Part shown: positions 1 to 64,000 of the stretch, piece by piece
Layout of the letters: each line of letters starts with the position of its first letter
Numbering within the stretch: the first letter of the stretch is position 1
Assembly (NCBI GenBank): GCA_040879645.1
Contig: JBBDJY010000016.1
Coordinates: 11,064-75,063 of the forward strand
Source of the DNA: Minisyncoccota bacterium
GTDB lineage: Bacteria; Patescibacteriota; Minisyncoccia; Phycocordibacterales; XYD1-FULL-46-19
DNA: 64,000 nucleotides
Direction of reading: 5' to 3'
Made by a program: the position numbers and the translations under genes
The notes under the pieces: model-generated
Told to the model about the DNA's origin: nothing
The model's input: the letters and a program-made list of their open reading frames with translations, nothing else
Databases searched by the model: none

Positions 1-106
1 GGATTTTTGTCGTATTTTTGTTTAATACAAAGGGTATTTTTAGGCTAAAGGACAAATGTCTTTTATAATTATTAGAATTGTCCTTTAGATTTTTGGGCCG
101 GTTGGA

Positions 107-130
107 TTGTCAAACTTCAGAAGTTTGACA
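107..130. repeat. 24-bp perfect palindrome TTGTCAAACTTCAGAAGTTTGACA upstream of the first CDS; variant of the TTGTCAA...TTGACAA palindrome family
   Basis: Perfect inverted repeat read directly; shares outer arms with the palindromes at 2505, 40529 and 54581. Confidence 0.6.
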
Positions 131-348
131 GCGGGGTTTGGCCGGCCGGCCGGATTTTTTGTGTTTTTGCCGACAAATCGGCCGGCTGAATCTACTCGGA
201 TTGCCCGGTCGGATAGGAGATATTTGGTTAGGGCTTGACTTTTCTTTCGATATCTACTAGAGATGTATCCAGCTTTGATCTTTAGACAATTTGCTCTTTC
301 TTGTTCTTTTTGCTGATGGCAAGTTTTAATACTTGCACCCAAAAAAAT

Positions 349-2484
349 ATGTTGGATTTAACTGCAAAAAGGAGTTCCTTACTAGTCCTGGCCATGGCCG
401 GGCTATTTTTAGTGACAGCCTTACCGGCTTTAGCCGAGGAGGTGATTGAAAAGGACAGTCCGACTCCGGTGGTGGAGAGTGTTTTGGTTTCTGCTGAGGC
501 AGGGCCGGCGGTGGAAGATTCTGCCGTCGCGACGACCATTGAGTCGATGGAAGTCAAAAATGAGACCGGTGATGAGGTGGTTGTCAGTAATGAGGTAGAG
601 GCCGGTTTGCCGGCCGGAGAGGAGACCTCAGGAGAACTGGCCACTTCGGCGGAAGTTTCTTTTAATCTTTTAATGACCACTGAGGCCGAGACCGCGGTTT
701 CGACCGAAGTTTCGGCAGTGATTGAGGCCACTGTTCCCGAGCCGACACCTTTGCCGGAAATCGCTATCAGTAATGAAGCGATTTTGGCGACAATTTCAAT
801 TACTCCCGATCCGGACCCAACACCGGAAATTGCCATCAGCAATGAATTTAATTTTATAACTCAAGCGGTCGTCCCCGATCCGGACCCAACACCGGCAGAA
901 ATAGCTGTCAGTGGGGAAATGTCCTTTACCACCGGTGATGGTGGTAATGGCGGTGGTGACGAGCCGGAGTCGGAGATTGCCATCAGTGCGGAAATGTCCT
1001 TTAGAACCGCCAGTGACGGTAACGGTGGCGGTGGCGATCCAACAACAGAGATAGCCATCAGTACCGAAATGTCCTTTAGAACCGCCAGTGGCGGTAATGG
1101 GGGCGGTGGCGGTGGTGATGACCCGACACCGGAAATTGCCATCAGCAATGAATTTAATTTTACGACTTCAACCACCGGCGGGCCGGAGTTGGAGCGAGCG
1201 ATTAGCGATGAAATGTCCTTTACCACCGCCAGTGGCGGTAATGGTGGTGGTGGCGGAGGTGGCCCAAGTGGCGGCGGCGGAGGTGGCCGAATTCCTTCGG
1301 TCATTCCGACGGAAAAATATTTCTGCGAACCGTATTTAAAAAAGTTCATCCGCTTCGGTTACGACAACGACCCGATGGAAGTTTTGAAACTGAAAATATT
1401 CCTCAATACTTTTGAGGGCTTTAATCTGCGTTTGACTCCGGTCTATGATCTGGAGGCCTTCCGGGCGGTGGAGATTTTCCAAATGCGCTATGCGAGTGAC
1501 ATTATCCAGCCTTGGCGAAACCTTTATGGACCGACCGGTTTTGTCTATATCACCACAACTTTGAAGATTAACTATATCTTCTGCGGTGTTACCGCTCCGA
1601 TTGATATGGACCTTTTTGCTCGAGAAGATTTGATTCGTTGGGTGCCGGCGGCGGCTGATGTTTTGCCCCTTGACGATGAAGATGATGAAGATATTTTGCC
1701 GATTATTTTACCCCCGCTTGACGGTGAAGTTGGCCGGCTTGAAGAGTCGGACAATGCCTTGGTGGCCATTTGGCAATTATTGGCCGGCTTACCTTTCTTG
1801 TCGCTCGACTTTCTGTGCGACTGGTGCTGGCTGGTTATTTTAATTCTGCTTTTAATTATCCTCTATCTCTTGGGCCGGAACCGTCGGTTAAAGAGGGAGG
1901 CGTCCGACTATCAGAGTGAATTAAATCATTTTTACTCGGCCTCGGCGGCCGGTTTGGCGGGCGGGGTGGCTGCCGGCGGAGATGATGGTCCGACGGATGG
2001 TAATGTTCCCGGGGGAGCAAGCACTGCTTCAATGTTAGCGACCGGTGCTGTTTTTGGTGCCGCCGGTCGAGAAGATACTCAAACGGAGACTGAAGAGGAC
2101 GATGAAAATGAAATGGCTGACAAAGAAAATTCTCATTCACCACTAGACACTTCTTTGCCGGGGATGCCGGCGATAGCGGGGGCGGAAACTGAAGATTTAC
2201 CGGCGGCGTCGGATGTTTCGACGACTCCCGCCTCGGAAAATGACTTTGATTTTCCGGTGAGTAAGGAAAATGATCTTGACCGGCAAGCCTTTGATCAAGT
2301 TGAAGACGAAGCAGTCGTCAATCCGGCCGAGGAGGTTGGTGACGAAGAAATGGATGAAGAGGTGATTGACGAATATTTTAATCGTAACGCCATCTCTTAT
2401 GTTAAAGATGGGCGAACGGGCGAAACCAGTTTGGCGGATGAAATTGAGAAGATTCGGTCTGAAGGAAGTCAAAAAAACAAATAA
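349..2484 (+). CDS. Large secreted/membrane surface protein with tandem PTPEIAISNEFNF and GGNGGGG repeats, one TM helix and an acidic C-terminal tail (hypothetical)
   Basis: ORF 301..2484; signal peptide LLVLAMAGLFLVTALPALA from ATG 349; repeated motifs in translation; TM WLVILILLLIILYLL; D/E-rich tail. Confidence 0.6.
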   Translation: MLDLTAKRSSLLVLAMAGLFLVTALPALAEEVIEKDSPTPVVESVLVSAEAGPAVEDSAVATTIESMEVKNETGDEVVVSNEVEAGLPAGEETSGELATSAEVSFNLLMTTEAETAVSTEVSAVIEATVPEPTPLPEIAISNEAILATISITPDPDPTPEIAISNEFNFITQAVVPDPDPTPAEIAVSGEMSFTTGDGGNGGGDEPESEIAISAEMSFRTASDGNGGGGDPTTEIAISTEMSFRTASGGNGGGGGGDDPTPEIAISNEFNFTTSTTGGPELERAISDEMSFTTASGGNGGGGGGGPSGGGGGGRIPSVIPTEKYFCEPYLKKFIRFGYDNDPMEVLKLKIFLNTFEGFNLRLTPVYDLEAFRAVEIFQMRYASDIIQPWRNLYGPTGFVYITTTLKINYIFCGVTAPIDMDLFAREDLIRWVPAAADVLPLDDEDDEDILPIILPPLDGEVGRLEESDNALVAIWQLLAGLPFLSLDFLCDWCWLVILILLLIILYLLGRNRRLKREASDYQSELNHFYSASAAGLAGGVAAGGDDGPTDGNVPGGASTASMLATGAVFGAAGREDTQTETEEDDENEMADKENSHSPLDTSLPGMPAIAGAETEDLPAASDVSTTPASENDFDFPVSKENDLDRQAFDQVEDEAVVNPAEEVGDEEMDEEVIDEYFNRNAISYVKDGRTGETSLADEIEKIRSEGSQKNK

Positions 2485-2504
2485 TTAACTTTGGGTTTTA
2501 AATT

Positions 2505-2527
2505 TTGTCAAGGTGTCACCTTGACAA
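2505..2527. promoter_or_regulatory. 23-bp palindrome TTGTCAAGGTGTCACCTTGACAA, with partial copies at 2555-2572 and 2620-2630; candidate operator/regulatory repeat
   Basis: Perfect inverted repeat; same motif recurs at 40529, 48949, 52544 and 54581, always between a terminator and the next gene. Confidence 0.5.
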
Positions 2528-2769
2528 AATTGATGATTCCAAAACCAAAACTGGCAAGGTGACACCTTGACAGTTTTGGTAGGGGGGATTTTTGTCCGGT
2601 TTCCACCGGCTTTTTTTGACCTTGACAAAACCATAAATATTTGCCAGTAATTGAATCAGACAACTTGGCCTTAGGCCCAGTTTTGACATAGGAATAAGCG
2701 AAACTTTTCGCGAAAATACACACACGGAACACGGACGAAAAAAGCCGATTTATCGGCAGGAGGTGAGTG

Positions 2770-4950
2770 ATGAAGAAGTTTATGGTGTTGTTTTTGGTGG
2801 TTGGACTGGCCGGTTTTCTGATCGGTTGTCCGCCCGCCGAGCGGACCGTCATCGTCGAGGGTTACCTTGACATCGACGGTTGCGATCAGGCGACTCTCGG
2901 GGCCGAAATCATTCGGCCGGAGTTTCCGGCCGAGGCAACCTTTGACCTCTACAAAGGTGACCGGTCCTCCATGCGTCCTTGGGCGCGGGTGGCTTACAAG
3001 GCCGGCGAAGACGTTGAAATCTACGAAGCGACGGCCGTTGACGGTCAGAAGCTTTTTCTTCAACGCCATGTGATGCTCTGGAACGGACAGTGGTATTACA
3101 CCACTCACCGGTCATTTCCTCATCAGCCGATCTATGTGATCGGTCGGCCGGTGATTGGCCGGGTGGATTATGATGTCAGTACTTTGGTCCGGGCCGTTCT
3201 CTTTGTCGGAATTTTGTCTCATTTAGGCAATATCGGCGATGGTGACGGTGCGGATGCGCCTTGGTTTGCCTTACCTGATCGCAGTAGTGATTGGGAATTG
3301 CCGGCCTTTGCTCTGTTTCGGATTACTGATCCGGCACCGGCCAGTTACCAAATTGTGGCCAGAGTGCCGGGCTGGGAGGCCGGAACGACCGAACGATTTA
3401 CCGGCATTGTCGGCAATCCTCATGGTTGTCCGCCACCGGGACCGGAAACGGTATTCGTGCCGGACACCAGTAACTTGCCGGAAGACGAAGCGGTGGACTT
3501 GGTCAACAGTTTCGACTTGATAGTCGGAACGATTACCCGGGTTTGCAGCGATACCGTCGCTACCGGTCGGGTGATTCGTTCCGTTCCGCCAGCCGGGGCT
3601 TCGGTACCGGTGGGGACGATCATTGACTTGGTTGTTTCCAGTGGGCCGTGTCCGCCAATAAATGTCACCGTTCCCGATTTTACCGGTGGAACGGAAGACG
3701 ATGCTCGTGATCGTCTTGACGACTTAGGTTTTGACGTCTCGGTGACCCGTGTTTGTAGCGACACCGTCGCTGTCGGCCGAGTCACCAGTCAAGATCCCTC
3801 AGCTGGGACTTCGGTACCGGTGGGGACGATCATTAACTTGGTGGTCTCGGATGGGCCGTGTACTTTGCCCAACTTGACGCTTGAGCTTGGTCTCAACCAG
3901 ACTGAATTTCAGGTTGGTGACACGGCGATTTTGACGGTCGAATGGTCCGGTAGTGGTACGCCGTTTGATTTTACGGCAACCTTCCCGGATGCGGTCGGCG
4001 TGGCTGGTCGGGTCTTTGAAAATGGCCTGATCGAGTTCTCGGTTTTGCCCGAGTCGGCTGATTCGTCGGTAGAACTTTTTACCGATGGCCTTGGTCACTT
4101 GGAGATTCACCGACGGTTGTCTTCGGATACCGGTGGCGAATCTTTGCCGATTTTGGTCCGGGTGATTGGGGTTGATGATCAGGAGGTGACGCGGGAAATT
4201 TTCCTGCGTGTCAATCGGCCTGATGTCACTGTTCCTGACTTTGGGGGCCGGACCGAGGACGAGGCTCGTGATGTGTTGGAAGGCTTGGGCCTTGGTGTAT
4301 CGGTGACCCGTGTGTGTAGCGACACTGTCGCTACCGGCCGGGTCATCAGTCAAGACCCTCCAGCCGGGACTTCGGTACCGGCGGGGACAATCATTAACTT
4401 GGTGGTCTCGAGCGGGCCGTGTGCGCCGGTAGAAATGCCGGTGCCGAATATTGTTGGCTTGCCCGAAGCCGAAGCGCGGTCGGCGATTGCTGATGCCGGC
4501 TTGAACCTCGGTGCGATTACTGAGGTCTATCATCCGACAATGACCGCCGGCCGGGTAACTTCTTCCAATCCGGTGGCCGGGACAATTGTACCACCCGGAT
4601 CAGCGGTTGATTTTTCGGTCTCACTCGGACCGGAACCTCCGCCGACCTTGAGTCTTTTGCTTGAGGTTTTGAATTCGACCAATCGTGTTTTTACGGTTGG
4701 TGACATTGTTGCTGTTCGGGCAACGATACTGGGTGGTCAGTCGGGATTCGAAGTCCGGATTGCTTGGCCGAACGCGACGCTCAATTCGTCGACCGGCCAG
4801 GCGCGAGTCTTTGACTTTGCCCAAGTGGCGACCAGTGCCACCTACTCGTCTGGAGCTGAGCCAATCTTTTTGCCCGTTCGCGGGCGAGTAATTGATTCGG
4901 CCGGAGCGGTGGCTGATGCGGAAGTGTTTATCCGCATTAACCCGAATTAG
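2770..4950 (+). CDS. Lipoprotein with at least four tandem PASTA-like domains (repeat unit VPDFTGGTEDDARDRLDDLGFDVSVTRVCSDTVAVGRV..SVPVGTIINLVVSxGPC)
   Basis: RBS GGAGG 7 nt upstream of ATG 2770; lipobox LIGC; repeated PASTA-like modules in translation. Confidence 0.7.
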   Translation: MKKFMVLFLVVGLAGFLIGCPPAERTVIVEGYLDIDGCDQATLGAEIIRPEFPAEATFDLYKGDRSSMRPWARVAYKAGEDVEIYEATAVDGQKLFLQRHVMLWNGQWYYTTHRSFPHQPIYVIGRPVIGRVDYDVSTLVRAVLFVGILSHLGNIGDGDGADAPWFALPDRSSDWELPAFALFRITDPAPASYQIVARVPGWEAGTTERFTGIVGNPHGCPPPGPETVFVPDTSNLPEDEAVDLVNSFDLIVGTITRVCSDTVATGRVIRSVPPAGASVPVGTIIDLVVSSGPCPPINVTVPDFTGGTEDDARDRLDDLGFDVSVTRVCSDTVAVGRVTSQDPSAGTSVPVGTIINLVVSDGPCTLPNLTLELGLNQTEFQVGDTAILTVEWSGSGTPFDFTATFPDAVGVAGRVFENGLIEFSVLPESADSSVELFTDGLGHLEIHRRLSSDTGGESLPILVRVIGVDDQEVTREIFLRVNRPDVTVPDFGGRTEDEARDVLEGLGLGVSVTRVCSDTVATGRVISQDPPAGTSVPAGTIINLVVSSGPCAPVEMPVPNIVGLPEAEARSAIADAGLNLGAITEVYHPTMTAGRVTSSNPVAGTIVPPGSAVDFSVSLGPEPPPTLSLLLEVLNSTNRVFTVGDIVAVRATILGGQSGFEVRIAWPNATLNSSTGQARVFDFAQVATSATYSSGAEPIFLPVRGRVIDSAGAVADAEVFIRINPN

Positions 4951-4955
4951 AATTA

Positions 4956-5134
4956 GTCGAGGTTGAACCTCGACCAATGTTTGTACCCCCGAAGCCAACG
5001 GCTTCGGGGGTTTTCTTTTTTCAAATCGAGATGGGCCGGTCTTTAAAGCTTTAGTCGAGGTTGAACCTCAATACCGAGGTTTAACCTCGTTATTGAACCT
5101 CGTTATTGAGTGTTGGTCGAGGTTGAACCTCGAC
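4956..5134. repeat. REP cluster: GTCGAGGTTGAACCTCGAC and ATACCGAGGTTTAACCTCGGTAT palindromes (at least four copies)
   Basis: Perfect and near-perfect 19-23-bp palindromes read directly; same family at 6969-7093, 13257-13322, 13711-13809, 34630-34648 and 35337-35398. Confidence 0.85.
4985..5020 (+). terminator. Rho-independent terminator (cccccgaagccaacggcttcggggg followed by T-run)
   Basis: GC-rich hairpin plus T-tract directly after the PASTA gene stop. Confidence 0.6.
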
Positions 5135-5262
5135 TAATGCTACGGCTGATTTAATTCCTTGCATATTTTTTATATTCGTGGTAGTAATGGTTAAATTATC
5201 CTTGGACCGTAAACGGCCGGGAAAAGGGCGAAATTAGAAATTTATCAATAAGGAGAATAATT

Positions 5263-5913
5263 ATGAAGAAAATAAACAAAATAGCAGTCATTTTGACCTT
5301 GGCGATCTTGGTTTTGGTACCGGTTTTGGCTTTGGCGCAAACGGCGCTTAATGTCGCCATTACGGCACCGGCGGACGGAACGGAAGTTGTTGTCGGGCAG
5401 AGTGTAAACTTTACCGGTACGGCAACCGGTGGCGATTCTTCAAGTTACCAATTTAATTGGACTTGGGGTGATGGCACCGAAACCAGTTCAGGTAATAACA
5501 ATGGGGCAACCCAGACGACTCATACCTTTAGCACCATTGGGGCTAAAACAGTAGAATTGCGGGCCATTGACTTGAATACCAATTCGGGCACCAAGACGAT
5601 TACCGTCAATGTTGTTACCGGTGAGCCGGCCCTGGTTATTTCCAATGTGCGAGTTGAGGCGGCTGATATAACAGCCAATAGCGCGATTGTTCGTTGGACG
5701 ACTAATAAGCCGGCCACCAGTCGGGTTATTTACGACACGGTTTCTCGGGCCGGAGCCTTGAATATGAATTTGGCTCCAAATTATGGTTACGCTCATTTCA
5801 CCGGGACGGTAAATACCAGCCCAATGGTTACCGAGCATGCCGTTACCGTTTCCGGTTTGTCAGCTTCCACTCAGTACTTTTTCCGAGCGATTTCGGAAGT
5901 CCCGGCCAATTAA
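5263..5913 (+). CDS. Secreted protein with PKD-like (WTWGDGT) and fibronectin-III/PAP-N-like modules (hypothetical)
   Basis: RBS AAGGAGA; signal peptide; PKD signature NWTWGDG; beta-sandwich-like C-terminal segment. Confidence 0.6.
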   Translation: MKKINKIAVILTLAILVLVPVLALAQTALNVAITAPADGTEVVVGQSVNFTGTATGGDSSSYQFNWTWGDGTETSSGNNNGATQTTHTFSTIGAKTVELRAIDLNTNSGTKTITVNVVTGEPALVISNVRVEAADITANSAIVRWTTNKPATSRVIYDTVSRAGALNMNLAPNYGYAHFTGTVNTSPMVTEHAVTVSGLSASTQYFFRAISEVPAN

Positions 5914-5967
5914 TCATTTTTGATTAAGCACCGCCGGATTGGCTTTTCGTGATATACTCACGGAGAA

Positions 5968-6927
5968 ATGAATCCGGAAACACGACAAAAAATCAAAGAA
6001 TTATTTCCGTTAGTTAAGGAAGATGTTCCGCTGGCTCCCCTGACCACTTTTGGTCTCGGAGGTAAAGCGACTTTCTATCTGCGGGTCAAAACCGCCGGCC
6101 GATTGGCCGGTGTTTTGGCGCTTGTCCGAGCTTATCATCTACCGGCCACCATTATGGCCGGTGGCAGTAATATTGTTTTTGCCGATGAGCGGGTGGATAA
6201 ATTAATTATTCATTACCAAAGTTTTAATCATGCCCGGCCGACGATTTTAGGTCGGAAGATGCGCGTTGAAGCCGGTTTGGTTTTGGATAAAGTGGTTAAA
6301 ATTTCCGCCCGAGCCGGCATGGCCGGTCTCGAGTATTTGACTGACATTCCCGGCACGGTTGGCGGAGCAATTGTCGGCAATGCCGGTGCCTATGGTCAAG
6401 CCATCGCCGATCATTTGGTGAAAATTGAATATTTTGACGGTTTGATGGTCAAGACTATGCCGGCGGCGGAAGCCGAGTTTGCCTATCGGCACAGTATTTT
6501 TAAGACTAAAGATTGGGCGGTTTTGGCCGGCGTTTTTCGTTTGCCGGCCGGTGATCCCGCCGAATTGATGCGAGTGGTCGCGCGGATCAGGCGGTTTCGG
6601 CGCAAAAAGTACGAGCCGGGACTCAAATGCCCGGGCAGTTTTTTTAAGAATGTTTTGGTTGAAACGGTGTCGTCGGAGGTGCTTGGCCGTTTGGACCAGA
6701 GTAAAATCATTGATGGCAAAATTCCGGCCGGCTATTTATTGGAAGCGGTTGGGGCGCTTGGTCGGCGACGGGGCGATATTGCCATCGCGTCTTTTCATGG
6801 TAATCTGCTTTTTAATCTGGGTGAGGGGACTTGTCGGGATGTTTCCGGTTTGGCGGCCGAATTAAAACAAGCGGTTTGGGATAAATTCGGCATTACTTTG
6901 GAAGAAGAGATTCGTTACATTTTTTAA
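5968..6927 (+). CDS. murB: UDP-N-acetylenolpyruvoylglucosamine reductase
   Basis: FAD-binding N-terminal motifs (FGLGGKA..AGGSNIV) and MurB C-terminal domain; length 319 aa. Confidence 0.85.
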   Translation: MNPETRQKIKELFPLVKEDVPLAPLTTFGLGGKATFYLRVKTAGRLAGVLALVRAYHLPATIMAGGSNIVFADERVDKLIIHYQSFNHARPTILGRKMRVEAGLVLDKVVKISARAGMAGLEYLTDIPGTVGGAIVGNAGAYGQAIADHLVKIEYFDGLMVKTMPAAEAEFAYRHSIFKTKDWAVLAGVFRLPAGDPAELMRVVARIRRFRRKKYEPGLKCPGSFFKNVLVETVSSEVLGRLDQSKIIDGKIPAGYLLEAVGALGRRRGDIAIASFHGNLLFNLGEGTCRDVSGLAAELKQAVWDKFGITLEEEIRYIF

Positions 6928-6968
6928 CTAATGCCAGGCGGATCTTGGTGGCTTGCCTCCTGGAGTCA

Positions 6969-7093
6969 ATACCGAGGTTTAACCTCGGTATTGACGTTAT
7001 ATTTAGCCACGATAACGAGGTTAAACCTCGGTATTGAGTATTAGTCGAGGTTGAACCTCGACCTAGTCATTAATCGAGGTTAAACCTCAATCA
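6969..7093. repeat. REP cluster (four palindromes of the GAGGTT-AACCTC family)
   Basis: Direct reading; intergenic between murB and gatB. Confidence 0.85.
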
Positions 7094-7146
7094 TCACCTC
7101 AATCATCAGTGTCGGCGTAGTGAGAAAAGGGTGGGAGCGTGATATA

Positions 7147-8625
7147 ATGCAAGCGATGGCAAAATCAGAGTACAAATTAACCGTCGGTTTGGAAATTCAC
7201 GCCGAATTAAAAACGCGAACCAAGATGTTTTGTCAGTCGGCCAATGATTCGGATGAGAAGCGGCCGAATGTCAATATTTGCCCGATTTGTTTGGGTCATC
7301 CCGGTACCTTGCCGGTGATTAATAAAGCGGCGGTGCGGTCAGTCCTTTTGGTCGGCCACGCGCTTGGTGGCCGTTTGGCCGACTTTACCGAATTTGACCG
7401 CAAAAACTATTTTTATCCCGATATTCCCAAGGGCTATCAAATCAGTCAGTACAAATACCCCTTGGTGGCCGGCGGCGAATTGGCCGGGGTGCAAATTACC
7501 CGCATTCACTTGGAAGAAGATACCGCCCGATCGCAACACGACCCTAAAACCGGCGAGAGTTTGGTTGATTTTAATCGGGCCGGTGTGCCGTTAATGGAAT
7601 TAGTCACCGAACCGGTGATTAAAAATGCCAAACAAGCTGGCGATTTTGCCCGCGAATTAAAATTACTGCTTGGGCCGGAATATTTAAATGTTTCGGCCGC
7701 CAATTTGGAAAAAGGCGAAATGCGGGTGGAAGCCAATATTTCGGTCAGTACCAATGACTATCTCGGGACCAAGGTGGAGGTTAAAAACCTTAATTCTTTT
7801 CGAGCGGTGGAAAAAGCGATTGACTATGAATTTGCCCGCCAGCGGGATTTACTGGCATCCGGCGGAACGGTCGTCCAAGAGACGCGAGGTTGGGACGAAA
7901 ACAACCAACAAACTTTCAGTCAACGGCAAAAAGAAATGTCTCATGATTATCGCTACTTTCCCGATCCCGATTTACCCAAATTAAAATTAAGCGCCGTGCC
8001 CGAATTAACCGCTTTGGCGGATTCTTTGCCGGAATTGCCGGCCGAAAAAAGCCGGCGTTTTCACGCCGATTACGGTCTTAAGGCCGAAGATATTAAAGTC
8101 ATCATCGCCAGTGCCAAATTAAGTGCTTGGTTTGAAGAGGTGGTTGGTCAAATGCCCGTCCGACCGGGTCATCCGGGCGGGCCCGCCGACGCGGAGAAAA
8201 ACCGTCTGGCGCAAACCGCCGCCAATTATATTGTTTCCGATTTGACCGGATTGTTGGCCGGTGATTTTAGTCGTTTGCCGTCGCCGGCCAACTTGGCCGA
8301 ATTGATGTTAATGATTAAGGACGGACAAGTGTCGTCTCGTGGAGCCAAAGATATTTTATCGTTAATGATTGCTGACAATCGATCGCCGCAAGCCATCGCC
8401 GAGGCCGAAAACTTATTCCAAAAAAGTGATCAGACCGAATTAACAGTGATTATTGAAAAGGTCATTGCCGACCAACCGGCGGTGGTCGCCGATTTTCGCG
8501 GTGGCAATGACAAGGTATTGCAATTTTTAATCGGCCAAGGAATGAAAGAGTCCAAAGGGACGGCTAATCCGGCGGTGCTGGCCAAAATGTTTATTGAGTC
8601 GATAAAAAAATCGACCGATAAATAA
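7147..8625 (+). CDS. gatB: Asp/Glu-tRNA(Asn/Gln) amidotransferase subunit B; carries an in-frame insertion of about 16 aa from a GC-rich palindromic element at 8154-8190
   Basis: LEIHAELKT..ICPICLGHPGTLPV GatB signature; ORF runs from 7120, likely start MQAMAKS at 7147. Confidence 0.9.
   Translation: MQAMAKSEYKLTVGLEIHAELKTRTKMFCQSANDSDEKRPNVNICPICLGHPGTLPVINKAAVRSVLLVGHALGGRLADFTEFDRKNYFYPDIPKGYQISQYKYPLVAGGELAGVQITRIHLEEDTARSQHDPKTGESLVDFNRAGVPLMELVTEPVIKNAKQAGDFARELKLLLGPEYLNVSAANLEKGEMRVEANISVSTNDYLGTKVEVKNLNSFRAVEKAIDYEFARQRDLLASGGTVVQETRGWDENNQQTFSQRQKEMSHDYRYFPDPDLPKLKLSAVPELTALADSLPELPAEKSRRFHADYGLKAEDIKVIIASAKLSAWFEEVVGQMPVRPGHPGGPADAEKNRLAQTAANYIVSDLTGLLAGDFSRLPSPANLAELMLMIKDGQVSSRGAKDILSLMIADNRSPQAIAEAENLFQKSDQTELTVIIEKVIADQPAVVADFRGGNDKVLQFLIGQGMKESKGTANPAVLAKMFIESIKKSTDK
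8154..8190. repeat. GC-rich palindromic element copy E1 (GCCCGTCCGACCGGGTCATCCGGGCGGGCCCGCCGAC) inside the gatB CDS, in frame
   Basis: Near-identical to the reverse complement of 26728-26770 and to 48185-48213. Confidence 0.8.
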
Positions 8626-8685
8626 TTTTTGTTTTTAGCCCCAATTATTTTTGGTTTTGTCGGCTGATTGCGGTATAATAAATTT

Positions 8686-9714
8686 ATGGCTGAAAGAAAA
8701 ATAAAAGTTGCCATCAATGGACTGGGCCGAATCGGCCGGGCTTTTCTTAAGATTGCCTCCGACCGACCGGAAATCGAAATTGTGGCGGTTAATGACTTGG
8801 CCGAGATTAAGAACATCGCTTACTTGATTAAATACGACACCGTTTATGGTGTGTGGCCGGGTGAAGTCGAAGCGGTAGAAGGTAATTTACTTATCAATAA
8901 CCGACCGGTGAAATTTTTAAGCATCGCTGATCCGAAAAATTTGCCGTGGAAGGATTTGGCTATTGATGTGGTGATTGAGGCGACCGGGGTTTTTGCCGGC
9001 TACGATAAATCTCGGGCTCATTTGGACGCCGGTGCTCGCAAGGTGGTGATTTCGGCGCCGGTCAAAGACGATCCGCCGGTCGGCATTGGCGGGGCCACCG
9101 TTTTAATGGGCATCAATCAAGATCAGTTGAATACTTGCCAGATATCGTCCAATGCTTCTTGTACCACCAATGCCGTCAGTCCGTTGATAAAAATATTAAA
9201 TGATGCGGTCGGGATTGAAAAAGCCGTTTTAAATACGGTTCATGGTTATACCGCCAGTCAAAAATTGGTGGATAGTCCCGATGCCAAGGATTTTCGTCGC
9301 GGTCGAGCCGGGGCGCAAAATATTATTCCCTCCACTACCGGGGCGGCGATTGCCGTTACCAAAGTCATGCCTGAATTGACCGATAAATTTGACGGTCTGG
9401 CCATGCGCGTGCCGGTACCGACCGGGTCTTTGGTTGATCTGACTTTTATCGCCAAGCGCGAGACAACGGTTGAAGAAGTTAACGGCAAGTTAAAAGCGGC
9501 GGCCGCCGATCCGGCTTGGCAGGCGGTATTTACCGTTACCGAGGACCCGATTGTTTCGGCGGATATTATCGGTTCGTCTTACGCTTCGATTGCCGATTTG
9601 GCTTTTACCAAGGTGATTGGCGGTAACTTGGTTAAAGTCTTGGCTTGGTATGATAATGAAATGGGCTATACCCATACTTTAATTCAGCATGTCCTGGAGA
9701 CGGGGAGTCGATAA
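8686..9714 (+). CDS. gap: Glyceraldehyde-3-phosphate dehydrogenase
   Basis: KVAINGLGRIGR Rossmann motif and active-site SNASCTTN; ORF from 8668, likely start 8686. Confidence 0.9.
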   Translation: MAERKIKVAINGLGRIGRAFLKIASDRPEIEIVAVNDLAEIKNIAYLIKYDTVYGVWPGEVEAVEGNLLINNRPVKFLSIADPKNLPWKDLAIDVVIEATGVFAGYDKSRAHLDAGARKVVISAPVKDDPPVGIGGATVLMGINQDQLNTCQISSNASCTTNAVSPLIKILNDAVGIEKAVLNTVHGYTASQKLVDSPDAKDFRRGRAGAQNIIPSTTGAAIAVTKVMPELTDKFDGLAMRVPVPTGSLVDLTFIAKRETTVEEVNGKLKAAAADPAWQAVFTVTEDPIVSADIIGSSYASIADLAFTKVIGGNLVKVLAWYDNEMGYTHTLIQHVLETGSR

Positions 9715-9775
9715 TCGGATTCAGTAGATTCTTGACTTTTGCGATTGTGACCTGTAGTATAGTAAATATACACGC

Positions 9776-9815
9776 CCCAGCTAGCCGCAAGGTCCGCTGG
9801 GGTTTTTCGTTTTTT
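9776..9815 (+). terminator. Rho-independent terminator (ccccagctagccgcaaggtccgctgggg + TTTTT)
   Basis: Hairpin followed by T-run after gap. Confidence 0.55.
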
Positions 9816-10149
9816 GTTGTTAGAATGTTCTAATGAAGACTTTTTTACTTATAGATGGAGAAAATTGTAGCCAGAAAAATAAAATAATTGTATGATGACA
9901 GTTAAGGCTAAAAGTTAAGCGAGGTAATATAATTTATTGCTGTTAATTAAATTTAACCGGTAGTATACTTAAGAGATGGTGGTATTACAATAAATTAATT
10001 AGAGACAAAATCTCGGAAATTCTTGATAAAAAAGTATCACTTATGAAAAACGAGTGGTCTCAAGCCGGGAGTATCAAACAGGATTGATAAAAAATTAGAG
10101 GAACGTGACGGCTTTAAGCAAAGATTTATTGTTAAAGACAAAAAGTAAT

Positions 10150-10644
10150 ATGAAAATCTATCTCGGCGCTGATCATGCCGGCTTTCAATTAAAAGAAGAA
10201 ATCAAAGCTTTTCTTTTGGAGCAGTCTTATAATGTTTCTGATGAAGGGGCTTATAAATACCAGTCGGGTGATGATTATCCCGATTTTATCGGCTTAGTGG
10301 CGGTACAGGTGGCGGCCGAACCGGAAAGTCGAGGGCTTATTTTTGGCGGTTCGGGCCAGGGCGAAGCGATGGCCGCTAATCGTTATAAAGGAGTTCGAGC
10401 GGTGGTTTATTACGGTTCGGTACCACTCAGGCCCGATACGCCGGCCGGTGAAGCCGATATTTTGCAATTATCCCGTCGGCATAACGATGCCAATGTTTTG
10501 TCTTTGGGGGCGCGGTTTGTTGATCCGGCCGAAGCTCGGGTCGCTGTCGTCAAGTGGCTGGAAACCGATTTTTCCGGCGATGAACGACACATTCGACGGA
10601 TCAAAAAAATTGAAGGTTTGGTTCACGATGAAAATGTTTTTTAA
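10150..10644 (+). CDS. rpiB: Ribose-5-phosphate isomerase B
   Basis: MKIYLGADHAGFQLKEEI RpiB/LacAB N-terminus. Confidence 0.85.
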   Translation: MKIYLGADHAGFQLKEEIKAFLLEQSYNVSDEGAYKYQSGDDYPDFIGLVAVQVAAEPESRGLIFGGSGQGEAMAANRYKGVRAVVYYGSVPLRPDTPAGEADILQLSRRHNDANVLSLGARFVDPAEARVAVVKWLETDFSGDERHIRRIKKIEGLVHDENVF

Positions 10645-10680
10645 TCTGATGACGGTTGTCGTCTAATTGTTTTTTGGAAA

Positions 10681-11310
10681 ATGGCTAATATTACCCCATC
10701 AATCATCAGTCAAGAGTTTACGGAGATTAAAGATAAAATCGGCCGGTTGGAAGGGCTTGCGCCGTGGGTTCATTTGGATGTGATGGATGGCAAATTTGTT
10801 CCGCCGATGACTTGGTCGGCGCCTGATGACTTAAAAGCTGTTGCCGGCCAAATTAAGGTGGAAGTGCATTTAATGACCGAAAAGCCGGAAGAGATTTTAG
10901 CTGATTGGTTGTTGGTCGCCGATCGGGCGGTTATTCATTTTGAAGCCACCGATTGTTTGGCTGATATTATTGACCGGTTTAAATCTTCGGCCACCGCTAT
11001 CGGTTTGGCATTTAAATTGGAAACGCCGGTGGAGGATATTTTTCCTTATGTTGAACAAGTGGCCCTTATCCAATTGATGAGCATCGCCGAAATTGGTTAT
11101 CATGGCCGGCCGTTTGATCGTCGGGTTTTAGACAAGGTTAAAACTTTGCGGCGTCAATTCCCCGATGTTATAATTCAACTTGACGGTGGAATCAATTTAC
11201 AGACAGCACCGGAGGCGGCGTCCGCCGGCGCCGACAACTTAATCGTTGGCAGTGCCGTTTGGCAAAGTGATAATTTGCCGGCAACTTTGACTTCATTGCA
11301 AAAAATATAA
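10681..11310 (+). CDS. rpe: Ribulose-phosphate 3-epimerase
   Basis: PSIISQEF..VHLDVMDGKFVP motif. Confidence 0.85.
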   Translation: MANITPSIISQEFTEIKDKIGRLEGLAPWVHLDVMDGKFVPPMTWSAPDDLKAVAGQIKVEVHLMTEKPEEILADWLLVADRAVIHFEATDCLADIIDRFKSSATAIGLAFKLETPVEDIFPYVEQVALIQLMSIAEIGYHGRPFDRRVLDKVKTLRRQFPDVIIQLDGGINLQTAPEAASAGADNLIVGSAVWQSDNLPATLTSLQKI

Positions 11311-11311
11311 T

Positions 11312-12205
11312 ATGGCTCATTTACATGATGAAAAAATAAAATTCTTGGAGGAGAAGGCCAATGAAATTAGGCAGGCGATTATTACCATGCTGGCCGCTAC
11401 CGGTTCGGGTCACACCGCCGGACCTTTGGGGATGGCCGATATTTTTACCATTTTATACTTTCACCTGTTACACCATGATCCCGAACGACCGGACTGGCCG
11501 GAGCGCGACCGCTTGGTGTTATCTAATGGCCATATTTGCCCGGTCTTGTATGTCACGATGGCCAAGGCCGGCTATTTTCCGGAATCGGAATTAAAGACTT
11601 TGCGTCAATTCGGTTCTCGCTTGCAAGGTCATCCTCATCGGGAGTGGTTGCCGATGCTTGAAACCAGCTCTGGTCCGCTCGGTTCCGGCCTATCCCAAGC
11701 GGTGGGAATGAGTTTGGCTTTCCGCCTGGACAAGGTAACCAATCGGTTTGTTTATTGTTTGATGTCTGACGGCGAATTAAATGAAGGTAATTCGTGGGAA
11801 GCGATAATGTTGGCCGGTAAAGAAAAATTGCATCAGTTGATTGCGATTGTTGACCGCAACAATATCCAGATTGACGGCTTGACCGAAGAGGTGATGCCGC
11901 TTGAGCCGTTGGCCGACAAGTGGCGAGCTTTTAATTGGCAGGTGATAGAGGTGGATGGGCATAATTTTGAAGACATTAATGATGCCGTCGGTCAGGCCAA
12001 AGCGGTCTTTGGCCGGCCGACGGTGATTATCGCTCACACCGTGCCGGGTAAAGGTGTGTCTTTTATGGAAAACGATTACAAGTGGCATGGCAGTCCGCCC
12101 GGCAAAGTTGATGACGATGATGGGCCGGCAAAAAACAAGCAAGCTAAAGAAGCCCTGCGGGAATTGCGTAGTCTAGGCGGGCGGATTAAGTCCGAGCATG
12201 ATTAA
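11312..12205 (+). CDS. Transketolase, N-terminal (TPP-binding) subunit of a split transketolase
   Basis: GSGHTAGPLGMADIF motif; 297 aa; followed directly by the C-terminal subunit gene. Confidence 0.85.
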   Translation: MAHLHDEKIKFLEEKANEIRQAIITMLAATGSGHTAGPLGMADIFTILYFHLLHHDPERPDWPERDRLVLSNGHICPVLYVTMAKAGYFPESELKTLRQFGSRLQGHPHREWLPMLETSSGPLGSGLSQAVGMSLAFRLDKVTNRFVYCLMSDGELNEGNSWEAIMLAGKEKLHQLIAIVDRNNIQIDGLTEEVMPLEPLADKWRAFNWQVIEVDGHNFEDINDAVGQAKAVFGRPTVIIAHTVPGKGVSFMENDYKWHGSPPGKVDDDDGPAKNKQAKEALRELRSLGGRIKSEHD

Positions 12206-12238
12206 ATAATAACGGCTAATCGCCTAAGGATAGTTCAA

Positions 12239-13228
12239 ATGTTAAAGCCAGAACAAAAATTAAATAGTAAATTGTTTGACTTGTCGGTGGACCAAGCGCC
12301 GATTCGTGATGGTTACGGCCGGGGTTTGGTGGCGGCCGGCGAAGCTGATTCGCGAGTGGTGGCTTTATGCGCCGATTTAACCGAATCAACTCGGACGGAA
12401 GCTTTTGCCGAGAAATTTCCCGACCGCTTTATCCAAGTTGGTGTTGCCGAGCAAAATCTGGCGGCGGTGGCCTCCGGCCTCTCGGCCGGTGGCAAGATTC
12501 CGTTTATTACCTCTTATGCGATGTTTAGCCCCGGTCGGAATTGGGAACAGATTCGGACGACTATTTGTTATAACAATCAACCGGTTAATATTGCCGGTTC
12601 GCATGCCGGTATTTCGGTCGGCCCCGACGGTGGGACTCATCAAGCGATTGAGGATATTGCCATTACCCGAGTCATTCCGCGTTTGCAGGTGATTGCCCCT
12701 TGTGATGTTAATGAGGCGAAAAAAGCGACACTGGCCGCCGCCAAATCGGGTAGCCCGACTTATCTTCGCTTGGCCCGTAATCCAACACCGGTCGTGACGA
12801 CCGAAGGCTCACCTTTTATTATCGGTCAAGCTAATGTCTTGTGGGCGGACGAAAAACCGGCGGTGGCGATTATCGCTTGCGGTTCGTTGGTCTATCAAGC
12901 GCTTTTGGCGGCCAAAAAATTGTCCGCCGAGGGCTTACCGGTGTCGGTTACTAATTTGCATACGATTAAACCGCTTGACGAAAAAACTTTGACCCGAGTC
13001 TGCGGTGAGGCCTCGGCGGTGGTTACGGTGGAAGAACATCAAAAAGCCGGCGGTTTGGGGAGTGCGGTGGCTGAATTTTTGGCCGGGACCGTACCAAAAC
13101 CAATGGAATTTGTGGCGGTTAATGATGAATTCGGTCAATCGGGTGAACCCAATCAATTACTCGAACATTATCACTTGGATTCGGCGGGAATTATTGAAGC
13201 GGTCAAAAAAGCCAAAGGCCGAACCTAA
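12239..13228 (+). CDS. Transketolase, C-terminal (pyrimidine-binding/C-terminal domain) subunit
   Basis: Similarity pattern to transketolase central and C-terminal domains; 329 aa. Confidence 0.85.
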   Translation: MLKPEQKLNSKLFDLSVDQAPIRDGYGRGLVAAGEADSRVVALCADLTESTRTEAFAEKFPDRFIQVGVAEQNLAAVASGLSAGGKIPFITSYAMFSPGRNWEQIRTTICYNNQPVNIAGSHAGISVGPDGGTHQAIEDIAITRVIPRLQVIAPCDVNEAKKATLAAAKSGSPTYLRLARNPTPVVTTEGSPFIIGQANVLWADEKPAVAIIACGSLVYQALLAAKKLSAEGLPVSVTNLHTIKPLDEKTLTRVCGEASAVVTVEEHQKAGGLGSAVAEFLAGTVPKPMEFVAVNDEFGQSGEPNQLLEHYHLDSAGIIEAVKKAKGRT

Positions 13229-13256
13229 ACTCGTAAAACCCGATCGATGAATCTCC

Positions 13257-13322
13257 ATACCGAGGTTAAACCTCGGTATTATGGCTTAAAATAACGCTTA
13301 TAACGAGGTTAAACCTCGGTAT
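13257..13322. repeat. REP doublet (two ATACCGAGGTTAAACCTCGGTAT palindromes separated by tatggcttaaaataacgcttata)
   Basis: Nearly identical about 66-bp block repeated at 13711-13777. Confidence 0.85.
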
Positions 13323-13443
13323 TTAGATTGTTAATTGGTGGTTAATCCCCACCTAGTATTGTTGCCACTTGATTTTTTAGATAATCGTTTTATGCTAAAA
13401 ACAGAAGAACTTTATTCTATTGTTGGGCAATGGAGGACGAGTG

Positions 13444-13665
13444 ATGTTTGAAGAAGAGAGGCAAGTCAACGGAGAGCGAGATTTGGCCGCTTGGAATCAG
13501 GAACAAATTGCCGAGATGCTGGGGGATGACAATCGTTATTTCGCCGGCCAGCGTTTCGGTCATAGTCCGACCAAGCAAGAAGCCGTCAGACATTATGTCG
13601 AATGTGGCGGACCGACAGATTTCGCCAGGCGAAATGCGAAGAATCCGCGTTTCTATCGGTCGTAA
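13444..13665 (+). CDS. Small hypothetical protein (73 aa)
   Basis: RBS GGAGGA 6 nt upstream of ATG 13444; strong terminator immediately downstream; bracketed by REP doublets. Confidence 0.5.
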   Translation: MFEEERQVNGERDLAAWNQEQIAEMLGDDNRYFAGQRFGHSPTKQEAVRHYVECGGPTDFARRNAKNPRFYRS

Positions 13666-13668
13666 CTC

Positions 13669-13700
13669 AAAAGGCAGGGGAGACTCCCCTGCCTTATTTT
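13669..13700 (+). terminator. Rho-independent terminator (aggcaggggagactcccctgcct + TTATTTTT)
   Basis: Perfect 9-bp stem plus T-run. Confidence 0.7.
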
Positions 13701-13710
13701 TGGTATTCTA

Positions 13711-13809
13711 ATACCGAGGTTAAACCTCGGTATTATGGCTTAAAACAACGCTTATACCGAGGTTAAACCTCGGTATTATCTTTTTTTTGGCCCGAGGTTT
13801 AACCTCGGG
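13711..13809. repeat. REP doublet plus a third variant palindrome (cccgaggtttaacctcggg)
   Basis: Direct reading. Confidence 0.85.
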
Positions 13810-13826
13810 CCAAGTCAAAAAAGGTT

Positions 13827-14825
13827 TTAGTTTATTTTATCCGGTCGGTAATTTTCCGGTGCTTCAGCCAGGTACTCTTCTAATTTTTCTCGAGACAAGA
13901 GGCCGGCTTGAGCGCCAACATTTTGGACAACAGACATAGAATTAATCGGCCCCCAAGTCAGGGCTTCGGGAATGGTCTTGCCGAGGATAATCGCCGAGGT
14001 AAAAGTACTGGCGAAAGAGTCACCGGCTCCGGTCCGGTCAACCGGCGGTTTCGGGTCGGGATAAATCGGCATATGCCAAATACCCTGATCATCGCCGGCA
14101 TAGGCACCGGCCGGACCGTCGGTGATAACGGCCATCTTGGGGCCGAGAGCGCGAATGCCTTCAACTAATTCAGTGATGTCGGCCTCTTCTTTGCCGAGAA
14201 TTGATTTGGCTTCTTGAACATTGCAGAAAAAGAGCGCCGATACTTTATAAATATCGCCTAATTCTTCCGGCCCGAGTTTGATTTGGAAAGTGCCGGGCTG
14301 GAAAGCCAGTTTGATTTCCGGATTATCTTTCAGGTAACTGGCAATTTGGTGATGGAAAGGAACGGAATTTTCACCCAAGGAACTTAAATAAATCCATTTT
14401 GGTTTGCCGATATTCGCCGGCAAATCATAATTAAATTCGGTGTGTTTGATGAGGATGGTTCGTTCGTCGTTGAACCACAAAACATAGTGGTAATTGGTCT
14501 TTTCGCCGGGGTGAGTTTTGATAAATGAAGTATCAATCCCTTCGCGGTTAAAGACTTCCAAAGCGTTTCGGCCGGTGTCGTCGTCGCCCATATCGGTCAT
14601 AATCGCCGATTTAAGCCCCAGGCGGGCGGCGGAAACGGCGGCATTCGGACTATTTCCGACGGCCGGGATTTCGGTCACCGATTCGTAGGGGACTTTGTCG
14701 CCGAAACGCAAACTAATCTTGCAATTTTCCTGATTGATATCGCAAGTGACCTCAGCGTCTTTTAAGCGAATAAAGGCATCGGTGGTAACATCGCCAATGC
14801 CGAGAAAGTCGATTTCTTTGTCCAT
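13827..14825 (-). CDS. PfkB-family carbohydrate/nucleoside kinase (ribokinase-like)
   Basis: PfkB C-terminal signature TGAGDSFASTF; N-terminal GIGD..D motif. Confidence 0.8.
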   Translation of the reverse strand: MDKEIDFLGIGDVTTDAFIRLKDAEVTCDINQENCKISLRFGDKVPYESVTEIPAVGNSPNAAVSAARLGLKSAIMTDMGDDDTGRNALEVFNREGIDTSFIKTHPGEKTNYHYVLWFNDERTILIKHTEFNYDLPANIGKPKWIYLSSLGENSVPFHHQIASYLKDNPEIKLAFQPGTFQIKLGPEELGDIYKVSALFFCNVQEAKSILGKEEADITELVEGIRALGPKMAVITDGPAGAYAGDDQGIWHMPIYPDPKPPVDRTGAGDSFASTFTSAIILGKTIPEALTWGPINSMSVVQNVGAQAGLLSREKLEEYLAEAPENYRPDKIN

Positions 14826-15012
14826 AAAAATAAATGGTTAAATAAGAATGAATAAAATATCTGGCCAAACGACAGCCGTATCTTTATTATACAGAAAAAT
14901 GCCAATTGACCAATCAAGGCAAATGGACTAGAGAGTGTCACGAAGTTTAACCTCGGGCCGGGCTCGGATTGAATTTGGTCATTTGGGTGATTATCGGTTA
15001 TAATTCTTTTAT

Positions 15013-15879
15013 ATGACATATTTGGAAACAATTAAGCAAGCGGAAGCGGAGAAAAAAGCCATCGGACATTTTAATATTTCCAATATTGAAGGTTTCCACG
15101 CGGTGATTGAGTCAGCGCGAGGGCTTGATTTGCCGGTGATCATCGGCGTGTCCGAAGGAGAGAGAAAATTTATCGGCGTTAAACAAGTGAAGGCCTTGGT
15201 TGATAGCGCCAAAGCCGAAGGCCGGCCGGTGTGGCTTAATGCCGATCACACTTATTCTTTTGACGGCGTCAAAGAAGTGGTGGATGCCGGTTTTGATTCG
15301 GTTATCTTTGATGGCAGTAATTTGGAATTGGAAGAAAATATTAAAATTACCAAACAGTGCGTTGATTATGCCAAAGATAAAAATCCCGATATTTTGATTG
15401 AAGGCGAGATTGGCTATATCGGTACTTCGTCCAAGGTGCTGGAAGAAATTCCGGCCGAAGTGGTCGCCGCCGGCAAGGCGGCGGTCACGCCGGAGATTGC
15501 CAAACAGTATGTCGAGGCGACCGGTGTTGATTTATTGTCGCCGGCCGTCGGTAATATTCACGGGATGTTAAAGCATGAACATAATCCGAAATTAAAAATA
15601 GAGTTGATTAAAGAAATCAGAGCGGCGGCCGGTGTGCCCCTTGTTTTGCATGGTGGGTCGGGGATTACCGATGATGATTTTCGGGCGGCCATCGTCGCCG
15701 GTATTAGTCTGGTGCATATCAATACCGAGATTCGCGTCGCTTTCCAAAATGCTCTCAAGCAGACCTTGCAGGAAAATCCCGACGAAATTGCTCCCTATCG
15801 TTTGTTGGCGCCGGCGGTGTCGGCGATGGAAGCGGTTATTACCAAAAGACTTAAACTGTTTGCCGGTAAAAATGTTTGA
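15013..15879 (+). CDS. fba: Class II fructose/tagatose-bisphosphate aldolase
   Basis: GHFNISNIEG..LHGGSG class-II aldolase motifs. Confidence 0.85.
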   Translation: MTYLETIKQAEAEKKAIGHFNISNIEGFHAVIESARGLDLPVIIGVSEGERKFIGVKQVKALVDSAKAEGRPVWLNADHTYSFDGVKEVVDAGFDSVIFDGSNLELEENIKITKQCVDYAKDKNPDILIEGEIGYIGTSSKVLEEIPAEVVAAGKAAVTPEIAKQYVEATGVDLLSPAVGNIHGMLKHEHNPKLKIELIKEIRAAAGVPLVLHGGSGITDDDFRAAIVAGISLVHINTEIRVAFQNALKQTLQENPDEIAPYRLLAPAVSAMEAVITKRLKLFAGKNV

Positions 15880-17518
15880 CCTAACGGCAAAATTAAAAAC
15901 GACGATTAAGGGGGAAGTGGCTTCGGATGCCGAAACTCTTAAGCGTTACAGTCGGGATACCAGTTTGTTTGAAGTTAAGCCTCAAGCGGTAGTTTTTCCG
16001 GCCGACCGGGCCGACATTGAAAGCTTGGTCCGATTTGTTAATGAGCATAAGCCAGCCGAACCGTCTTTGTCGTTGACCGCCCGGTCGGCCGGCACCGACA
16101 TGACCGGTGGCCCGCTAAATGATTCGATTATTTTAAGTTTGACCGAACACTTAAATCGCGTCGATCGGGTTGATGAAGAAAATTTGGAAGCGGTGGTGGA
16201 GCCGGGCGTTTTTTACCGTGATTTTGAAGAGAAAACTTTGCCCAAGCATATTTCTCTGCCAACTTATCCGGCTTCCAAATCGATTGCCGCTTTGGGTGGA
16301 ATGATTGCCAATAATTCCGGTGGCGAAAAGACTTTGCGTTACGGCAAGACGGCCGATTATGTGAAGGAAATGGAAGTGGTATTGGCCGATGGCGAGTCTT
16401 ACACCCTGAAGAGCTTGTCACCTGATGAGTTGGAGGAGAAAAAGAAACAAACCGATTTTGAAGGTGAATTGTATCGCCGAACTCATGATTTGTTAGAAAA
16501 TAATTTTGATATTATCCAAAAAGCTCGGCCGGATGTATCCAAAAATTCGGCCGGTTATGCCTTGTGGCGGGTTTGGGATCGCCAACATTTTGATTTAACC
16601 CAGCTTTTTTGCGGGGCTCAAGGCACTCTCGGTATTATCACCAAAGCTAAATTGCGCTTGATTAAAGACAAACCCAAACGCCGATTGATTGCCTTATTCT
16701 TTAATAATTGGGACGAATTGCCGGCGGTGGTTAATGCTCTCCTGCCTCACGATCCGGAAGGGCTGGAAGCCTTTGATGATGAGACGCTTAAATTGGGTTT
16801 GCGTTTTATGCCGGAAATCGCCAAACGGGCCGGCCGGAATTTCTTCGCTTTTGCCTGGCAATTTTGGCCGGAAGTCCTAATCGGTATCAAAATGCTCGGA
16901 TTACCAAAGTTGATTGTTCTTGTCCAGTTGGCCGAGGATAGCGAACAGGCGATCGATATTAAAACGGCGGAGATAAAAAGAGCTTTGGCTGGTTTCCGGG
17001 TTCACTATCGGGTGTTGCTGACGGAAACCGAAGCCAATAAATATTGGGTCATGCGCCGACAAAGTTTCGCCCTATTGCGTGAGCATGTTAAAGGCAAAAA
17101 GACCGCCCCGTTTATTGAAGACTTTTGCGTCAAACCGGAAGTCATTCCCGAATTTTTACCTCAAGCCATTGCCATTTTGCGGGAACATGGCATCAAGGTA
17201 AATATTGCCGGTCACGCCGGCAATGGTAATTTTCACATTATTCCCTTAATGGATTTGCGCCGGCAAAGCGAGCGGGACAAAATTACGGTGGTGGCTGATA
17301 AGTTTTATGATTTAGTCGTTAAGTACAAGGGCTCAATTACCGCCGAGCATAACGACGGCATTATTCGCACCCCGTATCTGGAAAAGATGTACGGGACGGA
17401 GATTTATGATATTTTCCGTCAAGTCAAACAAATTTTTGATCCGCAAAACATTTTTAATCCCGGCAAAAAAATCGGCGGGGACATTGCCTATTTAAAAAGC
17501 CATATTGCTAAAGATTAA
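15872..17518 (+). CDS. FAD-linked oxidase (GlcD/D-lactate dehydrogenase-like FAD-binding PCMH family)
   Basis: ORF begins 15632 but overlaps fba; ATG 15872 overlaps the fba stop by 8 nt; FAD-binding motifs in translation. Confidence 0.75.
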   Translation: MFDLTAKLKTTIKGEVASDAETLKRYSRDTSLFEVKPQAVVFPADRADIESLVRFVNEHKPAEPSLSLTARSAGTDMTGGPLNDSIILSLTEHLNRVDRVDEENLEAVVEPGVFYRDFEEKTLPKHISLPTYPASKSIAALGGMIANNSGGEKTLRYGKTADYVKEMEVVLADGESYTLKSLSPDELEEKKKQTDFEGELYRRTHDLLENNFDIIQKARPDVSKNSAGYALWRVWDRQHFDLTQLFCGAQGTLGIITKAKLRLIKDKPKRRLIALFFNNWDELPAVVNALLPHDPEGLEAFDDETLKLGLRFMPEIAKRAGRNFFAFAWQFWPEVLIGIKMLGLPKLIVLVQLAEDSEQAIDIKTAEIKRALAGFRVHYRVLLTETEANKYWVMRRQSFALLREHVKGKKTAPFIEDFCVKPEVIPEFLPQAIAILREHGIKVNIAGHAGNGNFHIIPLMDLRRQSERDKITVVADKFYDLVVKYKGSITAEHNDGIIRTPYLEKMYGTEIYDIFRQVKQIFDPQNIFNPGKKIGGDIAYLKSHIAKD

Positions 17519-17520
17519 GA

Positions 17521-17546
17521 CAGCCCCGAAGGGCTGTCTTTGCAGT
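17521..17546 (+). terminator. Rho-independent terminator (gacagccccgaagggctgtc + TTT)
   Basis: Hairpin after the oxidase gene. Confidence 0.55.
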
Positions 17547-17921
17547 CGGTTGGACAGAATATGGAAACTGTCCTGCTCTAGTTATTACCCACCAATATCC
17601 AAGAGTCTTGTTCTTGATTGATATTGGTTTTGTGCGTGGGGTTCCTGTAAAGGAAGTCGTCTTTCGCTCAAGCACAATAAGAGCGATTGACCAAGCCGTT
17701 GCCGACAACAAGACTACGACAACGGCCATTGATTTAATTATATCTCACTCGCTGTCAATTTCAAGGGCTTTTATTAGACTTCTGGTTTTTTCATTTCCGG
17801 CCCCGAACCTCCGTCTTTGACCGGCACAAATACCACAAGCGATTTTAGAATGTTTTCTTTTTCGTTTGTAGTTCATTTAATAATTGTAAAAGAAAATGCC
17901 TACCGTTGCCAATAGTAAATG

Positions 17922-17946
17922 TTATCAAACACCGGGTGTTTGATAA
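17922..17946. repeat. Left flanking palindrome TTATCAAACACCGGGTGTTTGATAA of the RAYT at 17925-18596
   Basis: Perfect palindrome; near-identical copy at 18626-18650. Confidence 0.8.
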
Positions 17947-18596
17947 TCTTCTTTAGCGCCACTGGTTTCAACCCATTTTTTATAACTTTGGCCGGGGTTT
18001 GGCCCGTCCATTTGGTCCATGATTATTTTGGGTTTAAGTAATTCGCCCCAACGATTTTCATTGGTGTAGTCGCTAAAACTTGACCAACGATATTCTGTTT
18101 CTCGATTATTATAGTCAATCTCCCTTGCGTTTAAGTGGACGTAGGCCGAAGCATAAAGTAATTGCTCATTGTCTTTAATGTGAACAGCGCGAAAAGGTCC
18201 TTGAAAAAGGTGTCCAGATTGTTGATATCTGGTATTGAAATACTTGGTATAACCGTTAAGAATCTTTTGCATGTAGGTGGAAACTCCGTTATCCACATTT
18301 GATTGGACAATCAAATGAAAATGGTTCGGCATCAAACAAAAGGCGATCAATGTCACTAGACGATTTTCGATGAGGGTTTCAATGTCTTGATGGTTAAAGC
18401 CGAAATTGTTTTCTTTTATAAATTTTTTTGCATGCGATCCGATATTATTGATACTGCGGGCTGATTGTAAATGAAGAATATACAATAAAAATCTGGCACG
18501 ATCTAAGTCATCTTTAAAGATATCGCATTTAAGGTTTCCTCGGTTAACTAAGTGAAAATATTCACCGGCGACAAAAGGAGTTTTTCGATAAGTCAT
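17925..18596 (-). CDS. REP-associated tyrosine transposase (RAYT; IS200/IS605 TnpA-like HUH Y1 transposase)
   Basis: HUH motif NHFHLIVQ, C-terminal RWSSFSDY tyrosine region, N-terminal YHLVNRG motif. Confidence 0.8.
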   Translation of the reverse strand: MTYRKTPFVAGEYFHLVNRGNLKCDIFKDDLDRARFLLYILHLQSARSINNIGSHAKKFIKENNFGFNHQDIETLIENRLVTLIAFCLMPNHFHLIVQSNVDNGVSTYMQKILNGYTKYFNTRYQQSGHLFQGPFRAVHIKDNEQLLYASAYVHLNAREIDYNNRETEYRWSSFSDYTNENRWGELLKPKIIMDQMDGPNPGQSYKKWVETSGAKEDYQTPGV

Positions 18597-18625
18597 GATA
18601 TTTCAATCATACCATACAATCCCGA

Positions 18626-18650
18626 TTATCAAACACCCGGTGTTTGATAA
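18626..18650. repeat. Right flanking palindrome TTATCAAACACCCGGTGTTTGATAA of the RAYT
   Basis: Direct reading. Confidence 0.8.
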
Positions 18651-18742
18651 CAAGTTTATAAACATATGAGACTCTGTAATTAAGAATTCATATGTGTCAA
18701 AATCATTGACTTTTGGTTGTTTTTGGCTATACTGCATTTGTT

Positions 18743-19393
18743 ATGAATTTAAATCTAAAAACGGAAAAAAGAGAAGTTTTCGGCAAGAATCTGCGTCAAG
18801 ACCGTGAGGCGGGTAAAATGCCGGTTGTCCTTTATGGCACAAAGGACAAAGTCGTGTCGTTGTTTGTGGATAGCCGAGAATTTGCCAAAGCTTTGAAAGA
18901 GGCCGGCGAATCAAGTGTGATTACTTTAAAAACCGACGGCGGAGACAAAGATGTCTTGATTCATGATGTCCAATTTGATCCGGTGGCCGGCCAGCCGATT
19001 CACGCTGATTTTTACGCCGTGGATAAAGATAAAAAGGTGGAAGTGGATATTCCGCTGGTCTTTACTGGCGAATCGCCGGCCATTCGCGAATTGGGAGCAA
19101 TTTTGATCAAAGTGATGCACGAATTGCCGGTTGAAGCTCTGCCTCGTGATTTACCTCATGAAATAACGGTGGATATTTCAAATCTGAAGACTTTGGACGA
19201 TCAAATTAAAATTGAAGATATTTCTTTGCCGGCTGGGGTTGTTGCTTTAGGCGAAGCCGACGAAGTCGTTGTTTTACTTGAAGAAGCTCGGGAAGAAGTG
19301 GAAGAAGAAACTCCGGCCCCCGACCTATCAACTATTGAAGTGGAAAAGAAGGGTAAGGCCGAAGAGACCGACGAAACGGAAACTAAAGCCTAA
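18743..19393 (+). CDS. rplY: 50S ribosomal protein L25/general stress protein Ctc, with acidic C-terminal tail
   Basis: MNLNLKTEKREVFGKN..PVVLYG L25 N-terminus; ORF from 18713. Confidence 0.85.
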   Translation: MNLNLKTEKREVFGKNLRQDREAGKMPVVLYGTKDKVVSLFVDSREFAKALKEAGESSVITLKTDGGDKDVLIHDVQFDPVAGQPIHADFYAVDKDKKVEVDIPLVFTGESPAIRELGAILIKVMHELPVEALPRDLPHEITVDISNLKTLDDQIKIEDISLPAGVVALGEADEVVVLLEEAREEVEEETPAPDLSTIEVEKKGKAEETDETETKA

Positions 19394-19435
19394 TTTCCCG
19401 GGGCGTATCGGCAAAGAGAGCCGGTATGTTATAAT

Positions 19436-19463
19436 AAACGGACCGGCCTCGGCCGGTCCGTTT
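19436..19463 (+). terminator. Terminator-like hairpin (aaacggaccggcctcggccggtccgttt)
   Basis: Perfect stem after rplY; argues that the next gene starts at 19506 rather than 19464. Confidence 0.5.
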
Positions 19464-19505
19464 ATGTCTTTAACTAATCATTTGATTTTACCGCCGACTA
19501 AGGCG

Positions 19506-20846
19506 ATGAAAATTTTGACGATAGCGGTAATTTTGACCGTTGGTTTTTTCGGCTTTGGTTTTGGCCGGGCTTTGCCGATCGTGGCTCAAACTGCCGAACA
19601 CGAAAAATTACTCGAAGCGGAATTAGCCCGAGTGGAAGCGGAAATCGCCAAAAATCAAAAATTACTCGGCGCCAAACAACAAGAAACCGCTTCCATTGCC
19701 CGAGACGTTGATATTTTAACTTTCCAAATCAATCAAGCCAAGCTTAAAATTCAAGCGGCGGAATTGGCTATTAGGCGTCTGGGTACCGATATTGAAGACC
19801 GCAATCAATATATTTCTGTTTTAGACGAGAAAATCAGTGAAGACAAACAGTCGTTGGCCGAATTACTGCGTAAAGCGAGGCAAATTGACGATGTCAGTCT
19901 GATGGAAGTCATTTTGCGTAATGACAATATTTCCGATGTTTTTGCCGATCTGGATTCTTTCAGTTCGATTCAAGAAGCCCTGCATCAATCTTTCTCCGAA
20001 GTCCGGAATAATCAAGATGTCGCCGAAGAAGAAAAAACCAACTTAAGCCGAAAACGGGATGCCGAATTACAAGCAAAGATAGTGATTGAACAAGAAAAAC
20101 GGACGATTGAACAAAAGGAAGCCGAAAAACAGCGTTTATTGCGATTGTCCAAATCGGAAGAAAACAGTTACCGTCAAGTTATCGCCCAACGCGAAGCTGA
20201 TCGCCAAGCCATTCGGAGCGCTCTTTTCCGTCTGCGTAACGTGACGGCCATCTCCTTTGGTGAGGCCTATGACTTGGCGGTTAAGGTCAGTGCCAATACC
20301 GGTGTCCGAGCGGCTTTGATTTTAGCCATCATCACCCAAGAATCCAATTTGGGCGAGAATGTCGGTACTTGCAATCGGGCCGGCGATCCGGAGTCCAAGA
20401 GTTGGCGGAATATTATGCCCGGACCGAATGACGGCTATCGTTCCTATCGCGATGACCAGACGCTTTTCTTGAAAATTGCCGAAGAATTGGGCTTGGATCC
20501 GAATACGACGCCCTTATCTTGCCCAATGGGCGGCGGTTGGGGTGGGGCAATGGGTCCGTCGCAATTTATCCCGACCACTTGGATGTCTTACCGTGATCGG
20601 ATTGCCGCGACAACGGGCAATAATCCTCCCAATCCTTGGTTGCCGGAAGATGCCTTTACCGCCACCAGTCTTTTGTTGCGCGATTTGGGCGCCGCCGCCG
20701 GTACCTTTAGTGCCGAACGGGAAGCCGCTTTGCGTTATTATGCCGGCGGTAATTGGCATAAACCGCAAAATGCCTTTTATGGCAATTCGGTGATGAATAT
20801 TGCCGAAGGCTATGAACGGCAAATCAGCATATTGCAAGGGACATAA
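19506..20846 (+). CDS. Membrane-anchored coiled-coil protein with C-terminal lytic transglycosylase (MltB/SLT_2-like) domain
   Basis: N-terminal TM anchor; long coiled coil; C-terminal motifs TQESN and MGPSQFIPTTW. Confidence 0.7.
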   Translation: MKILTIAVILTVGFFGFGFGRALPIVAQTAEHEKLLEAELARVEAEIAKNQKLLGAKQQETASIARDVDILTFQINQAKLKIQAAELAIRRLGTDIEDRNQYISVLDEKISEDKQSLAELLRKARQIDDVSLMEVILRNDNISDVFADLDSFSSIQEALHQSFSEVRNNQDVAEEEKTNLSRKRDAELQAKIVIEQEKRTIEQKEAEKQRLLRLSKSEENSYRQVIAQREADRQAIRSALFRLRNVTAISFGEAYDLAVKVSANTGVRAALILAIITQESNLGENVGTCNRAGDPESKSWRNIMPGPNDGYRSYRDDQTLFLKIAEELGLDPNTTPLSCPMGGGWGGAMGPSQFIPTTWMSYRDRIAATTGNNPPNPWLPEDAFTATSLLLRDLGAAAGTFSAEREAALRYYAGGNWHKPQNAFYGNSVMNIAEGYERQISILQGT

Positions 20847-20888
20847 TTGTATGGTAAGCTGAATCCGTTTTAGGAAATTTTAGACACT

Positions 20889-21170
20889 ATGAAAAAAGAT
20901 ATTCACCCAAAATATTACGATCAAGCGGTCATTACTTGCGCTTGCGGCCATGTTTTTCCGGTTGGTTCAACCAAAGAAAAAATGACGGTGGAAGTTTGCA
21001 GTCAATGCCATCCGTTTTTCACCGGTAAAGAAAAAATCATGGACACGGCCGGTCGAGTGGAAAAATTCCGCGCTCGGCAAAAAAAAGCCGTTGCCCACAA
21101 AAAGCCCGCCAAGTCTTCGGCCAACCCCAAGGCCAAAGTGGAGGCCGACAAGGTCGAAACTAAAAAATAA
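20889..21170 (+). CDS. rpmE: 50S ribosomal protein L31 with Lys-rich C-terminal extension
   Basis: [10 protein letters not shown]..Cxx[10 protein letters not shown]31 pattern. Confidence 0.9.
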
Positions 21171-21208
21171 CCCAGACTGTCGGTGATGATTCGTCCGACA
21201 GCTTACTT

Positions 21209-22171
21209 ATGGATTTAACTGAATTTCGCGACAATCCCAAAACCGCTTACTTCGTGGCGGAAATTGAGCGTCTTGATAAAAAAATAGAGGAGACTAAAAA
21301 TTTGGCGGCCGCCGATCCGGCGGTCGCCGATTTGGCGGAACAAGAAATCAGTGACTTGACTGAGGCCAAAAAAGAATTAACAGACCGAATTAGCGAAATC
21401 AGCGCCAAAGAAGCCGAAGCCGAAGCCAAGCCGGAGGGTTGTATTTTAGAAATTAGAGCCGGGGCCGGCGGGGAAGAGTCGGCTTTATTTGTCGCTGATT
21501 TGGCTTTGATGTATTCTCGTTTTGCTGAAATAAAGGGTTGGACGATTAAAAAGATTGATGAATCGGCCAGTGGCTTGGGTGGTTATAAAGAAATTTTCTT
21601 TGAAATCAAAGAACCGGTAGCTTACGATGCCTTGCGATTTGAAACCGGTGTTCACCGGGTTCAGCGGATACCGGCGACCGAAAAACAAGGTCGGGTCCAT
21701 ACTTCGACCGCTTCGGTGGCGGTAATGCCGATTTTTCGTAAAGAGAAAATGGTGATTGACCCGTCGGATTTGGAATTTGAAACTTCGCGTTCCGGCGGGG
21801 CCGGCGGTCAGAATGTGAATAAGGTGGAAACGGCGGTTCGGATTATTCATAAACCAACCGGTTTGGCGGTCCGTTGTACCAGCGAGCGAACCCAGCAACG
21901 CAATCGGGAAAAAGCGTTGGAATTATTGACCAGTCGGTTGGTGGCTCGCCGAATAGAAGAAGAGCGGGCCAAAGAAACGGCCACTCGGCGGAGCCAAATC
22001 GGCACCGGTGATCGATCGGAAAAAATCCGCACTTACAATATTTTACAAGACCGGATTACTGATCACCGCCTTAAAGAATCTTGGCATAATATTGAAAACA
22101 TTATGTCCGGCCAACTTGAGCCGATTATTGAAAAATTAGCTGCCGTCGATTTGACTGATACCGAAGATTAA
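21209..22171 (+). CDS. prfA: Peptide chain release factor 1 (class I RF; PAT tripeptide and GGQ motif present)
   Basis: RIPATE and [18 protein letters not shown] motifs. Confidence 0.85.
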
Positions 22172-22311
22172 ACTTTAGATGATGGCTGGACGATGGATTT
22201 TTGATACCCCTAAGGCCAAATTTCTCGAGGCCGGGACGAGGACTTTCTCCGCTTGCCGATTTTGTCTCGACTATTGCTCAAATAAGGTTATTTTGTTAGA
22301 CTGTTTTTCGT

Positions 22312-23106
22312 ATGACTGAAGCGGTAAAAATAGACAAACAAGAAGAATTGATTCGTCGCCTGTTTACTATGGGGGCGCATTTGGGCTTTTCTCGTCGCCG
22401 ACGCCATCCGTCAGTGGATAAATTTATTTATGGCTACAAAAATAATACGGCGGTGATTGATTTGGAAAAGACGGTCAGTTCTTTAGACAGGGCTTGCGAA
22501 TTTATGGCTCGTCTGGGTCGCGAGCGGTCAACCATTATTTTTGTCGGTAATAAGCCGGAGGCGCGATTAGCCATTAAAAAGGCGGCCGCTTCAATTAATA
22601 TGCCCTATGTCGCCTATCGCTGGATTGGTGGCACTTTGACCAATTTTAAACAAATTAAAAGCCGAATTGATCGCTTACATTGGCTGAAAGAAGCCGAAAG
22701 TACCGGCGAGTTAGCTAAATACAAAAAGAAAGAAAGGCTGGTTCTGGCTAAAGAGCGCGATGATTTGGAGCGGTATTTTGAAGGTATTTATGATTTGACC
22801 GCTTTGCCGAAAGCCCTCTTTGTCGTTGATGCTAAAGCGGAAGATATTGCCGTCGCCGAGGCCCGCTTGCTTAACATTCCGGTTGTGACTTTATCCAGTT
22901 CCGATTGCGATATTCGGGGGATTGACTATCCGATTATCGGTAATGATACCGCTCGTGATGCCGTGGCCTTTATGGCCGATACTTTAGCCACCGCCTATCG
23001 CGAAGGCTTAAAGACTGCCTCACCGGTCGAAGAAAATACCACTGACAAAAAACCAGAGGACCGCCCGGCGGCGGAAACCACCCGACCGGCGGTGGCGAAA
23101 TTATAA
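22312..23106 (+). CDS. rpsB: 30S ribosomal protein S2
   Basis: MGAHLGFSRRRRHPSVDKFIYG S2 N-terminus. Confidence 0.9.
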   Translation: MTEAVKIDKQEELIRRLFTMGAHLGFSRRRRHPSVDKFIYGYKNNTAVIDLEKTVSSLDRACEFMARLGRERSTIIFVGNKPEARLAIKKAAASINMPYVAYRWIGGTLTNFKQIKSRIDRLHWLKEAESTGELAKYKKKERLVLAKERDDLERYFEGIYDLTALPKALFVVDAKAEDIAVAEARLLNIPVVTLSSSDCDIRGIDYPIIGNDTARDAVAFMADTLATAYREGLKTASPVEENTTDKKPEDRPAAETTRPAVAKL

Positions 23107-23123
23107 AATTTTAATTTTAATGT

Positions 23124-23588
23124 TTGTTAAATATGATTTCCACCGATCAGATTAAGGAATTACGAGCCAAGACCGGTATTTCTATCGCTCAATGCAAACA
23201 AGCCTTGACCGAGACGGCCGGCGATATTGATAAGGCTTTGGCTGCTTTAAAAAAACAAGGAGCGGCGATTGCCGAGAAAAAGGCCGATCGCCGTCTGGGG
23301 GCGACGATTGTCCGTGCTTATATCCATGCCACCGATAATCTCGGTTCCTTGGTGGAAATTCAAACCGAAACCGATTTTGTCGCTAAAAATGAAGCTTTAA
23401 AGGATTTTGCGGCCGAGATGGCCATGCATATTGCCGCCGCCGATCCGAGTGATATTGATGAATTATTGGATCAGGATTTTATTAAAGATCCAAGCAAAAA
23501 AATAAGCGATTTGCTCAAAGAAAATATTCAAAAGTTCGGCGAGCGAATTGAAATCAAGCGCTTTGTTCGCTTTGACGGTTCAGCTTAG
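23124..23588 (+). CDS. tsf: Elongation factor Ts (short form, 154 aa)
   Basis: IKELRAKTGISIAQCKQAL UBA-like N-terminus; position immediately after rpsB. Confidence 0.85.
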   Translation: MLNMISTDQIKELRAKTGISIAQCKQALTETAGDIDKALAALKKQGAAIAEKKADRRLGATIVRAYIHATDNLGSLVEIQTETDFVAKNEALKDFAAEMAMHIAAADPSDIDELLDQDFIKDPSKKISDLLKENIQKFGERIEIKRFVRFDGSA

Positions 23589-23592
23589 ACTT

Positions 23593-23985
23593 ATGCAATC
23601 AACACTGCTCATTGCAGGAATAATATCGTTTATCATCGCCGGAGCGATTGTCGGCTGGCGATTGATTGAAATTCGCCGGGGAGCGGTTTTTCCCCGTCAA
23701 CCGGCCCTCTGGCCGATGATTGACCACTGGCTTGATGTTTTGGCTTTCTTTATCGTGACTGGCAGTAAAAGTTTATTGAAACAATCTTATCTTATTCTCC
23801 TTATTGCCGGTGAAAAATTGATTAAATTATTCAAGTATTTGATTTTGCGGGTGGAGCGGCGCTTTACCCGGGTCGTTAATCAAGTCAAAGGCCGGCATGA
23901 TATTTCCAAACGGGGTTCGGCCTCACTTTTCTTGCGCGAAATTAAAAGACATCAAGAAAATTGGCAAAATGGCAACGGTGCTTAA
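23593..23985 (+). CDS. Small membrane protein (hypothetical)
   Basis: ORF from 23548 overlapping tsf; likely ATG 23593; two predicted TM helices. Confidence 0.45.
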   Translation: MQSTLLIAGIISFIIAGAIVGWRLIEIRRGAVFPRQPALWPMIDHWLDVLAFFIVTGSKSLLKQSYLILLIAGEKLIKLFKYLILRVERRFTRVVNQVKGRHDISKRGSASLFLREIKRHQENWQNGNGA

Positions 23986-24003
23986 GATTTGTTTAGACAC
24001 TAA

Positions 24004-24076
24004 GCCAGCATAGCTCAGTTGGTAGAGCAACGGTTTTGTAAACCGTAGGTCGTGGGTTCGAATCCCTCTGCTGGCT
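24004..24076 (+). tRNA. tRNA-Thr (anticodon TGT)
   Basis: Cloverleaf read by eye: acceptor GCCAGCA/TGCTGGC, D-arm GCTC..GAGC, anticodon stem ACGGT/ACCGT with loop TTTGTAA, T-arm GTGGGTTCGAATCCC; no encoded CCA. Confidence 0.8.
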
Positions 24077-24530
24077 CACAAACAAAGAGCCGAAAGCGGA
24101 TGCTTTCGGCGATTATTGTTTGTGCCAGTAGAGGGATGAGAACGGCGGAGCGCGCGAAGCCGACCGAGTGGTAACGAGGTCGAGCGCGAGCCGTGTCCCG
24201 CGGCACTTCATATTTTGTGAGTGGAATGAAACAAAATATGTTAGTGACCGTCAGGACGAATCCCCAGCTTCCTCACAAACAAAGAGCCGAAAGCGGATGC
24301 TTTCGGCGATTATTGTTTGTGCCAGTAGAGGGATGAGAACGGCGGAGCGCGCGAAGCCGACCGAGTGGTAACGAGGTCGAGCGCGAGCCGTGTCCCGCGG
24401 CACTTCATATTTTGTGAGTGGAATGAAACAAAATATGTTAGTGACCGTCAGGACGAATCCCCAGCTTCCTCACAAACAAAGAGCCCTCGGCGGATGCTTT
24501 CGGCGATTATTGTTTGCCCACGGACTGGAA
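24077..24530 (+). repeat. Tandem direct repeat: two complete 197-bp units plus a partial third immediately 3' of tRNA-Thr; each unit ends in a degenerate copy of the tRNA 3' end (pseudo-att)
   Basis: Units start at 24077, 24274 and 24471 (period 197); the ORFs at 24168..24371 and 24365..24568 are artefacts of this repeat. Confidence 0.85.
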
Positions 24531-25607
24531 AAAGTCAGAATCTGTTACTGGTCTCGATTCTATCATAAAATCATTCCATTTCATGCTAAAATGAGTAGAT
24601 GAAGAAAAATAATATTATCATCTATCAAGCTAAATCAGGTGCTCTTGAGTTCAAGAGTGATTTGAAAGAAGATACTATTTGGGCATCACAAATCCAAATA
24701 GCCGAGGCTTTTAAGGTAAATGTTCGTACAGTAAACGAACATATAATAAACATTTACAAAACAAAAGAACTATTTAAGAAAGGAACTATCCGGAAATTCC
24801 GGATAGTTCAAAAAGAAGGAAACAGAGAAATTTCTCGTGATATCCAGCACTATAACTTAGACATTATTTTGTCAGTTGGATATAGAGTTAACTCAAAAAA
24901 AGCAACTAAGTTTAGGCAATGGGCCACCAAAACCCTTAAAGACCATTTAGTTAAAGGATATACGATAAATCGAAAAAGAATCGATAAAAACTATCTTGAG
25001 TTTTTAAGATCAGTCGAAGAAGTTAAAAAACTTCTTCCCCAAGGGAATACCCTGTCAACAAAAGATACCTTGGAGCTAATCAAATTCTTTGCCGGCACTT
25101 GGCTTTCTCTGGAGGCCTACGATAAATCAACATTTTCTAAACAGGGCCTAACTAAAAAACAAGTCAAAATCACAGCCGATGAATTGGAGAACGCTATTGT
25201 CGATTTACGGCATAATCTAATCTCACAAAAAGAAACGACGGACATCTTTGCTCAAGAAAAATCAACCGGTTCCATTGCTGGCATTGTGGGGAATGTATTC
25301 CAAGGTTTTAATGGTAAAAACCTCTATCCAACCGTAGAAGAAAAGGCCGCCCATCTTTTATATTTTATAGTCAAAAACCACCCCTTTATTGATGGAAACA
25401 AGCGAAGTGGAGCTTTTGCTTTTGTTTGGTTTTTGAACAAAGCCGGTATTTTAAATAGAGATAGTTTTACTCCCGAAGCATTAACGGCTTTAACAATTTT
25501 AGTGGCTGAGAGTAATCCGAGTGATAAAGAAAAAGTTGTTGGTTTGATTTTGAATTTATTAAGGTGATTTAACTTTTTATTCAATCCCAAATGATTGCCC
25601 CATTCTG
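24521..25607 (+). mobile_element. tRNA-Thr-associated islet bounded by about 45-bp direct repeats (24471-24520 and 25608-25650, both with the ccctcggcggatgctttcggc variant), carrying only a RhuM-Fic/Doc gene
   Basis: Direct repeats read directly; AT-rich cargo; no integrase present. Confidence 0.55.
24599..25567 (+). CDS. RhuM-family virulence-like protein fused to a C-terminal Fic/Doc domain (HPFIDGNKRSG motif)
   Basis: N-terminal RhuM-like pattern (IIYQ..NLDIILSVGYRVNSKKATKFRQWAT); C-terminal Fic/Doc motif HxFx(D)GNKR. Confidence 0.7.
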   Translation: MKKNNIIIYQAKSGALEFKSDLKEDTIWASQIQIAEAFKVNVRTVNEHIINIYKTKELFKKGTIRKFRIVQKEGNREISRDIQHYNLDIILSVGYRVNSKKATKFRQWATKTLKDHLVKGYTINRKRIDKNYLEFLRSVEEVKKLLPQGNTLSTKDTLELIKFFAGTWLSLEAYDKSTFSKQGLTKKQVKITADELENAIVDLRHNLISQKETTDIFAQEKSTGSIAGIVGNVFQGFNGKNLYPTVEEKAAHLLYFIVKNHPFIDGNKRSGAFAFVWFLNKAGILNRDSFTPEALTALTILVAESNPSDKEKVVGLILNLLR

Positions 25608-25654
25608 AATCTTCAGCTTCCTCACAAACAAAAGCCCTCGGCGGATGCTTTCGG

Positions 25655-26035
25655 CTACTTTTTATTTAAGTCAATCAGTTTTTTCAAATCCAGATCAATG
25701 TCCCCGGTTGAATCCAAATGCCGAGGGAAAAGGCTGTCATTAACAATATCATCACTACCCTGTGGTAAAACAAATACATTGCCACTTTCTGGATATTTAC
25801 CAAAAACAATTTTTAATCCCTCTGCTTGAAACCGAGTAATGAGTTCGTCTATCGGGGTTCCGTATCCGGGCAGTTCTTCTTGTTCCGCCTTTATTATTTC
25901 ATATGAATTTGGGTCGATACCGGGAAAAGGAAAATTTTCCTGATTTTCCGCCATTAGTTTTTCGACAAGTAAAATATATTCTTGTTTTCGTCGCTCTTTT
26001 TCCTGTTCAGGTGATGGGTTGGGAAATGATTCCAT
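25655..26035 (-). CDS. Hypothetical protein (126 aa)
   Basis: ORF only; adjacent to the islet boundary repeat. Confidence 0.4.
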   Translation of the reverse strand: MESFPNPSPEQEKERRKQEYILLVEKLMAENQENFPFPGIDPNSYEIIKAEQEELPGYGTPIDELITRFQAEGLKIVFGKYPESGNVFVLPQGSDDIVNDSLFPRHLDSTGDIDLDLKKLIDLNKK

Positions 26036-26154
26036 TGCAGAGAAGTATAACAGAAAAGTTGTAAAAAGTTAATCTAATCTAAGGATAGCCGGATCCGTCA
26101 AAGAGGCCGGATTTTAAAATTTGAATTCAGGGCTAATTTCGCTATAATGGCTCT

Positions 26155-26982
26155 ATGATAGACAAAGCCGAACAACCGTCAAAATTGGGTCATCTTCATC
26201 CGAATAGTCAGATTATTTACGAGGTCTATGACTTAATGCGTCAGCTTGGCTTTAGTGTCGCTCTGGGGCCGGAAGTGGAAACCGAATTCTATAATTTTGA
26301 CGCTTTAAATATTCCACCGGATCATCCGGCTCGGGATATGCAGGATACTTTTTGGCTTAAGGCTCCGCCCGGTCTGCCCGGTCGGGCAGGCCCGTCCGAC
26401 CAAGCAGACCGGCCTGATGACCGTCTCTTGCGGACCCATACCAGTCCGGTCCAGATTCGCTATATGCAAGAGCATCAGCCGCCGTTTCGGATTATTGCGC
26501 CGGGGAGGGTTTTTCGTAATGAAGCGACCGATGCCACCCACGAAGCCCAGTTCCACCAGGTGGAAGGCTTAATGGTTGATCGGGATGTTTCTTTAAGTCA
26601 CTTGAAGGGGACATTAGAGTTTTTACTCAAAGGGTTGTTTGGTGATGATGTCCGTTTGCGCTTGCGTCCGAGTTTCTTTTCTTTTGTTGAGCCGGGTTTG
26701 GAAGTGGATATTTCTTGTTTTCGTTGCGGCGGACGGGCCCGCCCGGATGACTCGGTCGGACGGGCCCGTCATTGTATCTTATGCAAACAAACCGGCTGGA
26801 TAGAGGTTTTGGGTGCCGGCTTGGTCCATCCCAATGTTCTCTCGGCTGGGGGGTTAGACCCGAATGAGTGGCGCGGTTTTGCCTTTGGGGTCGGTGTTGA
26901 CCGCTTATCAATGCTTCGTTACGGCGTGGATGATGTCCGCTTGTTTTATGCCGGCGATATTCGTTTTATCAATCAATTTTAA
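26155..26982 (+). CDS. pheS: Phenylalanine--tRNA ligase alpha subunit, N-terminally truncated form, with two in-frame GC-rich palindromic insertions
   Basis: FNFDALNIPPDHPARDMQDTFW..LLRTHTSPVQ motifs; starts at the position equivalent to about residue 100 of canonical PheS; -10 box TATAAT upstream. Confidence 0.85.
   Translation: MIDKAEQPSKLGHLHPNSQIIYEVYDLMRQLGFSVALGPEVETEFYNFDALNIPPDHPARDMQDTFWLKAPPGLPGRAGPSDQADRPDDRLLRTHTSPVQIRYMQEHQPPFRIIAPGRVFRNEATDATHEAQFHQVEGLMVDRDVSLSHLKGTLEFLLKGLFGDDVRLRLRPSFFSFVEPGLEVDISCFRCGGRARPDDSVGRARHCILCKQTGWIEVLGAGLVHPNVLSAGGLDPNEWRGFAFGVGVDRLSMLRYGVDDVRLFYAGDIRFINQF
26371..26410. repeat. GC-rich palindromic element copy E3 (nested palindrome ggtctgcccggtcgggcaggcccgtccgaccaagcagacc) in frame in pheS
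   Basis: Inserts about 15 aa (PPGLPGRAGPSDQADRPDDR) between the conserved DTFW and LLRTHTS motifs. Confidence 0.7.
26728..26770. repeat. GC-rich palindromic element copy E4 (reverse-orientation match to the gatB copy) in frame in pheS
   Basis: Reverse complement GGCCCGTCCGACCGAGTCATCCGGGCGGGCCCGTCCGCC is about 95% identical to 8154-8190; inserts RARPDDSVGRAR into the CFxCGG..CxxCK zinc-knuckle region. Confidence 0.8.
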
Positions 26983-26985
26983 TCA

Positions 26986-28905
26986 ATGATTGTTTCCTAT
27001 AACTGGCTAAAAGAATATTTTGTTGATGATTTGCCGGCGCCGACAGAAGTGGCGGCCGCTTTAACCAAGTATGCCTTTGAAGTGGAATCATTGACCGAAA
27101 AAGACGGTGATACAATCCTTGATATTGATGTCTTACCCAATCGGGCTCATGACTGTTTGAGTCATGACGGTATTGCTCGTGAATTGTCGGCCAGTTTAAA
27201 CCTTCCGCTTAAAAAGATCGAGTTAACCGAGTCGGTCGAAGACGATACCCTTCCGACTTTGACGGTTAAAACCACTGACGAAGCTTGCCGACTATATTTG
27301 GGTCGGCGGACTAATCAGGTGACGGTCAAGTCGTCGCCGGCTTGGCTTAAAAATCGCTTGGCGGTGCTTGGTCAGCGTTCTATTAATACGGTGATTGATG
27401 CCGCCAATTTGACGATGCTGGCCACCGGCCAGCCCCTGCATGTATTTGACGCCGACAAAGTATCCGGGGCGATAACGGTTAGGCGGGCCAAGCGGGGCGA
27501 AGTAGTGGTGACTTTAGACGGTGACGAAATTGAATTACCCAATGAGACCTTGGTCATTGCCGATGATGACGACATTCTCGCCATTGCCGGCATTAAGGGT
27601 GGCCGAAAAGCGGCGGTATCGCTTGAAACCAAAAATCTCATTTTGGAATCGGCCAATTTTGCACCGGTGGTTATTCGGCGGACCAGTCAGAAGATAAATT
27701 TGCGGACGGATGCTTCCAAGCGTTTTGAAAACGATTTGCCGTTAAGCAGTGCTCGCCTCGGCTTAGACAGGCTAACCGCTTTGATTATTTCTTTAACCGA
27801 AGACAAGGGCGACGCCGACCGGCCGATGGCCGGTCCGGTGGTGGAGTTTTCTCGAGAATCAGAAACAATCAATAAGATAGATATTTCGGCCAACTTGGTT
27901 TCCGACTATCTCGGCCTGCCACTTAATGAAGATGATATTTCTGATATTTTGCATCGTTTGGATTTCGCTTTTTCTTTAACCGACGGCATTTTTACCGTTT
28001 GGCCGCCGGCCGAACGCTTAGACCTCTTATTGCCGGCTGACTTGGTCGAAGAGATTGGCCGTTTGCATGGTTATGAAAATATTCCGAGTGTCTTGCCGAC
28101 CAGAACCGAGCCGGCCGATGATGATTTGATGTTTTTGGCGGCGATGAAAGTCCGCGCCGTTTTGTTGGCCGAAAATTTTAGCGAGCATTACGGTTATGCT
28201 TTTACGAAGAAAGGTGAATTAAAAGTAAAAAATCCTTTAGCTAAAAATCGGCCGGCTTTGCGACTTAATTTGACCGATGAATTGACGGAAAAAACCAAAC
28301 GCAATACCGAGCATTTACTGTTTGACAGCGAAGCCGTTTTCTTGTTTGAAATCGGTACTATTTGGCCGGCCGGTCGGGAAGAAATGTCAGTCGGTTTAAG
28401 TGTTGCCTATCGTCGGCCGAAACAAAACAACAGCCGAGAAATAATTGAAAAGGCCTTGCGAGTACTGGAAAAAGCTTTTAACCTTAAGGACAAATTGTCG
28501 GTCTCCGAATTGGCCGACGACCTGTCAACCACGGTGGCCTTTCCTTTAACCGCTCTTGTTACCTCCGGAGATGATTCACCGGCTGATTTGGGGCCGTATC
28601 TCAAACCAAACGCTCGGTTTACGCCGATTATTAATTATCCGCGTATTATTCGTGATGTCGCCATTTTTGTGCCGGCGGAAATAGTGCCGGACAAAGTGGC
28701 CGCGGCCATCCTCGAACCGGCCGGTCCGCTTTTGGTCCACGGCCCGGTGTTATTTGATGATTTTACTAAAGACGGTCGGCGGTCGCTGGCTTGGCGTTTG
28801 GTCTTTCAATCGACCGAGCGGACTTTGGCGGATGAGGAAGTCAATGATATTATGACTAAAGTGACAAATCATTTGGAAAAAAATAACGGCTGGCAGGTAA
28901 GATAG
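26986..28905 (+). CDS. pheT: Phenylalanine--tRNA ligase beta subunit (short form, 639 aa)
   Basis: MIVSYNWLKEY B1-domain start; B3/B4 and C-terminal motifs; immediately follows pheS. Confidence 0.85.
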   Translation: MIVSYNWLKEYFVDDLPAPTEVAAALTKYAFEVESLTEKDGDTILDIDVLPNRAHDCLSHDGIARELSASLNLPLKKIELTESVEDDTLPTLTVKTTDEACRLYLGRRTNQVTVKSSPAWLKNRLAVLGQRSINTVIDAANLTMLATGQPLHVFDADKVSGAITVRRAKRGEVVVTLDGDEIELPNETLVIADDDDILAIAGIKGGRKAAVSLETKNLILESANFAPVVIRRTSQKINLRTDASKRFENDLPLSSARLGLDRLTALIISLTEDKGDADRPMAGPVVEFSRESETINKIDISANLVSDYLGLPLNEDDISDILHRLDFAFSLTDGIFTVWPPAERLDLLLPADLVEEIGRLHGYENIPSVLPTRTEPADDDLMFLAAMKVRAVLLAENFSEHYGYAFTKKGELKVKNPLAKNRPALRLNLTDELTEKTKRNTEHLLFDSEAVFLFEIGTIWPAGREEMSVGLSVAYRRPKQNNSREIIEKALRVLEKAFNLKDKLSVSELADDLSTTVAFPLTALVTSGDDSPADLGPYLKPNARFTPIINYPRIIRDVAIFVPAEIVPDKVAAAILEPAGPLLVHGPVLFDDFTKDGRRSLAWRLVFQSTERTLADEEVNDIMTKVTNHLEKNNGWQVR

Positions 28906-29097
28906 TTATGATCAAGTTTATTTCTCAAGTTTTTTCTTTTGCCTACAATCTGATTCTTTTTTCGTTTTGGCTATCCTATTTGGCCTATCAAAAAGTTAAA
29001 GCACGGGGAGAGGAAGAAGAGTAGGTAAAATAAGATTGTTTGTTGTATTTTAAATTTTAGTTTACACAAACGGCCGTTTCGGCCATACTGTGATTAT

Positions 29098-29475
29098 ATG
29101 CCACTATTAAATGATTTCAGATGTGATAAGTGTGATTTTGAACTACCTTCAGGTTGGGGAGGATATACATATGTTATAAATCAAAAAGGCGATAGGATAC
29201 ACTGTCCTCATCCCGGAGAAAGAGACAAGATCAAGGAAATATTGGGTTACCGCAGATTTTTTGAGTATTTTATAAATAGGCGGATTGGCTTTCATTCAGA
29301 TTGTGTTTGTTTGGATTGTCTCAGCCAATTTAATTTAGATATAAAAAAAGATAAAATCGAATGTTCATTTTGTCGTTCTAATAACATAAAAACAGAATCA
29401 GATATGGTTGGACAAATTTGTCCTAAGTGCAAGGTAGGTACTGTTAGAGAAATCTATACTGGTTCTATGTGTTAG
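29098..29475 (+). CDS. Cys-rich hypothetical protein with several CxxC zinc-ribbon-like pairs, in an AT-rich islet
   Basis: CDKC, CLDC, CSFC and CPKC pairs in translation; local AT-rich composition from 28906 to 29700. Confidence 0.45.
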   Translation: MPLLNDFRCDKCDFELPSGWGGYTYVINQKGDRIHCPHPGERDKIKEILGYRRFFEYFINRRIGFHSDCVCLDCLSQFNLDIKKDKIECSFCRSNNIKTESDMVGQICPKCKVGTVREIYTGSMC

Positions 29476-29746
29476 ATGTTCTTTATTTTTTATTTCACTT
29501 AAATTTTGAAAAAATTTAATAAAATTAACAAAACTAAATAGTTGTTCCAACTATGCCTAATAGGAATATAATCGGAGTCTCGGGCTTGAAAGTAATAGCC
29601 GGTCAATGCCGGCAATTCTTTGATGATCTGTTTTAATCGGGAGTTTCAATCAATGGATAGCCAAATCAGGCCTAAAATCAGGCGTTTTTGACCGGGAAAA
29701 TCACTTCTCTTTTTTGGGTAAATATGCTAGAATAGAGGGTATAAAT

Positions 29747-32299
29747 ATGGCCAAGAAAGATAATTCAGAGGCAAAAAAAAGCCGTAAATATACGGCTGAT
29801 AATATTGTTGTTTTGGAAGGATTGGAACCGGTCCGCAAACGCCCGGGGATGTATATCGGCTCCACCGGTCCGGACGGACTGCATCACCTGTTGGTAGAGA
29901 TTTTTGATAATGCCCGAGACGAGGCGATGAACGGCTATGCCGACGAGATTGAGGTCGCCCTTCTGCCTGACGGGGCGGTGCGGGTAGTGGACAACGGTAA
30001 TGGGATTCCGGTAGAAATCCACAAAAAGACTAAAGTTTCCACCTTGGAAACGGTGATGACGGTATTGCATGCCGGCGGTAAATTTGGCGGTGACGGTTAC
30101 AAAATTTCCGGCGGTTTACACGGTGTCGGCGCCTCAGTCGTCAATGCTTTGTCGGAATACTTGGTGGCCGAAGTCCATCGCGACGGCGGTAAATTCAGTC
30201 AGGAGTACAAACAGGGAATTAAAAAAGCCAAAGTAAAAAAAGTCGCTTCGTCCAAACTTTCCGGCACGGTGATTACTTTCAAGCCCGACAAAACAATTTT
30301 TTCCGAAACCGAATATGATTGGCAACGGGTCGTCAGTCATTTGCGTGGTCAGGCTTATTTGGTCAAAGGTTTGCGGATCAGAGTAATCGATGCTCGGCTG
30401 GTGACCGAAAAAATCAATACCGACGATGTCTTTTTCTTGAGTGAATTGGGTTTGGAAGCACCGTCCCGGACTTTCTATTTTGAAGGCGGACTTTTGTCTT
30501 TTGTTAAATTTCAAAACCAAGACGAAAAACCGGTCCACAAAAATATTTTCTACGTGGAAAAAGAAGCGAGTGAGGTGACGGTCGAGATTGCCCTGCAGTA
30601 TATTGATGATATTTCTCCGCGAGAAATCAGCTATACCAATAATACGATCACCCCGGAAGGAGGGATGCACTTGACCGGTTTTCGTACCGCTTTGACCCGA
30701 ACCTTAAATGATTATGCGCGGAAGAATAATTTAATTAAAGACAAGGAAGAGAATTTTACCGGTGATGATGTCCGTGAGGGGATTGTCGTTGTTGTTTCGG
30801 TCAAGTTGCGCGATCCGCAATTTGAAGGCCAGACCAAAGCCAAATTGGGCAGTGTGGAAGCCCGCAGTGCCACCGATTCGGTTTTTGGTGAAGCCTTCTC
30901 GATGTTTTTAGAGGAACATCCGGAAGACGCCAAGCAAATTATCGGCAAAGTCACTTTGGCGCTTAAGGCCCGCAAGGCGGCCAAGGCGGCCAAGGATTCG
31001 GTTTTGCGCAAGGGGGCGTTGGAAGGCCTGACTTTGCCGGGAAAACTCGCTGACTGCCAAACCCGTGATGCCTCCGAATCGGAATTGTTTATCGTCGAAG
31101 GCGATTCGGCCGGTGGATGTTTTTTAGGTGATACGAAAGTAGCATTAACCGATGGCCGAGAAGTGTCTTTTAAGGAATTGGTAGAGGAAGATAAAGCCGG
31201 TAAACAAAATTATTGTTATACCATTTCTAATGATGGCCGAGTAGCGGTTGGTCAGATTAAGCATCCCCGTATTACCAAGAGAAATACCGAAGTTATTAAG
31301 GTTATTTTAGATAATGAAGCGGAAATTGAATGTACTCCTGATCATCGTTTTATGCTTCGTGACGGTAGTTTCCGTCAAGCCCGTGAGTTAAAACCCGATG
31401 ATTCTTTGATGCCTCTCTATCGAAAAGTTTCTGAAAAAGGCGGACGAATCACTATTGCCGGATATGAAATGGTTATGAGTCCCGGTCTTAACCACCGAGT
31501 CAAGGCCGTGATAGCTGAGAATAAATTTGCTGATGTTTACGATATCGAAGTGCCGGGGACTCATAATTTTGCTTTAGCCGGCGGAGTTTTTGTTCATAAT
31601 TCAAGTAAACAAGGTCGGGATCGGCGGACGCAGGCGATTTTGCCGTTGCGGGGGAAGATTTTAAATGTTGAACGGGCGCGCTTGGACAAGATGCTTGCCT
31701 CGAAAGAAATCAAATCGCTGGTTATCGCCATTGGGGCGGCGATTGGCGATACTTTTAATATTGCCAAATTACGCTATCACAAGATTATCATCGCCACTGA
31801 CGCTGATGTGGACGGCGCGCACATTCGAACATTACTCTTGACCCTCTTTTACCGCTATTATAAGCCCTTGATTGAAGGTGGTTTTATCTATGTTGCTCAA
31901 CCACCGCTTTATAAAATCAAGAAAGGCAAAACGGTGGAATACGCCTATACCGAAGAAGGTAAAAGTCAAATTATTAAAAAACTTGGTGCCAATCCGGCGA
32001 TTGAAATGGAGGTGGCCGATGAGAGTGATGGCGAAATTGAAATAACCGAAGATGAAGCGGAAGAAAAAGCCGCCAAATCATCGAAAATCGGTCTCCAGCG
32101 CTACAAGGGTCTGGGTGAAATGAATCCGGAAGAACTATGGGAGACAACGATGAATCCCGACAGTCGAGTCTTAAAACAAGTAACCATCAATGAAGCCGAA
32201 GAGGCCGACAAAACTTTTGATGTTTTAATGGGTAATGAGGTTGAACCGCGCCGGTTGTTTATTCAAACCCATGCCAAGTTGGCCAAGGTGGATGTTTAA
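29747..32299 (+). CDS. gyrB: DNA gyrase subunit B containing a 161-aa mini-intein
   Basis: GyrB ATPase and Toprim motifs; extein junction EGDSAGG|[intein]|SSKQGRDR; ORF from 29714, likely ATG 29747. Confidence 0.9.
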   Translation: MAKKDNSEAKKSRKYTADNIVVLEGLEPVRKRPGMYIGSTGPDGLHHLLVEIFDNARDEAMNGYADEIEVALLPDGAVRVVDNGNGIPVEIHKKTKVSTLETVMTVLHAGGKFGGDGYKISGGLHGVGASVVNALSEYLVAEVHRDGGKFSQEYKQGIKKAKVKKVASSKLSGTVITFKPDKTIFSETEYDWQRVVSHLRGQAYLVKGLRIRVIDARLVTEKINTDDVFFLSELGLEAPSRTFYFEGGLLSFVKFQNQDEKPVHKNIFYVEKEASEVTVEIALQYIDDISPREISYTNNTITPEGGMHLTGFRTALTRTLNDYARKNNLIKDKEENFTGDDVREGIVVVVSVKLRDPQFEGQTKAKLGSVEARSATDSVFGEAFSMFLEEHPEDAKQIIGKVTLALKARKAAKAAKDSVLRKGALEGLTLPGKLADCQTRDASESELFIVEGDSAGGCFLGDTKVALTDGREVSFKELVEEDKAGKQNYCYTISNDGRVAVGQIKHPRITKRNTEVIKVILDNEAEIECTPDHRFMLRDGSFRQARELKPDDSLMPLYRKVSEKGGRITIAGYEMVMSPGLNHRVKAVIAENKFADVYDIEVPGTHNFALAGGVFVHNSSKQGRDRRTQAILPLRGKILNVERARLDKMLASKEIKSLVIAIGAAIGDTFNIAKLRYHKIIIATDADVDGAHIRTLLLTLFYRYYKPLIEGGFIYVAQPPLYKIKKGKTVEYAYTEEGKSQIIKKLGANPAIEMEVADESDGEIEITEDEAEEKAAKSSKIGLQRYKGLGEMNPEELWETTMNPDSRVLKQVTINEAEEADKTFDVLMGNEVEPRRLFIQTHAKLAKVDV
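31118..31600 (+). other. Mini-intein inside gyrB (Cys1 ... His-Asn, with +1 Ser); no homing endonuclease domain
   Basis: Block A CFLGDTKVAL, block B TPDHRF, blocks F/G VYDIEVPGTHNFALAGGVFVHN|S; 483 nt in frame. Confidence 0.8.
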
Positions 32300-32343
32300 C
32301 TCCCTTGATTAAGGATAAAAATTAATGTTACCATCGGAACAAT

Positions 32344-32544
32344 ATGACTACACAAGAATTAGAAAAATTAAACAGATTAGAAAAAGAAGTAAAAGTCCTA
32401 AAAACTTTAGTGGCTAATATCGTGCCTTTTGATAATGAGGGAGAGTATAAAAAATCTTTTGAAAATGAGATGAAGAAACTTTCAAAAGAAAAGACCATTT
32501 TCGAATATTCCGAAAAAGGAAGCTTAATTAAAAATCTTGCTTAA
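32344..32544 (+). CDS. Putative antitoxin (66 aa) of a RelE/ParE toxin-antitoxin pair
   Basis: Small ORF whose stop overlaps the toxin start (TAAATG); AT-rich islet. Confidence 0.5.
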   Translation: MTTQELEKLNRLEKEVKVLKTLVANIVPFDNEGEYKKSFENEMKKLSKEKTIFEYSEKGSLIKNLA

Positions 32545-32814
32545 ATGTATCGGATTTTATTTACAGCTAAATCAATCAAGTCGCTAAAAAAACTTCCTAA
32601 ATCCATTCAAGCGAAAACCGATTTATTAGTTGATATTCTGATTATTGATTATCGAGATAATCGGCTAAAGGCCAAAAAATTAAATACTAATCAATCATTA
32701 TTTTCTTTTAGAGTAACAAAAGACTATAGAGTGGTTTTTATGTTTGCAAATAGCTCAACTATTAAAGTTTTAGATATTAAACATCGGAAAGATATCTATA
32801 AAAAATTAAAATAA
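32545..32814 (+). CDS. RelE/ParE-family type II toxin
   Basis: Pattern YRILFTAKSIKSLKKL...FRVTKDYRVVF..IKVLDIKHRKDIYK typical of the RelE/ParE fold. Confidence 0.65.
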   Translation: MYRILFTAKSIKSLKKLPKSIQAKTDLLVDILIIDYRDNRLKAKKLNTNQSLFSFRVTKDYRVVFMFANSSTIKVLDIKHRKDIYKKLK

Positions 32815-32828
32815 ATAGAAGGCAAGAG

Positions 32829-34583
32829 TTAGTCCTCAGTTTCTATTTTATCTAAAAATTCAGCCAAAGTCATTTGGGTGCTTTGGCCCGAATCACGGTC
32901 TTCGACGGTGATTTTTTTGTCAGTCATTTCTTTGTCGCCCAAGACGAATAAGTAGGGGACTTTTTGCATTTTGGCGGTGCGGATTTTTTTGCCTAAAGTG
33001 TCATTATTTTCGTCCAATTCAATTCGGACATTTTTTTCGCGCAATTGAGCGGCAATTTCTTTGGCGTAATCCGAATGTTTGTCGCCAATAGGGATGATTT
33101 TTACCTGAATCGGTGATAGCCAAAAAGGGAAAGCCCCGGCAAAATGTTCAATCATAATGGCCATAAAGCGTTCGAGCGAACCGGCAATGGCCCGGTGGAT
33201 CATTACTGGCCGTTCCTCTTTACCGTCCGGTCCGACATAGGTCAGATCGAATCGTTCGGGCATGACAAAGTCCAATTGGGCGGTAGCCAATTGCCGTTCG
33301 CGACCCAAAGAATCTTTAAACATAAAATCAAGTTTCGGGCCGTAAAAAGCGGCTTCACCTTCCACTCGTTTAAAATCCAATTTGGCGTGGCGGGCGGCAT
33401 TTTCAAGTATTTTTTCGGCTTGGTCCCAAATTTTTTCTTCGCCCAGATAATCGGTTAATTTTTTACTGTCGCGGACCGACAATGAGACCCAGTAATTACC
33501 TTCTCGGAACATACCGAGAGTGGAATAAAATTCTTTAATGACGGTGATAATATTACCGATTTCGTTTTCAATTTGGTCAAAAGTACAGAAAACATGGCCG
33601 TCGTCTTGAGTAATACTTCTGACTCGGGCCAAGCCTAAAAGTTCCCCGGCTTGTTCGTCGCGATAGACCATTGTCGTTTCGGCAAAGCGAATCGGCAATT
33701 CTTTGTAACTGCGCATTTTGCCGGCATAGATTTGAGTGTGATGCGGGCAGTTCATCGGCTTCATCACAAATTCCGTTTCCGACATTCCGGTAACTCGGAA
33801 TAAATCGTCTTTGAATTTTTCCCAGTGGCCGGAAGTTTCGTAGAGATCTTTTTTGGTGATATGAGGAATGGTGACTTGTTCATAGCCAAAGCGGGATTGC
33901 AGTGTGTTGATCTTGTCCATAATCAGATTACGCATCAAGGTGCCTTTGGGTGTGAATAAAGGCAAGCCGGAGCCGACCAAATCGGAAAAGGTGAATAAGT
34001 CCAATTCTTTACCCAATTTGCGATGGTCGCGTTTTTCGGCTTCGGCCCGGTGGCTAATGAATTGTTCCAATTCTTGTTTATCGGCAAAAGCCAAACCATA
34101 GATGCGGATCAGCATTTTATTTTTTTCATCTCCGCGCCAGTAAGCGCCGGCGACGCGCTCCAATTTGAAACTGTCGGGCGGTATGGTTGCCAGATCATCA
34201 ATGTGGCCACCGGCACAAAGATCGATAAAAGCATGTTCCATTGGTCCGGATTCATAGGTCGTTAAAACTTGGCCGGTGGCGGTTAATTCTTCAATCAATT
34301 CCAGTTTATAGGGATTATCGCGATAGATATTTCGGGCTTGTTCGGGGGTCAGTTCTTGTCGGCGGAAATCATGCCAAGTCGGCAGAAGTTTTTTCATTTC
34401 TTGTTCAATCCGTGGCAGGTCTTTGTCGGAAATGGTTTTGGGTAGATCAAAGTCGTAATAAAAACCGGTGTCAATGGCCGGACCGATGGCCAACTTGGCC
34501 TCCGGATAGAGGTTTAGGACGGCGGCCGCCAGTAGATGAGCGAGGGAATGGCGACGGGCTTCCAAGTCATTTTGTTTATTCAT
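32829..34583 (-). CDS. thrS: Threonine--tRNA ligase (584 aa, lacking the N-terminal TGS domain)
   Basis: HSLAHLLAAAV editing-domain motif and class II core motifs. Confidence 0.85.
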   Translation of the reverse strand: MNKQNDLEARRHSLAHLLAAAVLNLYPEAKLAIGPAIDTGFYYDFDLPKTISDKDLPRIEQEMKKLLPTWHDFRRQELTPEQARNIYRDNPYKLELIEELTATGQVLTTYESGPMEHAFIDLCAGGHIDDLATIPPDSFKLERVAGAYWRGDEKNKMLIRIYGLAFADKQELEQFISHRAEAEKRDHRKLGKELDLFTFSDLVGSGLPLFTPKGTLMRNLIMDKINTLQSRFGYEQVTIPHITKKDLYETSGHWEKFKDDLFRVTGMSETEFVMKPMNCPHHTQIYAGKMRSYKELPIRFAETTMVYRDEQAGELLGLARVRSITQDDGHVFCTFDQIENEIGNIITVIKEFYSTLGMFREGNYWVSLSVRDSKKLTDYLGEEKIWDQAEKILENAARHAKLDFKRVEGEAAFYGPKLDFMFKDSLGRERQLATAQLDFVMPERFDLTYVGPDGKEERPVMIHRAIAGSLERFMAIMIEHFAGAFPFWLSPIQVKIIPIGDKHSDYAKEIAAQLREKNVRIELDENNDTLGKKIRTAKMQKVPYLFVLGDKEMTDKKITVEDRDSGQSTQMTLAEFLDKIETED

Positions 34584-34629
34584 AGGCCAATAATAGCAAG
34601 ATTTTTTGCTTTAGCCAAAGGGTGTTCTT

Positions 34630-34648
34630 AGTCGAGGTTGAACCTCGA
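34630..34648. repeat. REP palindrome GTCGAGGTTGAACCTCGAC upstream of the RAYT
   Basis: Direct reading. Confidence 0.85.
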
Positions 34649-34676
34649 CTAAGAAGTTATTATAATTTAACATAAC

Positions 34677-35423
34677 ATGAGCCGAAATTTTTCTTTCTCT
34701 ATTGATGAGTTCTATCACCTGTATAATCGTGGTAACGATAAGAGGGATATTTTTCTTGATTATCTAGATAGGGAGAGATTTTTAAAATTACTCTATCTTT
34801 GTAATGGTAAAAATGAATTTCATATTCAAAAAATTCTTGACGAGGAACTTTTTTATTTTAATCGAGGTGAGTCTATCGTTGATATTGGAGCTTATTGTTT
34901 GATGGATAATCATTATCATTTATTGGTTAAAGAAAAGATGGAAAATGGCATCAGTCTTTTTATGCAACGATTATCAACGGCATATTCTATGTATTTTAAT
35001 AAAAAACACGATAGAACAGGCGCTTTGTTTGCCGGTCGTTTTAAGGCCAAACATCTTGATGACGATGACTATTTAAAGTATATTTTTGCTTATATTCATT
35101 TAAATCCGATTAAAATAGTTGATGATTTTAGTTGGAAATCCGGAATAGTAAATGATCTGGAAAAGATTAAAAAACATTTGAGCGATTATCGTTATTCGAG
35201 TTACCAAGATTATCTGGAGATCAATCGAGCAGAAACAAGAATCCTGAATAAAGAATCCTTTCCGGAATATTTTGATGATGTTGAAGATTTTAAAAATTAT
35301 CTAGATGATTGGATCAATTACCGAAGAGAAGAATTAGTCGAGGTTGAACCTCGACCAACAAAGGGTCATTCAATCAACAGTCGAGGTTCAACCTCGACTA
35401 GAGTTCTTTCGCTGATTCGATAA
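34677..35423 (+). CDS. REP-associated tyrosine transposase (RAYT), second copy; its 3' end runs into a REP doublet
   Basis: HUH motif NHYHLLVKE; YRYSSYQDY tyrosine region; N-terminal YHLYNRG. Confidence 0.8.
35337..35398. repeat. REP doublet (GTCGAGGTTGAACCTCGAC ... GTCGAGGTTCAACCTCGAC) overlapping the RAYT 3' end and containing the dnaE stop codon
   Basis: Direct reading. Confidence 0.85.
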
Positions 35424-38400
35424 TTAAACTGGGTTCATTATTACGATAAGAGATGCGGCCGCGGAGGGCGACGCATTTTTCCGGCAGTAAAATGTCTTTA
35501 AGTTTGGTGTAGGAACGAGCAAAACAAACGGTTTCTATTTGTCCGGAATAGTCGGCCAGGCGGATAAAGGCCATTAAATCGCCCTTTTTGGAATAAATGG
35601 TTTTGACTTCTTCAATAATACCGCCGATAGTGGCAGTGGCGCCGTCCGGTAAAGTTCGATTGTAATTGATGGTGTTTTCGTTTTTGGTAAATTTATCTTT
35701 AACTCGGTCCAAGGGATGGCCGGAGACATAAAGACCAAGCAATTCTTTTTCCCAAGCAAGAATTTCCGTCAAATCAACTGCCGGGCCGGTTTTTAACTTA
35801 AAAGCCGGCATGCCCGCTTCTTCGGCAATATCGCCAAATAGTGAGTCTTGAGCCGAATCGGCGTTTATTTTTTCCCGATGATAGGCCAAGGCCTCTTCAA
35901 TGTTGTGCAAGAGATCGCCGCGAGTTTGACCGAGATTGTCCAAAGCACCGGCTTTAATTAACGCTTCCAGTGATTTTCGGTTTAAGTTTTTGTGAGTGAT
36001 GCGACCCAGGAAATCGGGATAAGAGCGGTAAGGCCCGCCGGCTTTTCTTTCGGCGACAATCGCTTCGGCAATATCACCGCCTAAGTTTTTGATTGTTTGC
36101 AGGCCAAAGCGGATTTCGTCTCGGTCGGCTCCTTTAGTGACGGTGAAATCACCAAAGCTTTGATTGACATCCGGTGGCAAAACCGGAATATCCATTCGTC
36201 GACATTCGGTGATAATTTCGGCAATTTTTTCAGTGTCGCCCGATTCAGCCGACAGGACGGCGGTCATAAATTCGGCCGGATAATTGGCTTTCATATAGGC
36301 GGTTTGATAGGCGACTCGGCCATAACTGGCGGCATGGGCTTTATTAAAAGCGTAAGCGGCGAAGGGTTTGATGCGATTCCAGAGATCTTCGGCGGTTTTT
36401 TTGTCGATATGGTTTTTGACACAGCCGGATTTGAATTTTTCTTCTTGTTCGGCCATCAGTTTCGGGATTTTTTTACCCATCGCTTTGCGGAATTTATCGG
36501 CATCCAGCCAAGAATAGCCGGCCAATTTGATGGCGGTAATCATCACATCCTCTTGGTAGATAAGTAGGCCGAAACTGCGGCGGAGATCTTCCTTAAGGGC
36601 CGGATGAGGATAATCGACGGTATGAGGATTATGTTTGCGTTTGATGTATTCGGGGATAAATTCCATTGGTCCGGGGCGATAGAGAGCGACCATAGCGTTA
36701 ATATCGTCAATGTTGGTCGGTTTCAATTCTTTTAACCAGCGAGTCATGCCGGCGCCGTTTAATTGGAACAGTCCTTCGGTTTCGCCCCGAGCCAAAAGCC
36801 GAAAAGCTTTTTTGTCGTCTAGAGGAATATCGTCGATGTCAACTTTTTTCTGTCTGATTTTTTCCGCCAAACTGACGGCATCGTTTAAGATGGCAAGATT
36901 TTTCAAGCCGAGAAAGTCAAACTTGGTTAGACCGATGCCGTCTTCGCCGACCGAATACATATCATATTGGGTAATGATGCTCTGACCTTTTGGGTCATAT
37001 TGAACCGGCACATAGTGATCCAAGGTTTGCGGAGCGATAACGACACCGGCGGCGTGAACGGAAATATGCCGAGCCGAACCCTCGATTTTTTTAGCCAAGT
37101 CAATGATTTGCTTGACTTCCGCTTCTTCGGCATACATTTTTTTTAATTCCGGTTCCATTTTTAAGGCGCGGTCAATGGTCATGGCAAAACCCTGTGAACC
37201 AAGTGGGATCAATTTGGCAATTCGGTCACCGGTGGCATAAGGGAAACCCAAAGCCCGGGCGACATCACGGACCGAACCGCGAGCCATCATTGTGCCGAAA
37301 GTTCCAATTTGGGCGACCTTATCTTCGCCGTATTTGACTTTGGCGTATTTGATGATTTCATCTCGTCGATTATCGGCAAAGTCCATATCAATATCCGGCG
37401 CCGATGGGCGGTCGGGATTTAGAAAGCGTTCAAAGGGGATTTGATATTCGAGCGGATCAAGTTTAGTAATATCTAAAGAGTAAGTGGTGATTGAACCGGC
37501 GACCGAACCGCGAATATTGTAAAAAATGTTATTCTCCCTGGCAAAGCGAATCAAATCCTCTACCACCAGAAAATAAGATGAATAACCCTTTAATTTGATG
37601 ATATTTAATTCATAATCCAGGCGTTCGTGGGCCGCTTGGTTGTCACCCAGTCCTTTTTTGATCAAACCGGCCAGACTTAAATCGCGTAACAGCGTGTCGG
37701 CATCGGAGCCGGCCGGCAATTCAAAATTGGGGAAAATAAATTCGCCCAAAGTAATATCCACTTGGCAACGATCGGCAATCCGCCCGGTATTTTTAACCGC
37801 CTCGGGAAAATCACGGTAAATGGTTTCGGCCCGGTCGGGACTGATAAAAGAATAATCGCCGTTTTTCATCGACATTTCGCTTTGACCGACTTCATGGCCG
37901 GTATTGATGGCCACTAAAGTATCGTGAGCCTCGGCATCAGCCGGATCAATATAATGGGAATCCCAAGTGGCGACTAACGGTAAGTTAAATTCGCCGGCCA
38001 GAGTTTTTAAGTGCCGGCCGATGCGGTCAATGTCGGGGACTTCTTCATGGCGCATTACTTCCAAAAAATAATTATTCGGACCGAAAATAGCCAAAAATTC
38101 TTTAACGATGGCCCGTCCGCGGTCTAAATCATCGGCGGCCAAAGCCCGAGACAATTCGCCACCCGGACAACCGGACAGGCAAATCAAGCCCTCGGCATGT
38201 TCGGCGAGGATGTCTTTGTCAATCCGCGGTTTGTAATAAAAGCCCTCGAGGTTGGCTTTGGTTGTCAAGCGGATAAGGTTGCGATAACCTTCATTATTTT
38301 CGGCCAACAGCGTCAGGTGATAACGGCGAGCATCAATGCCGGATTCTTTATCTTGCCGACCACGGACGGCGACATAGGCCTCAACGCCGAGAATTGGTTT

Positions 38401-38577
38401 AATGTCGGCTTGGTGGCATTTTTGATAGAATTCAATCAGGCCGTACATATTACCGTGATCGGTCAGGGCAATGGCCGGCATATTAAATTCCTTGGCTTTA
38501 GCCACTAATTCGCTGATTTTAGACAGACCGTCAAGTAGACTGTAATGGCTATGAGTATGGAGGTGAACAAATGACAT
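35398..38577 (-). CDS. dnaE: DNA polymerase III alpha subunit
   Basis: PHP-domain N-terminus [17 protein letters not shown]; polymerase core motifs; ORF extends to 38601. Confidence 0.9.
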
Positions 38578-38797
38578 GGGGGTATTATAGCAAAAAACCA
38601 CTTTGCCTGCAGATCAAGTGTTATTAGGTTAAAACATTATTATAATCACTCTTTATTTGCAATCCCTTTTTCTAAAGATATTGCCTACCTAAGGTAGTCA
38701 ATGGAGTTAAAATTTGTTTCATTGAGATTACTATTGATTACTTGATAATTTTGTTGTAGGATTAAAGTAGAAAACACTCTGAAAGGAGGTGATAATT

Positions 38798-39817
38798 GTG
38801 TCTTTGAAAAAAGAAACTGTGTTGAAGATGTTGAATCTTTTTGGTAATCAGCCGGAGATTTTATCTCTTCTTCCCGAACCCGACCGAACTTATGAATTGG
38901 TGGCTTGGATAAAGTCTATCCAAGTAGACGGGGATTGTCAGACTTGGACGATCGAAGAATACAGGCAAGCGGCTCTTTTGTTATTCGAGCCTAAGCGATC
39001 GGAAATGTTGATGATGATCCTTGCCAAATCTGTTGAAGAGGAGAAACTGAGAACAGTCATCTTGCTGGCGGAACCTGAGCGGTCCAATCAACTGGATGTC
39101 ATTTTAGAAAAGCAAATTGACTGGAGTGACTTTGTAAACACGACTTCGGAGACTTTAACTTTAATGGTCAAACCTAGTCGTTGCGTGGGTTTGGTCAAGT
39201 TGTTTAGGAGATGTTTGGACGAAGGGCAATTTAACTTGGCCGAACAAGCGGCCAAGTTGATTCCTGAAGCCGAGCGTCTCAAAATCTCCGAGATGATCTT
39301 GGAGGCTTGGATGATCTTGGATAGGCCGAAAAGCGGTTTCGAGATTACCGCTTCGATGGTCTCTGTCCTTTTTGCTCACACTTGTCGGTCTGGGTTCGAG
39401 GCCGAGGCTTTGGAAGAAAAGATTTTAGCCAAGCAGATCTCCGAGGGACAATTTAATCATGCCCTTAAGACGGTTGAGCTCATCAACCAACTTGATTCGA
39501 CCGAAGGCCCTGGGCGTGTCTTGGCTGAAGAGGAGTGGATTGTCATTCTCAAAGCAAGATTAGAGAAAGGTGAAGATGTCGACAAGGTTATTGTGATGAT
39601 TTCTGAACCTACCTTACCCACGGCTTTGATGGAGGTTTTGGCCACGCAGATAGAGAATGGTAATCTGGCTAAAGCCCAGACGGTGGTCAGTCTACTCGGT
39701 CGAGCTTTGACCGAAAAAGAAATGGAACGGATCTTTGAGGTTCAGTTCAATAACGGCTTAGAGGGCGTCAGAAAAACAGCCCAAATTCTTCTCGATCTTC
39801 AAAAGCCTGTGGCTTGA
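38798..39817 (+). CDS. Hypothetical all-alpha protein (about 340 aa)
   Basis: RBS AGGAGG 8 nt upstream of GTG 38798; no recognisable motifs; moderately AT-rich. Confidence 0.5.
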   Translation: MSLKKETVLKMLNLFGNQPEILSLLPEPDRTYELVAWIKSIQVDGDCQTWTIEEYRQAALLLFEPKRSEMLMMILAKSVEEEKLRTVILLAEPERSNQLDVILEKQIDWSDFVNTTSETLTLMVKPSRCVGLVKLFRRCLDEGQFNLAEQAAKLIPEAERLKISEMILEAWMILDRPKSGFEITASMVSVLFAHTCRSGFEAEALEEKILAKQISEGQFNHALKTVELINQLDSTEGPGRVLAEEEWIVILKARLEKGEDVDKVIVMISEPTLPTALMEVLATQIENGNLAKAQTVVSLLGRALTEKEMERIFEVQFNNGLEGVRKTAQILLDLQKPVA

Positions 39818-39849
39818 TAAGAAGGTTGGATTGTTCTTTACTCTACCGC

Positions 39850-39885
39850 TTACGATTTTAGAATCGTAAGCGGTTTTTAATTGCC
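39850..39885 (+). terminator. Rho-independent terminator (ccgcttacgattttagaatcgtaagcgg + TTTTT)
   Basis: Perfect 10-bp stem plus T-run. Confidence 0.65.
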
Positions 39886-39926
39886 TAGTTTTATTATAAA
39901 ACCATCTGCGCGTATAATAGGCGGAT

Positions 39927-40526
39927 ATGGTAGTTGTAAAACAAAGAGAGCAATTTTTGATTGGTATTGACGAAGCCGGCCGCGGACCGCTGGCTGGACC
40001 GGTAGTGGTTGGTGGTGTAAAAATCCGGTCGGCGGTCTTGGCCGGTTTGCCGCCGATTCGCGATTCTAAAAAATTGACGGCCAAAGAAAGAGAAAACTGG
40101 TTTATTTGGCTTAAAAAAGAGAATAAAAACGGTAATTTATTTTTTGCTTTTAGTTTGGCGGGCCACCGCTTGATTGACCGGCGGGGAATTGTTTATTGTC
40201 TTGATTTGGCGGTTAGTCGAATTTTGCAAAAAATACCCGTCAAGCAAGCGGATAAGATATTACTTGACGGTAATTTGCGCGCGCCGGCCGGTTATAAAAA
40301 TCAGCAAACAATTATTCGGGGCGATGAGACCGAAGGGGCGATTGCCTTGGCTTCCATTGTGGCCAAGGTCACCCGCGACCGTTTAATGACCCGATTAGAC
40401 AAAAAATATCCACCATACGGTTTTGCCACTCACAAGGGTTATGCCACCGAAAACCATTATTTGGCTTTGTTGCAATACGGCCGTTCGGCCATCCATCGTC
40501 GGAGTTTTACCCGCTTTCTGGATTGA
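39927..40526 (+). CDS. rnhB: Ribonuclease HII
   Basis: GIDEAGRGPLAGPVV motif. Confidence 0.9.
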   Translation: MVVVKQREQFLIGIDEAGRGPLAGPVVVGGVKIRSAVLAGLPPIRDSKKLTAKERENWFIWLKKENKNGNLFFAFSLAGHRLIDRRGIVYCLDLAVSRILQKIPVKQADKILLDGNLRAPAGYKNQQTIIRGDETEGAIALASIVAKVTRDRLMTRLDKKYPPYGFATHKGYATENHYLALLQYGRSAIHRRSFTRFLD

Positions 40527-40528
40527 TT

Positions 40529-40551
40529 TTGTCAAGGTGACACCTTGACAA
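40529..40551. promoter_or_regulatory. 23-bp palindrome TTGTCAAGGTGACACCTTGACAA
   Basis: Perfect copy of the motif family, between rnhB and rpmF. Confidence 0.5.
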
Positions 40552-40654
40552 AAGATTGGTTATTTTTAACGGTCGAGATGTCAATCCAATGCTTTCCTTG
40601 AAGTGTCCCTAAAAAGTATTGCCAATTATTCGTTTTTCGGCTATAGTACTCTTT

Positions 40655-40894
40655 ATGTCCGTACGCATGCGACACACTAAAGCTCATACCGGCAATCGCC
40701 GCAGTCATCACGGCCTCAAGGGCCCGCGGCTTTCGGCGTGTGCCAAGTGTAGCGAAATGCATTTGCGGCACCGTTTGTGTGGCAATTGCGGTAATTATCG
40801 GGGCAAAGAAGTAGTGGATGTGATGACCCGCTTGTCCAAAAAAGATAAAAAGAACAAGGAGAAAGATCTGCGGAAACAAAATTCCGGCGCTTAA
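40655..40894 (+). CDS. rpmF: 50S ribosomal protein L32 with Lys-rich C-terminal extension
   Basis: MSVRMRHTKAHTGNRRSHH and CxxC..CxxC zinc ribbon. Confidence 0.8.
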   Translation: MSVRMRHTKAHTGNRRSHHGLKGPRLSACAKCSEMHLRHRLCGNCGNYRGKEVVDVMTRLSKKDKKNKEKDLRKQNSGA

Positions 40895-40976
40895 TTCCGA
40901 TTTTTTCGCTTCGTTCTTTTTAGTCGGCGGTTTGATCGTCGAGATGGATTTTTGAAAATCACCCAGTATAAGATCA

Positions 40977-41888
40977 ATGGCAAATAGGCACTTATCACGA
41001 AGCCTCGCGATGCAAATCCTCTTTGAATGGGATTTCCGGGATATGCCGGATGTTTTGCCGACCGACCATATTTCGGAAGTCAGCAAAGAATTCGCTCCCG
41101 GTTTGGATGATTTGTCTTTCGTCCAGAACTTAGTGGCCGGAGTTAAACAAAAACGGGATAAATTGGATTTGATTATCGGTAAGGCGGCTCCCGACTGGCC
41201 GATTGAACAGATTGCCATTGTTGACCGCAATATTTTGCGGCTCGGTCTCTACGAGCTTTTATTTGGCGATAAGCGTCAAGTGCCGGCTCGAGTGGCTATC
41301 AATGAGTCGATTGAACTGGCCAAAACTTTCGGCGGTGAAAATTCCGGCCGGTTTGTTAACGGTGTTTTGGGGGCGGTCTACAAGGAATTGGGCGAACCGG
41401 ATAAACGGGACATCCCGCGCAAAAAAAAGATTAAAGATATTCCCTATGAAGAAATGCCGATTGAAAAACTCGGCGGGGCGATTGTTTACCGTTTGGATAA
41501 GCCGGAAATCGAACTGGCGTTAGTCCATGATATTTTCGGCTATTGGACATTATCCAAAGGTCACATTGAAGCTGGCGAAAGTGTCGAGGACGGCATCAAA
41601 CGGGAAATTAAAGAAGAATTGTCGCTGGATATCGCCCTTAAGGATAAACTTGGCCAGAATGAATATATCGCCGCTGATCCGGAAAAAGGCAAAATCAGAA
41701 AGCAAGTTGAATATTTTCTGGCCGAAGCCGGACAGCCGAATAAATTGGCTTTGGGTGACAAGGCCGGTTTGACCGAAGCGGCCTGGTATCCGGTTTCGGC
41801 GGTGCCCGACTTGGATATGTATGACGATATTGTGCCGATTATTACCACAGCGCTTAAATTATTAGCTGAACGCCGGCGTCAGAACTGA
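40977..41888 (+). CDS. nusB: NusB (transcription antitermination factor) fused to a C-terminal Nudix hydrolase domain
   Basis: N-terminal NusB motifs (RSLAMQILFEWDF, AINESIELAKTFGG..FVNGVL); C-terminal Nudix box GHIEAGESVEDGIKREIKEELSL. Confidence 0.8.
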   Translation: MANRHLSRSLAMQILFEWDFRDMPDVLPTDHISEVSKEFAPGLDDLSFVQNLVAGVKQKRDKLDLIIGKAAPDWPIEQIAIVDRNILRLGLYELLFGDKRQVPARVAINESIELAKTFGGENSGRFVNGVLGAVYKELGEPDKRDIPRKKKIKDIPYEEMPIEKLGGAIVYRLDKPEIELALVHDIFGYWTLSKGHIEAGESVEDGIKREIKEELSLDIALKDKLGQNEYIAADPEKGKIRKQVEYFLAEAGQPNKLALGDKAGLTEAAWYPVSAVPDLDMYDDIVPIITTALKLLAERRRQN

Positions 41889-41890
41889 AT

Positions 41891-42592
41891 ATGATAAAAA
41901 ATATTGAAACTTTTATTACCGACATCATCGGCTTAACGCCCAAACAACCGGCTCTTTACGAGCAGGCTTTTACCCATCGCTCTTATTTGAACGAACACCG
42001 TCAGTCGGCGCTTGAGCACAATGAACGCTTGGAATTTTTAGGTGATGCCGTTCTTGAATTGGTGGTGACCGATTATTTATATCGCGAATATCCGGAAAAA
42101 AATGAAGGCGAGATGACGGCTTATCGGGCGGCCTTGGTTAATACCGGCACTTTATCCGAAACCGCCAAGACTCTCGGTCTGAACGACTATTTGCGCTTAT
42201 CCAAGGGCGAAGCCAAGGATACCGGCCGGGCCCGGAGTATTATCTTGGCCGATACCTTTGAAGCTTTAATTGGCGCGATTTATCTGGATCAGGGTTATCT
42301 CATTGCCGCTGATTTTATCGCTCAAGCGCTTTTCCCGAAAACGGCGGAAATTATCGCCAAGAATTTGTGGCAAGACGCCAAAAGTTATTTTCAGGAACAA
42401 GCTCAAGAGGTAACCGGCCAAACGCCGACCTATCGGATTACCGACGAGCAGGGTCCGGATCATAATAAGCGTTTTACCGTTGGCCTCTATATCGGCGAAG
42501 AATTGATCGCCACCGGTCAAGGTCATTCCAAGCAGGAAGCCGAACAACAAGCCGCCGCCGCCGGTTTGATTAAAAAGGCTTGGGATAAATAA
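41891..42592 (+). CDS. rnc: Ribonuclease III
   Basis: ERLEFLGDAVL signature plus C-terminal dsRBD. Confidence 0.9.
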   Translation: MIKNIETFITDIIGLTPKQPALYEQAFTHRSYLNEHRQSALEHNERLEFLGDAVLELVVTDYLYREYPEKNEGEMTAYRAALVNTGTLSETAKTLGLNDYLRLSKGEAKDTGRARSIILADTFEALIGAIYLDQGYLIAADFIAQALFPKTAEIIAKNLWQDAKSYFQEQAQEVTGQTPTYRITDEQGPDHNKRFTVGLYIGEELIATGQGHSKQEAEQQAAAAGLIKKAWDK

Positions 42593-42625
42593 AAATTTAC
42601 TCGTCAGCGCCGGATACGATATAAT

Positions 42626-44851
42626 TTGATTATGAAACTTCTTTATTTGGAATTGGCCGGCTTTAAATCATTTGCCAAAAAAACCAGATTTTCTTTTGAA
42701 TCGCAAGTGACGGCGGTCGTTGGGCCGAATGGTTCCGGTAAGTCCAATGTCGCCGAAGCTTTTCGCTGGGTTTTGGGCGAACAATCGCTTAAGTCACTTA
42801 GAGGTAAGCGAGGCGAAGACCTCATTTTTAACGGTGGAGCAACATCAGGTCGGATGAATCGGGCCGAAGTGTCCATTTGTTTTGATAATGCCGGTCGGGA
42901 ATTTGATTTGGATTACGATCAAGTCGTGATTACCCGCCGAGTCTATCGCGACGGCACCGGTGAATATGAATTAAATGGCAGTACGGTTCGCCTTAAGGAT
43001 ATTATTGAACTCTTGTCTCAGGTGTCGCTCGGCTCAACCGGCCATCATATCATCAGCCAAGGCGAAGCTGATCGGATTTTAAATGCTGATTTGCGGGGCC
43101 GGCGAGAAGAGATTGAAGAGGCTTTGGGTCTAAAAATCTACCACTGGAAAATTACCGAGAGCAACCGGAAATTGGAGCGGACAGTGGAAAATAAGAAACA
43201 AGTGGAATCACTGCGACGGGAAATCGCGCCACATTTGAAATTTTTGAAAAAACAAGTGGAACGAATTGCCAAAGCCGACGCCATGCGCCGGGAGCTTAAA
43301 CAACTCTATCTCCATTATTTTCATTTGGAAGAAAAGCGCTTAAAGCAAGTTCGGAGTGAATTGGAAGAGAGTCGTCTTGGACCGGCCGCCGAATTGACCG
43401 ATTTAACCGGTCGCTTGGAAAGTTTGTCCGCCGGGCGAGAGTCCAATGAACAGTTAGCCGAATTGTCGCGACAAGCGGTCGAATGGGAAAAAGAAAAACA
43501 AACACAGCAAACAATCGCTAATGATCTTCTTCACCAAATCGGCCGGTTGGAAGGAATTATTGAAGTCCGGGCCGGTTTGATTGAAACCAAAACAACTCCG
43601 GAAACGGCGGTTGATTTGGCGGAAGTCCGAGATTTAAATCGTGAATTAACCACTGAGCTGTCGACGATTGAGACGGAAAATAATCCGGATAATTTGAAAC
43701 AAATTATTCGTCGTTTGGCCGAGCGTTTAAGTGAATTGATCAGCCGCCACAGCCGGAACAATGAAGGCGATTCGCCGGCTGACAATGAATTGGCGGTGGC
43801 CCGTGAAAATCGTGAGCGCTTAGCCGACCAACTACAAACCGTCCAAGAAGCCGAACGGCAAGCGACTGACGCTTTGTTAAAAATTAAACAGGACATTAAC
43901 CGCGAAAAAGAAAAAACCATCGGGGCCGAACGAGAATTGTATGAATTGAAAACTCGCCACAATGAATTGACCGGTACTTTGAATTTAATCACCGCCAAAT
44001 TGGAACAACTCAAACATGAAGAAGAAGATTTTCAGCGTGAGTTGGCCGAAGCGGCTGTCTTGATTGACCGGGAAGTGCTTGATTACGCTCGTCTGGTGCC
44101 GGCCGAGGAGACTAAGGCCGATGTGACAACGCTTACTGAAGAGCGTCGGCAAATTGAGCGCTTAAAGATTCGGCTTGAGGATATGGGTGGTGAAGGCGGT
44201 GATGTTTTGAAAGAATATGAAGAAACCGCCAAGCGTGACGAGGTCTTGGCGTCTGAATTGATTGATTTGGAACAAGCGGCCGTCGGTCTGAAACAAGTGA
44301 CGGCGGAATTGGAAGAGCGGTTATCGGCAGAATTTACCAGCGGTCTTGCTCGGATCAATGTTGAATTTGAAAAATTCTTTTCTTTAATGTTTAACGGCGG
44401 ACAGGCTCGTTTGCAAATAGTGACGGCGTCGCGCCGACGCCGACGCAATCAGTTGCTTGATGGTTTAGCTGATGAAATACCCGAGGCCGAGGAAGAAGAA
44501 GGCATTGATATTTCGGTTAACTTGCCTCGGAAAAAAATCAAGGGTTTAACTATGCTTTCCGGCGGAGAGCGGGCTTTAACTTCTATCGCTCTTCTTTTTG
44601 CGATGTCACAAGTTAATCCGCCACCGTTTTTGATTTTAGATGAGACTGATGCGGCGTTAGACGAGGCTAATTCGCGTAAATATGGCGAGATGATTACCAA
44701 TTTGTCCGAACAATCGCAATTGATTTTAATTACTCACAATCGCGAAACGATGTCACGAGCCGGCATTTTATACGGGGTGACGATGGGGGCCGACAGTGCC
44801 TCGCGCTTGTTGTCGATTAAGTTTGATGAGGCGGAGAATTATGCCAAGTAG
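42626..44851 (+). CDS. smc: SMC-family chromosome segregation ATPase, unusually short (741 aa)
   Basis: Walker A GPNGSGKSN; signature LSGGERAL; Walker B ILDETDAALD; long coiled-coil middle region. Confidence 0.8.
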   Translation: MIMKLLYLELAGFKSFAKKTRFSFESQVTAVVGPNGSGKSNVAEAFRWVLGEQSLKSLRGKRGEDLIFNGGATSGRMNRAEVSICFDNAGREFDLDYDQVVITRRVYRDGTGEYELNGSTVRLKDIIELLSQVSLGSTGHHIISQGEADRILNADLRGRREEIEEALGLKIYHWKITESNRKLERTVENKKQVESLRREIAPHLKFLKKQVERIAKADAMRRELKQLYLHYFHLEEKRLKQVRSELEESRLGPAAELTDLTGRLESLSAGRESNEQLAELSRQAVEWEKEKQTQQTIANDLLHQIGRLEGIIEVRAGLIETKTTPETAVDLAEVRDLNRELTTELSTIETENNPDNLKQIIRRLAERLSELISRHSRNNEGDSPADNELAVARENRERLADQLQTVQEAERQATDALLKIKQDINREKEKTIGAERELYELKTRHNELTGTLNLITAKLEQLKHEEEDFQRELAEAAVLIDREVLDYARLVPAEETKADVTTLTEERRQIERLKIRLEDMGGEGGDVLKEYEETAKRDEVLASELIDLEQAAVGLKQVTAELEERLSAEFTSGLARINVEFEKFFSLMFNGGQARLQIVTASRRRRRNQLLDGLADEIPEAEEEEGIDISVNLPRKKIKGLTMLSGGERALTSIALLFAMSQVNPPPFLILDETDAALDEANSRKYGEMITNLSEQSQLILITHNRETMSRAGILYGVTMGADSASRLLSIKFDEAENYAK

Positions 44852-44855
44852 AGTC

Positions 44856-44923
44856 GGCCTAAACATGCCATTTATCAAACCCAGACCTAAACTCGGGCCG
44901 TTTGATAAATGGCATGTTAGGCC
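44856..44923. repeat. Perfect 25-bp-stem hairpin (ggcctaaacatgccatttatcaaac ... gtttgataaatggcatgttaggcc) immediately after the smc stop
   Basis: Direct reading; 19-nt loop. Confidence 0.8.
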
Positions 44924-44940
44924 TTAAGCGACAAGAAGGA

Positions 44941-45102
44941 GACCCAGACCCAAGCCCAACCATCCGCTAATTAGTATTACTTGGCTTGAATAGTAAAGTA
45001 AAAAGAACCCAACCGTTCGTCAAACACTACACTTTGGCTTAAGGCGTGAAAGGAAAACCCAGACCCAAGCCCAACCATCCGCTAATTAGTATTACTTGGC
45101 TT
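44941..45102. repeat. 46-bp direct repeats (44941-44987 and 45057-45102); the second contains the 3' end and stop codon of rnr
   Basis: acccagacccaagcccaaccatccgctaattagtattacttggctt appears twice, 115 bp apart. Confidence 0.8.
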
Positions 45103-47038
45103 TTTGTTTCTTTTTTCCGGTTGTTTTGTTGATGATTTTGTAGTCCAATTGCCGGCGGACCGGATCGGCTTCCGTTAATTTGAAAGTAACCTTATCACCC
45201 AAGCGGAAAGTTTGACCGGTCCGTTTGCCGACAATTTGATAATTTTTTTCGTCCAGTTCAAAATAGTCATCGCCGAGATTGCTCATTCGGGCCATACCGT
45301 CGGCTTTGGTTTCTGTTTCTTCAATAAATAAACCCCACTTGGTGACGCCGGAGATTATGCCGGTAAAGGTTTGACCGATTTTGCCGGCCATAAATTCTAC
45401 TTGCTTCAATTTGACCGATTCGCGTTCGGCTTCGGCGGCTTTAATTTCGCGGTCGGTCGATTGGATGATATCGCGGGCAACTTTGGCCATCTCGGCTTGT
45501 TTTGGCGTTTGGCCTTTCAGATAAGTATCAAGCAGACGGTGGACCAGGAGGTCGGGATAACGGCGAATCGGCGAAGTAAAGTGAGTGTAATAATCAAAAC
45601 CCAGGCCCCAGTGGCCGATATTGGTGGTGGAATAGATAGCTTTGGCCATGGCGCGAATGGCGGCGCGATGAATAATCGGGCCTTGGCTGGTTTCTTCCAC
45701 TTGGGCCAGAAGGCGATTAAGTTCTTTTTGGGAAATGTGTTCGTCGGTGATTTTAAGGTCAAAACCAAATGGTCGGAGAAAAGTTTTTAATTCGGCCAAT
45801 TTTTCCATATCCGGCAAATCGTGGATGCGGTAGATAAAAGTGTGGGGTGTTTGTTTGGTTTTTTGACTGACAAAGCGGGCGACTTGGCGATTGGCTAAGA
45901 GCATAAAATCTTCAATCAGTTTATGGGCATCGGTTCGCTCTCTAAGAGTGACGCCAATCGGTCGGCCGGTCTCGTCCAAGTCAAATTTAACCTCGGCATC
46001 TTCGAAAGTGATAGCTCCGGCTTCAATCTTTTTTTCGCGCAGACGATAGGCGAGTTTGTTTAAGGTGTTTAAGGCTTCGCTGTATTCACTTTGGTCGCCG
46101 TCCAATATCGCTTGAACATCTTCATAGGCAAAACGCTGGCTGGAGCGGATAATTGATCGGCCGAACCACTCTTGTTTAATTTCACCATCGGCGGTCATTT
46201 CAAAAACAGCCGAAAAAGCCAAACGGTCTTCGTCCGGCCGGAGACTGCAAATATCATTGGATAAAATTTCCGGTAGCATCGGTACTGTCCGGTCAACCAG
46301 ATAGACCGAAGTGCCGCGTAAGGCCGCTTCTTTGTCCAATTCACTGCCTGGCCGGACATAGTAAGAAACATCAGCAATATGAACACCGACTTCAAAGCGG
46401 TCGTCGCTTAATTTTTTGAAAGACAGGGCGTCGTCAAAATCTTTAGCGTCGTCTGGGTCAATGGTCATTGTCGGCAGGCCGCGAAAGTCTCGCCGACTTT
46501 TTGCTTCATTGGTCAAGGATTCGGCAAAACGGTCTTTGGCGGCTTCCGCTTCCGCCAGAACCGCCGGCAAAAAATCAGTTTCAAATCCGCGGTCCAAAAG
46601 GATTGATTGCATCTCGGTTTCATTGCCGCCACGTTTGCCGAGGTGCTTGATAATTTGGCCATTGGGTTTGCCGTCAGCCGGCCAGTCCTTAATTTCGACC
46701 ATCACTTTGTCGCCGCTCGTCAGGTCGGTGGCCTCGGCTGAAGGGATGGTGATGGTGGTGTACATTTTGCGGTCATCGGGATTAACAATGGTTGTTTGAC
46801 CGGTTTTTTCGATAATACCGGCAAAACGAGTTTTTGCTCGTTTAATGATCTTGGTAATTTTTCCCCGTTCACCGTCGGGTAAAGCCTTAACCAAGACCGT
46901 ATCACCGTGCAGGGCGGTATTTAAATCTTCGGGAAAGATATTCAAGGCTTGGCCGTTTTCGCAATTAACGGTGCCGTATTTGCCGTTAATCCGGACCAAA
47001 CCGGTGAGCTCGTTATCTTGATGTTGGGTTTTTTCCAT
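45092..47038 (-). CDS. rnr: Ribonuclease R (RNB-family exoribonuclease with S1 domain)
   Basis: RNB catalytic motifs (HIADVSYYV..DR) and C-terminal S1-like domain with a Lys-rich tail. Confidence 0.85.
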   Translation of the reverse strand: MEKTQHQDNELTGLVRINGKYGTVNCENGQALNIFPEDLNTALHGDTVLVKALPDGERGKITKIIKRAKTRFAGIIEKTGQTTIVNPDDRKMYTTITIPSAEATDLTSGDKVMVEIKDWPADGKPNGQIIKHLGKRGGNETEMQSILLDRGFETDFLPAVLAEAEAAKDRFAESLTNEAKSRRDFRGLPTMTIDPDDAKDFDDALSFKKLSDDRFEVGVHIADVSYYVRPGSELDKEAALRGTSVYLVDRTVPMLPEILSNDICSLRPDEDRLAFSAVFEMTADGEIKQEWFGRSIIRSSQRFAYEDVQAILDGDQSEYSEALNTLNKLAYRLREKKIEAGAITFEDAEVKFDLDETGRPIGVTLRERTDAHKLIEDFMLLANRQVARFVSQKTKQTPHTFIYRIHDLPDMEKLAELKTFLRPFGFDLKITDEHISQKELNRLLAQVEETSQGPIIHRAAIRAMAKAIYSTTNIGHWGLGFDYYTHFTSPIRRYPDLLVHRLLDTYLKGQTPKQAEMAKVARDIIQSTDREIKAAEAERESVKLKQVEFMAGKIGQTFTGIISGVTKWGLFIEETETKADGMARMSNLGDDYFELDEKNYQIVGKRTGQTFRLGDKVTFKLTEADPVRRQLDYKIINKTTGKKKQKAK

Positions 47039-47150
47039 GTTGGCCAGTATAGCATTACTTTGCTTTCTGCCAAATTAAACAGGCCTTTATCTAGCCTTGG
47101 TTCGGCTTCGGCGGTTGACGCTTGCCTTTTCGTTTGTTAGTATTCTTCGT

Positions 47151-47678
47151 ATGTTAAAAGTTAGATTACAGCGAGTCGGCCGGAAGAATGATCCTTCATT
47201 CCGGGTGGTGGTAACAGATTCTAAGAACGGCCCGAAAAGTGGTCGATTTATCGAAGTCCTTGGCGCTTACGATGCTCGTCGGAGCGAACCGCAATTGAAG
47301 TCTGACCGGATTAAATATTGGTTGTCGGTCGGTGCCCAGACTTCGGGTACGGTCCATAATCTTTTAATCAGTCAAGGGGTGATTAAGGGTGACAAAGTTA
47401 ATGTCTTGCCCAAGCGCCGACCGATTAAGAAAGCCGAGGATGAGGCCTCGGCAAACACGGCGGTTTCTACCGAAACTTCTGCCGATTCGGCGCCGGCCAA
47501 AGTGATAGCTGAAGATTCGGTCGCCAAAGAGCCGGCGGTGGCTCTCGCCGAAGAAGAGTCGGCGGAAAAAGAGGTTGTTCCTACTCCGGCCGAAAAGGCG
47601 GAAAAAACCGAAGATAAAAAAGAAGAGACTAAGCTGGAAGCTGATAAATTGATTGACAAAAAAGATGCCGGCCAATAG
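47151..47678 (+). CDS. rpsP: 30S ribosomal protein S16 with an approximately 90-aa Ala/Glu/Lys-rich C-terminal extension
   Basis: MLKVRLQRVGRKNDPSFRVVV S16 N-terminus; ORF from 47097. Confidence 0.85.
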   Translation: MLKVRLQRVGRKNDPSFRVVVTDSKNGPKSGRFIEVLGAYDARRSEPQLKSDRIKYWLSVGAQTSGTVHNLLISQGVIKGDKVNVLPKRRPIKKAEDEASANTAVSTETSADSAPAKVIAEDSVAKEPAVALAEEESAEKEVVPTPAEKAEKTEDKKEETKLEADKLIDKKDAGQ

Positions 47679-47749
47679 AATTTAAGGACAGTATATAGTG
47701 GTCGACACAATACTGTCTGATTGATTACAAAATTATCTTTTAAGTTAAA

Positions 47750-48088
47750 ATGGCAGAGAAACACCAAGACCAGGAATTTTTAGAGACAATTGTCAAAATG
47801 TTGGTTGATCATCCCCAAGACGTTGTTGTTGACCGCAAGGTTGATGAAATGGGCGTCTTGATGACTTTGGATGTCAATCCGGAAGATATGGGCAAGATTA
47901 TCGGCCGCCAAGGTAATACCGCCAAGGCGATCCGAACTTTATTACGAGTTGTCGGAATGAAGAATAATGCTCGAGTCAATTTGAAGATTAACGAACCGCC
48001 GGGAGGCTCACCGGTCAAGCGCGAAGAAAAAGAGACGATTTCAACTTCTCAATCGGTTGATCAGGCGATGAACGATTTGAAACTTTAA
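47750..48088 (+). CDS. KH-domain RNA-binding protein (UPF0109/YlqC-like)
   Basis: KH GxxG motif IIGRQGNTAKAIRTL; conserved position after rpsP. Confidence 0.8.
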   Translation: MAEKHQDQEFLETIVKMLVDHPQDVVVDRKVDEMGVLMTLDVNPEDMGKIIGRQGNTAKAIRTLLRVVGMKNNARVNLKINEPPGGSPVKREEKETISTSQSVDQAMNDLKL

Positions 48089-48097
48089 ACCAAAAAT

Positions 48098-48128
48098 AAA
48101 CAAAAAAGCCCCAGCCGGGGCTTTTTTG
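48098..48128 (+). terminator. Rho-independent terminator (aaaaaagccccagccggggcttttttg)
   Basis: Hairpin flanked by A- and T-runs. Confidence 0.65.
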
Positions 48129-48184
48129 TTTATCGGCCGTGTTTTTAATTAAAATTGGCAGGTCTATCTGTCCTACCTATCGGT

Positions 48185-48213
48185 GGGCCCATCCGACCGG
48201 GTCATCCGGGCGG
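48185..48213. repeat. GC-rich palindromic element copy E2 (gggcccatccgaccgggtcatccgggcgg), intergenic
   Basis: Shares the core CCGACCGGGTCATCCGGGCGG exactly with the gatB copy. Confidence 0.8.
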
Positions 48214-48264
48214 ATAGGGATTGGCGAATATTTGTTTTATTGCTATCTTAAAATTATTAAAGAT

Positions 48265-48909
48265 ATGACCACTTTTCACCTCATCAGTATTTTCCCCAAG
48301 AGCTTCACTTCCTACATTGAATGCTCGATCATCGCTCGGGCGATTAAGGCAAAAAAGATTGCCGTCAAATTTTATGATCCGCGAGATTATACCGCCGACA
48401 AGCATCGTTCGGTTGACGACCGACCTTATGGCGGGGGGCCGGGAATGGTGATGTCGGCCGAGCCGATTATTTTGGCGGCTCGGGCGGCTCGTTGGCGCCG
48501 ACCAAAAGCCAAAGTTTATTTACTGGCAACGACCGGCAAACAATTTACCAATCAATTAGCCGGTCGCTTGGCTAAGAAAAATGAAGATATCATCATTATT
48601 TGCGGCCGGTATGAAGGCATTGATGCTCGAGTGAAGAAAATTTTGCGGGCCGAATATTTAACTATCGGTCCCTATGTGTTGACCGGCGGCGAATTGCCGG
48701 CTTTGGTGGTGATTGATGCTATCGCTCGACAAATTCCCGGTGTCTTGGGTAAAACCGAATCGCTTGAAGAGAGTCGGCCGGCCGGGCGAGAAGTTTATAC
48801 TCGACCGGAAGTGATGGTGATTGACGGTAAAAATTATCGCGTACCGAAAGTGTTATTATCCGGCGATCACAAAAAAATCACCGACTGGCGACAAAAGCGC
48901 CATCGGTAA
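48265..48909 (+). CDS. trmD: tRNA (guanine37-N1)-methyltransferase
   Basis: MTTFHLISIFPKSF..YGGGPGMVM motifs; ORF from 48139. Confidence 0.9.
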   Translation: MTTFHLISIFPKSFTSYIECSIIARAIKAKKIAVKFYDPRDYTADKHRSVDDRPYGGGPGMVMSAEPIILAARAARWRRPKAKVYLLATTGKQFTNQLAGRLAKKNEDIIIICGRYEGIDARVKKILRAEYLTIGPYVLTGGELPALVVIDAIARQIPGVLGKTESLEESRPAGREVYTRPEVMVIDGKNYRVPKVLLSGDHKKITDWRQKRHR

Positions 48910-48916
48910 AACCACA

Positions 48917-48964
48917 GGCTTTTTGTTTGTTCGATTAAGGCCGGAATTTTGTCAAGGTGTCACC
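48917..48964. promoter_or_regulatory. Conserved intergenic module copy 1 (GGCTTTTTGTTTGT..GGAATTTTGTCAAGGTGTCACC; half palindrome)
   Basis: About 80% identical to the modules at 52513-52560 and 54550-54603. Confidence 0.6.
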
Positions 48965-49107
48965 GCTGATAGCCAACGCGCCGATGCGTTTTGGCGCGCG
49001 GACGGAAGTCTTCGGCCTAATTCATGCCAGCAGGGATATTCACCGGCGCGATTTTCTAGATAATTATCTCTTGGCGCGAAATTTAAGTAATGGTATTATA
49101 AATAATA

Positions 49108-51726
49108 ATGAAAAAAATAAATCAGTCTTATCTCGTAGGGTTTGGTAAATCTAATTTTGCCTTCACCCTAATTGAGACGCTCTTGGTCATCTCCATCATT
49201 ACTCTCTTATCCAGTTTGATCTTGCCTAACCTGAACCTTGTCCGAAACAAAGCTCTGGTGACGGTGGCGAAAGAAAATCTCCGTCAATTGGAAAATTCTC
49301 TGGCGTTGTTTGAGTTTGATCACGGTTATTATCCCGGTCAGCCCGGCCGAACCGAGAGTAATCAAGATGTTGGTGGTTGGAGTCCTGCCCCAGGGGGACT
49401 CCAAGCCAGTCTGGTGCCCAAGTATATTTCTAAATTACCCGATAATCCGCAGATCACCTATTCTTATAAGCTCGAATCTTGCCCAGGTAATCAAAATCAA
49501 AATCAGGGTTGTAGCTTTAGTTTATCTGCTTATTTAGGTAGTGGAAACAATCATAGAAATAATGAAGAAATCGATGATAAGATAGGCGGGGTTGTTGTTT
49601 CCAACGAAGATCGACGGCCAGATCTCGGTAAATTTGATATCCCTTCAATCGAAGAAGAAGTTAAAGACGAAGTAATCAAGATCGCCAAGGAAAACGAAGA
49701 ATGTTTTGATGGATTAGATAACAATGAGGATGGCAAAATCGACTTTGATGATTTTGGTTGTTTTGGTCCCAATGGTCAAGAGACTGATGCGGATTATGGC
49801 TGGACAACCTTTATCCCTCATCCGACAACCAGAATTGTTTATGTTAGCTCAAGCGAGGGAAATGACTCTAATAACGGTTTAAGTCCGTCAAAGCCGGTGA
49901 AAACGATTTCGAAGGGTCTTTCGTTGATACGGAATAATCACCCCGACTGGTTGCTTTTACGACGGGGCGATACTTGGGGGAATGCCGATTTTATAGACAG
50001 AAATGGTCTGTCTGAAGAGCATATGATAGTCGTTAGTTCTTATGGTGAGAATACGGAACGACCTAAACTTGTTTTTAGTACTAATAAGGGGTTACGTCTT
50101 TGGGGAGTAAAAAATTTTGCTCTGGTTGGATTGGAGATCTATCCTCAAAAACGTGATCCGAATTCTCCCAAGTTCCTCTCGTCGACTAGTGTTAGCGGGG
50201 GGATATCTATTCTCTTTAAAAATGAGAACGTTTTACTGGAAGATAATCATCTCCGTTATGGTGGCTTAAACATTCAAGATTACGGGGGAGGTTGGGAGAA
50301 TGTCAAAGTCAGACGCAATGTAATCGCTTATTCTTATAGTACTGATAGCCATGCGCAAGGCATTTTTACCAAAGGTAAAGGGAAGTTGTTGATCGAAGAG
50401 AATGTCCTGCATCATAATGGTTGGAACGATGATTTTCGGTTTGAAGTTATTCCCGGCAACAGTGACCCGGCGGCTTGGGCGTCTATCACTGATGGTCATT
50501 TCCAGATTAATCTGGCGACATCCCGTATCACTACTAGCCCTTTTAAAATTTCGGGCGTCAATTTCACTGGCGATACCACGATGTTTGATGTTGCCCAAAC
50601 TATAGAAGACGCAATTAATGTTGCGGTGGGTAAACCTGGGGCAGTAACTTTTGATTGGACTGGCGCGGTCTTTGTTTTGAAAAGCGACACTTTTGTTTCT
50701 AGCGACAAATACTCTCTAGCGACTTTATCTGGCGGTGAAGGGACAAATATCTCTCTTGATACGTGGCTTAATCGGTCGTCTTTACGTAAGCCGGAATCTA
50801 CTATTTTCAATCGTAATATGTATTTAAGTTACGGCTATGGCAACACTACACTGCGGGGAAATATTGATTCCAAAGGCGCTTCTGGGGGCGTTCAATTGCG
50901 AATGGGTGGTCTGATCGAAGACAATTTGTTTTTACGTAATCCCATCTCTATTACTGTTGGTCACAAGCAAAATCCGGCTAAGTCAACCATCGGTGGAATG
51001 ATTAGAAGGAATGTTATTTTGGGGGCTAGAGATATTGATACTCAAGCTCAAGGCGGAGGTATTTCGGCTGAATCAACGAACACTAAATCTTATGGTCACA
51101 ATTATTTTGACGGTATTTATATTTACGATAATATTATTGCTCACAACGAATTAGGTACTGGTAATAGTAAGGCCATTAGTTTAGGAGCTGCTTCTGGTTC
51201 TAAAAACGCTCATATTTATAATAATGTTGTCTATAATTGGCGCAATAACACCGGTAGTGCCACTGACCATCGTGGTTCTGGTCTAGATTTATATGTGCCG
51301 AGTGATTTTACTGGAGGGTCTGTCTACAGTAATTGGATTATTCAGCCAAACAAAGGCTTTGTGATTTCTACTAGTGAGAGTAGTGCCCGTAAGTTTAACT
51401 TTTACGATAATGCCTATTTTAGTACCAGTGGGCATCCTGGAACCTGGAGCAGTACTTGGTTTCGGTTTGGTGGGTCGACAATTGTCCCTTTTACCGACTG
51501 GGTTAATATCACTGGCGACACTAGCACCAAACTTACAGCTGTTCCTAATTTCCGTGACCCCAAGCGAGATATTGATACTTATGCCGGCTCTTTGGGATTT
51601 GCGCCAACCTACGAGGCCTTTATGGAGGAGGCAATGAAACAGTCTCGCTTCAATTGGCGACCAGAATTGACCGCTTATGCGGTTAATGAATATATCAGGG
51701 AAGGTTTTGAAATTGTTAATCAATGA
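49108..51726 (+). CDS. Giant secreted protein: N-terminal prepilin-like hydrophobic segment (FTLIETLLVISIITLL) fused to an approximately 800-aa predicted right-handed beta-helix domain
   Basis: Type IV pilin-like N-terminal motif; repeated N/D/G-rich beta-helix-like segments (NNVVYNWRNN, DNIIAHNELG). Confidence 0.6.
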   Translation: MKKINQSYLVGFGKSNFAFTLIETLLVISIITLLSSLILPNLNLVRNKALVTVAKENLRQLENSLALFEFDHGYYPGQPGRTESNQDVGGWSPAPGGLQASLVPKYISKLPDNPQITYSYKLESCPGNQNQNQGCSFSLSAYLGSGNNHRNNEEIDDKIGGVVVSNEDRRPDLGKFDIPSIEEEVKDEVIKIAKENEECFDGLDNNEDGKIDFDDFGCFGPNGQETDADYGWTTFIPHPTTRIVYVSSSEGNDSNNGLSPSKPVKTISKGLSLIRNNHPDWLLLRRGDTWGNADFIDRNGLSEEHMIVVSSYGENTERPKLVFSTNKGLRLWGVKNFALVGLEIYPQKRDPNSPKFLSSTSVSGGISILFKNENVLLEDNHLRYGGLNIQDYGGGWENVKVRRNVIAYSYSTDSHAQGIFTKGKGKLLIEENVLHHNGWNDDFRFEVIPGNSDPAAWASITDGHFQINLATSRITTSPFKISGVNFTGDTTMFDVAQTIEDAINVAVGKPGAVTFDWTGAVFVLKSDTFVSSDKYSLATLSGGEGTNISLDTWLNRSSLRKPESTIFNRNMYLSYGYGNTTLRGNIDSKGASGGVQLRMGGLIEDNLFLRNPISITVGHKQNPAKSTIGGMIRRNVILGARDIDTQAQGGGISAESTNTKSYGHNYFDGIYIYDNIIAHNELGTGNSKAISLGAASGSKNAHIYNNVVYNWRNNTGSATDHRGSGLDLYVPSDFTGGSVYSNWIIQPNKGFVISTSESSARKFNFYDNAYFSTSGHPGTWSSTWFRFGGSTIVPFTDWVNITGDTSTKLTAVPNFRDPKRDIDTYAGSLGFAPTYEAFMEEAMKQSRFNWRPELTAYAVNEYIREGFEIVNQ

Positions 51727-51830
51727 CCACTAAATTAATTATCGGGAACTGGAAGATGAATCCGGCGACCCTGAAGGAGGCCAAGGCGATTCTGGCCAAC
51801 ATCAAGAAGGAGAAGAGAAATGAAAATGTT
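51723..51830 (+). pseudogene. tpiA: 5' remnant of a triose-phosphate isomerase gene (MTTKLIIGNWKMNPATLKEAKAILANIKKEK...), truncated after about 30 codons
   Basis: Highly characteristic TIM N-terminus IIGNWKMN; reading frame diverges into non-TIM sequence and stops; ATG overlaps the upstream stop (ATGA). Confidence 0.5.
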
Positions 51831-52455
51831 AGTGACCCTGGTCTTGGTGTCGATGTTCGTGTTCGGTGGTGCTTTTGCCGACTTCTTGGTCAATAGTCAG
51901 GGGGAAGTGAAGGAGAATGAAGGATGGCGTCCGTTGACCGAGTTCGAGCAGGAGGCGGTCAACAACCCCGGTACGGAAGTGCCGATCATCGACAGTCAGG
52001 TCAAACTCGACTATCGTCGCGATGGTTTCTGGCATCTGTTTCCCATCCGCGCTTACGAGCAGGTCGTGGTTTACGGTGGTGGCTAATTACAAACCAAAGA
52101 TCAAGCCGGAGAGGTGGTGGGGGAACGGCAGATTGCTTGTCATATCATCTTGGGCTTGATTGCTATCGGTCTGATGATGGTGGGTAATCTTTTGTATTTT
52201 AAGTATGGGGGAGACGAGAAAGCCTACGTCTTTACCGTGCCCGCCTTCCTTTTCGCCATCTTTGCTGCCGCCTTTGCCACTATCTTTATCGTTTTCAAGG
52301 CTGGAGATCTTGCTAATTTCCTTGCTATGGTTTTTGCCTTTGCTCTCGCCCTCGCCCTCTGCAATCTGACGGTCAATTTTAAAAACCGAATACTCTATTA
52401 TGGTCTTTCGGTGACCTTCTACGTCCTGATGGGAGTTGCCTTGTTTACTTGGTAG
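51820..52455 (+). pseudogene. Secreted-domain plus 4-TM membrane protein interrupted by a single in-frame TAA (52084-52086); paralog of the intact gene at 53869-54501
   Basis: ORFs 51820..52086 and 52114..52455 are in the same frame; alignment with the paralog continues across the stop (GGG*LQTKDQ vs AGRLQIRYQ). Confidence 0.7.
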
Positions 52456-52486
52456 TTTGGCTCTGATGACATCGAAAGCTTTTTGG

Positions 52487-52560
52487 CCCGTGATTTCCGC
52501 AAGGAAATCACGGGCTTTTTGTTTGTCCGGTTAAGGTTGGAATTTGTCAAGGTGTCACCA
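52487..52560. promoter_or_regulatory. Conserved intergenic module copy 2: terminator hairpin (cccgtgatttcc..ggaaatcacggg) + GGCTTTTTGTTTGT.. + half palindrome TTGTCAAGGTGTCACC
   Basis: Direct reading. Confidence 0.6.
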
Positions 52561-52642
52561 CTGACGGCCAAAGTCGTTTAAATAGAGTAAATTTTACAAA
52601 ATAATTTGCTAAATCTTACAAATCAGCTATAATGGTCATATT

Positions 52643-53359
52643 ATGGCTACTTCCAAGTCGTTGCGGGAAAAAAGAAAAAAGATGGGCTTGTCACAAACAG
52701 AGTTGGCCGGTCTTTTAGGGGTGTCTCGACCAACGCTCGCCAAAATAGAAAAAAACGAAAGACCGTTAAATAAAGTTGAGACAGAAAAACTCAAAGACAT
52801 TTTTGAGTCGTTTGAGCTTGATCATCAGACACAAGGCGACATAAGAATCAATATCCCGGCCGGAAATATCAATAAGTTTAAACAAGTTTTATTATATATT
52901 TTGGAAAAAGTCGGTGCCAAACCGAATGTGGGCATGACGGTAGTGTACAAACTTCTGTATTTTATTGACTTTAACTACTACGAGAAATATGAGACCCAGT
53001 TAATGGGGCTTACTTATTTTAAAAATACTCATGGACCGACACCGCGCGAATTCAAAAAAGTGGTTGACGAAATGAAAAAATCAGGTGAATTGGTGGAGGT
53101 GGGGTCAAAATCCTTTGCTTATGATCAGAAAAAATTTTTACCTCGGCTTAAGTCCGATTTATCAGTTATTTCCGGTCAAGAGCTTGAAGTTATTGATAAT
53201 GTCTTAGACAAATATGCCGATCGGACAGCTAAACAGTTATCTCTTATGACTCATCGTGATATGCCTTGGAAGGCCACCAAACATGGCGAGAACCTTGATT
53301 ATGAACTGGCTTTTTATCGGCCGGATGAATTCTCTGTTCGGGAATATGAAGAATTGTAA
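52643..53359 (+). CDS. HTH (XRE-family) plus Panacea/DUF4065-like antitoxin (PanA/SocA-like)
   Basis: N-terminal HTH LSQTELAGLLGVSRPTLAKIEKN; C-terminal KLLYFIDFNYY..G.TYFKNTHGP Panacea-like pattern. Confidence 0.65.
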   Translation: MATSKSLREKRKKMGLSQTELAGLLGVSRPTLAKIEKNERPLNKVETEKLKDIFESFELDHQTQGDIRINIPAGNINKFKQVLLYILEKVGAKPNVGMTVVYKLLYFIDFNYYEKYETQLMGLTYFKNTHGPTPREFKKVVDEMKKSGELVEVGSKSFAYDQKKFLPRLKSDLSVISGQELEVIDNVLDKYADRTAKQLSLMTHRDMPWKATKHGENLDYELAFYRPDEFSVREYEEL

Positions 53360-53362
53360 TTA

Positions 53363-53713
53363 ATGGCCGATATGATTATTACTGAAAGTGAGGAGTTTTG
53401 CCGAGATTTCAAAAAACTCCTTAAAAAATACCGAACTCTCAAGGGTGATTTTGAGGTGGCTAAGAAAGCTATTAGTGCCGAGCCGACCGGTGATGGTAGT
53501 AAACATTGGCATATCATCAAACAGAAAGACGAGGCCTATATTTTGAAAATTCGAATGATGTGTCGAGCGGTTAAGGGGGCGTCTTTCCGCCTGGTGTACT
53601 TTTATGATGGCAAGACGGTCGAAGTTATATTTATTGAAATATTTTTTAAGGGCCGGAAAAGTCTACCTAATCAAAAGAGGATTAAGCGGATGGTTAAAAA
53701 ACTAATGGGTTGA
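53363..53713 (+). CDS. Putative toxin partner (116 aa; RelE/ParE-like fold suspected)
   Basis: 4-nt gap after the antitoxin; C-terminal pattern FRLVYFYDGKTVEVIFIEIFFKGRK resembles the RelE/ParE core. Confidence 0.5.
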   Translation: MADMIITESEEFCRDFKKLLKKYRTLKGDFEVAKKAISAEPTGDGSKHWHIIKQKDEAYILKIRMMCRAVKGASFRLVYFYDGKTVEVIFIEIFFKGRKSLPNQKRIKRMVKKLMG

Positions 53714-53868
53714 ATTTTAGATAGGAAAGTGTCAGATAAGGTGGACGAGTCCGAACCATTGACATAATCATATTATATAGATATAGTCCAAAAAGGTATT
53801 TTAAATTGCACTTTGTCACAAAGTCACAGATAAACCCTTTTCAAAGGGACAACTGAAGGAGAAGAAAG

Positions 53869-54501
53869 ATGAAAAAGTTAGTGATTTTTGCCCTGACTTT
53901 GATGTTCGCCTGTGGCGAAGCCCAGGCCACCGAATTCTCGATCAATGATCAAGGAGAAGTGAGGCAAGAGGAAGAAGGGTGGCGTCCGTTGACCGAGCTG
54001 GAGCAGGAAGCGGTCAACAACCCCGGTACGGAAGTGCCAATGACTGCTGTGGGGATGATTGAGTATCGTCGAGACAGTCTCTGGTATTTTTCTTCGATTG
54101 TAAACTACCAACAAGTCTTGATCTATGAGGCCGGCCGGTTGCAGATTAGGTATCAGACCGGAACGGTCGAGACCAGGCATTTCGGGAGGCATTTGGTGTT
54201 GGCTTTGGTCGCCATCTTTATGGTGATGGCAGGAAACGTGTGGAGAATAAAAAAGGAAGAAGATTTTCACATCTTCCCCATCCTCGGCGCTATCTTCGTC
54301 ACCTTCTCTACCTTTCTTCTCGCCTCAATTGACGCTGGCACACCGAGCGGTCTTCTCTGCCTTTTCGCCTTCGCCGCAATCGTCGTTTCTTTTTTTAGCG
54401 TCGTTCTCGCTGGAGATGAGAAAACGAACAGAGCCTTTTACTGGTCGGCTTCGGGGGTTTTCTACTTCATGCTGGTAATGGTCATTTTTGCCGTCTGGTA
54501 A
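53869..54501 (+). CDS. Secreted-domain plus 4-TM membrane protein (intact paralog of 51820-52455)
   Basis: Signal peptide; shared 23-aa stretch EGWRPLTExEQEAVNNPGTEVP with an about 70-nt near-identical patch; C-terminal TM bundle ending in W. Confidence 0.65.
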   Translation: MKKLVIFALTLMFACGEAQATEFSINDQGEVRQEEEGWRPLTELEQEAVNNPGTEVPMTAVGMIEYRRDSLWYFSSIVNYQQVLIYEAGRLQIRYQTGTVETRHFGRHLVLALVAIFMVMAGNVWRIKKEEDFHIFPILGAIFVTFSTFLLASIDAGTPSGLLCLFAFAAIVVSFFSVVLAGDEKTNRAFYWSASGVFYFMLVMVIFAVW

Positions 54502-54523
54502 TGGCCGTGTTGAGAATTTTTTG

Positions 54524-54603
54524 CCCCGTGATTTCCTTTTGGAAACCACGGGCTTTTTGTTTGTCTGTTTGAGCCGGAATTTGTCAAGGTGACACCTTGA
54601 CAA
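54524..54603. promoter_or_regulatory. Conserved intergenic module copy 3: terminator hairpin + GGCTTTTTGTTTGT.. + full palindrome TTGTCAAGGTGACACCTTGACAA (54581-54603)
   Basis: Direct reading. Confidence 0.6.
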
Positions 54604-54807
54604 ATTGGATGGGGTGGACGAGTGCAAAAATTTGACAAATATTCGTCCTTACGCTACACTGGTTCCACAACGGCAAGATTGAGTTATGGTTGGGCCGGTT
54701 TAAGTATCTTGCTAAATCTCTCCATTTGATTTGCGACACGCCTTCAATCTCAATTGAAGGGGACAATTTTTGTTTTTATTATCGGCGATTTTAATAATTC
54801 AATTATT

Positions 54808-57800
54808 ATGCAACAAAAATATTTTTCTCGAGCCAAACCGGCCTTGGCCGAAATTCCTAACTTGGTTGAGGTCCAGCTCAAATCTTATCAGTGGCTGGTG
54901 ACCGAAGGCCTGAAGGATGTCTTTGAGGAGTTTTCGCCGATTAAAGATTACTCGGAGAAAAAATTTGAATTAAGTTTTACTCATTTTGAATTAGACAAGC
55001 CGAAATTTAGCGAATACCACGCCAAAGCCAATAAATTGTCTTATGATGCCCCGTTGCGTATTCGGGTTAAATTAAAGAATAAGACTTTGGGTCAGGAAAA
55101 AGAGCAAGAAATCTTCTTGGCTGATTTTCCGGTGATGACTGCCCATGGTACTTTTATCGTCAATGGTATTGAGCGAGTGGTGGTGCCGCAATTATCTCGC
55201 AGTTCCGGCGTTATTTTTTCGGCTAATACTTTGCGGGGCCGGAAACGTTTTGGCGCCAAGATTATTCCCGGTCGGGGTGCTTGGGTGGAAATTGAAACCG
55301 AAGCTGATGGAGCGATTTATGTTCGCATTGACCGCAAGCGTAAGTTTCCAGTAACTTCCCTGTTGCGGATTTTTGCCGATATTGAGGGCCGGGCGACTGG
55401 CGACAAGGAGCTTTTGGCCGTTTTTGACAAGAAAAAGATTGATCTCGGTTATGTTGAACGGTCGTTGGAAAAAGATCACGCCAAAACGGCGGAGGAATCT
55501 TATGTCGAAATCTACAAACGCCTGCGAGATGCCGATTTGGCGACGGCCGCCAATTCCCGGGAGTTTTTAACCACTTTATTCAGCCGGGAAAAATATGATT
55601 TCTCGGTGGTTGGCCGGTTGCGTTTCAATGAGCGTTTTGGCAAGCCGGTTGGCGAGAAAATCCGCGAAGACCGGGTAATTACTTTTGATGACTTGGTGAC
55701 GATTGTGACTCATATTATTATACTAAACGACACTAAGGATGCCAAAGAAGATGATATTGACCACTTGGGTTTCAGGCGAGTGCGAGTGGTTGGCGAAATG
55801 TTGCAACAAAAATTGAAAGTCGGCATGACGCAAATGAAGCGAAACATCCAAGACCGGATGTCGACGGTTGATTCGACGACGATGTTACCGATTCAAATTA
55901 TTTCTCCCCGTCCGCTTCAAGCTCGACTGAAAGAATTTTTCACTACCAATCAACTGTCGCAATTTATGAACCAGGATAACTTTCTCCATGAAGTTGAACA
56001 CTTGCGGACGCTTTCGGCTCTCGGTCCCGGTGGTTTGACTCGCGAGCGAGCCGGTCTGGATGTCCGTGATGTCCACACTTCCCACTATGGCCGGGTTTGT
56101 CCGATTCATACACCTGAAGGACCAAATATCGGTTTGATTTTGCGTTTGGCCACTTACGCTCGCTTAAATGAATTTGGCATTATTGAGGCGCCGTATCGGA
56201 AGGTCAAGAACGGCAAAATTACCGAAGAACTGGTTTATTTAAACGCGCTGGAAGAAGAAAAATACAATATTGCTCATGCCGGTGTCGCTTATGACGAGGC
56301 CGGCCGATTATTGGATGAGATGGTGGAGGTACGCAAAGCCGGCCGACCGACTTTGGCTGAAGTGGCCAAGGTTGATTTTATCGATGTCGCGACCAATCAA
56401 GCCTATTCGATTGCCACCTCAATGATTCCGTTTTTGGAACACAATGATGCCAACCGCGCTTTAATGGGTTCCAATATGCAGAAGCAATCGGTACCTTGTG
56501 TTAAACCGGAAGCGCCCTTGGTGGCGACCGGGATTGAAGAAAAAGCTGCCCGTGATTCTGGCCGGTTGGTTTACGCTTTACGAGCCGGCACGGTGGCTTA
56601 TGCCGACGGCAAAAAGATTTTAATTGACGCCGGCGAAAAGAAATTTGACGAATACCTATTGATTAATTATTCCAAAACCAATGACAGCACGATTTTTCAT
56701 CAGCGGCCGGTCGTTCGGCCGGGGGATAAGGTTAAAAAAAGTCAACTTTTGGCCGACGCTTCTTCCAGTGTTGACGGACAAATGTCGGTTGGTCAAAACG
56801 CCCTGGTTTGCTTTATGTCTTGGTATGGCAGTAATTACGAAGACGCGATTATTATTTCCGAACGGTTGGTTAAGGAGAATAAATTCTCGAGTATTTACAT
56901 TGAAGAATTTACCGTTAATGTCCGGGATACCAAGTTGGGGCCGGAAGTGACCACTCATGACATCCCCAATGTCGGCGAGGTTAAATTAAAAAACTTGGAC
57001 GAAGAAGGGATTATCCGGGTCGGAGCCGAAGTTAGTCCCGGTGATATTTTAGTCGGGAAAATCACACCGAAAGGCGAAACCGAATTAACGCCGGAAGAAC
57101 GCTTATTGCGCTCAATTTTCGGCGAAAAGGCTCGGGATGTTAAGGATTCTTCCTTACGAGTGCCTCATGGCAAACGGGGACGAGTCATTGGTGTTAAAGT
57201 CTTTTCCCGCGAACAAGGTGACAAATTGGAATCAGGGATTATTAAGCGTATTTATGTTCAAGTGGCGCAAATGCGTAATGTTTCGGTTGGTGACAAGTTG
57301 GCCGGCCGGCACGGTAATAAGGGGGTTATTTCCCGGGTCTTACCGGAAGAGGATATGCCTTATTTGGCCGATGGTACGCCGGTGGATGTTATCCTAACGC
57401 CTCTAGGTGTGCCATCCCGGATGAATTTGGGCCAGATTTTTGAAATGCACTTGGGCCTGGCCGCCCACACTCTCGGTTATCAGGCAATTAGTCCGGTCTT
57501 TATGGGAGTAACCGCTGATGAGGTCAAGGGTGAATTGGTCAAAGCCGGTTACGATCAATCCGGCAAGGTCAAATTATATGACGGTTATACCGGTGAAGCC
57601 TTTAATCAGGATATTGCTATCGGTTATATGTATATTCTGAAATTGGCCCACATGGTTGAAGACAAAATCCATATGCGTTCGATTGGGCCGTATTCGCTTA
57701 TTACCCAGCAACCGCTCGGCGGTCGCAGTCAAGGTGGCGGTCAGCGTTTTGGCGAAATGGAAGTTTGGGCTTTGGAAGGTTACGGTGCCGCTTATGCTTT

Positions 57801-57978
57801 GCGCGAAATGTTGACGATTAAATCCGATGACATTGTCGGCCGGTCGCAAACCTTTGATTCGATTGTTAAGGGCGAGTCGATTAAACCGCCAAATATTCCG
57901 GCGTCTTTCAATGTCATGCTAAACGAATTGCGAGGCTTGGCTTTGGATGTCGAATTGAAACTTATTGAAGATAAATAA
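54808..57978 (+). CDS. rpoB: DNA-directed RNA polymerase subunit beta
   Basis: Conserved RpoB motifs throughout; ORF from 54754, likely ATG 54808. Confidence 0.95.
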   Translation: MQQKYFSRAKPALAEIPNLVEVQLKSYQWLVTEGLKDVFEEFSPIKDYSEKKFELSFTHFELDKPKFSEYHAKANKLSYDAPLRIRVKLKNKTLGQEKEQEIFLADFPVMTAHGTFIVNGIERVVVPQLSRSSGVIFSANTLRGRKRFGAKIIPGRGAWVEIETEADGAIYVRIDRKRKFPVTSLLRIFADIEGRATGDKELLAVFDKKKIDLGYVERSLEKDHAKTAEESYVEIYKRLRDADLATAANSREFLTTLFSREKYDFSVVGRLRFNERFGKPVGEKIREDRVITFDDLVTIVTHIIILNDTKDAKEDDIDHLGFRRVRVVGEMLQQKLKVGMTQMKRNIQDRMSTVDSTTMLPIQIISPRPLQARLKEFFTTNQLSQFMNQDNFLHEVEHLRTLSALGPGGLTRERAGLDVRDVHTSHYGRVCPIHTPEGPNIGLILRLATYARLNEFGIIEAPYRKVKNGKITEELVYLNALEEEKYNIAHAGVAYDEAGRLLDEMVEVRKAGRPTLAEVAKVDFIDVATNQAYSIATSMIPFLEHNDANRALMGSNMQKQSVPCVKPEAPLVATGIEEKAARDSGRLVYALRAGTVAYADGKKILIDAGEKKFDEYLLINYSKTNDSTIFHQRPVVRPGDKVKKSQLLADASSSVDGQMSVGQNALVCFMSWYGSNYEDAIIISERLVKENKFSSIYIEEFTVNVRDTKLGPEVTTHDIPNVGEVKLKNLDEEGIIRVGAEVSPGDILVGKITPKGETELTPEERLLRSIFGEKARDVKDSSLRVPHGKRGRVIGVKVFSREQGDKLESGIIKRIYVQVAQMRNVSVGDKLAGRHGNKGVISRVLPEEDMPYLADGTPVDVILTPLGVPSRMNLGQIFEMHLGLAAHTLGYQAISPVFMGVTADEVKGELVKAGYDQSGKVKLYDGYTGEAFNQDIAIGYMYILKLAHMVEDKIHMRSIGPYSLITQQPLGGRSQGGGQRFGEMEVWALEGYGAAYALREMLTIKSDDIVGRSQTFDSIVKGESIKPPNIPASFNVMLNELRGLALDVELKLIEDK

Positions 57979-57984
57979 AATATT

Positions 57985-60900
57985 ATGATAGAAAATAAGA
58001 AACAACCAATCGACAACTTCAATGCCATCTCGCTACGCTTGGCTTCGCCGGAAGCGATTCTCGCCTGGTCTTATGGCGAAGTAACCAAACCGGAAACCAT
58101 TAATTACCGTTCCGGTCGGAGCGAACGGGGCGGTTTATTTGATGAAAGGATTTTTGGTCCGGAAAAAGACTATGAATGTTATTGCGGTAAGTATAAGCGA
58201 ATCCGTTACCGCGATATTGTCTGTGAAAAATGCGGGGTGGAAGTTACCCGTTCGATTGTTCGGCGTGAACGGATGGGCCATATTCAGTTGGCTACGCCGG
58301 TCGCCCATATCTGGTTTATGCGCAGTATTCCCAGTCGAATCAGCTTGGCGCTTAATCTTTCGGCCAGCGATTTAGAAAAAGTCATTTATTTTGCCGGCTA
58401 TATTATTACCAAAGTCAATGAAGACGAGCGCCAATCGATGCTCAAACAATTGGATGGTGAGTATAAATCCAAAGTCAAAGAATTAAAGACGGCGGCCGAA
58501 AAAGACCGGCTTAAAGAATCTCTCTTGGAGGCCAAGCGTAGTTTAACCGCTCTTAAACCATGGAAAGTGTTGGACGAGATTACCTATCATCGCTTGTCGC
58601 TTAAGTACGGGACGGTATTTGAGGCCGGTATCGGGGCGGAAGCCATTTATGAAATTTTTAAGGGCATTGATTTTGATCGGCTGATTGGCGAATTAACGGC
58701 CGAATTGGGTTCGGCCGGCGCCGCCGAGCGAGCCAAGATTCAACGGCGTTACAACCTTTTCAAAACGATGAAAAAATCAGGCATCCGACCGGAGTGGATG
58801 TTTTTGTCGGTCATTCCGGTCATTCCGCCGGCCCTGCGGCCGATGGTGGCTTTGGATGGTGGTCGGCATGCCACTTCTGATGTTAATGATCTCTATCGGC
58901 GGGTGATTAATCGCAATAACCGTTTGCGCAAATTACTTGATCTGAACGCTCCCGATGTTATTTTGCGAAATGAAAAACGCATTCTCCAAGAAGCGGTTGA
59001 CGCTTTGATTGATAATTCCATCAGACAAAATTCCGGCGAAGGAGTGATGAATCAATCACAACGACGACCGCTTAAATCCTTGGCCGATAATTTGCGTGGT
59101 AAGCAGGGTCGTTTCCGTCAGAATTTACTCGGTAAGCGTGTTGATTATTCCGGTCGGAGCGTCATTGTTATCGGTCCGGAATTAAAATTGGATCAATGTG
59201 GTCTGCCCAAGCATATGGCTTTGGAACTTTTTAAGCCGTTTGTTATTGCTAAAATTTTGGAAGAAGAATTGGCTTTCAATATTCGCGGAGCTGGTCGGCT
59301 GATTGATGAAGGAATTTCCGAAGTTTGGGCCATTCTGGAAGAGGTTATTCATAATAAATATGTCTTTCTTAATCGGGCGCCGACTTTGCACCGTTTGGGC
59401 ATTCAAGCTTTCAAGCCGGTGTTGATTGAAGGTCATGCCATTCAGATTCATCCACTGATCTGTGGCGCTTTTAACGCCGACTTTGATGGCGACCAAATGG
59501 CCGTCCATGTGCCATTGTCGGAGGCCGCCCAAAAAGAAGCTCGAGAAATTATTGCCGCTAATCACAATATTTTAGCACCGGGGTCCGGTGATCCGGTGAT
59601 CAATCTGAAATTGGATATGGTTCTCGGTTGTTATTGGGTAACCAAAATGCTTGATGGGGCCAAAGGCGAAGGTAATGTTTTCGGCCGGCGCAATCATGCC
59701 ATTATGTCTCGGGATTTTGATCAAACCGATTTGCGGGCTAAGATTAAACTACTGGGTGGTAGTCAGGAAAAGTACGGCGAATTATCCGGGCAGTTGTTTG
59801 AGACAACTGTTGGTCGGATTCTCTTTAACAACACTTTGCCCAAGGATTTTCCTTTTTTGAATAAGGAAATTACCGGTAAAGAAATGAATCGTCTGGTTGA
59901 GCAACTAATCACTGTTTATGGGGCTGAAGCCTTGCCACCGATTTTGGACAAGATTAAATCTTTCGGTTTCAAATATGCCACTTATTCCGGCATCACTTGG
60001 GGTTTGGATGATGTTGTCGTTCCCGCCGGCAAGCAAGCGATTATTCAAGTTGGTTTTGACGAGGTAAAAAATATCAATGACAAATTTGCCGAAGGGTTAT
60101 TATCGGAAGAGGAGCGTTATCGCTTGACGATTGAGACTTGGACCAAGGTCAAGACGAAAATTGAAGAAACCATTCCCGGAACTTTGATTCCCAATGGCTC
60201 GGTGGCTGATATGCTTAACTCCAATGCCCGAGGTTCAACTCAGCAGGTGGCGCAAATGTCCGGGATGAAGGGCTTAATCGTCAATCCGGCCGGACGACAG
60301 ATTGATTTTCCGATTATTCCGTCTTATAAGGAAGGTTTATCACCGCTTGAATATTTCGTTACCACCCACGGTTCGCGTAAAGGTTTGGCTGACACCGCTT
60401 TGAATACCGCTAAAGCCGGTTACTTGACGCGAAAATTGGTTGATGTCTCGCAAGATGTGGTGATTACCGAAGCTGATTGTGGCGATCAAGACGGTAAAAT
60501 TATCAATGAAAGTCATATTCTCGGTTTTGATGAAGGTTTGGCTAATAATATCAAAGGCCGAATTATTTTATCCGATATTACCGACGATACCGGTCGAGTT
60601 ATTTTCCCCAAGGGTCATCTCTTGTCTAAGGCCGATGCCTTGGAAGTTGATCGTCTGGGGATTAAGGAAGTCCATTTGCGGACACCAATGACTTGCCGGT
60701 CATTGCGGGGTTTGTGTCAAGAATGCTATGGTGCCGATCCCGGTCGTGGTCGTTTGGTTAAAATCGGCGAACCGGTGGGGATTGTTGCCGCTCAGGCGAT
60801 CGGCGAACCGGGGACGCAGTTGACGATGAGGACTAAGCATGCCGGCGGTGTCGGTTCAAGTGGCGGCGATATTGTCGGCGGTTTACCGCGAGTGGAAGAA

Positions 60901-61632
60901 ATTTTTGAACGGCGCAGTCCAAAATCCAGCGCCATTATTTGCGAATATGACGGCCAAGTAACCGAAATTAAAATCGAAGGTAGCGAATATTTTCTGACGG
61001 TGTTGATTGACCCGGCGGCGCGCAAAAAGGGGTCAAAAAAAGAAACGGTCGAATACAAAGCGCCGACTTTCCGAACGCTTAAAGTTAAAAACGGTGAAGT
61101 GGTTAAGAAAGGTCAAGTTTTGACTGACGGTTCAATTGACTTGGTTAATTACTTTAAATTGGCCGGCCGACGGCTGGTGGAAGATTACATTATCAAAGAG
61201 GTTAATGCCATTTACGAATTACAAGGGGTTTCCATTTCTCGCAAACATATTGAAATCATTATCCGTCAGATGTTTTCCCGTCGCCGGATTAAAGACCCGG
61301 GCGAGACTAAATTCAACGTTAATGCCATTGTTGACCTGTCCGAATTAACTGAAGAAAACAAACGAGTTAAACAAGCCGGCGGTAAGGAAGCCGAAGTCAC
61401 CGTTGCTCTCTTTGGTATTTCGGAAGTGGCTTTAACCACCAGTAGTTTCTTGTCGGCGGTTTCTTTCCAACATTCCACTCGAGTGTTGATTGAGACGGCG
61501 ATTAAGGGTGGGGTGGATAAATTACGGGGCTTGAAAGAAAATGTCATCATTGGCCGCTTGATTCCGGCCGGTACCGGTTTGGCCGCTAAAAACGAAACCG
61601 TTATTACCGAGTCTCAAACCGAGACGGAATAA
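57985..61632 (+). CDS. rpoC: DNA-directed RNA polymerase subunit beta'
   Basis: Zinc-binding CxxC..CxxC, NADFDGD catalytic motif, conserved C-terminal regions. Confidence 0.95.
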
Positions 61633-61699
61633 TTCGCTTGGCGCCGGTGGTTATCGGGAGGGATTCCTCGTTGTTTGTTAACAATAAAGCGAATCGCTT

Positions 61700-63424
61700 A
61701 TGTCCACGCCCGTCGAACAAATCAAAGACCGCTTGAATATCGTCGATTTTATCGCCGGTTATCTTAAGTTGGAAAAAACGGGGATTAATTACAAAGGACG
61801 CTGTCCTTTTCATAATGAAAAAACCCCGTCCTTTTTTGTGTCGCCGTCCCGTCAAACTTATCATTGTTTTGGTTGTCATCGAGGCGGTGATATTTTTTCT
61901 TTTTTGCAGGAGATTGAGGGTTTGGACTTCCCTGAGGCCCTAAATCGTTTGGCTGAACAAGCCGGTGTGACTGTCAAAAAAATCAATCCGCGCGAAGTAA
62001 ATGAAAAAGAAAAAATCTTCAAAATTTTGGCGGTCGCCACCGAATACTTTATTACCGCTTTAGATCGCCATCAACCGGCCCGGGATTATCTACTTGGTCG
62101 GGGTTTGTCAACTGAGACGATTAAAATTTGGCGTCTCGGTTTTGCTCCCGCCGGTTGGCAAAACCTGACCGAGCATCTGAAAGCCAAAGGTTTTTCGGCG
62201 GCCGAATTGGTTCAGGCCGGTCTGGCTTTAACTTCCCAGCCGAATGCCAATAACCCTCACGGCCGGCTCTATGATCGTTTTCGTCACCGCTTGATTTTCC
62301 CCTTGGCTGATGGCCAAGGGCGCATAGTCGGTTTTTCCGGTCGGATTTTTGATTCGCCGGCCACTCAGCCGGTGGAAGAAGCCAAATACATTAACTCGCC
62401 GGCGACTTTGGTTTATGACAAATCTCGGATTTTATACGGTTTTGATCGCGCCAAGGATGCTTTGCGTCGGAGCGGGACCGCCATTTTGGTTGAAGGTCAA
62501 ATGGATTTATTGTTATCGCATCAAGTCGGATTGACTAATACCGTCGCCACTTCCGGCACCGCTTTATCCCAAGGTCATTTGGAAATTATTAGTCGGTTGG
62601 CTCATAAATTGATTATGGCTTTTGATGCCGATCCGGCCGGTGAAGCGGCGGCGCGCAAGGCGGTGGATCTGGCTTTGGGGCAAGGTCTGGAGGTTAATAT
62701 CGCCCGATTACCGGCGGGGGCCGATCCGGCCGATTTAATTCTCAAAGACCCGGCTAAGTGGCAACAGGAGATTCAAGCGTCAAAACATGTTGTTGATTTT
62801 TACCTTGCTTCCTTAATGGCTCGGGAGAAAGATCGGCGCCTGCTCGGCCGGGCGATTCGGCAAGAAGTTTATCCCTATATCAAGCAATTAGCTTATCACA
62901 TTGACCGAGCTCACTTTATCGCCAAAATCGCCGATATGCTTAATTTGCCGGAAACGGAAATTTGGAGCGATTATCATGAAGCGTCATCACCGACCCCGTC
63001 ATCACCACCCCCGGCCGAACCGGCCCCGACGCGTGACCGGTCAAGTAAAATTATTGAACGATTATTTGGCTTGATTTGGCTTTGGTCCGAACAAGCCAAA
63101 AAATCACCGGCAGTCTATTTGGAAAAATTTAAAAAAATGTTTACCGCCGAGAATTGGGAACAAGAAAAAACCGCCCATGAAAGTCGTCGGGAACAAATCA
63201 TCATGCCGCTGGAAATGGAATACACCGACAGTTCGGCCGGTCGGCTGGCTGACGAGATAGATATTTTACTGACTGAATTGGCGATTGAATCATTAAAGGC
63301 CGACTTGGTCCAAACCAGGCAAGCCTTGGCTCAAGCGGAAAAAGCCGGCCGGGACGATGACCTGGACAAGCTTGTTAAAAAATGCCAAACTATCACCCAA
63401 AACATTAATAAATTAAAATCTTAA
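61700..63424 (+). CDS. dnaG: DNA primase
   Basis: Zinc-ribbon CPFHNEKTPSF; Toprim domain (EGQMD..D.D); conserved dnaG-rpoD arrangement. Confidence 0.9.
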   Translation: MSTPVEQIKDRLNIVDFIAGYLKLEKTGINYKGRCPFHNEKTPSFFVSPSRQTYHCFGCHRGGDIFSFLQEIEGLDFPEALNRLAEQAGVTVKKINPREVNEKEKIFKILAVATEYFITALDRHQPARDYLLGRGLSTETIKIWRLGFAPAGWQNLTEHLKAKGFSAAELVQAGLALTSQPNANNPHGRLYDRFRHRLIFPLADGQGRIVGFSGRIFDSPATQPVEEAKYINSPATLVYDKSRILYGFDRAKDALRRSGTAILVEGQMDLLLSHQVGLTNTVATSGTALSQGHLEIISRLAHKLIMAFDADPAGEAAARKAVDLALGQGLEVNIARLPAGADPADLILKDPAKWQQEIQASKHVVDFYLASLMAREKDRRLLGRAIRQEVYPYIKQLAYHIDRAHFIAKIADMLNLPETEIWSDYHEASSPTPSSPPPAEPAPTRDRSSKIIERLFGLIWLWSEQAKKSPAVYLEKFKKMFTAENWEQEKTAHESRREQIIMPLEMEYTDSSAGRLADEIDILLTELAIESLKADLVQTRQALAQAEKAGRDDDLDKLVKKCQTITQNINKLKS

Positions 63425-63428
63425 TTTT

Positions 63429-64000
63429 ATGCCCAATCCCAAAGCCAAAGTCAAGAAAAAAAGCTCTGCCAAAGTCAAAAAGGCCAAAGTCGCCGGCAAG
63501 CGTCCGGCGGCCAAAAAAGTTTCAACCAAGAGGCGAGCCGGTAAAAAACCGGCTAAAAAGCCGACCAAGCGAGCCGTTCGCCCGACGGTTAAAAAGGTAG
63601 TGGTTAAAAAACCGAAAAAAAGTGTGGCGAAAAAAACTCGTCCGGTTAAAAAGAAGGTGGCGACTAATCCCAAAGCCAAAGTCAAGGAAAGGCCGGTCGG
63701 TCGGCGAAGTAAATCCGTCACCGGGGTAAAATTGAATAAACAGGAAGTTGAGCACCGAGTCCAACTTTTGATTCAAAAAGGACGCCAGCGCGGGTTTATC
63801 ACTTTTAGTGAATTATTGAAAGAATTTCCGGCGATTGAAAACGACATCATCTTTTTGGAAGACCTCTATGCTCAATTTGAAGAAGCCGGTATTGATGTTT
63901 TGGAAGAAGGTGGTTTATTGGATGACGACAGCGAAAATGATATTTTCAGTAAGTTAAAGGCCAGTAAACACAGCGACCAGCGTCTGGATTCGGTTCAAAT
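63429..64000 (+). CDS. rpoD: RNA polymerase sigma-70 factor RpoD, 5' partial, with Lys/Ala/Pro-rich N-terminal extension
   Basis: Region 1.2-like segment VQLLIQKGRQRGFITFSELLKEF; position after dnaG; runs off the window end. Confidence 0.8.
   Translation, partial: MPNPKAKVKKKSSAKVKKAKVAGKRPAAKKVSTKRRAGKKPAKKPTKRAVRPTVKKVVVKKPKKSVAKKTRPVKKKVATNPKAKVKERPVGRRSKSVTGVKLNKQEVEHRVQLLIQKGRQRGFITFSELLKEFPAIENDIIFLEDLYAQFEEAGIDVLEEGGLLDDDSENDIFSKLKASKHSDQRLDSVQ

Follow-up and report, generated by a model that had tools for sequence, protein, structure and literature searches.

Modular pilins are widespread proteins in which a pilin module is followed by a linker and a module that is not pilus-specific, and they are argued to be located at the pilus tip; examples include PilB, with a vWA module, and PilC, with a lectin module, from Streptococcus sanguinis (Raynaud et al. 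2021, PMC8179133). CPR genomes are rich in modular pilins, and the published catalogue already lists the IPR012902-IPR039448 and IPR012902-PASTA-beta-helix-NosD architectures (PMC8179133), while in the literature on modular pilins we found no experimental study of any pilin plus beta-helix protein. Patescibacteria share a conserved type IV pilus (T4P) machinery, and in Nanosynbacter lyticus TM7x (Saccharibacteria) the minor pilin PilX2 carries a C-terminal beta-propeller and its deletion lowers host binding (Grossman et al. 2025, PMC12206443). The PilY1/PilC tip adhesins and the large minor pilins ComZ, CofB and GspK also embody the concept of a type IV filament that presents a bulky effector at its tip.

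Here we analysed a 64,000-nucleotide stretch of DNA from an ultrasmall Paceibacterota (CPR) bacterium (the window), in which 49108-51726 of the forward strand is one intact ORF with an ATG start. Its product is 872 aa, as given in an initial annotation made from the sequence, and is identical to the NCBI MAG protein WDZ85_03885 (Candidatus Paceibacterota), which is filed as an unannotated "hypothetical protein". The predicted mass is 96 kDa, or 94 kDa once the predicted leader is removed. That annotation had described a prepilin-like N-terminus followed by a large beta-helix body of about 800 aa, but this layout was incomplete: a 147-aa pilin head and a 63-aa linker come before the helix, which is itself broken by a 120-aa insert (441-563). 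The features of the gene are as follows.

49071..49099, forward strand: promoter-like site TTGGCG-17-TATTAT with TG, 9 nt 5' of the ATG, a weak consensus match only.
49108..51726, forward strand: complete modular prepilin gene, 872 aa, from the ORF, the NCBI match and a Logan contig.
49108..49161, forward strand: leader peptide MKKINQSYLVGFGKSNFA, aa 1-18, with cleavage predicted after Ala18.
49162..49602, forward strand: pilin module, aa 19-165 (147 aa), with F19, E23, an alpha1 helix (aa 21-72), a small beta-sheet and Cys125-Cys135.
49603..49791, forward strand: acidic linker, aa 166-228 (63 aa), pI 4.05, between the pilin head and the beta-helix.
49792..50427, forward strand: N-terminal cap and first rungs of the beta-helix, aa 229-440, from the model, the alignment and GH136 similarity.
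50428..50796, forward strand: inserted alpha/beta domain, aa 441-563 (~120 aa), between rungs and present in only ~10% of family members.
50797..51552, forward strand: rest of the beta-helix rungs, aa 564-815, which bear an Asn ladder (N585, N606, N635, N675, N706, N742, N768).
51553..51726, forward strand: C-terminal helical cap, aa 816-872, and stop, conserved as DPxR..Y...G....F..A..QS..W......VN.YIR.GF.

The gene is an orphan that is placed between trmD and rpoB, away from any pilus operon, and within the 64-kb window there is no prepilin peptidase, assembly ATPase, platform protein or major pilin. It lies inside an accessory block that has been rearranged, and is followed directly by a 5' fragment of tpiA and a split paralogue; the conserved intergenic module, of which two copies had been claimed, is present three times (at 48909, 52505 and 54543). 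Such rearrangement would be in keeping with the fusion being an assembly chimera or a recent non-functional gene, as would its singleton status, with no orthologue above 45% identity among 5.8 billion clusters. However, an independently assembled Logan contig carries the identical gene between the same flanks, the reading frame is unbroken over 872 codons, the junction of pilin and cargo falls in the linker, and both GC content and GC skew are those of the surroundings, and on these grounds an assembly chimera was rejected. Furthermore, the same pilin subfamily bears other beta-helices in related genomes, and we regard a chimeric or non-functional origin as very unlikely.

The N-terminus consists of MKKINQSYLVGFGKSNFA followed by FTLIETLLVISIITLLSSLILP, so that position -1 is Ala, +1 is Phe and +5 is Glu (...KSNFA / FTLIE). 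A six-frame scan of the window found the sole class III motif in this ORF, with no further in-frame ATG, GTG or TTG upstream of it. That Gly is absent at -1 had been remarked on correctly, although among the 145 closest motif-bearing relatives of the pilin module this residue is Gly in 120, Ala in 23 (16%) and Ser in two, and the absence of Gly is therefore no obstacle. Leader length in the closest relatives ranges from 4 to 69 with a median of 10, compared with 18 aa here.

Searched with phmmer against 1.84 billion representatives, aa 1-190 had 12,000 matches at E<=1e-3, with a best non-self match at E=1.8e-19. The best 150 of these were mostly pilins of 150-200 aa aligned at their own N-termini, with alignments spanning query aa ~14-120/150 and reaching aa 115-150. 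Likewise, sequence matches of the pilin module in the PDB comprised geopilin (8.5e-6), GspG (3.9e-4, aa 19-122) and PilA, the NCBIfam GspG model matched over aa 19-122 (E=6e-10), and the PHROG 'pilin' profile also matched (E=8e-5). The prepilin-like character first read from the N-terminus is thus borne out by phmmer, the PDB sequence matches and the GspG model. AlphaFold2 (AF2), using a 127-sequence MSA, predicted a helix at 21-72 and strands at 116-122, 137-143 and 158-164, with pLDDT of 85-97 for aa 20-140, and this model has the hydrophobic alpha1 start, long helix and sheeted head of the pilin fold. When the model of the pilin module was compared with PDB structures by Foldseek, there was no significant match (best E~0.9), the best pilin being Clostridioides difficile PilW at E~1. 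The curated pilin models all score below threshold (PF07963 N_methyl, 15.2 against 21.2 bits; TIGR02532, 13.3 against 16.3; the GspG model TIGR01710, 39.2 against 88.9), which accounts for the 'hypothetical' label, and we treat these scores as a limit of annotation and not as a biological definition of a pilin. With a small residue at -1, Phe at +1, Glu at +5 and homology that continues beyond the signal, aa 19-~165 is, on sequence grounds, a real type IV pilin module.

These low curated scores and the missing Gly could also be expected of a plain Sec signal peptide or a signal-anchor whose likeness to pilins is coincidental, and the N-termini checked in other members of the cargo family are indeed Sec-like, lipoprotein-like or transmembrane. 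Against this, significant similarity to thousands of pilins runs through aa ~120-150, Phe +1 and Glu +5 are in place, a 50-residue alpha1 helix is predicted, and the module's closest relatives exceed the N_methyl threshold. As pilin homology extends ~130 residues past the hydrophobic segment, and the protein also has a confidently predicted helix body, the Sec-signal reading was rejected and is extremely improbable. There are no more than four Cys in the whole protein, forming the intradomain pairs 125/135 and 199/218, and this counts towards an extracytoplasmic location.

Five of the six closest long pilin modules (P0121, P0123, P0124, P0125 and P0128) are N_methyl plus Beta_helix/NosD fusions, those of P0121 and P0123-P0125 being architectures already catalogued, while the sixth, P0122, joins a pilin to a PD40-like repeat region (a weak, sub-threshold Pfam match). 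Three of the six can be traced to Parcubacteria or Candidatus MAGs, with a Candidatus Vogelbacteria protein in the P0121 cluster, and P0122 and P0123 being NCBI 'Candidatus ...' MAG proteins. The latter two have consecutive accessions on one contig, and their pilin modules are near-identical but carry different cargo. We take the fusions of these closest modules as support for a pilin carrier that, by sequence comparison, appears to be specialised for cargo. When the present cargo was searched with phmmer against the 149 best relatives of the pilin module, no homology was detected, so the other Parcubacteria pilin-beta-helix proteins bear different helix families, and the cargo of our protein has no detectable homology to that of P0121-P0128. 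The design is nonetheless less unusual than had been implied, since the combination of pilin and beta-helix is already in the catalogue (PMC8179133).

Similarity to cargo relatives that have no pilin begins at ~aa 189-195, which places the fusion junction at aa ~165-190. Within the linker, aa 199-218 form an acidic double-disulfide/EF-hand-like repeat, CFDGLDNNEDGKIDFDDFGC, which resembles a calcium site (NF033662, sub-threshold).

AF2 predicted a right-handed beta-helix over aa 229-872 (~640 aa, 71 kDa), with regular short strands and pLDDT mostly >90, and N+D+G+T+S make up 42% of this body. The fold proposed initially is therefore upheld by AF2 and Foldseek, whereas the length of ~800 aa is not. 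Foldseek with the cargo returned only beta-helix carbohydrate-active enzymes and tailspikes (GH136, GH110, PL6, K1 capsule lyase and P22 tailspike), with low TM-scores to solved structures (0.2-0.5), and the predicted rungs, the exclusively beta-helical matches and the Asn series all agree with a right-handed parallel beta-helix. The best structural matches were the GH136 lacto-N-biosidases (LnbX, TnX and ErLnb136) and the GH110 alpha-galactosidases (Foldseek E 2e-8 to 1e-6; TM-scores 0.24-0.41 and identity ~10%). These enzymes share with our protein the right-handed beta-helix and a YVSSS-G-D-N-G...GD cap motif, and the cargo family profile matches GH136 sequences at E=3.4e-16 to 2e-7. However, this likeness is confined to the N-terminal cap (~100 residues), for which reason membership of GH136 was rejected, and a search for an LnbY-type chaperone gave none; the protein is assigned to neither GH136 nor GH110. 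Weak structural and profile matches were also obtained to phage tailspike and capsule depolymerases (P22 gp9, Klebsiella K1 lyase and KP32gp38), in which, as in the role proposed below for our protein, a beta-helix on the end of a filamentous or tail-like appendage recognises and cuts host surface polysaccharide; in contrast to them, our protein has no N-terminal virion-attachment domain and its carrier is a pilin and not a phage tail. PF13229 was not detected on the protein at E<=1, although homologues carry it. The inserted domain weakly resembles DUF3383 (E=6e-5, below cutoff) and had no match in a PHROGs search.

Residues conserved across the family within aa 229-440 are D253, R275, D288, E378-D379, R402-R403, E430 and N437-G-W-N440, and the family keeps charged and polar residues on successive rungs, including E378, D379, E430, R402, R403, Y572 and R598. 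Asp435, which is 86% conserved in the family, is replaced by His here and is variable in the closest homologues, and it adjoins the inserted domain; this disfavours simple retention of an ancestral catalytic site. The cargo could then, as in the version given by the initial annotation, be a pure, non-catalytic adhesin or lectin, with the beta-helix serving as a rigid binding scaffold in the manner of pertactin/FHA-type adhesins, which would suit the loss of Asp435 in this closest subfamily, the insertion of a 120-aa domain exactly at that site, and the lack of any significant glycoside hydrolase or lyase model match on the protein itself. On the other hand, the significant structural neighbours are all glycan-cleaving enzymes or tailspikes with no autotransporter-type adhesin among them, and E378, D379, E430, R402, R403, Y572 and R598 remain conserved. 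We consider a pure adhesin possible but not probable, and it is a sub-case of the explanation preferred below (binding versus cleaving) and not another architecture. Because the fold and the closest solved relatives are those of glycan-cleaving enzymes, an enzymatic or lectin-like role is equally as open as that of an adhesin.

A bacterial pilin motif is present in none of 119 protein homologues and none of 78 GTDB genome loci of the cargo family, which, judged from these N-termini, appears to be otherwise exported without a pilin, and the bacterial pilin fusion is a singleton. With the domain map given above, and a cargo family that occurs without a pilin in these 119 homologues and 78 genomes, our protein is a modular pilin as defined by Raynaud et al. 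(2021, PMC8179133). Members of the family are also found on 42 IMG/VR viral contigs, one of them ~2 kb downstream of a tail-fibre gene. A Pacearchaeota homologue (L010 5323-7695, JAIFVX010000001.1), 46% identical over aa 189-440, has at its start a type IV pilin/archaellin signal of the archaeal kind, which scores 22.0 bits with TIGR02537 (cutoff 20), and has a faint match to the bindosome protein BasC (E=0.036). It is conceivable, though unlikely, that bacterial and archaeal episymbionts independently put the same glycanase-like beta-helix on their own type IV filament subunits, giving an enzyme-tipped pilus for docking on or drilling through the surface polysaccharide of the host, as a cellular analogue of the tailspike.

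Our preferred reading, to which we assign a probability of roughly 60%, is that the product of this gene is a minor type IV pilin of the modular kind, with a beta-helix of the carbohydrate-active-enzyme type, displayed at the pilus tip and targeting polysaccharide of a partner cell. From established type IV pilin biology, prepilin peptidase would cleave after Ala18 and methylate Phe19, and the alpha1 helix would pack in the filament core. With a cargo ~5x as large as its pilin head, the subunit would be restricted to the filament tip or to a short membrane-proximal stub. By analogy with the systems above, the protein is probably located at the tip, binding or cutting the surface of the partner cell; the groove of the beta-helix could there bind, and possibly cleave, polysaccharide on the host cell of the Paceibacterota bacterium, and the pilus would thereby gain a host-recognising or host-wall-penetrating tip. 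The gene may have arisen by recombination, within the linker, between a cargo-carrying pilin module that is common in Parcubacteria and a beta-helix protein that other lineages export by means of a Sec, lipoprotein or transmembrane N-terminus.

The same parts could instead make up a surface enzyme or binding protein anchored by its class III signal that never enters a long pilus, and is held by a membrane tether or in a short pseudopilus-like stub, as with the Sulfolobus bindosome sugar-binding proteins or a T2SS pseudopilin. The best curated match is to the T2SS pseudopilin GspG and not to a T4aP major pilin, and a 94 kDa subunit is hard to fit in a filament. Our orphan gene also has a counterpart in that of P0121, in whose neighbourhood there is an adjoining MacAB-type pump but no pilus genes, and the faint BasC match of the archaeal homologue points the same way. 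Set against this, GspG-like similarity is generic among short pilins, the large-cargo modular pilins PilB (50 kDa), CofB and ComZ are documented as parts of the filament or argued to be so (PMC8179133), and the head domain and its disulfide loop, which would be needless for a mere anchor, are kept and conserved. We therefore view an anchored protein outside any long pilus as rather unlikely.

Compared with known systems, our protein shares with the catalogued modular pilins a class III signal, a small pilin module, a linker and a bulky cargo, for which tip display is expected. It differs from them in its beta-helix family, its acidic double-disulfide linker, its inserted domain and in having Ala and not Gly at -1, and in its mature form it is far larger than PilB (94 against 50 kDa). 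PilX2 resembles it in architecture, being a minor pilin of a CPR bacterium whose signal peptide is non-canonical and whose C-terminal module is large and beta-rich, and is the best functional precedent for the possible role of our protein; however, PilX2 has a propeller and not a beta-helix, and is encoded with a defined T4P-2 system where our gene is an orphan. The domains appended to or inserted in ComZ, CofB and GspK are unrelated to the present cargo. PilY1 is a beta-propeller protein and no pilin; membership of the PilY1/PilC group was rejected as no C-terminal propeller (IPR008707) is predicted and the N-terminus is that of a pilin. In all, the protein is a rare and uncharacterised example of an already catalogued architecture and not a new kind of system.

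Host recognition and attachment by CPR/Patescibacteria are largely unknown and type IV pili are the leading candidates, with a cargo-bearing minor pilin contributing to host binding in the sole genetically tractable case (PMC12206443). For the uncultivated Paceibacterota, the present protein provides a concrete candidate for such a host-contact factor, one of unusually large size, and the type of its cargo points to a glycan and not a protein target. Were the helix catalytic, the protein would be the first polysaccharide-degrading enzyme to be displayed on a pilus, and the parallel fusion in the archaeon would in that case suggest a strategy common to ultrasmall episymbionts.

The pilin/beta-helix gene is a single, intact open reading frame:

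49108-51726, plus strand: pilin/beta-helix ORF, 872 codons

The ATG at 49108 is the sole possible start before the N-terminal motif: the frame is open for only two codons ahead of it, and no other in-frame ATG, GTG or TTG occurs there. Its product is a 100% match to an NCBI MAG entry, and a search of 5.8 billion clusters returned nothing else with >45% identity to the 872-aa protein. An independently assembled Logan contig carries the gene again, beside the same neighbours, and its GC content and GC skew are in line with those of the flanks; that the fusion is an assembly chimera is highly improbable.

The N-terminus consists of the leader MKKINQSYLVGFGKSNFA followed by FTLIETLLVISIITLLSSLILP, with Phe at +1 and Glu at +5, and no second copy of this class III-type motif occurs in any of the six frames of the window. 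Curated pilin motif models remained sub-threshold (PF07963, 15.2 vs 21.2 bits; TIGR02532, 13.3 vs 16.3 bits; GspG TIGR01710, E=6e-10, 39 vs 89 bits), which explains why the protein is labelled "hypothetical". However, an exhaustive phmmer search of 1.84 billion representative proteins with aa 1-190 gave 12,000 matches at E<=1e-3 (best non-self E-value 1.8e-19), the best 150 of which were mostly 150-200 aa long and aligned, starting at their own N-termini, with query aa ~14-120/150. Sequence matches in the PDB were geopilin (8.5e-6), GspG (aa 19-122) and PilA. Homology thus argues strongly that this is a real pilin module, despite the sub-threshold models. In the AF2 prediction, made with a 127-sequence alignment, the alpha1 helix is 52 residues long (aa 21-72) and is accompanied by a small antiparallel sheet (pLDDT 85-97 across aa 20-140), and the Cys125-Cys135 pair in the pilin head is also present in the closest relatives. 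Searching this model against the PDB with Foldseek gave nothing significant (top pilin C. difficile PilW, E~1), and support for a pilin fold is therefore the topology of the predicted model only.

The initial annotation had proposed a prepilin-like N-terminus while noting that it lacks Gly at -1. That Gly is indeed absent, but of the best 145 motif-bearing relatives 120 have Gly at -1, 23 have Ala and 2 have Ser, with leaders of 4-69 residues (median 10), so that its absence is no argument against a prepilin. With pilin homology extending to aa ~120/150 and the FTLIE-type Phe +1/Glu +5 in place, the prepilin assignment holds, and a Sec signal at this N-terminus is scarcely credible.

Beyond the pilin module, the protein divides as follows:

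aa 166-228: acidic linker, pI 4.05, with an acidic double-disulfide/EF-hand-like repeat (Cys199-Cys218)
aa 229-440: cap and first rungs
aa 441-563: inserted alpha/beta domain, weakly DUF3383-like and present in only ~10% of family members
aa 564-815: further rungs, with an invariant Asn ladder
aa 816-872: conserved helical C-terminal cap

The full-length AF2 model has a mean pLDDT of 80.7 and a pTM of 0.78, and its pLDDT exceeds 90 across the greater part of aa 230-872 but is low in the linker. Foldseek against the PDB matched only beta-helix carbohydrate-active proteins, which together with the model bears out the large beta-helix body first proposed. The matches were GH136 lacto-N-biosidases (E down to 2e-8), GH110, PL6, K1 capsule lyase, and P22 and other tailspikes, all at low TM-scores (0.2-0.5) and ~10% identity. 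Conserved polar residues are E378, D379, R402, R403, E430, N437-G-W-N440, Y572 and R598. Membership of GH136 was considered and rejected: the family profile matches GH136 sequences at E=3.4e-16, restricted to the ~100-residue N-terminal cap, and family Asp435 (86% conserved) is His in the 872-aa protein and variable in the insert-bearing subfamily.

All six of the closest long pilin modules carry extra domains. Five (P0121, P0123, P0124, P0125 and P0128) are N_methyl + Beta_helix/NosD fusions, P0121 additionally with a PASTA domain, while P0122 joins a pilin to a PD40-like repeat region (a weak, sub-threshold Pfam match). For three of the six a source is traceable: a Candidatus Vogelbacteria protein falls in the P0121 cluster, and NCBI has P0122 and P0123 as 'Candidatus ...' MAG proteins. 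These last two have consecutive accessions (MEX0918783.1 and MEX0918782.1) on the same 37.7-kb contig, and their near-identical pilin modules bear different cargo, the weakly matched PD40-like region vs a beta-helix, which looks like a cargo swap on a conserved pilin carrier. On sequence grounds the carrier studied here belongs to this cargo-bearing subfamily; its own cargo has no detectable homology to the beta-helices of the closest long pilin relatives. IPR039448 is the right-handed beta-helix domain and IPR005543 is PASTA, so IPR012902-IPR005543-IPR039448-IPR007742 would be the P0121 architecture. It is listed for 2 proteins, and IPR012902-IPR039448 for 3, in Dataset S1 of Raynaud et al. 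2021, who defined modular pilins, counted >1,200 of them, many in CPR, across 264 architectures, and made the case that they sit at the tip (PMC8179133).

The cargo family occurs at 78 GTDB genome loci, in CPR (Saccharibacteria, Kaiserbacteria, Vogelbacteria and Peribacteria) and in DPANN archaea, Planctomycetota, Polyangia, Omnitrophica and Bdellovibrionota, and on 42 IMG/VR contigs. On one of these (UViG_3300033066_001651), a collagen-like tail-fibre gene is followed ~2 kb downstream, in the same orientation, by a cargo homologue (ORFs 760-2757 and 4935-6578), and some family members may be phage tail proteins. No bacterial pilin motif was found in 119 protein homologues or at the 78 loci; N-termini of the homologues are Sec-like, lipoprotein-like or transmembrane. 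Non-pilin relatives are homologous from aa ~189-195 onwards, which places the fusion junction at aa ~165-190. A 790-aa Pacearchaeota homologue (JAIFVX010000001.1, locus positions 5323-7695; 46% identity over query aa 189-440) starts MKKGLSDVITAVLMILLALVAVVL and scores 22.0 bits, against a cutoff of 20, with TIGR02537, the archaellin/archaeal type IV pilin N-terminal model. Its sequence indicates that the same cargo was fused independently to a filament signal proper to the archaeal domain. The cargo family had not previously been linked to pilins.

As first described, the gene lies in an accessory block, here flanked by trmD and rpoB:

48909-48949, 52505-52545 and 54543-54583: terminator-plus-conserved-box module, three copies
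51723-51815: 5' fragment of tpiA (triosephosphate isomerase), MTTKLIIGNWKMNPATLKEAKAIL...; Pfam TIM positions 1-32, E=9e-4
51820-52086 and 52114-52455: split copy of a signal-peptide membrane protein gene (88-aa and 113-aa ORFs)
52643-53359: HTH (Xre) + SocA/Panacea antitoxin gene
53363-53713: 116-aa ORF, partner of the SocA/Panacea gene, no family match
53869-54501: intact copy of the signal-peptide membrane protein gene, 210 aa

Each module comprises the 3' arm of a strong terminator hairpin, a T-run and the conserved box GGAATTTGTCAAGGTGTCACC, the copy after trmD being without the 5' hairpin arm; the three, where two had been counted initially, border two accessory cassettes. The tpiA fragment starts within the pilin gene's stop codon, continues out of frame into the ORF that follows and is probably left over from the rearrangement that made the block. 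Taken together, the 88-aa and 113-aa ORFs can be aligned over the full length of the intact 210-aa protein 2 kb further downstream (one segment at 91% DNA identity), so the gene is a duplicate with one copy split; neither copy has a family match. The SocA/Panacea gene and its partner are probably a toxin-antitoxin pair.

Elsewhere in the window, palindromic intergenic repeats ATACCGAGGTTAAACCTCGGTAT and TTAGTCGAGGTTGAACCTCGAC (5071-5137, 6969-7083, 13257-13323, 13711-13777, 34628-34670 and 35334-35376) and two IS200-like Y1 transposase genes (17925-18596, minus; 34677-35423, plus) together resemble a REP/RAYT-like system, here in a CPR genome. Three tandem 197-nt units (24065-24516; 93-98% identical), each containing a hairpin, precede a RhuM/Fic-domain gene (24599-25567), and gyrB (29714-32299) is split by an intein (Intein_splicing, aa 477-629). 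Of two 727-aa ORFs, that at 301-2484 has internal repeats of ~75 nt and no family match, and that at 2767-4950 has four PASTA domains, with no kinase or transpeptidase domain detected.

The 64-kb window was found to contain neither pilus machinery nor a prepilin peptidase nor any further pilin. The literature has pilB, pilT, pilM and pilC conserved across 56 Patescibacteria lineages, and shows that in TM7x a minor pilin bearing a propeller, PilX2, has a part in host binding (PMC12206443). The main rival, a surface protein anchored by its class III signal and never part of a long pilus, is an appreciable minority possibility. We favour, at a probability of roughly 0.6, a modular minor pilin: PilD would process the prepilin, the subunit would enter a type IV filament with its bulky beta-helix standing at the tip, and the helix would bind a polysaccharide on the host cell's surface and perhaps cleave it. 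Whether the helix is an adhesin only is a sub-question within this reading. The protein is an unannotated, unusually large modular pilin of an already catalogued architecture. An enzyme-tipped pilus on which CPR and DPANN have converged is a less likely reading.

Follow-up and report, generated by a model that had tools for sequence, protein, structure and literature searches.

Membrane-protein paralogs, one interrupted by a single stop codon, flanking a putative toxin-antitoxin pair in a CPR genome

Between trmD and rpoB in the window, the whole stretch of 64,000 nucleotides that was analysed, two related membrane-protein genes bracket a putative toxin-antitoxin pair. The explanation favoured here, with a probability of about 0.6 as a whole, is that copy A (51820-52455) and copy B (53869-54501) are old paralogs, that a toxin-antitoxin pair was inserted between them, that a nonsense mutation interrupted copy A, that a short conversion tract accounts for the one segment in which the copies are nearly identical, and that the sequence module behind each of them is a dispersed repeat. 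All features described below lie on the forward strand and are numbered from the first letter of the window.

Two old paralogs of an unannotated membrane-protein family

Copy B is intact and encodes a protein of 210 aa. Its AlphaFold2 model (pLDDT 83.9) consists of a signal peptide, a beta-rich ectodomain of about 85 aa and four TM helices, which supports the architecture read from the sequence in the initial annotation. Copy A reads in one frame except for exactly one in-frame stop, TAA at 52084-52086, as first described, with no second stop and no frameshift. When this stop is written as X, BLASTP aligns the two proteins at 40% amino acid identity (E 4e-41) and passes through the stop uninterrupted, so the paralogy proposed for the two genes holds. 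The homology begins at the ribosome-binding site, at position 51806. The two copies are old paralogs that probably once stood in tandem; two family genes are also found in tandem in L005, with a 195-nt spacer.

Homologs, whose absence would have spoken against the initial annotation, were found in about 125 clusters. An exhaustive HMMER search of clusters at 50% identity retrieved 125 representatives at E<1e-3 and 70 at E<1e-10, nearly all of them full-length, uninterrupted and 190-230 aa long. The family is seen only by this route, as a word-indexed search retrieved the membrane protein alone and a 52-sequence profile only four. The predicted fold comprises a signal peptide, a small beta ectodomain and four Ala-rich TM helices, and the ectodomain carries the conserved motif WRxLT..E..A..NPGxEVP. 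Two members are attributed to Patescibacteria/CPR, one in the present Paceibacterota MAG and one in a Patescibacteria MAG. No model of the family exists in Pfam, NCBIfam, PHROGs or PADLOC, and a search of IMG/VR for a viral origin gave no matches. In the genome and metagenome contig collections a profile of the two-copy alignment had no match; a nine-sequence alignment gave one genome-contig and six metagenome-contig loci, three of them being the P0006 locus and one L010 again.

Pentameric ligand-gated ion channels share the gross order of signal peptide, beta-rich extracellular domain and four TM helices, and glycine and GABA-A receptor chains are among the weak Foldseek matches to the membrane protein. 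These matches are non-significant (E 0.4-1, probability <=0.35, TMq about 0.3), the ectodomain has about 85 aa compared with about 200 in the channels, and there is no sequence relationship. The channel identity was therefore rejected as a resemblance only, the best match having E 0.42, probability 0.35 and TMq 0.31. A pure guess at the role of the family would be an oligomeric protein of the envelope, with a ligand or partner bound through the ectodomain motif.

Judged against the family, copy A is the more canonical of the two paralogs. Its N-terminal half scores 94.9 bits and its C-terminal half 75.6 bits with the family HMM, and when the halves are joined with Lys at the stop it reaches 195 bits, compared with 146.5 bits for copy B, on a profile built without copy B. 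It also retains all seven near-invariant family residues.

The in-frame TAA in copy A

The TAA is followed by T and aligns to R90 of copy B. In the corresponding family column, 29 of 51 members have Lys and eight have Arg. Because the stop stands in place of the consensus Lys, a single change, AAA>TAA, would account for it. In the copy B model the site lies at the turn of a long beta-hairpin (strands 73-87 and 90-105) that leads into TM1. The best reading of the TAA is an ordinary nonsense mutation in an otherwise intact family member, which agrees with the recent pseudogenisation suggested at the outset: the interruption is single and probably genuine, and the remainder of the gene is intact. 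As expected of a nonsense pseudogene, the homologs are uninterrupted and the stop lies within the conserved domain. At the DNA level, none of 11 other distinct family genes (10 complete, one running off a contig end) has an internal stop. As copy A is free of decay and scores above copy B on the profile, the mutation would be recent, or a strain variant. Signs of relaxed constraint, in the form of further lesions or loss of near-invariant family residues, were not found in copy A, which likewise means that the event is recent or that the gene is not dead. AAA would be the ancestral codon at 52084 and copy A would have lost its function; a close relative of the source genome showing the ancestral state was not found in the genome and metagenome contig collections.

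An error of sequencing or consensus calling at the TAA, or a variant carried by a minority of strains, with copy A an intact, functional 211-aa gene in the population, is unlikely. The otherwise undamaged gene, its profile score above that of copy B and its full set of near-invariant residues would all suit such a gene, and reversal of one A>T change would give back the Lys. However, an independent assembler, Logan, gives from SRR27977663 a sequence that equals the window over 48820-52593 and 52587-55776 and reproduces the TAA, with zero mismatches across the 3.8 kb around it; SRR27977663 is possibly also the source run of the MAG, and if the two share one run the match is no test of polymorphism. 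Substitution errors are, moreover, rare in Illumina consensus sequence.

NCBI and Logan annotate copy A as two CDSs, of 88 aa (51820-52086) and 112 aa (52117-52455). These calls would suit a split gene that yields both a secreted 88-aa ectodomain fragment and a 4-TM protein with its own initiation site, acting jointly or separately. The second piece could start at GTG 52117, 28 nt past the stop, with an SD-like GGAG (52108-52111) 5 nt ahead of it, and by their HMM scores both halves are still perfectly family-like. The GGAG may nevertheless be fortuitous, because it is encoded by family-conserved Gly-Glu codons. In the predicted structure the break coincides with the turn of a two-strand hairpin that runs straight into TM1, so the N-terminal fragment would be left without strand partner and anchor. 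Every other family gene examined whole at the DNA level is one uninterrupted ORF, and a functional split is accordingly given little credence.

Programmed readthrough or recoding of the TAA, yielding a low level of full-length protein, had been raised as the alternative to pseudogenisation and is the least credible account of the stop. The frame does stay open for 123 codons beyond it. However, TAA is the main genuine stop in the window, where 27 of the 38 long ORFs end in it, and among stop tetranucleotides TAA-T is the most frequent (14). E. coli terminates translation more efficiently at TAA-T than at any other signal. No suppressor tRNA is present in the 64-kb window, in which the only tRNA is tRNA-Thr, an Rfam search of 48000-55500 gave nothing credible, and a stop at this position is seen in none of the homologs.

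A near-identical patch and probable short-tract gene conversion

Positions 51913-51986 of copy A, which encode ENEGWRPLTEFEQEAVNNPGTEVP, and 53968-54041 of copy B form a near-identical patch of 74 nt with 91% identity, compared with about 56% nucleotide identity in the remaining gene. A pattern of its 59-nt core with four wildcard positions matches both copies without mismatch and nowhere else in the window. The patch, and with it the ectodomain peptide singled out in the initial annotation, coincides with the most conserved motif of the family of about 125 clusters. At sites with identical residues the two copies use the same codon in 17 of 20 cases within the patch and in 30 of 61 elsewhere (Fisher p=0.004), and under genome codon usage the probability of at least 17 of 20 same codons is 9e-5; both values come from two sequences only and from a patch defined post hoc, chosen after inspection. 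In other genomes the motif is encoded with different codons. At the protein level copies A and B agree at 21 of 22 patch residues, whereas other members match copy B at 52% on average, and the residues shared by A and B include columns matched by only 4-18% of the family.

Short-tract gene conversion, as originally suggested, is the best fit to these comparisons of sequence, and it is the mechanism that we infer. The tract would have nucleated in the sole segment whose DNA identity suffices for homologous pairing, an identity kept there because of amino acid conservation. The comparison comprises only these two sequences; orthologues of either copy were found in no collection searched.

The patch also contains an 8-bp inverted repeat, GTTGACCG...CGGTCAAC. 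It is stabler than in synonymous recodings, so selection at the level of the nucleic acid is an alternative to conversion: the patch might be kept as a functional RNA or DNA element made up of the hairpin GTTGACCG-N13-CGGTCAAC and a second small hairpin. The fraction of recodings at or below the observed value is 0.010 for copy A and 0.034 for copy B. From the 5' arm of the first stem to the end of the second hairpin the copies differ at four nucleotides, which fall only in the first loop or in the outermost pair of the second hairpin, and by eye a 6-bp version with other third-position bases can be drawn for L001 and L006. However, extra stability is not consistent, as 10 other family genes give fractions of 0.03-0.67, and the complementarity is largely dictated by the amino acids (Thr/Val, Leu/Asn and Pro-Gly/Val-Pro codons). 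A conserved hairpin would also leave the sharing of family-variable residues by A and B unexplained. As a cause of the patch the RNA hairpin was rejected, its support being weak and not general across the family, and a nucleic-acid element is considered improbable beside gene conversion.

A putative Panacea-type toxin-antitoxin pair between the paralogs

The first of the two middle genes (52643-53359) encodes a putative antitoxin with an N-terminal XRE-type HTH (Pfam HTH_3, 6.6e-11) followed by a Panacea (SocA/DUF4065) domain at residues 102-210 (SocA_Panacea, PF13274, 7.8e-19, 69.1 bits with a cut-off of 25.7), much as the initial annotation had it. NCBI names it a SocA-domain antitoxin. The second gene lies 3-12 nt downstream and encodes a putative toxin. 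Read from its first ATG (53363-53713) the ORF has the 116 aa given originally; a product of 113 aa from 53372, called by both NCBI and Logan, is likelier. A promoter-like site for the operon, TTGCTA-16-TATAAT at 52606-52633, is predicted by consensus match only.

No sequence model for the toxin was found in Pfam (to E 0.1), NCBIfam, PADLOC or PHROGs (to E 1), and phmmer against the PDB sequences returned nothing relevant. Its homologs, at 52-66% identity, likewise carry no Pfam domain; the invariant positions include basic and aromatic ones (K, R, H, Y). The AlphaFold2 model (pLDDT 87.7, pTM 0.80) has a beta-alpha-alpha-beta4-alpha order, with E2-5, H7-19, H23-36, four strands and H101-112. 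In a Foldseek search of the PDB the top 24 matches are all RelE, YoeB, HigB, YafQ or ParE, with probabilities of 0.85-1.0 and target-normalised TM-scores of 0.45-0.71 but E values of only 3e-3 to 8e-2. The predicted beta-alpha-alpha unit followed by a four-strand sheet is shared with the RelE/ParE superfamily, from which the toxin differs by an extra C-terminal helix and the lack of a sequence-profile match. By this fold it could be either a RelE-like ribosome-dependent RNase or a ParE-like gyrase poison. In L014 a homologous toxin gene comes after an HTH-Panacea gene, and in L024 another comes after a Panacea gene that stands next to an integrase. Together, the Panacea domain, the RelE/ParE-like fold and the recurrent pairing support a Panacea-type putative toxin-antitoxin pair.

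The combination of an N-terminal HTH with Panacea is reported for 343 PanA sequences (Kurata et al. 2022, PMC8832971). The pair resembles PanAT systems (PMC8832971) in this antitoxin, in the small toxin gene immediately after it and in its recurrence. It differs in that the putative toxin has no Pfam, NCBIfam or PADLOC model.

The initial annotation took the paralogs, the pair and the modules for a compact membrane-associated accessory cassette, a single co-functional and co-mobile unit. The parts do lie close together with a similar module at the end of each segment, and one other family member has a PemK toxin gene 366 nt downstream of it. However, a Panacea pair is present in none of seven other distinct family contexts. 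In the three with enough flanking sequence for a judgement (about 1-6 kb to either side) the family gene is single-copy and is surrounded by housekeeping genes such as murA, ftsZ/ftsA and rpsL. Conversely, the pair recurs without the family in L014 and L024. Its composition also differs sharply from that of the paralogs (38% versus 50% GC; GC3 40-43% versus 60-62%), and the module and its palindrome occur at unrelated sites too. One common cassette is therefore very improbable. By its sequence context the pair appears to be an independent mobile insertion and no part of a cassette, because it is AT-richer than its flanks and recurs where the membrane family is missing, in one case next to an integrase. 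At 52587-52593, where the copy A module meets the pair, two Logan contigs overlap by only 7 nt and none crosses; the bracketing arrangement is therefore known from the MAG assembly alone.

Dispersed modules, promoter-like sites and a tpiA remnant

Downstream of each paralog lies a strong hairpin terminator, together with GGAATTTGTCAAGGTGWCACC. After copy A, an intrinsic terminator with a 14-bp stem and a T-run (52485-52526) overlaps a module at 52505-52571 that comprises the terminator 3' arm, GGCTTTTTGTTTGTC and a degenerate half palindrome, GGAATTTGTCAAGGTGTCACC. After copy B, the terminator hairpin (54523-54555) is continued by a module at 54543-54603 that ends in the perfect 23-nt palindrome TTGTCAAGGTGACACCTTGACAA (54581-54603). 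The statement that the same module follows each paralog is thus correct for the terminator and palindrome sequence as such, but the palindrome is complete after copy B only. Nor is the module specific to the paralogs. Another copy lies directly after trmD (48909-48976), and at 2505, 2551 and 40529 the palindrome is found by itself; the module is a dispersed intergenic repeat. An integron-like array with the modules as attC-like sites was rejected, as the palindrome lies between ordinary genes at 2505 and 40529 and, judged by eye, there is no GTTRRRY core. The 727-aa ORFs at 301-2484 and 2767-4950, considered as a second paralog pair separated by palindromes, are unrelated.

Copy B is preceded by a promoter-like site, TTGACA-17-TATAGT (53759-53787, 11/12 matches), and ahead of this by a GGTGGACGAGT box that also occurs upstream of the rpoB promoter. 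Copy A has no promoter-like site of its own upstream. It adjoins a tpiA remnant (51723-51812) of approximately the N-terminal 29 aa, beginning MTTKLIIGNWKMN, which matches positions 1-32 of the Pfam TIM profile (E 8.9e-4) and is the sole tblastn match in the window to an E. coli TpiA query. The ATG of the remnant overlaps the stop of an upstream 872-aa pilin-like gene, and its other end runs straight into the ribosome-binding site of copy A. The adjoining remnant and the missing promoter-like site suggest that copy A would be transcribed only by readthrough from the 872-aa gene, and copy B from its own predicted sigma-70-like promoter.

Proposed history and implications

We infer the following order of events, as well as the expression of each copy. 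A mobile module consisting of an HTH-Panacea gene and a RelE/ParE-fold gene would have landed in the spacer between copies A and B. Copy A would recently have been interrupted by a nonsense mutation, most simply AAA>TAA in a Lys codon, which lies where the beta-hairpin of the ectodomain turns and separates a secreted fragment of 88 aa from the 4-TM part. In having one paralog with a single premature stop, the locus resembles nonsense pseudogenes. With concerted evolution of paralogs by short-tract gene conversion it shares a short tract of raised identity, synonymous sites included, between otherwise diverged paralogs that lie on one strand at a distance of 2 kb. It differs from ordinary nonsense pseudogenes in that the interrupted copy is free of decay and the more canonical of the two.

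A long shot is that copy A is a promoter-less, stop-containing silent cassette that trades short segments with the expressed copy B through gene conversion or, in a related proposal, that the family is a new receptor- or channel-like class of small envelope protein, with an ectodomain and 4 TM helices. The former would be a minimal system of surface-protein variation in an episymbiotic CPR bacterium, and in the latter the WRxLT..E..A..NPGxEVP motif would contact the host.

On the favoured explanation, the locus is the product of normal genome turnover and not a new system; the interruption of a paralog by a nonsense mutation, conversion over a short tract and the insertion of a toxin-antitoxin module all belong to routine genome dynamics. 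The region between trmD and rpoB illustrates how a CPR genome can hold gene remnants (tpiA' and copy A) together with a mobile module. The membrane-protein family, with a confident model and a sharply conserved motif, is a candidate for registration as a new family. The putative toxins of predicted RelE/ParE fold that accompany Panacea antitoxins form a previously unmodelled family and would lengthen the list of PanA partners.

Two paralogous membrane-protein genes and their shared patch

Copy A (51820-52455) is a single frame of 211 codons interrupted by one stop, TAA at 52084-52086, and copy B (53869-54501) encodes 210 amino acids. The two are paralogous, with 40% identity in BLASTP (E 4e-41) and an alignment that crosses the stop uninterrupted. 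At the DNA level identity is concentrated in three islands: the ribosome binding site and start region (51806-51859 vs 53855-53908), a patch of 74 nt with 91% identity (51913-51986 vs 53968-54041) and the terminator with its attached palindrome module 3′ of each copy. Allowing four wildcard positions, a 59-nt pattern from the core of the patch fits both copies exactly and has no other match in the window. The description of the two genes in the initial annotation is thus accurate.

Within the patch (51919-51984) 21 of 22 residues are identical, and nucleotide identity is 92% vs 56% elsewhere. Identical residues with degenerate codons use the same codon in 17 of 20 cases in the patch vs 30 of 61 outside it (Fisher p=0.004), and independent draws from genome codon usage would give at least 17 of 20 with a probability of 9e-5, both values referring to a patch chosen after being seen. 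Motif codons differ freely in other genomes, with no family-wide constraint at the nucleotide level. Other family members match copy B at 52% of patch columns on average, and copies A and B agree at G37, Q46, V49, N50 and T54, columns where the share of matching family members is as low as 4-18%. This codon-level identity and the shared family-variable residues cannot be explained by purifying selection on the motif. The same two features can be accounted for by short-tract gene conversion, a homogenization within the genome, as originally proposed. Conversion was likely confined to the patch because this would be the only segment in which protein conservation had kept the DNA similar enough for pairing to nucleate. 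The patch also carries, in both copies, a perfect 8-bp inverted repeat, GTTGACCG-N13-CGGTCAAC (51933-51969 and 53988-54024), whose fold is more stable than those of synonymous recodings (1% and 3.4% tails); such excess stability is not general across the family.

An undescribed family with a conserved ectodomain motif

A profile of the two copies, searched exhaustively with HMMER against 1.84 billion representatives, recovers 125 proteins at E<1e-3, of which 70 also pass E<1e-10; almost all measure 190-230 aa and match end to end. A word-indexed search with the membrane protein recovers only itself, no model in Pfam, NCBIfam, PHROGs or PADLOC matches the family and no member is found in IMG/VR. 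The consensus of a 52-sequence alignment begins with a signal peptide followed by N..GEV, WR.LT..E..A..NPG.EVP, R.DFFH and Y..VVVF.DGK..T..K.G, and continues with a first transmembrane helix (TM1) ending in SN, variable Ala-rich helices and K.Y...S..FY in the last helix. G29, E45, A48, G53, E55, P57 and Y199 are near-invariant. Nowhere in the family is conservation higher than in the 23-aa motif singled out in the initial annotation. An AlphaFold2 model from the same alignment (pLDDT 83.9) starts with a signal-peptide helix (residues 2-14), which has a cleavage-type site (AQA/AFA). In the predicted beta-rich ectodomain (23-105) the conserved motif forms a helix (43-50) and a loop, and strands 73-87 and 90-105 pair into a long hairpin that leads straight into TM1; four helices complete the model (107-127, 135-154, 160-181 and 184-208). 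Foldseek returns no significant match for this model in the PDB. Weak matches to Cys-loop receptors (E ~0.4 or worse) reflect no more than a likeness in overall layout, with a beta ectodomain ahead of four TM helices.

Taxonomy is known for two members, the one in the window (Paceibacterota) and one in a Patescibacteria MAG from Hainich groundwater. In its other genomic contexts the gene has murA on one side and an S41 peptidase gene on the other, separates ftsZ from ftsA, precedes rpsL-rpsG, follows rpsG ahead of a PemK toxin gene, or adjoins uvrA. None of these contexts contains a Panacea pair, and wherever flanking sequence suffices the family gene is present once, amid housekeeping genes. 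One short metagenomic contig (L005) holds two family genes in tandem (3-197 and 393-1076, with a spacer of 195 nt), indicating that tandem duplication, and possibly homogenization, recurs in the family. The C-terminal ends of these tandem genes are nearly identical (KAYWIASLVFYIC).

The stop codon in copy A

The TAA of copy A aligns with R90 of copy B, in a family column that is Lys in 29 and Arg in 8 of 51 sequences. As the column is mostly Lys, a single AAA to TAA transversion is the simplest origin of the stop. In the model it lies at the turn of the long hairpin, so that the 88-aa product would have neither the second strand nor the membrane anchor. Programmed readthrough, offered earlier as an option, is unsupported: TAA is the usual terminator in this genome, where it ends 27 of 38 long ORFs, and TAA-T, the tetranucleotide at the stop in copy A, is the commonest (14 cases). 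A tRNA search of the window finds tRNA-Thr only, the region contains no Rfam element, and the 11 other distinct family genes read as DNA, of which 10 are complete and one is truncated by the end of its contig, have no internal stop. A GGAG at 52108-52111 followed by a GTG at 52117 could allow reinitiation downstream of the stop; the GGAG may be fortuitous since it derives from family-conserved Gly-Glu codons.

A separate assembly of sequencing run SRR27977663 (Logan) shows no mismatch to 48820-52593 and 52587-55776 and agrees on the stop and on both gene calls, which rules out a single-assembler artefact and leaves room for a population polymorphism. Copy A shows no decay. Against a profile built without copy B it scores 195 bits (with Lys at the stop) vs 146.5 bits for copy B, and each of its halves scores above the corresponding half of copy B. 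It follows that the lesion is of very recent date, that it is a variant or an error, or that the gene still functions in its split form.

The toxin-antitoxin pair between the copies

The 238-aa antitoxin (52643-53359) combines HTH_3 and SocA_Panacea domains, which bears out its first assignment; this HTH and Panacea architecture has been described for PanA antitoxins (PMC8832971). NCBI and Logan both call the predicted toxin gene (53363-53713) as a 113-aa ORF from 53372. Homologs of its product share 52-66% identity with it and carry no annotated domain. The toxin model (pLDDT 87.7) has a RelE/ParE topology, and its top 24 Foldseek matches in the PDB are all RelE, YoeB, HigB, YafQ or ParE, at modest E values (3e-3 to 8e-2).

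The same pair recurs in another genome (L014) with no membrane-family member nearby. A more distant version on a predicted viral contig from IMG/VR (L024, 2418-3360 and 3662-4513) combines a toxin relative of 36% identity with a Panacea antitoxin devoid of HTH and is directly followed by an integrase gene, indicating that this type of toxin-antitoxin system travels on mobile elements. In the window the pair has a GC content of 38% (GC3 40-43%) vs 50% (GC3 60-62%) for the paralogs. The pair is concluded to be a mobile module, acquired independently, that lies in the spacer between the paralogs. The recurrence without the membrane family, the integrase neighbor and the differing GC content argue against a functional cassette formed with the paralogs, as the initial annotation had envisaged.

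Genomic setting and dispersed repeats

The source MAG is labelled Candidatus Paceibacterota bacterium at NCBI (contig of 78.6 kb, locus tags WDZ85_03885-03910). The gene order is rpsP, a KH-domain gene, trmD, a gene for an 872-aa protein, a tpiA remnant, copy A, antitoxin, toxin, copy B, rpoB, rpoC and dnaG. The 872-aa protein (49108-51726, forward strand) has a weak type IV pilin-like N-terminal methylation motif (E 0.016, under the Pfam cut-off) and a large C-terminal region; its sole further Pfam match is a weak one to DUF3383 (E 6e-5), and it forms a singleton cluster in the protein collection. Its stop is overlapped by the ATG of the tpiA remnant (51723-51812, forward strand), which encodes the N-terminal 29 aa of triosephosphate isomerase (MTTKLIIGNWKMN...). 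The remainder of tpiA is absent from the window, which suggests that the gene was destroyed here by rearrangement or insertion. Homology to copy B starts at the ribosome binding site (51806), directly after the 29-codon remnant, so copy A lies in a rearranged spot beside a second gene remnant. The two Logan contigs join at 52587-52593 with an overlap of only 7 nt, and the link of copy A to the toxin-antitoxin pair and copy B thus comes only from the MAG assembly. A second Logan break lies inside rpoB at 55776, where no repeat is seen; the Logan break is thus probably not meaningful.

Promoters in the region from copy A to rpoB were assigned by consensus matching only. A good sigma-70-like match precedes copy B (53759-53787), promoter-like sites precede the toxin-antitoxin operon (52606-52633) and rpoB (54632-54660), and none was found for copy A. 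A GGTGGACGAGT box (53735-53764 and 54608-54637) stands about 10 nt 5′ of the TTGACA -35 hexamer of the copy B and rpoB promoters and may represent an upstream element common to both or a duplication of the promoter region.

Each copy is closed by a strong terminator hairpin, after which come GGCTTTTTGTTTGTC and GGAATTTGTCAAGGTGWCACC. This module, 60-70 nt counted from inside the 3′ arm of the hairpin, is also present 3′ of trmD (48909-48976). A perfect 23-nt palindrome, TTGTCAAGGTGWCACCTTGACAA, is found in intergenic positions at 54581-54603 and, between unrelated genes, at 2505-2527 and 40529-40551. A copy bearing three mismatches lies at 2551-2573, and 48948-48964 and 52543-52559 are half copies; chance alone would be expected to produce none. 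The occurrences after trmD and between unrelated genes mark the module as a dispersed intergenic repeat. The palindrome, which carries TTGACA on both strands, is a candidate REP-like element or binding site for a regulator, and the repeat may have acted as a recombination substrate in the trmD-rpoB interval. Elsewhere in the window, a tandem repeat (24059-24516, unit of 197 nt, 2.3 copies, 96% identity) adjoins tRNA-Thr (24004-24077), its unit starting within the 3′ end of the tRNA gene; it resembles repeated att-like duplications from integrative elements.

History and significance of the locus

The reading that best joins these observations, held with a probability of about 60%, combines four elements. 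Two old paralogs of an unannotated membrane-protein family would have received a mobile PanAT module between them, a recent nonsense mutation would have struck copy A, promoter-less and otherwise pristine, and a short gene-conversion tract would cover the conserved motif. Of the earlier interpretation, the paralogs, the gene conversion, the recent nonsense mutation and the Panacea antitoxin are retained, and readthrough and the functional cassette are dropped. The locus holds nothing mechanistically new. Its value is modest: it defines an undescribed membrane-protein family and a putative new family of Panacea-partnered toxins with a predicted RelE/ParE fold.
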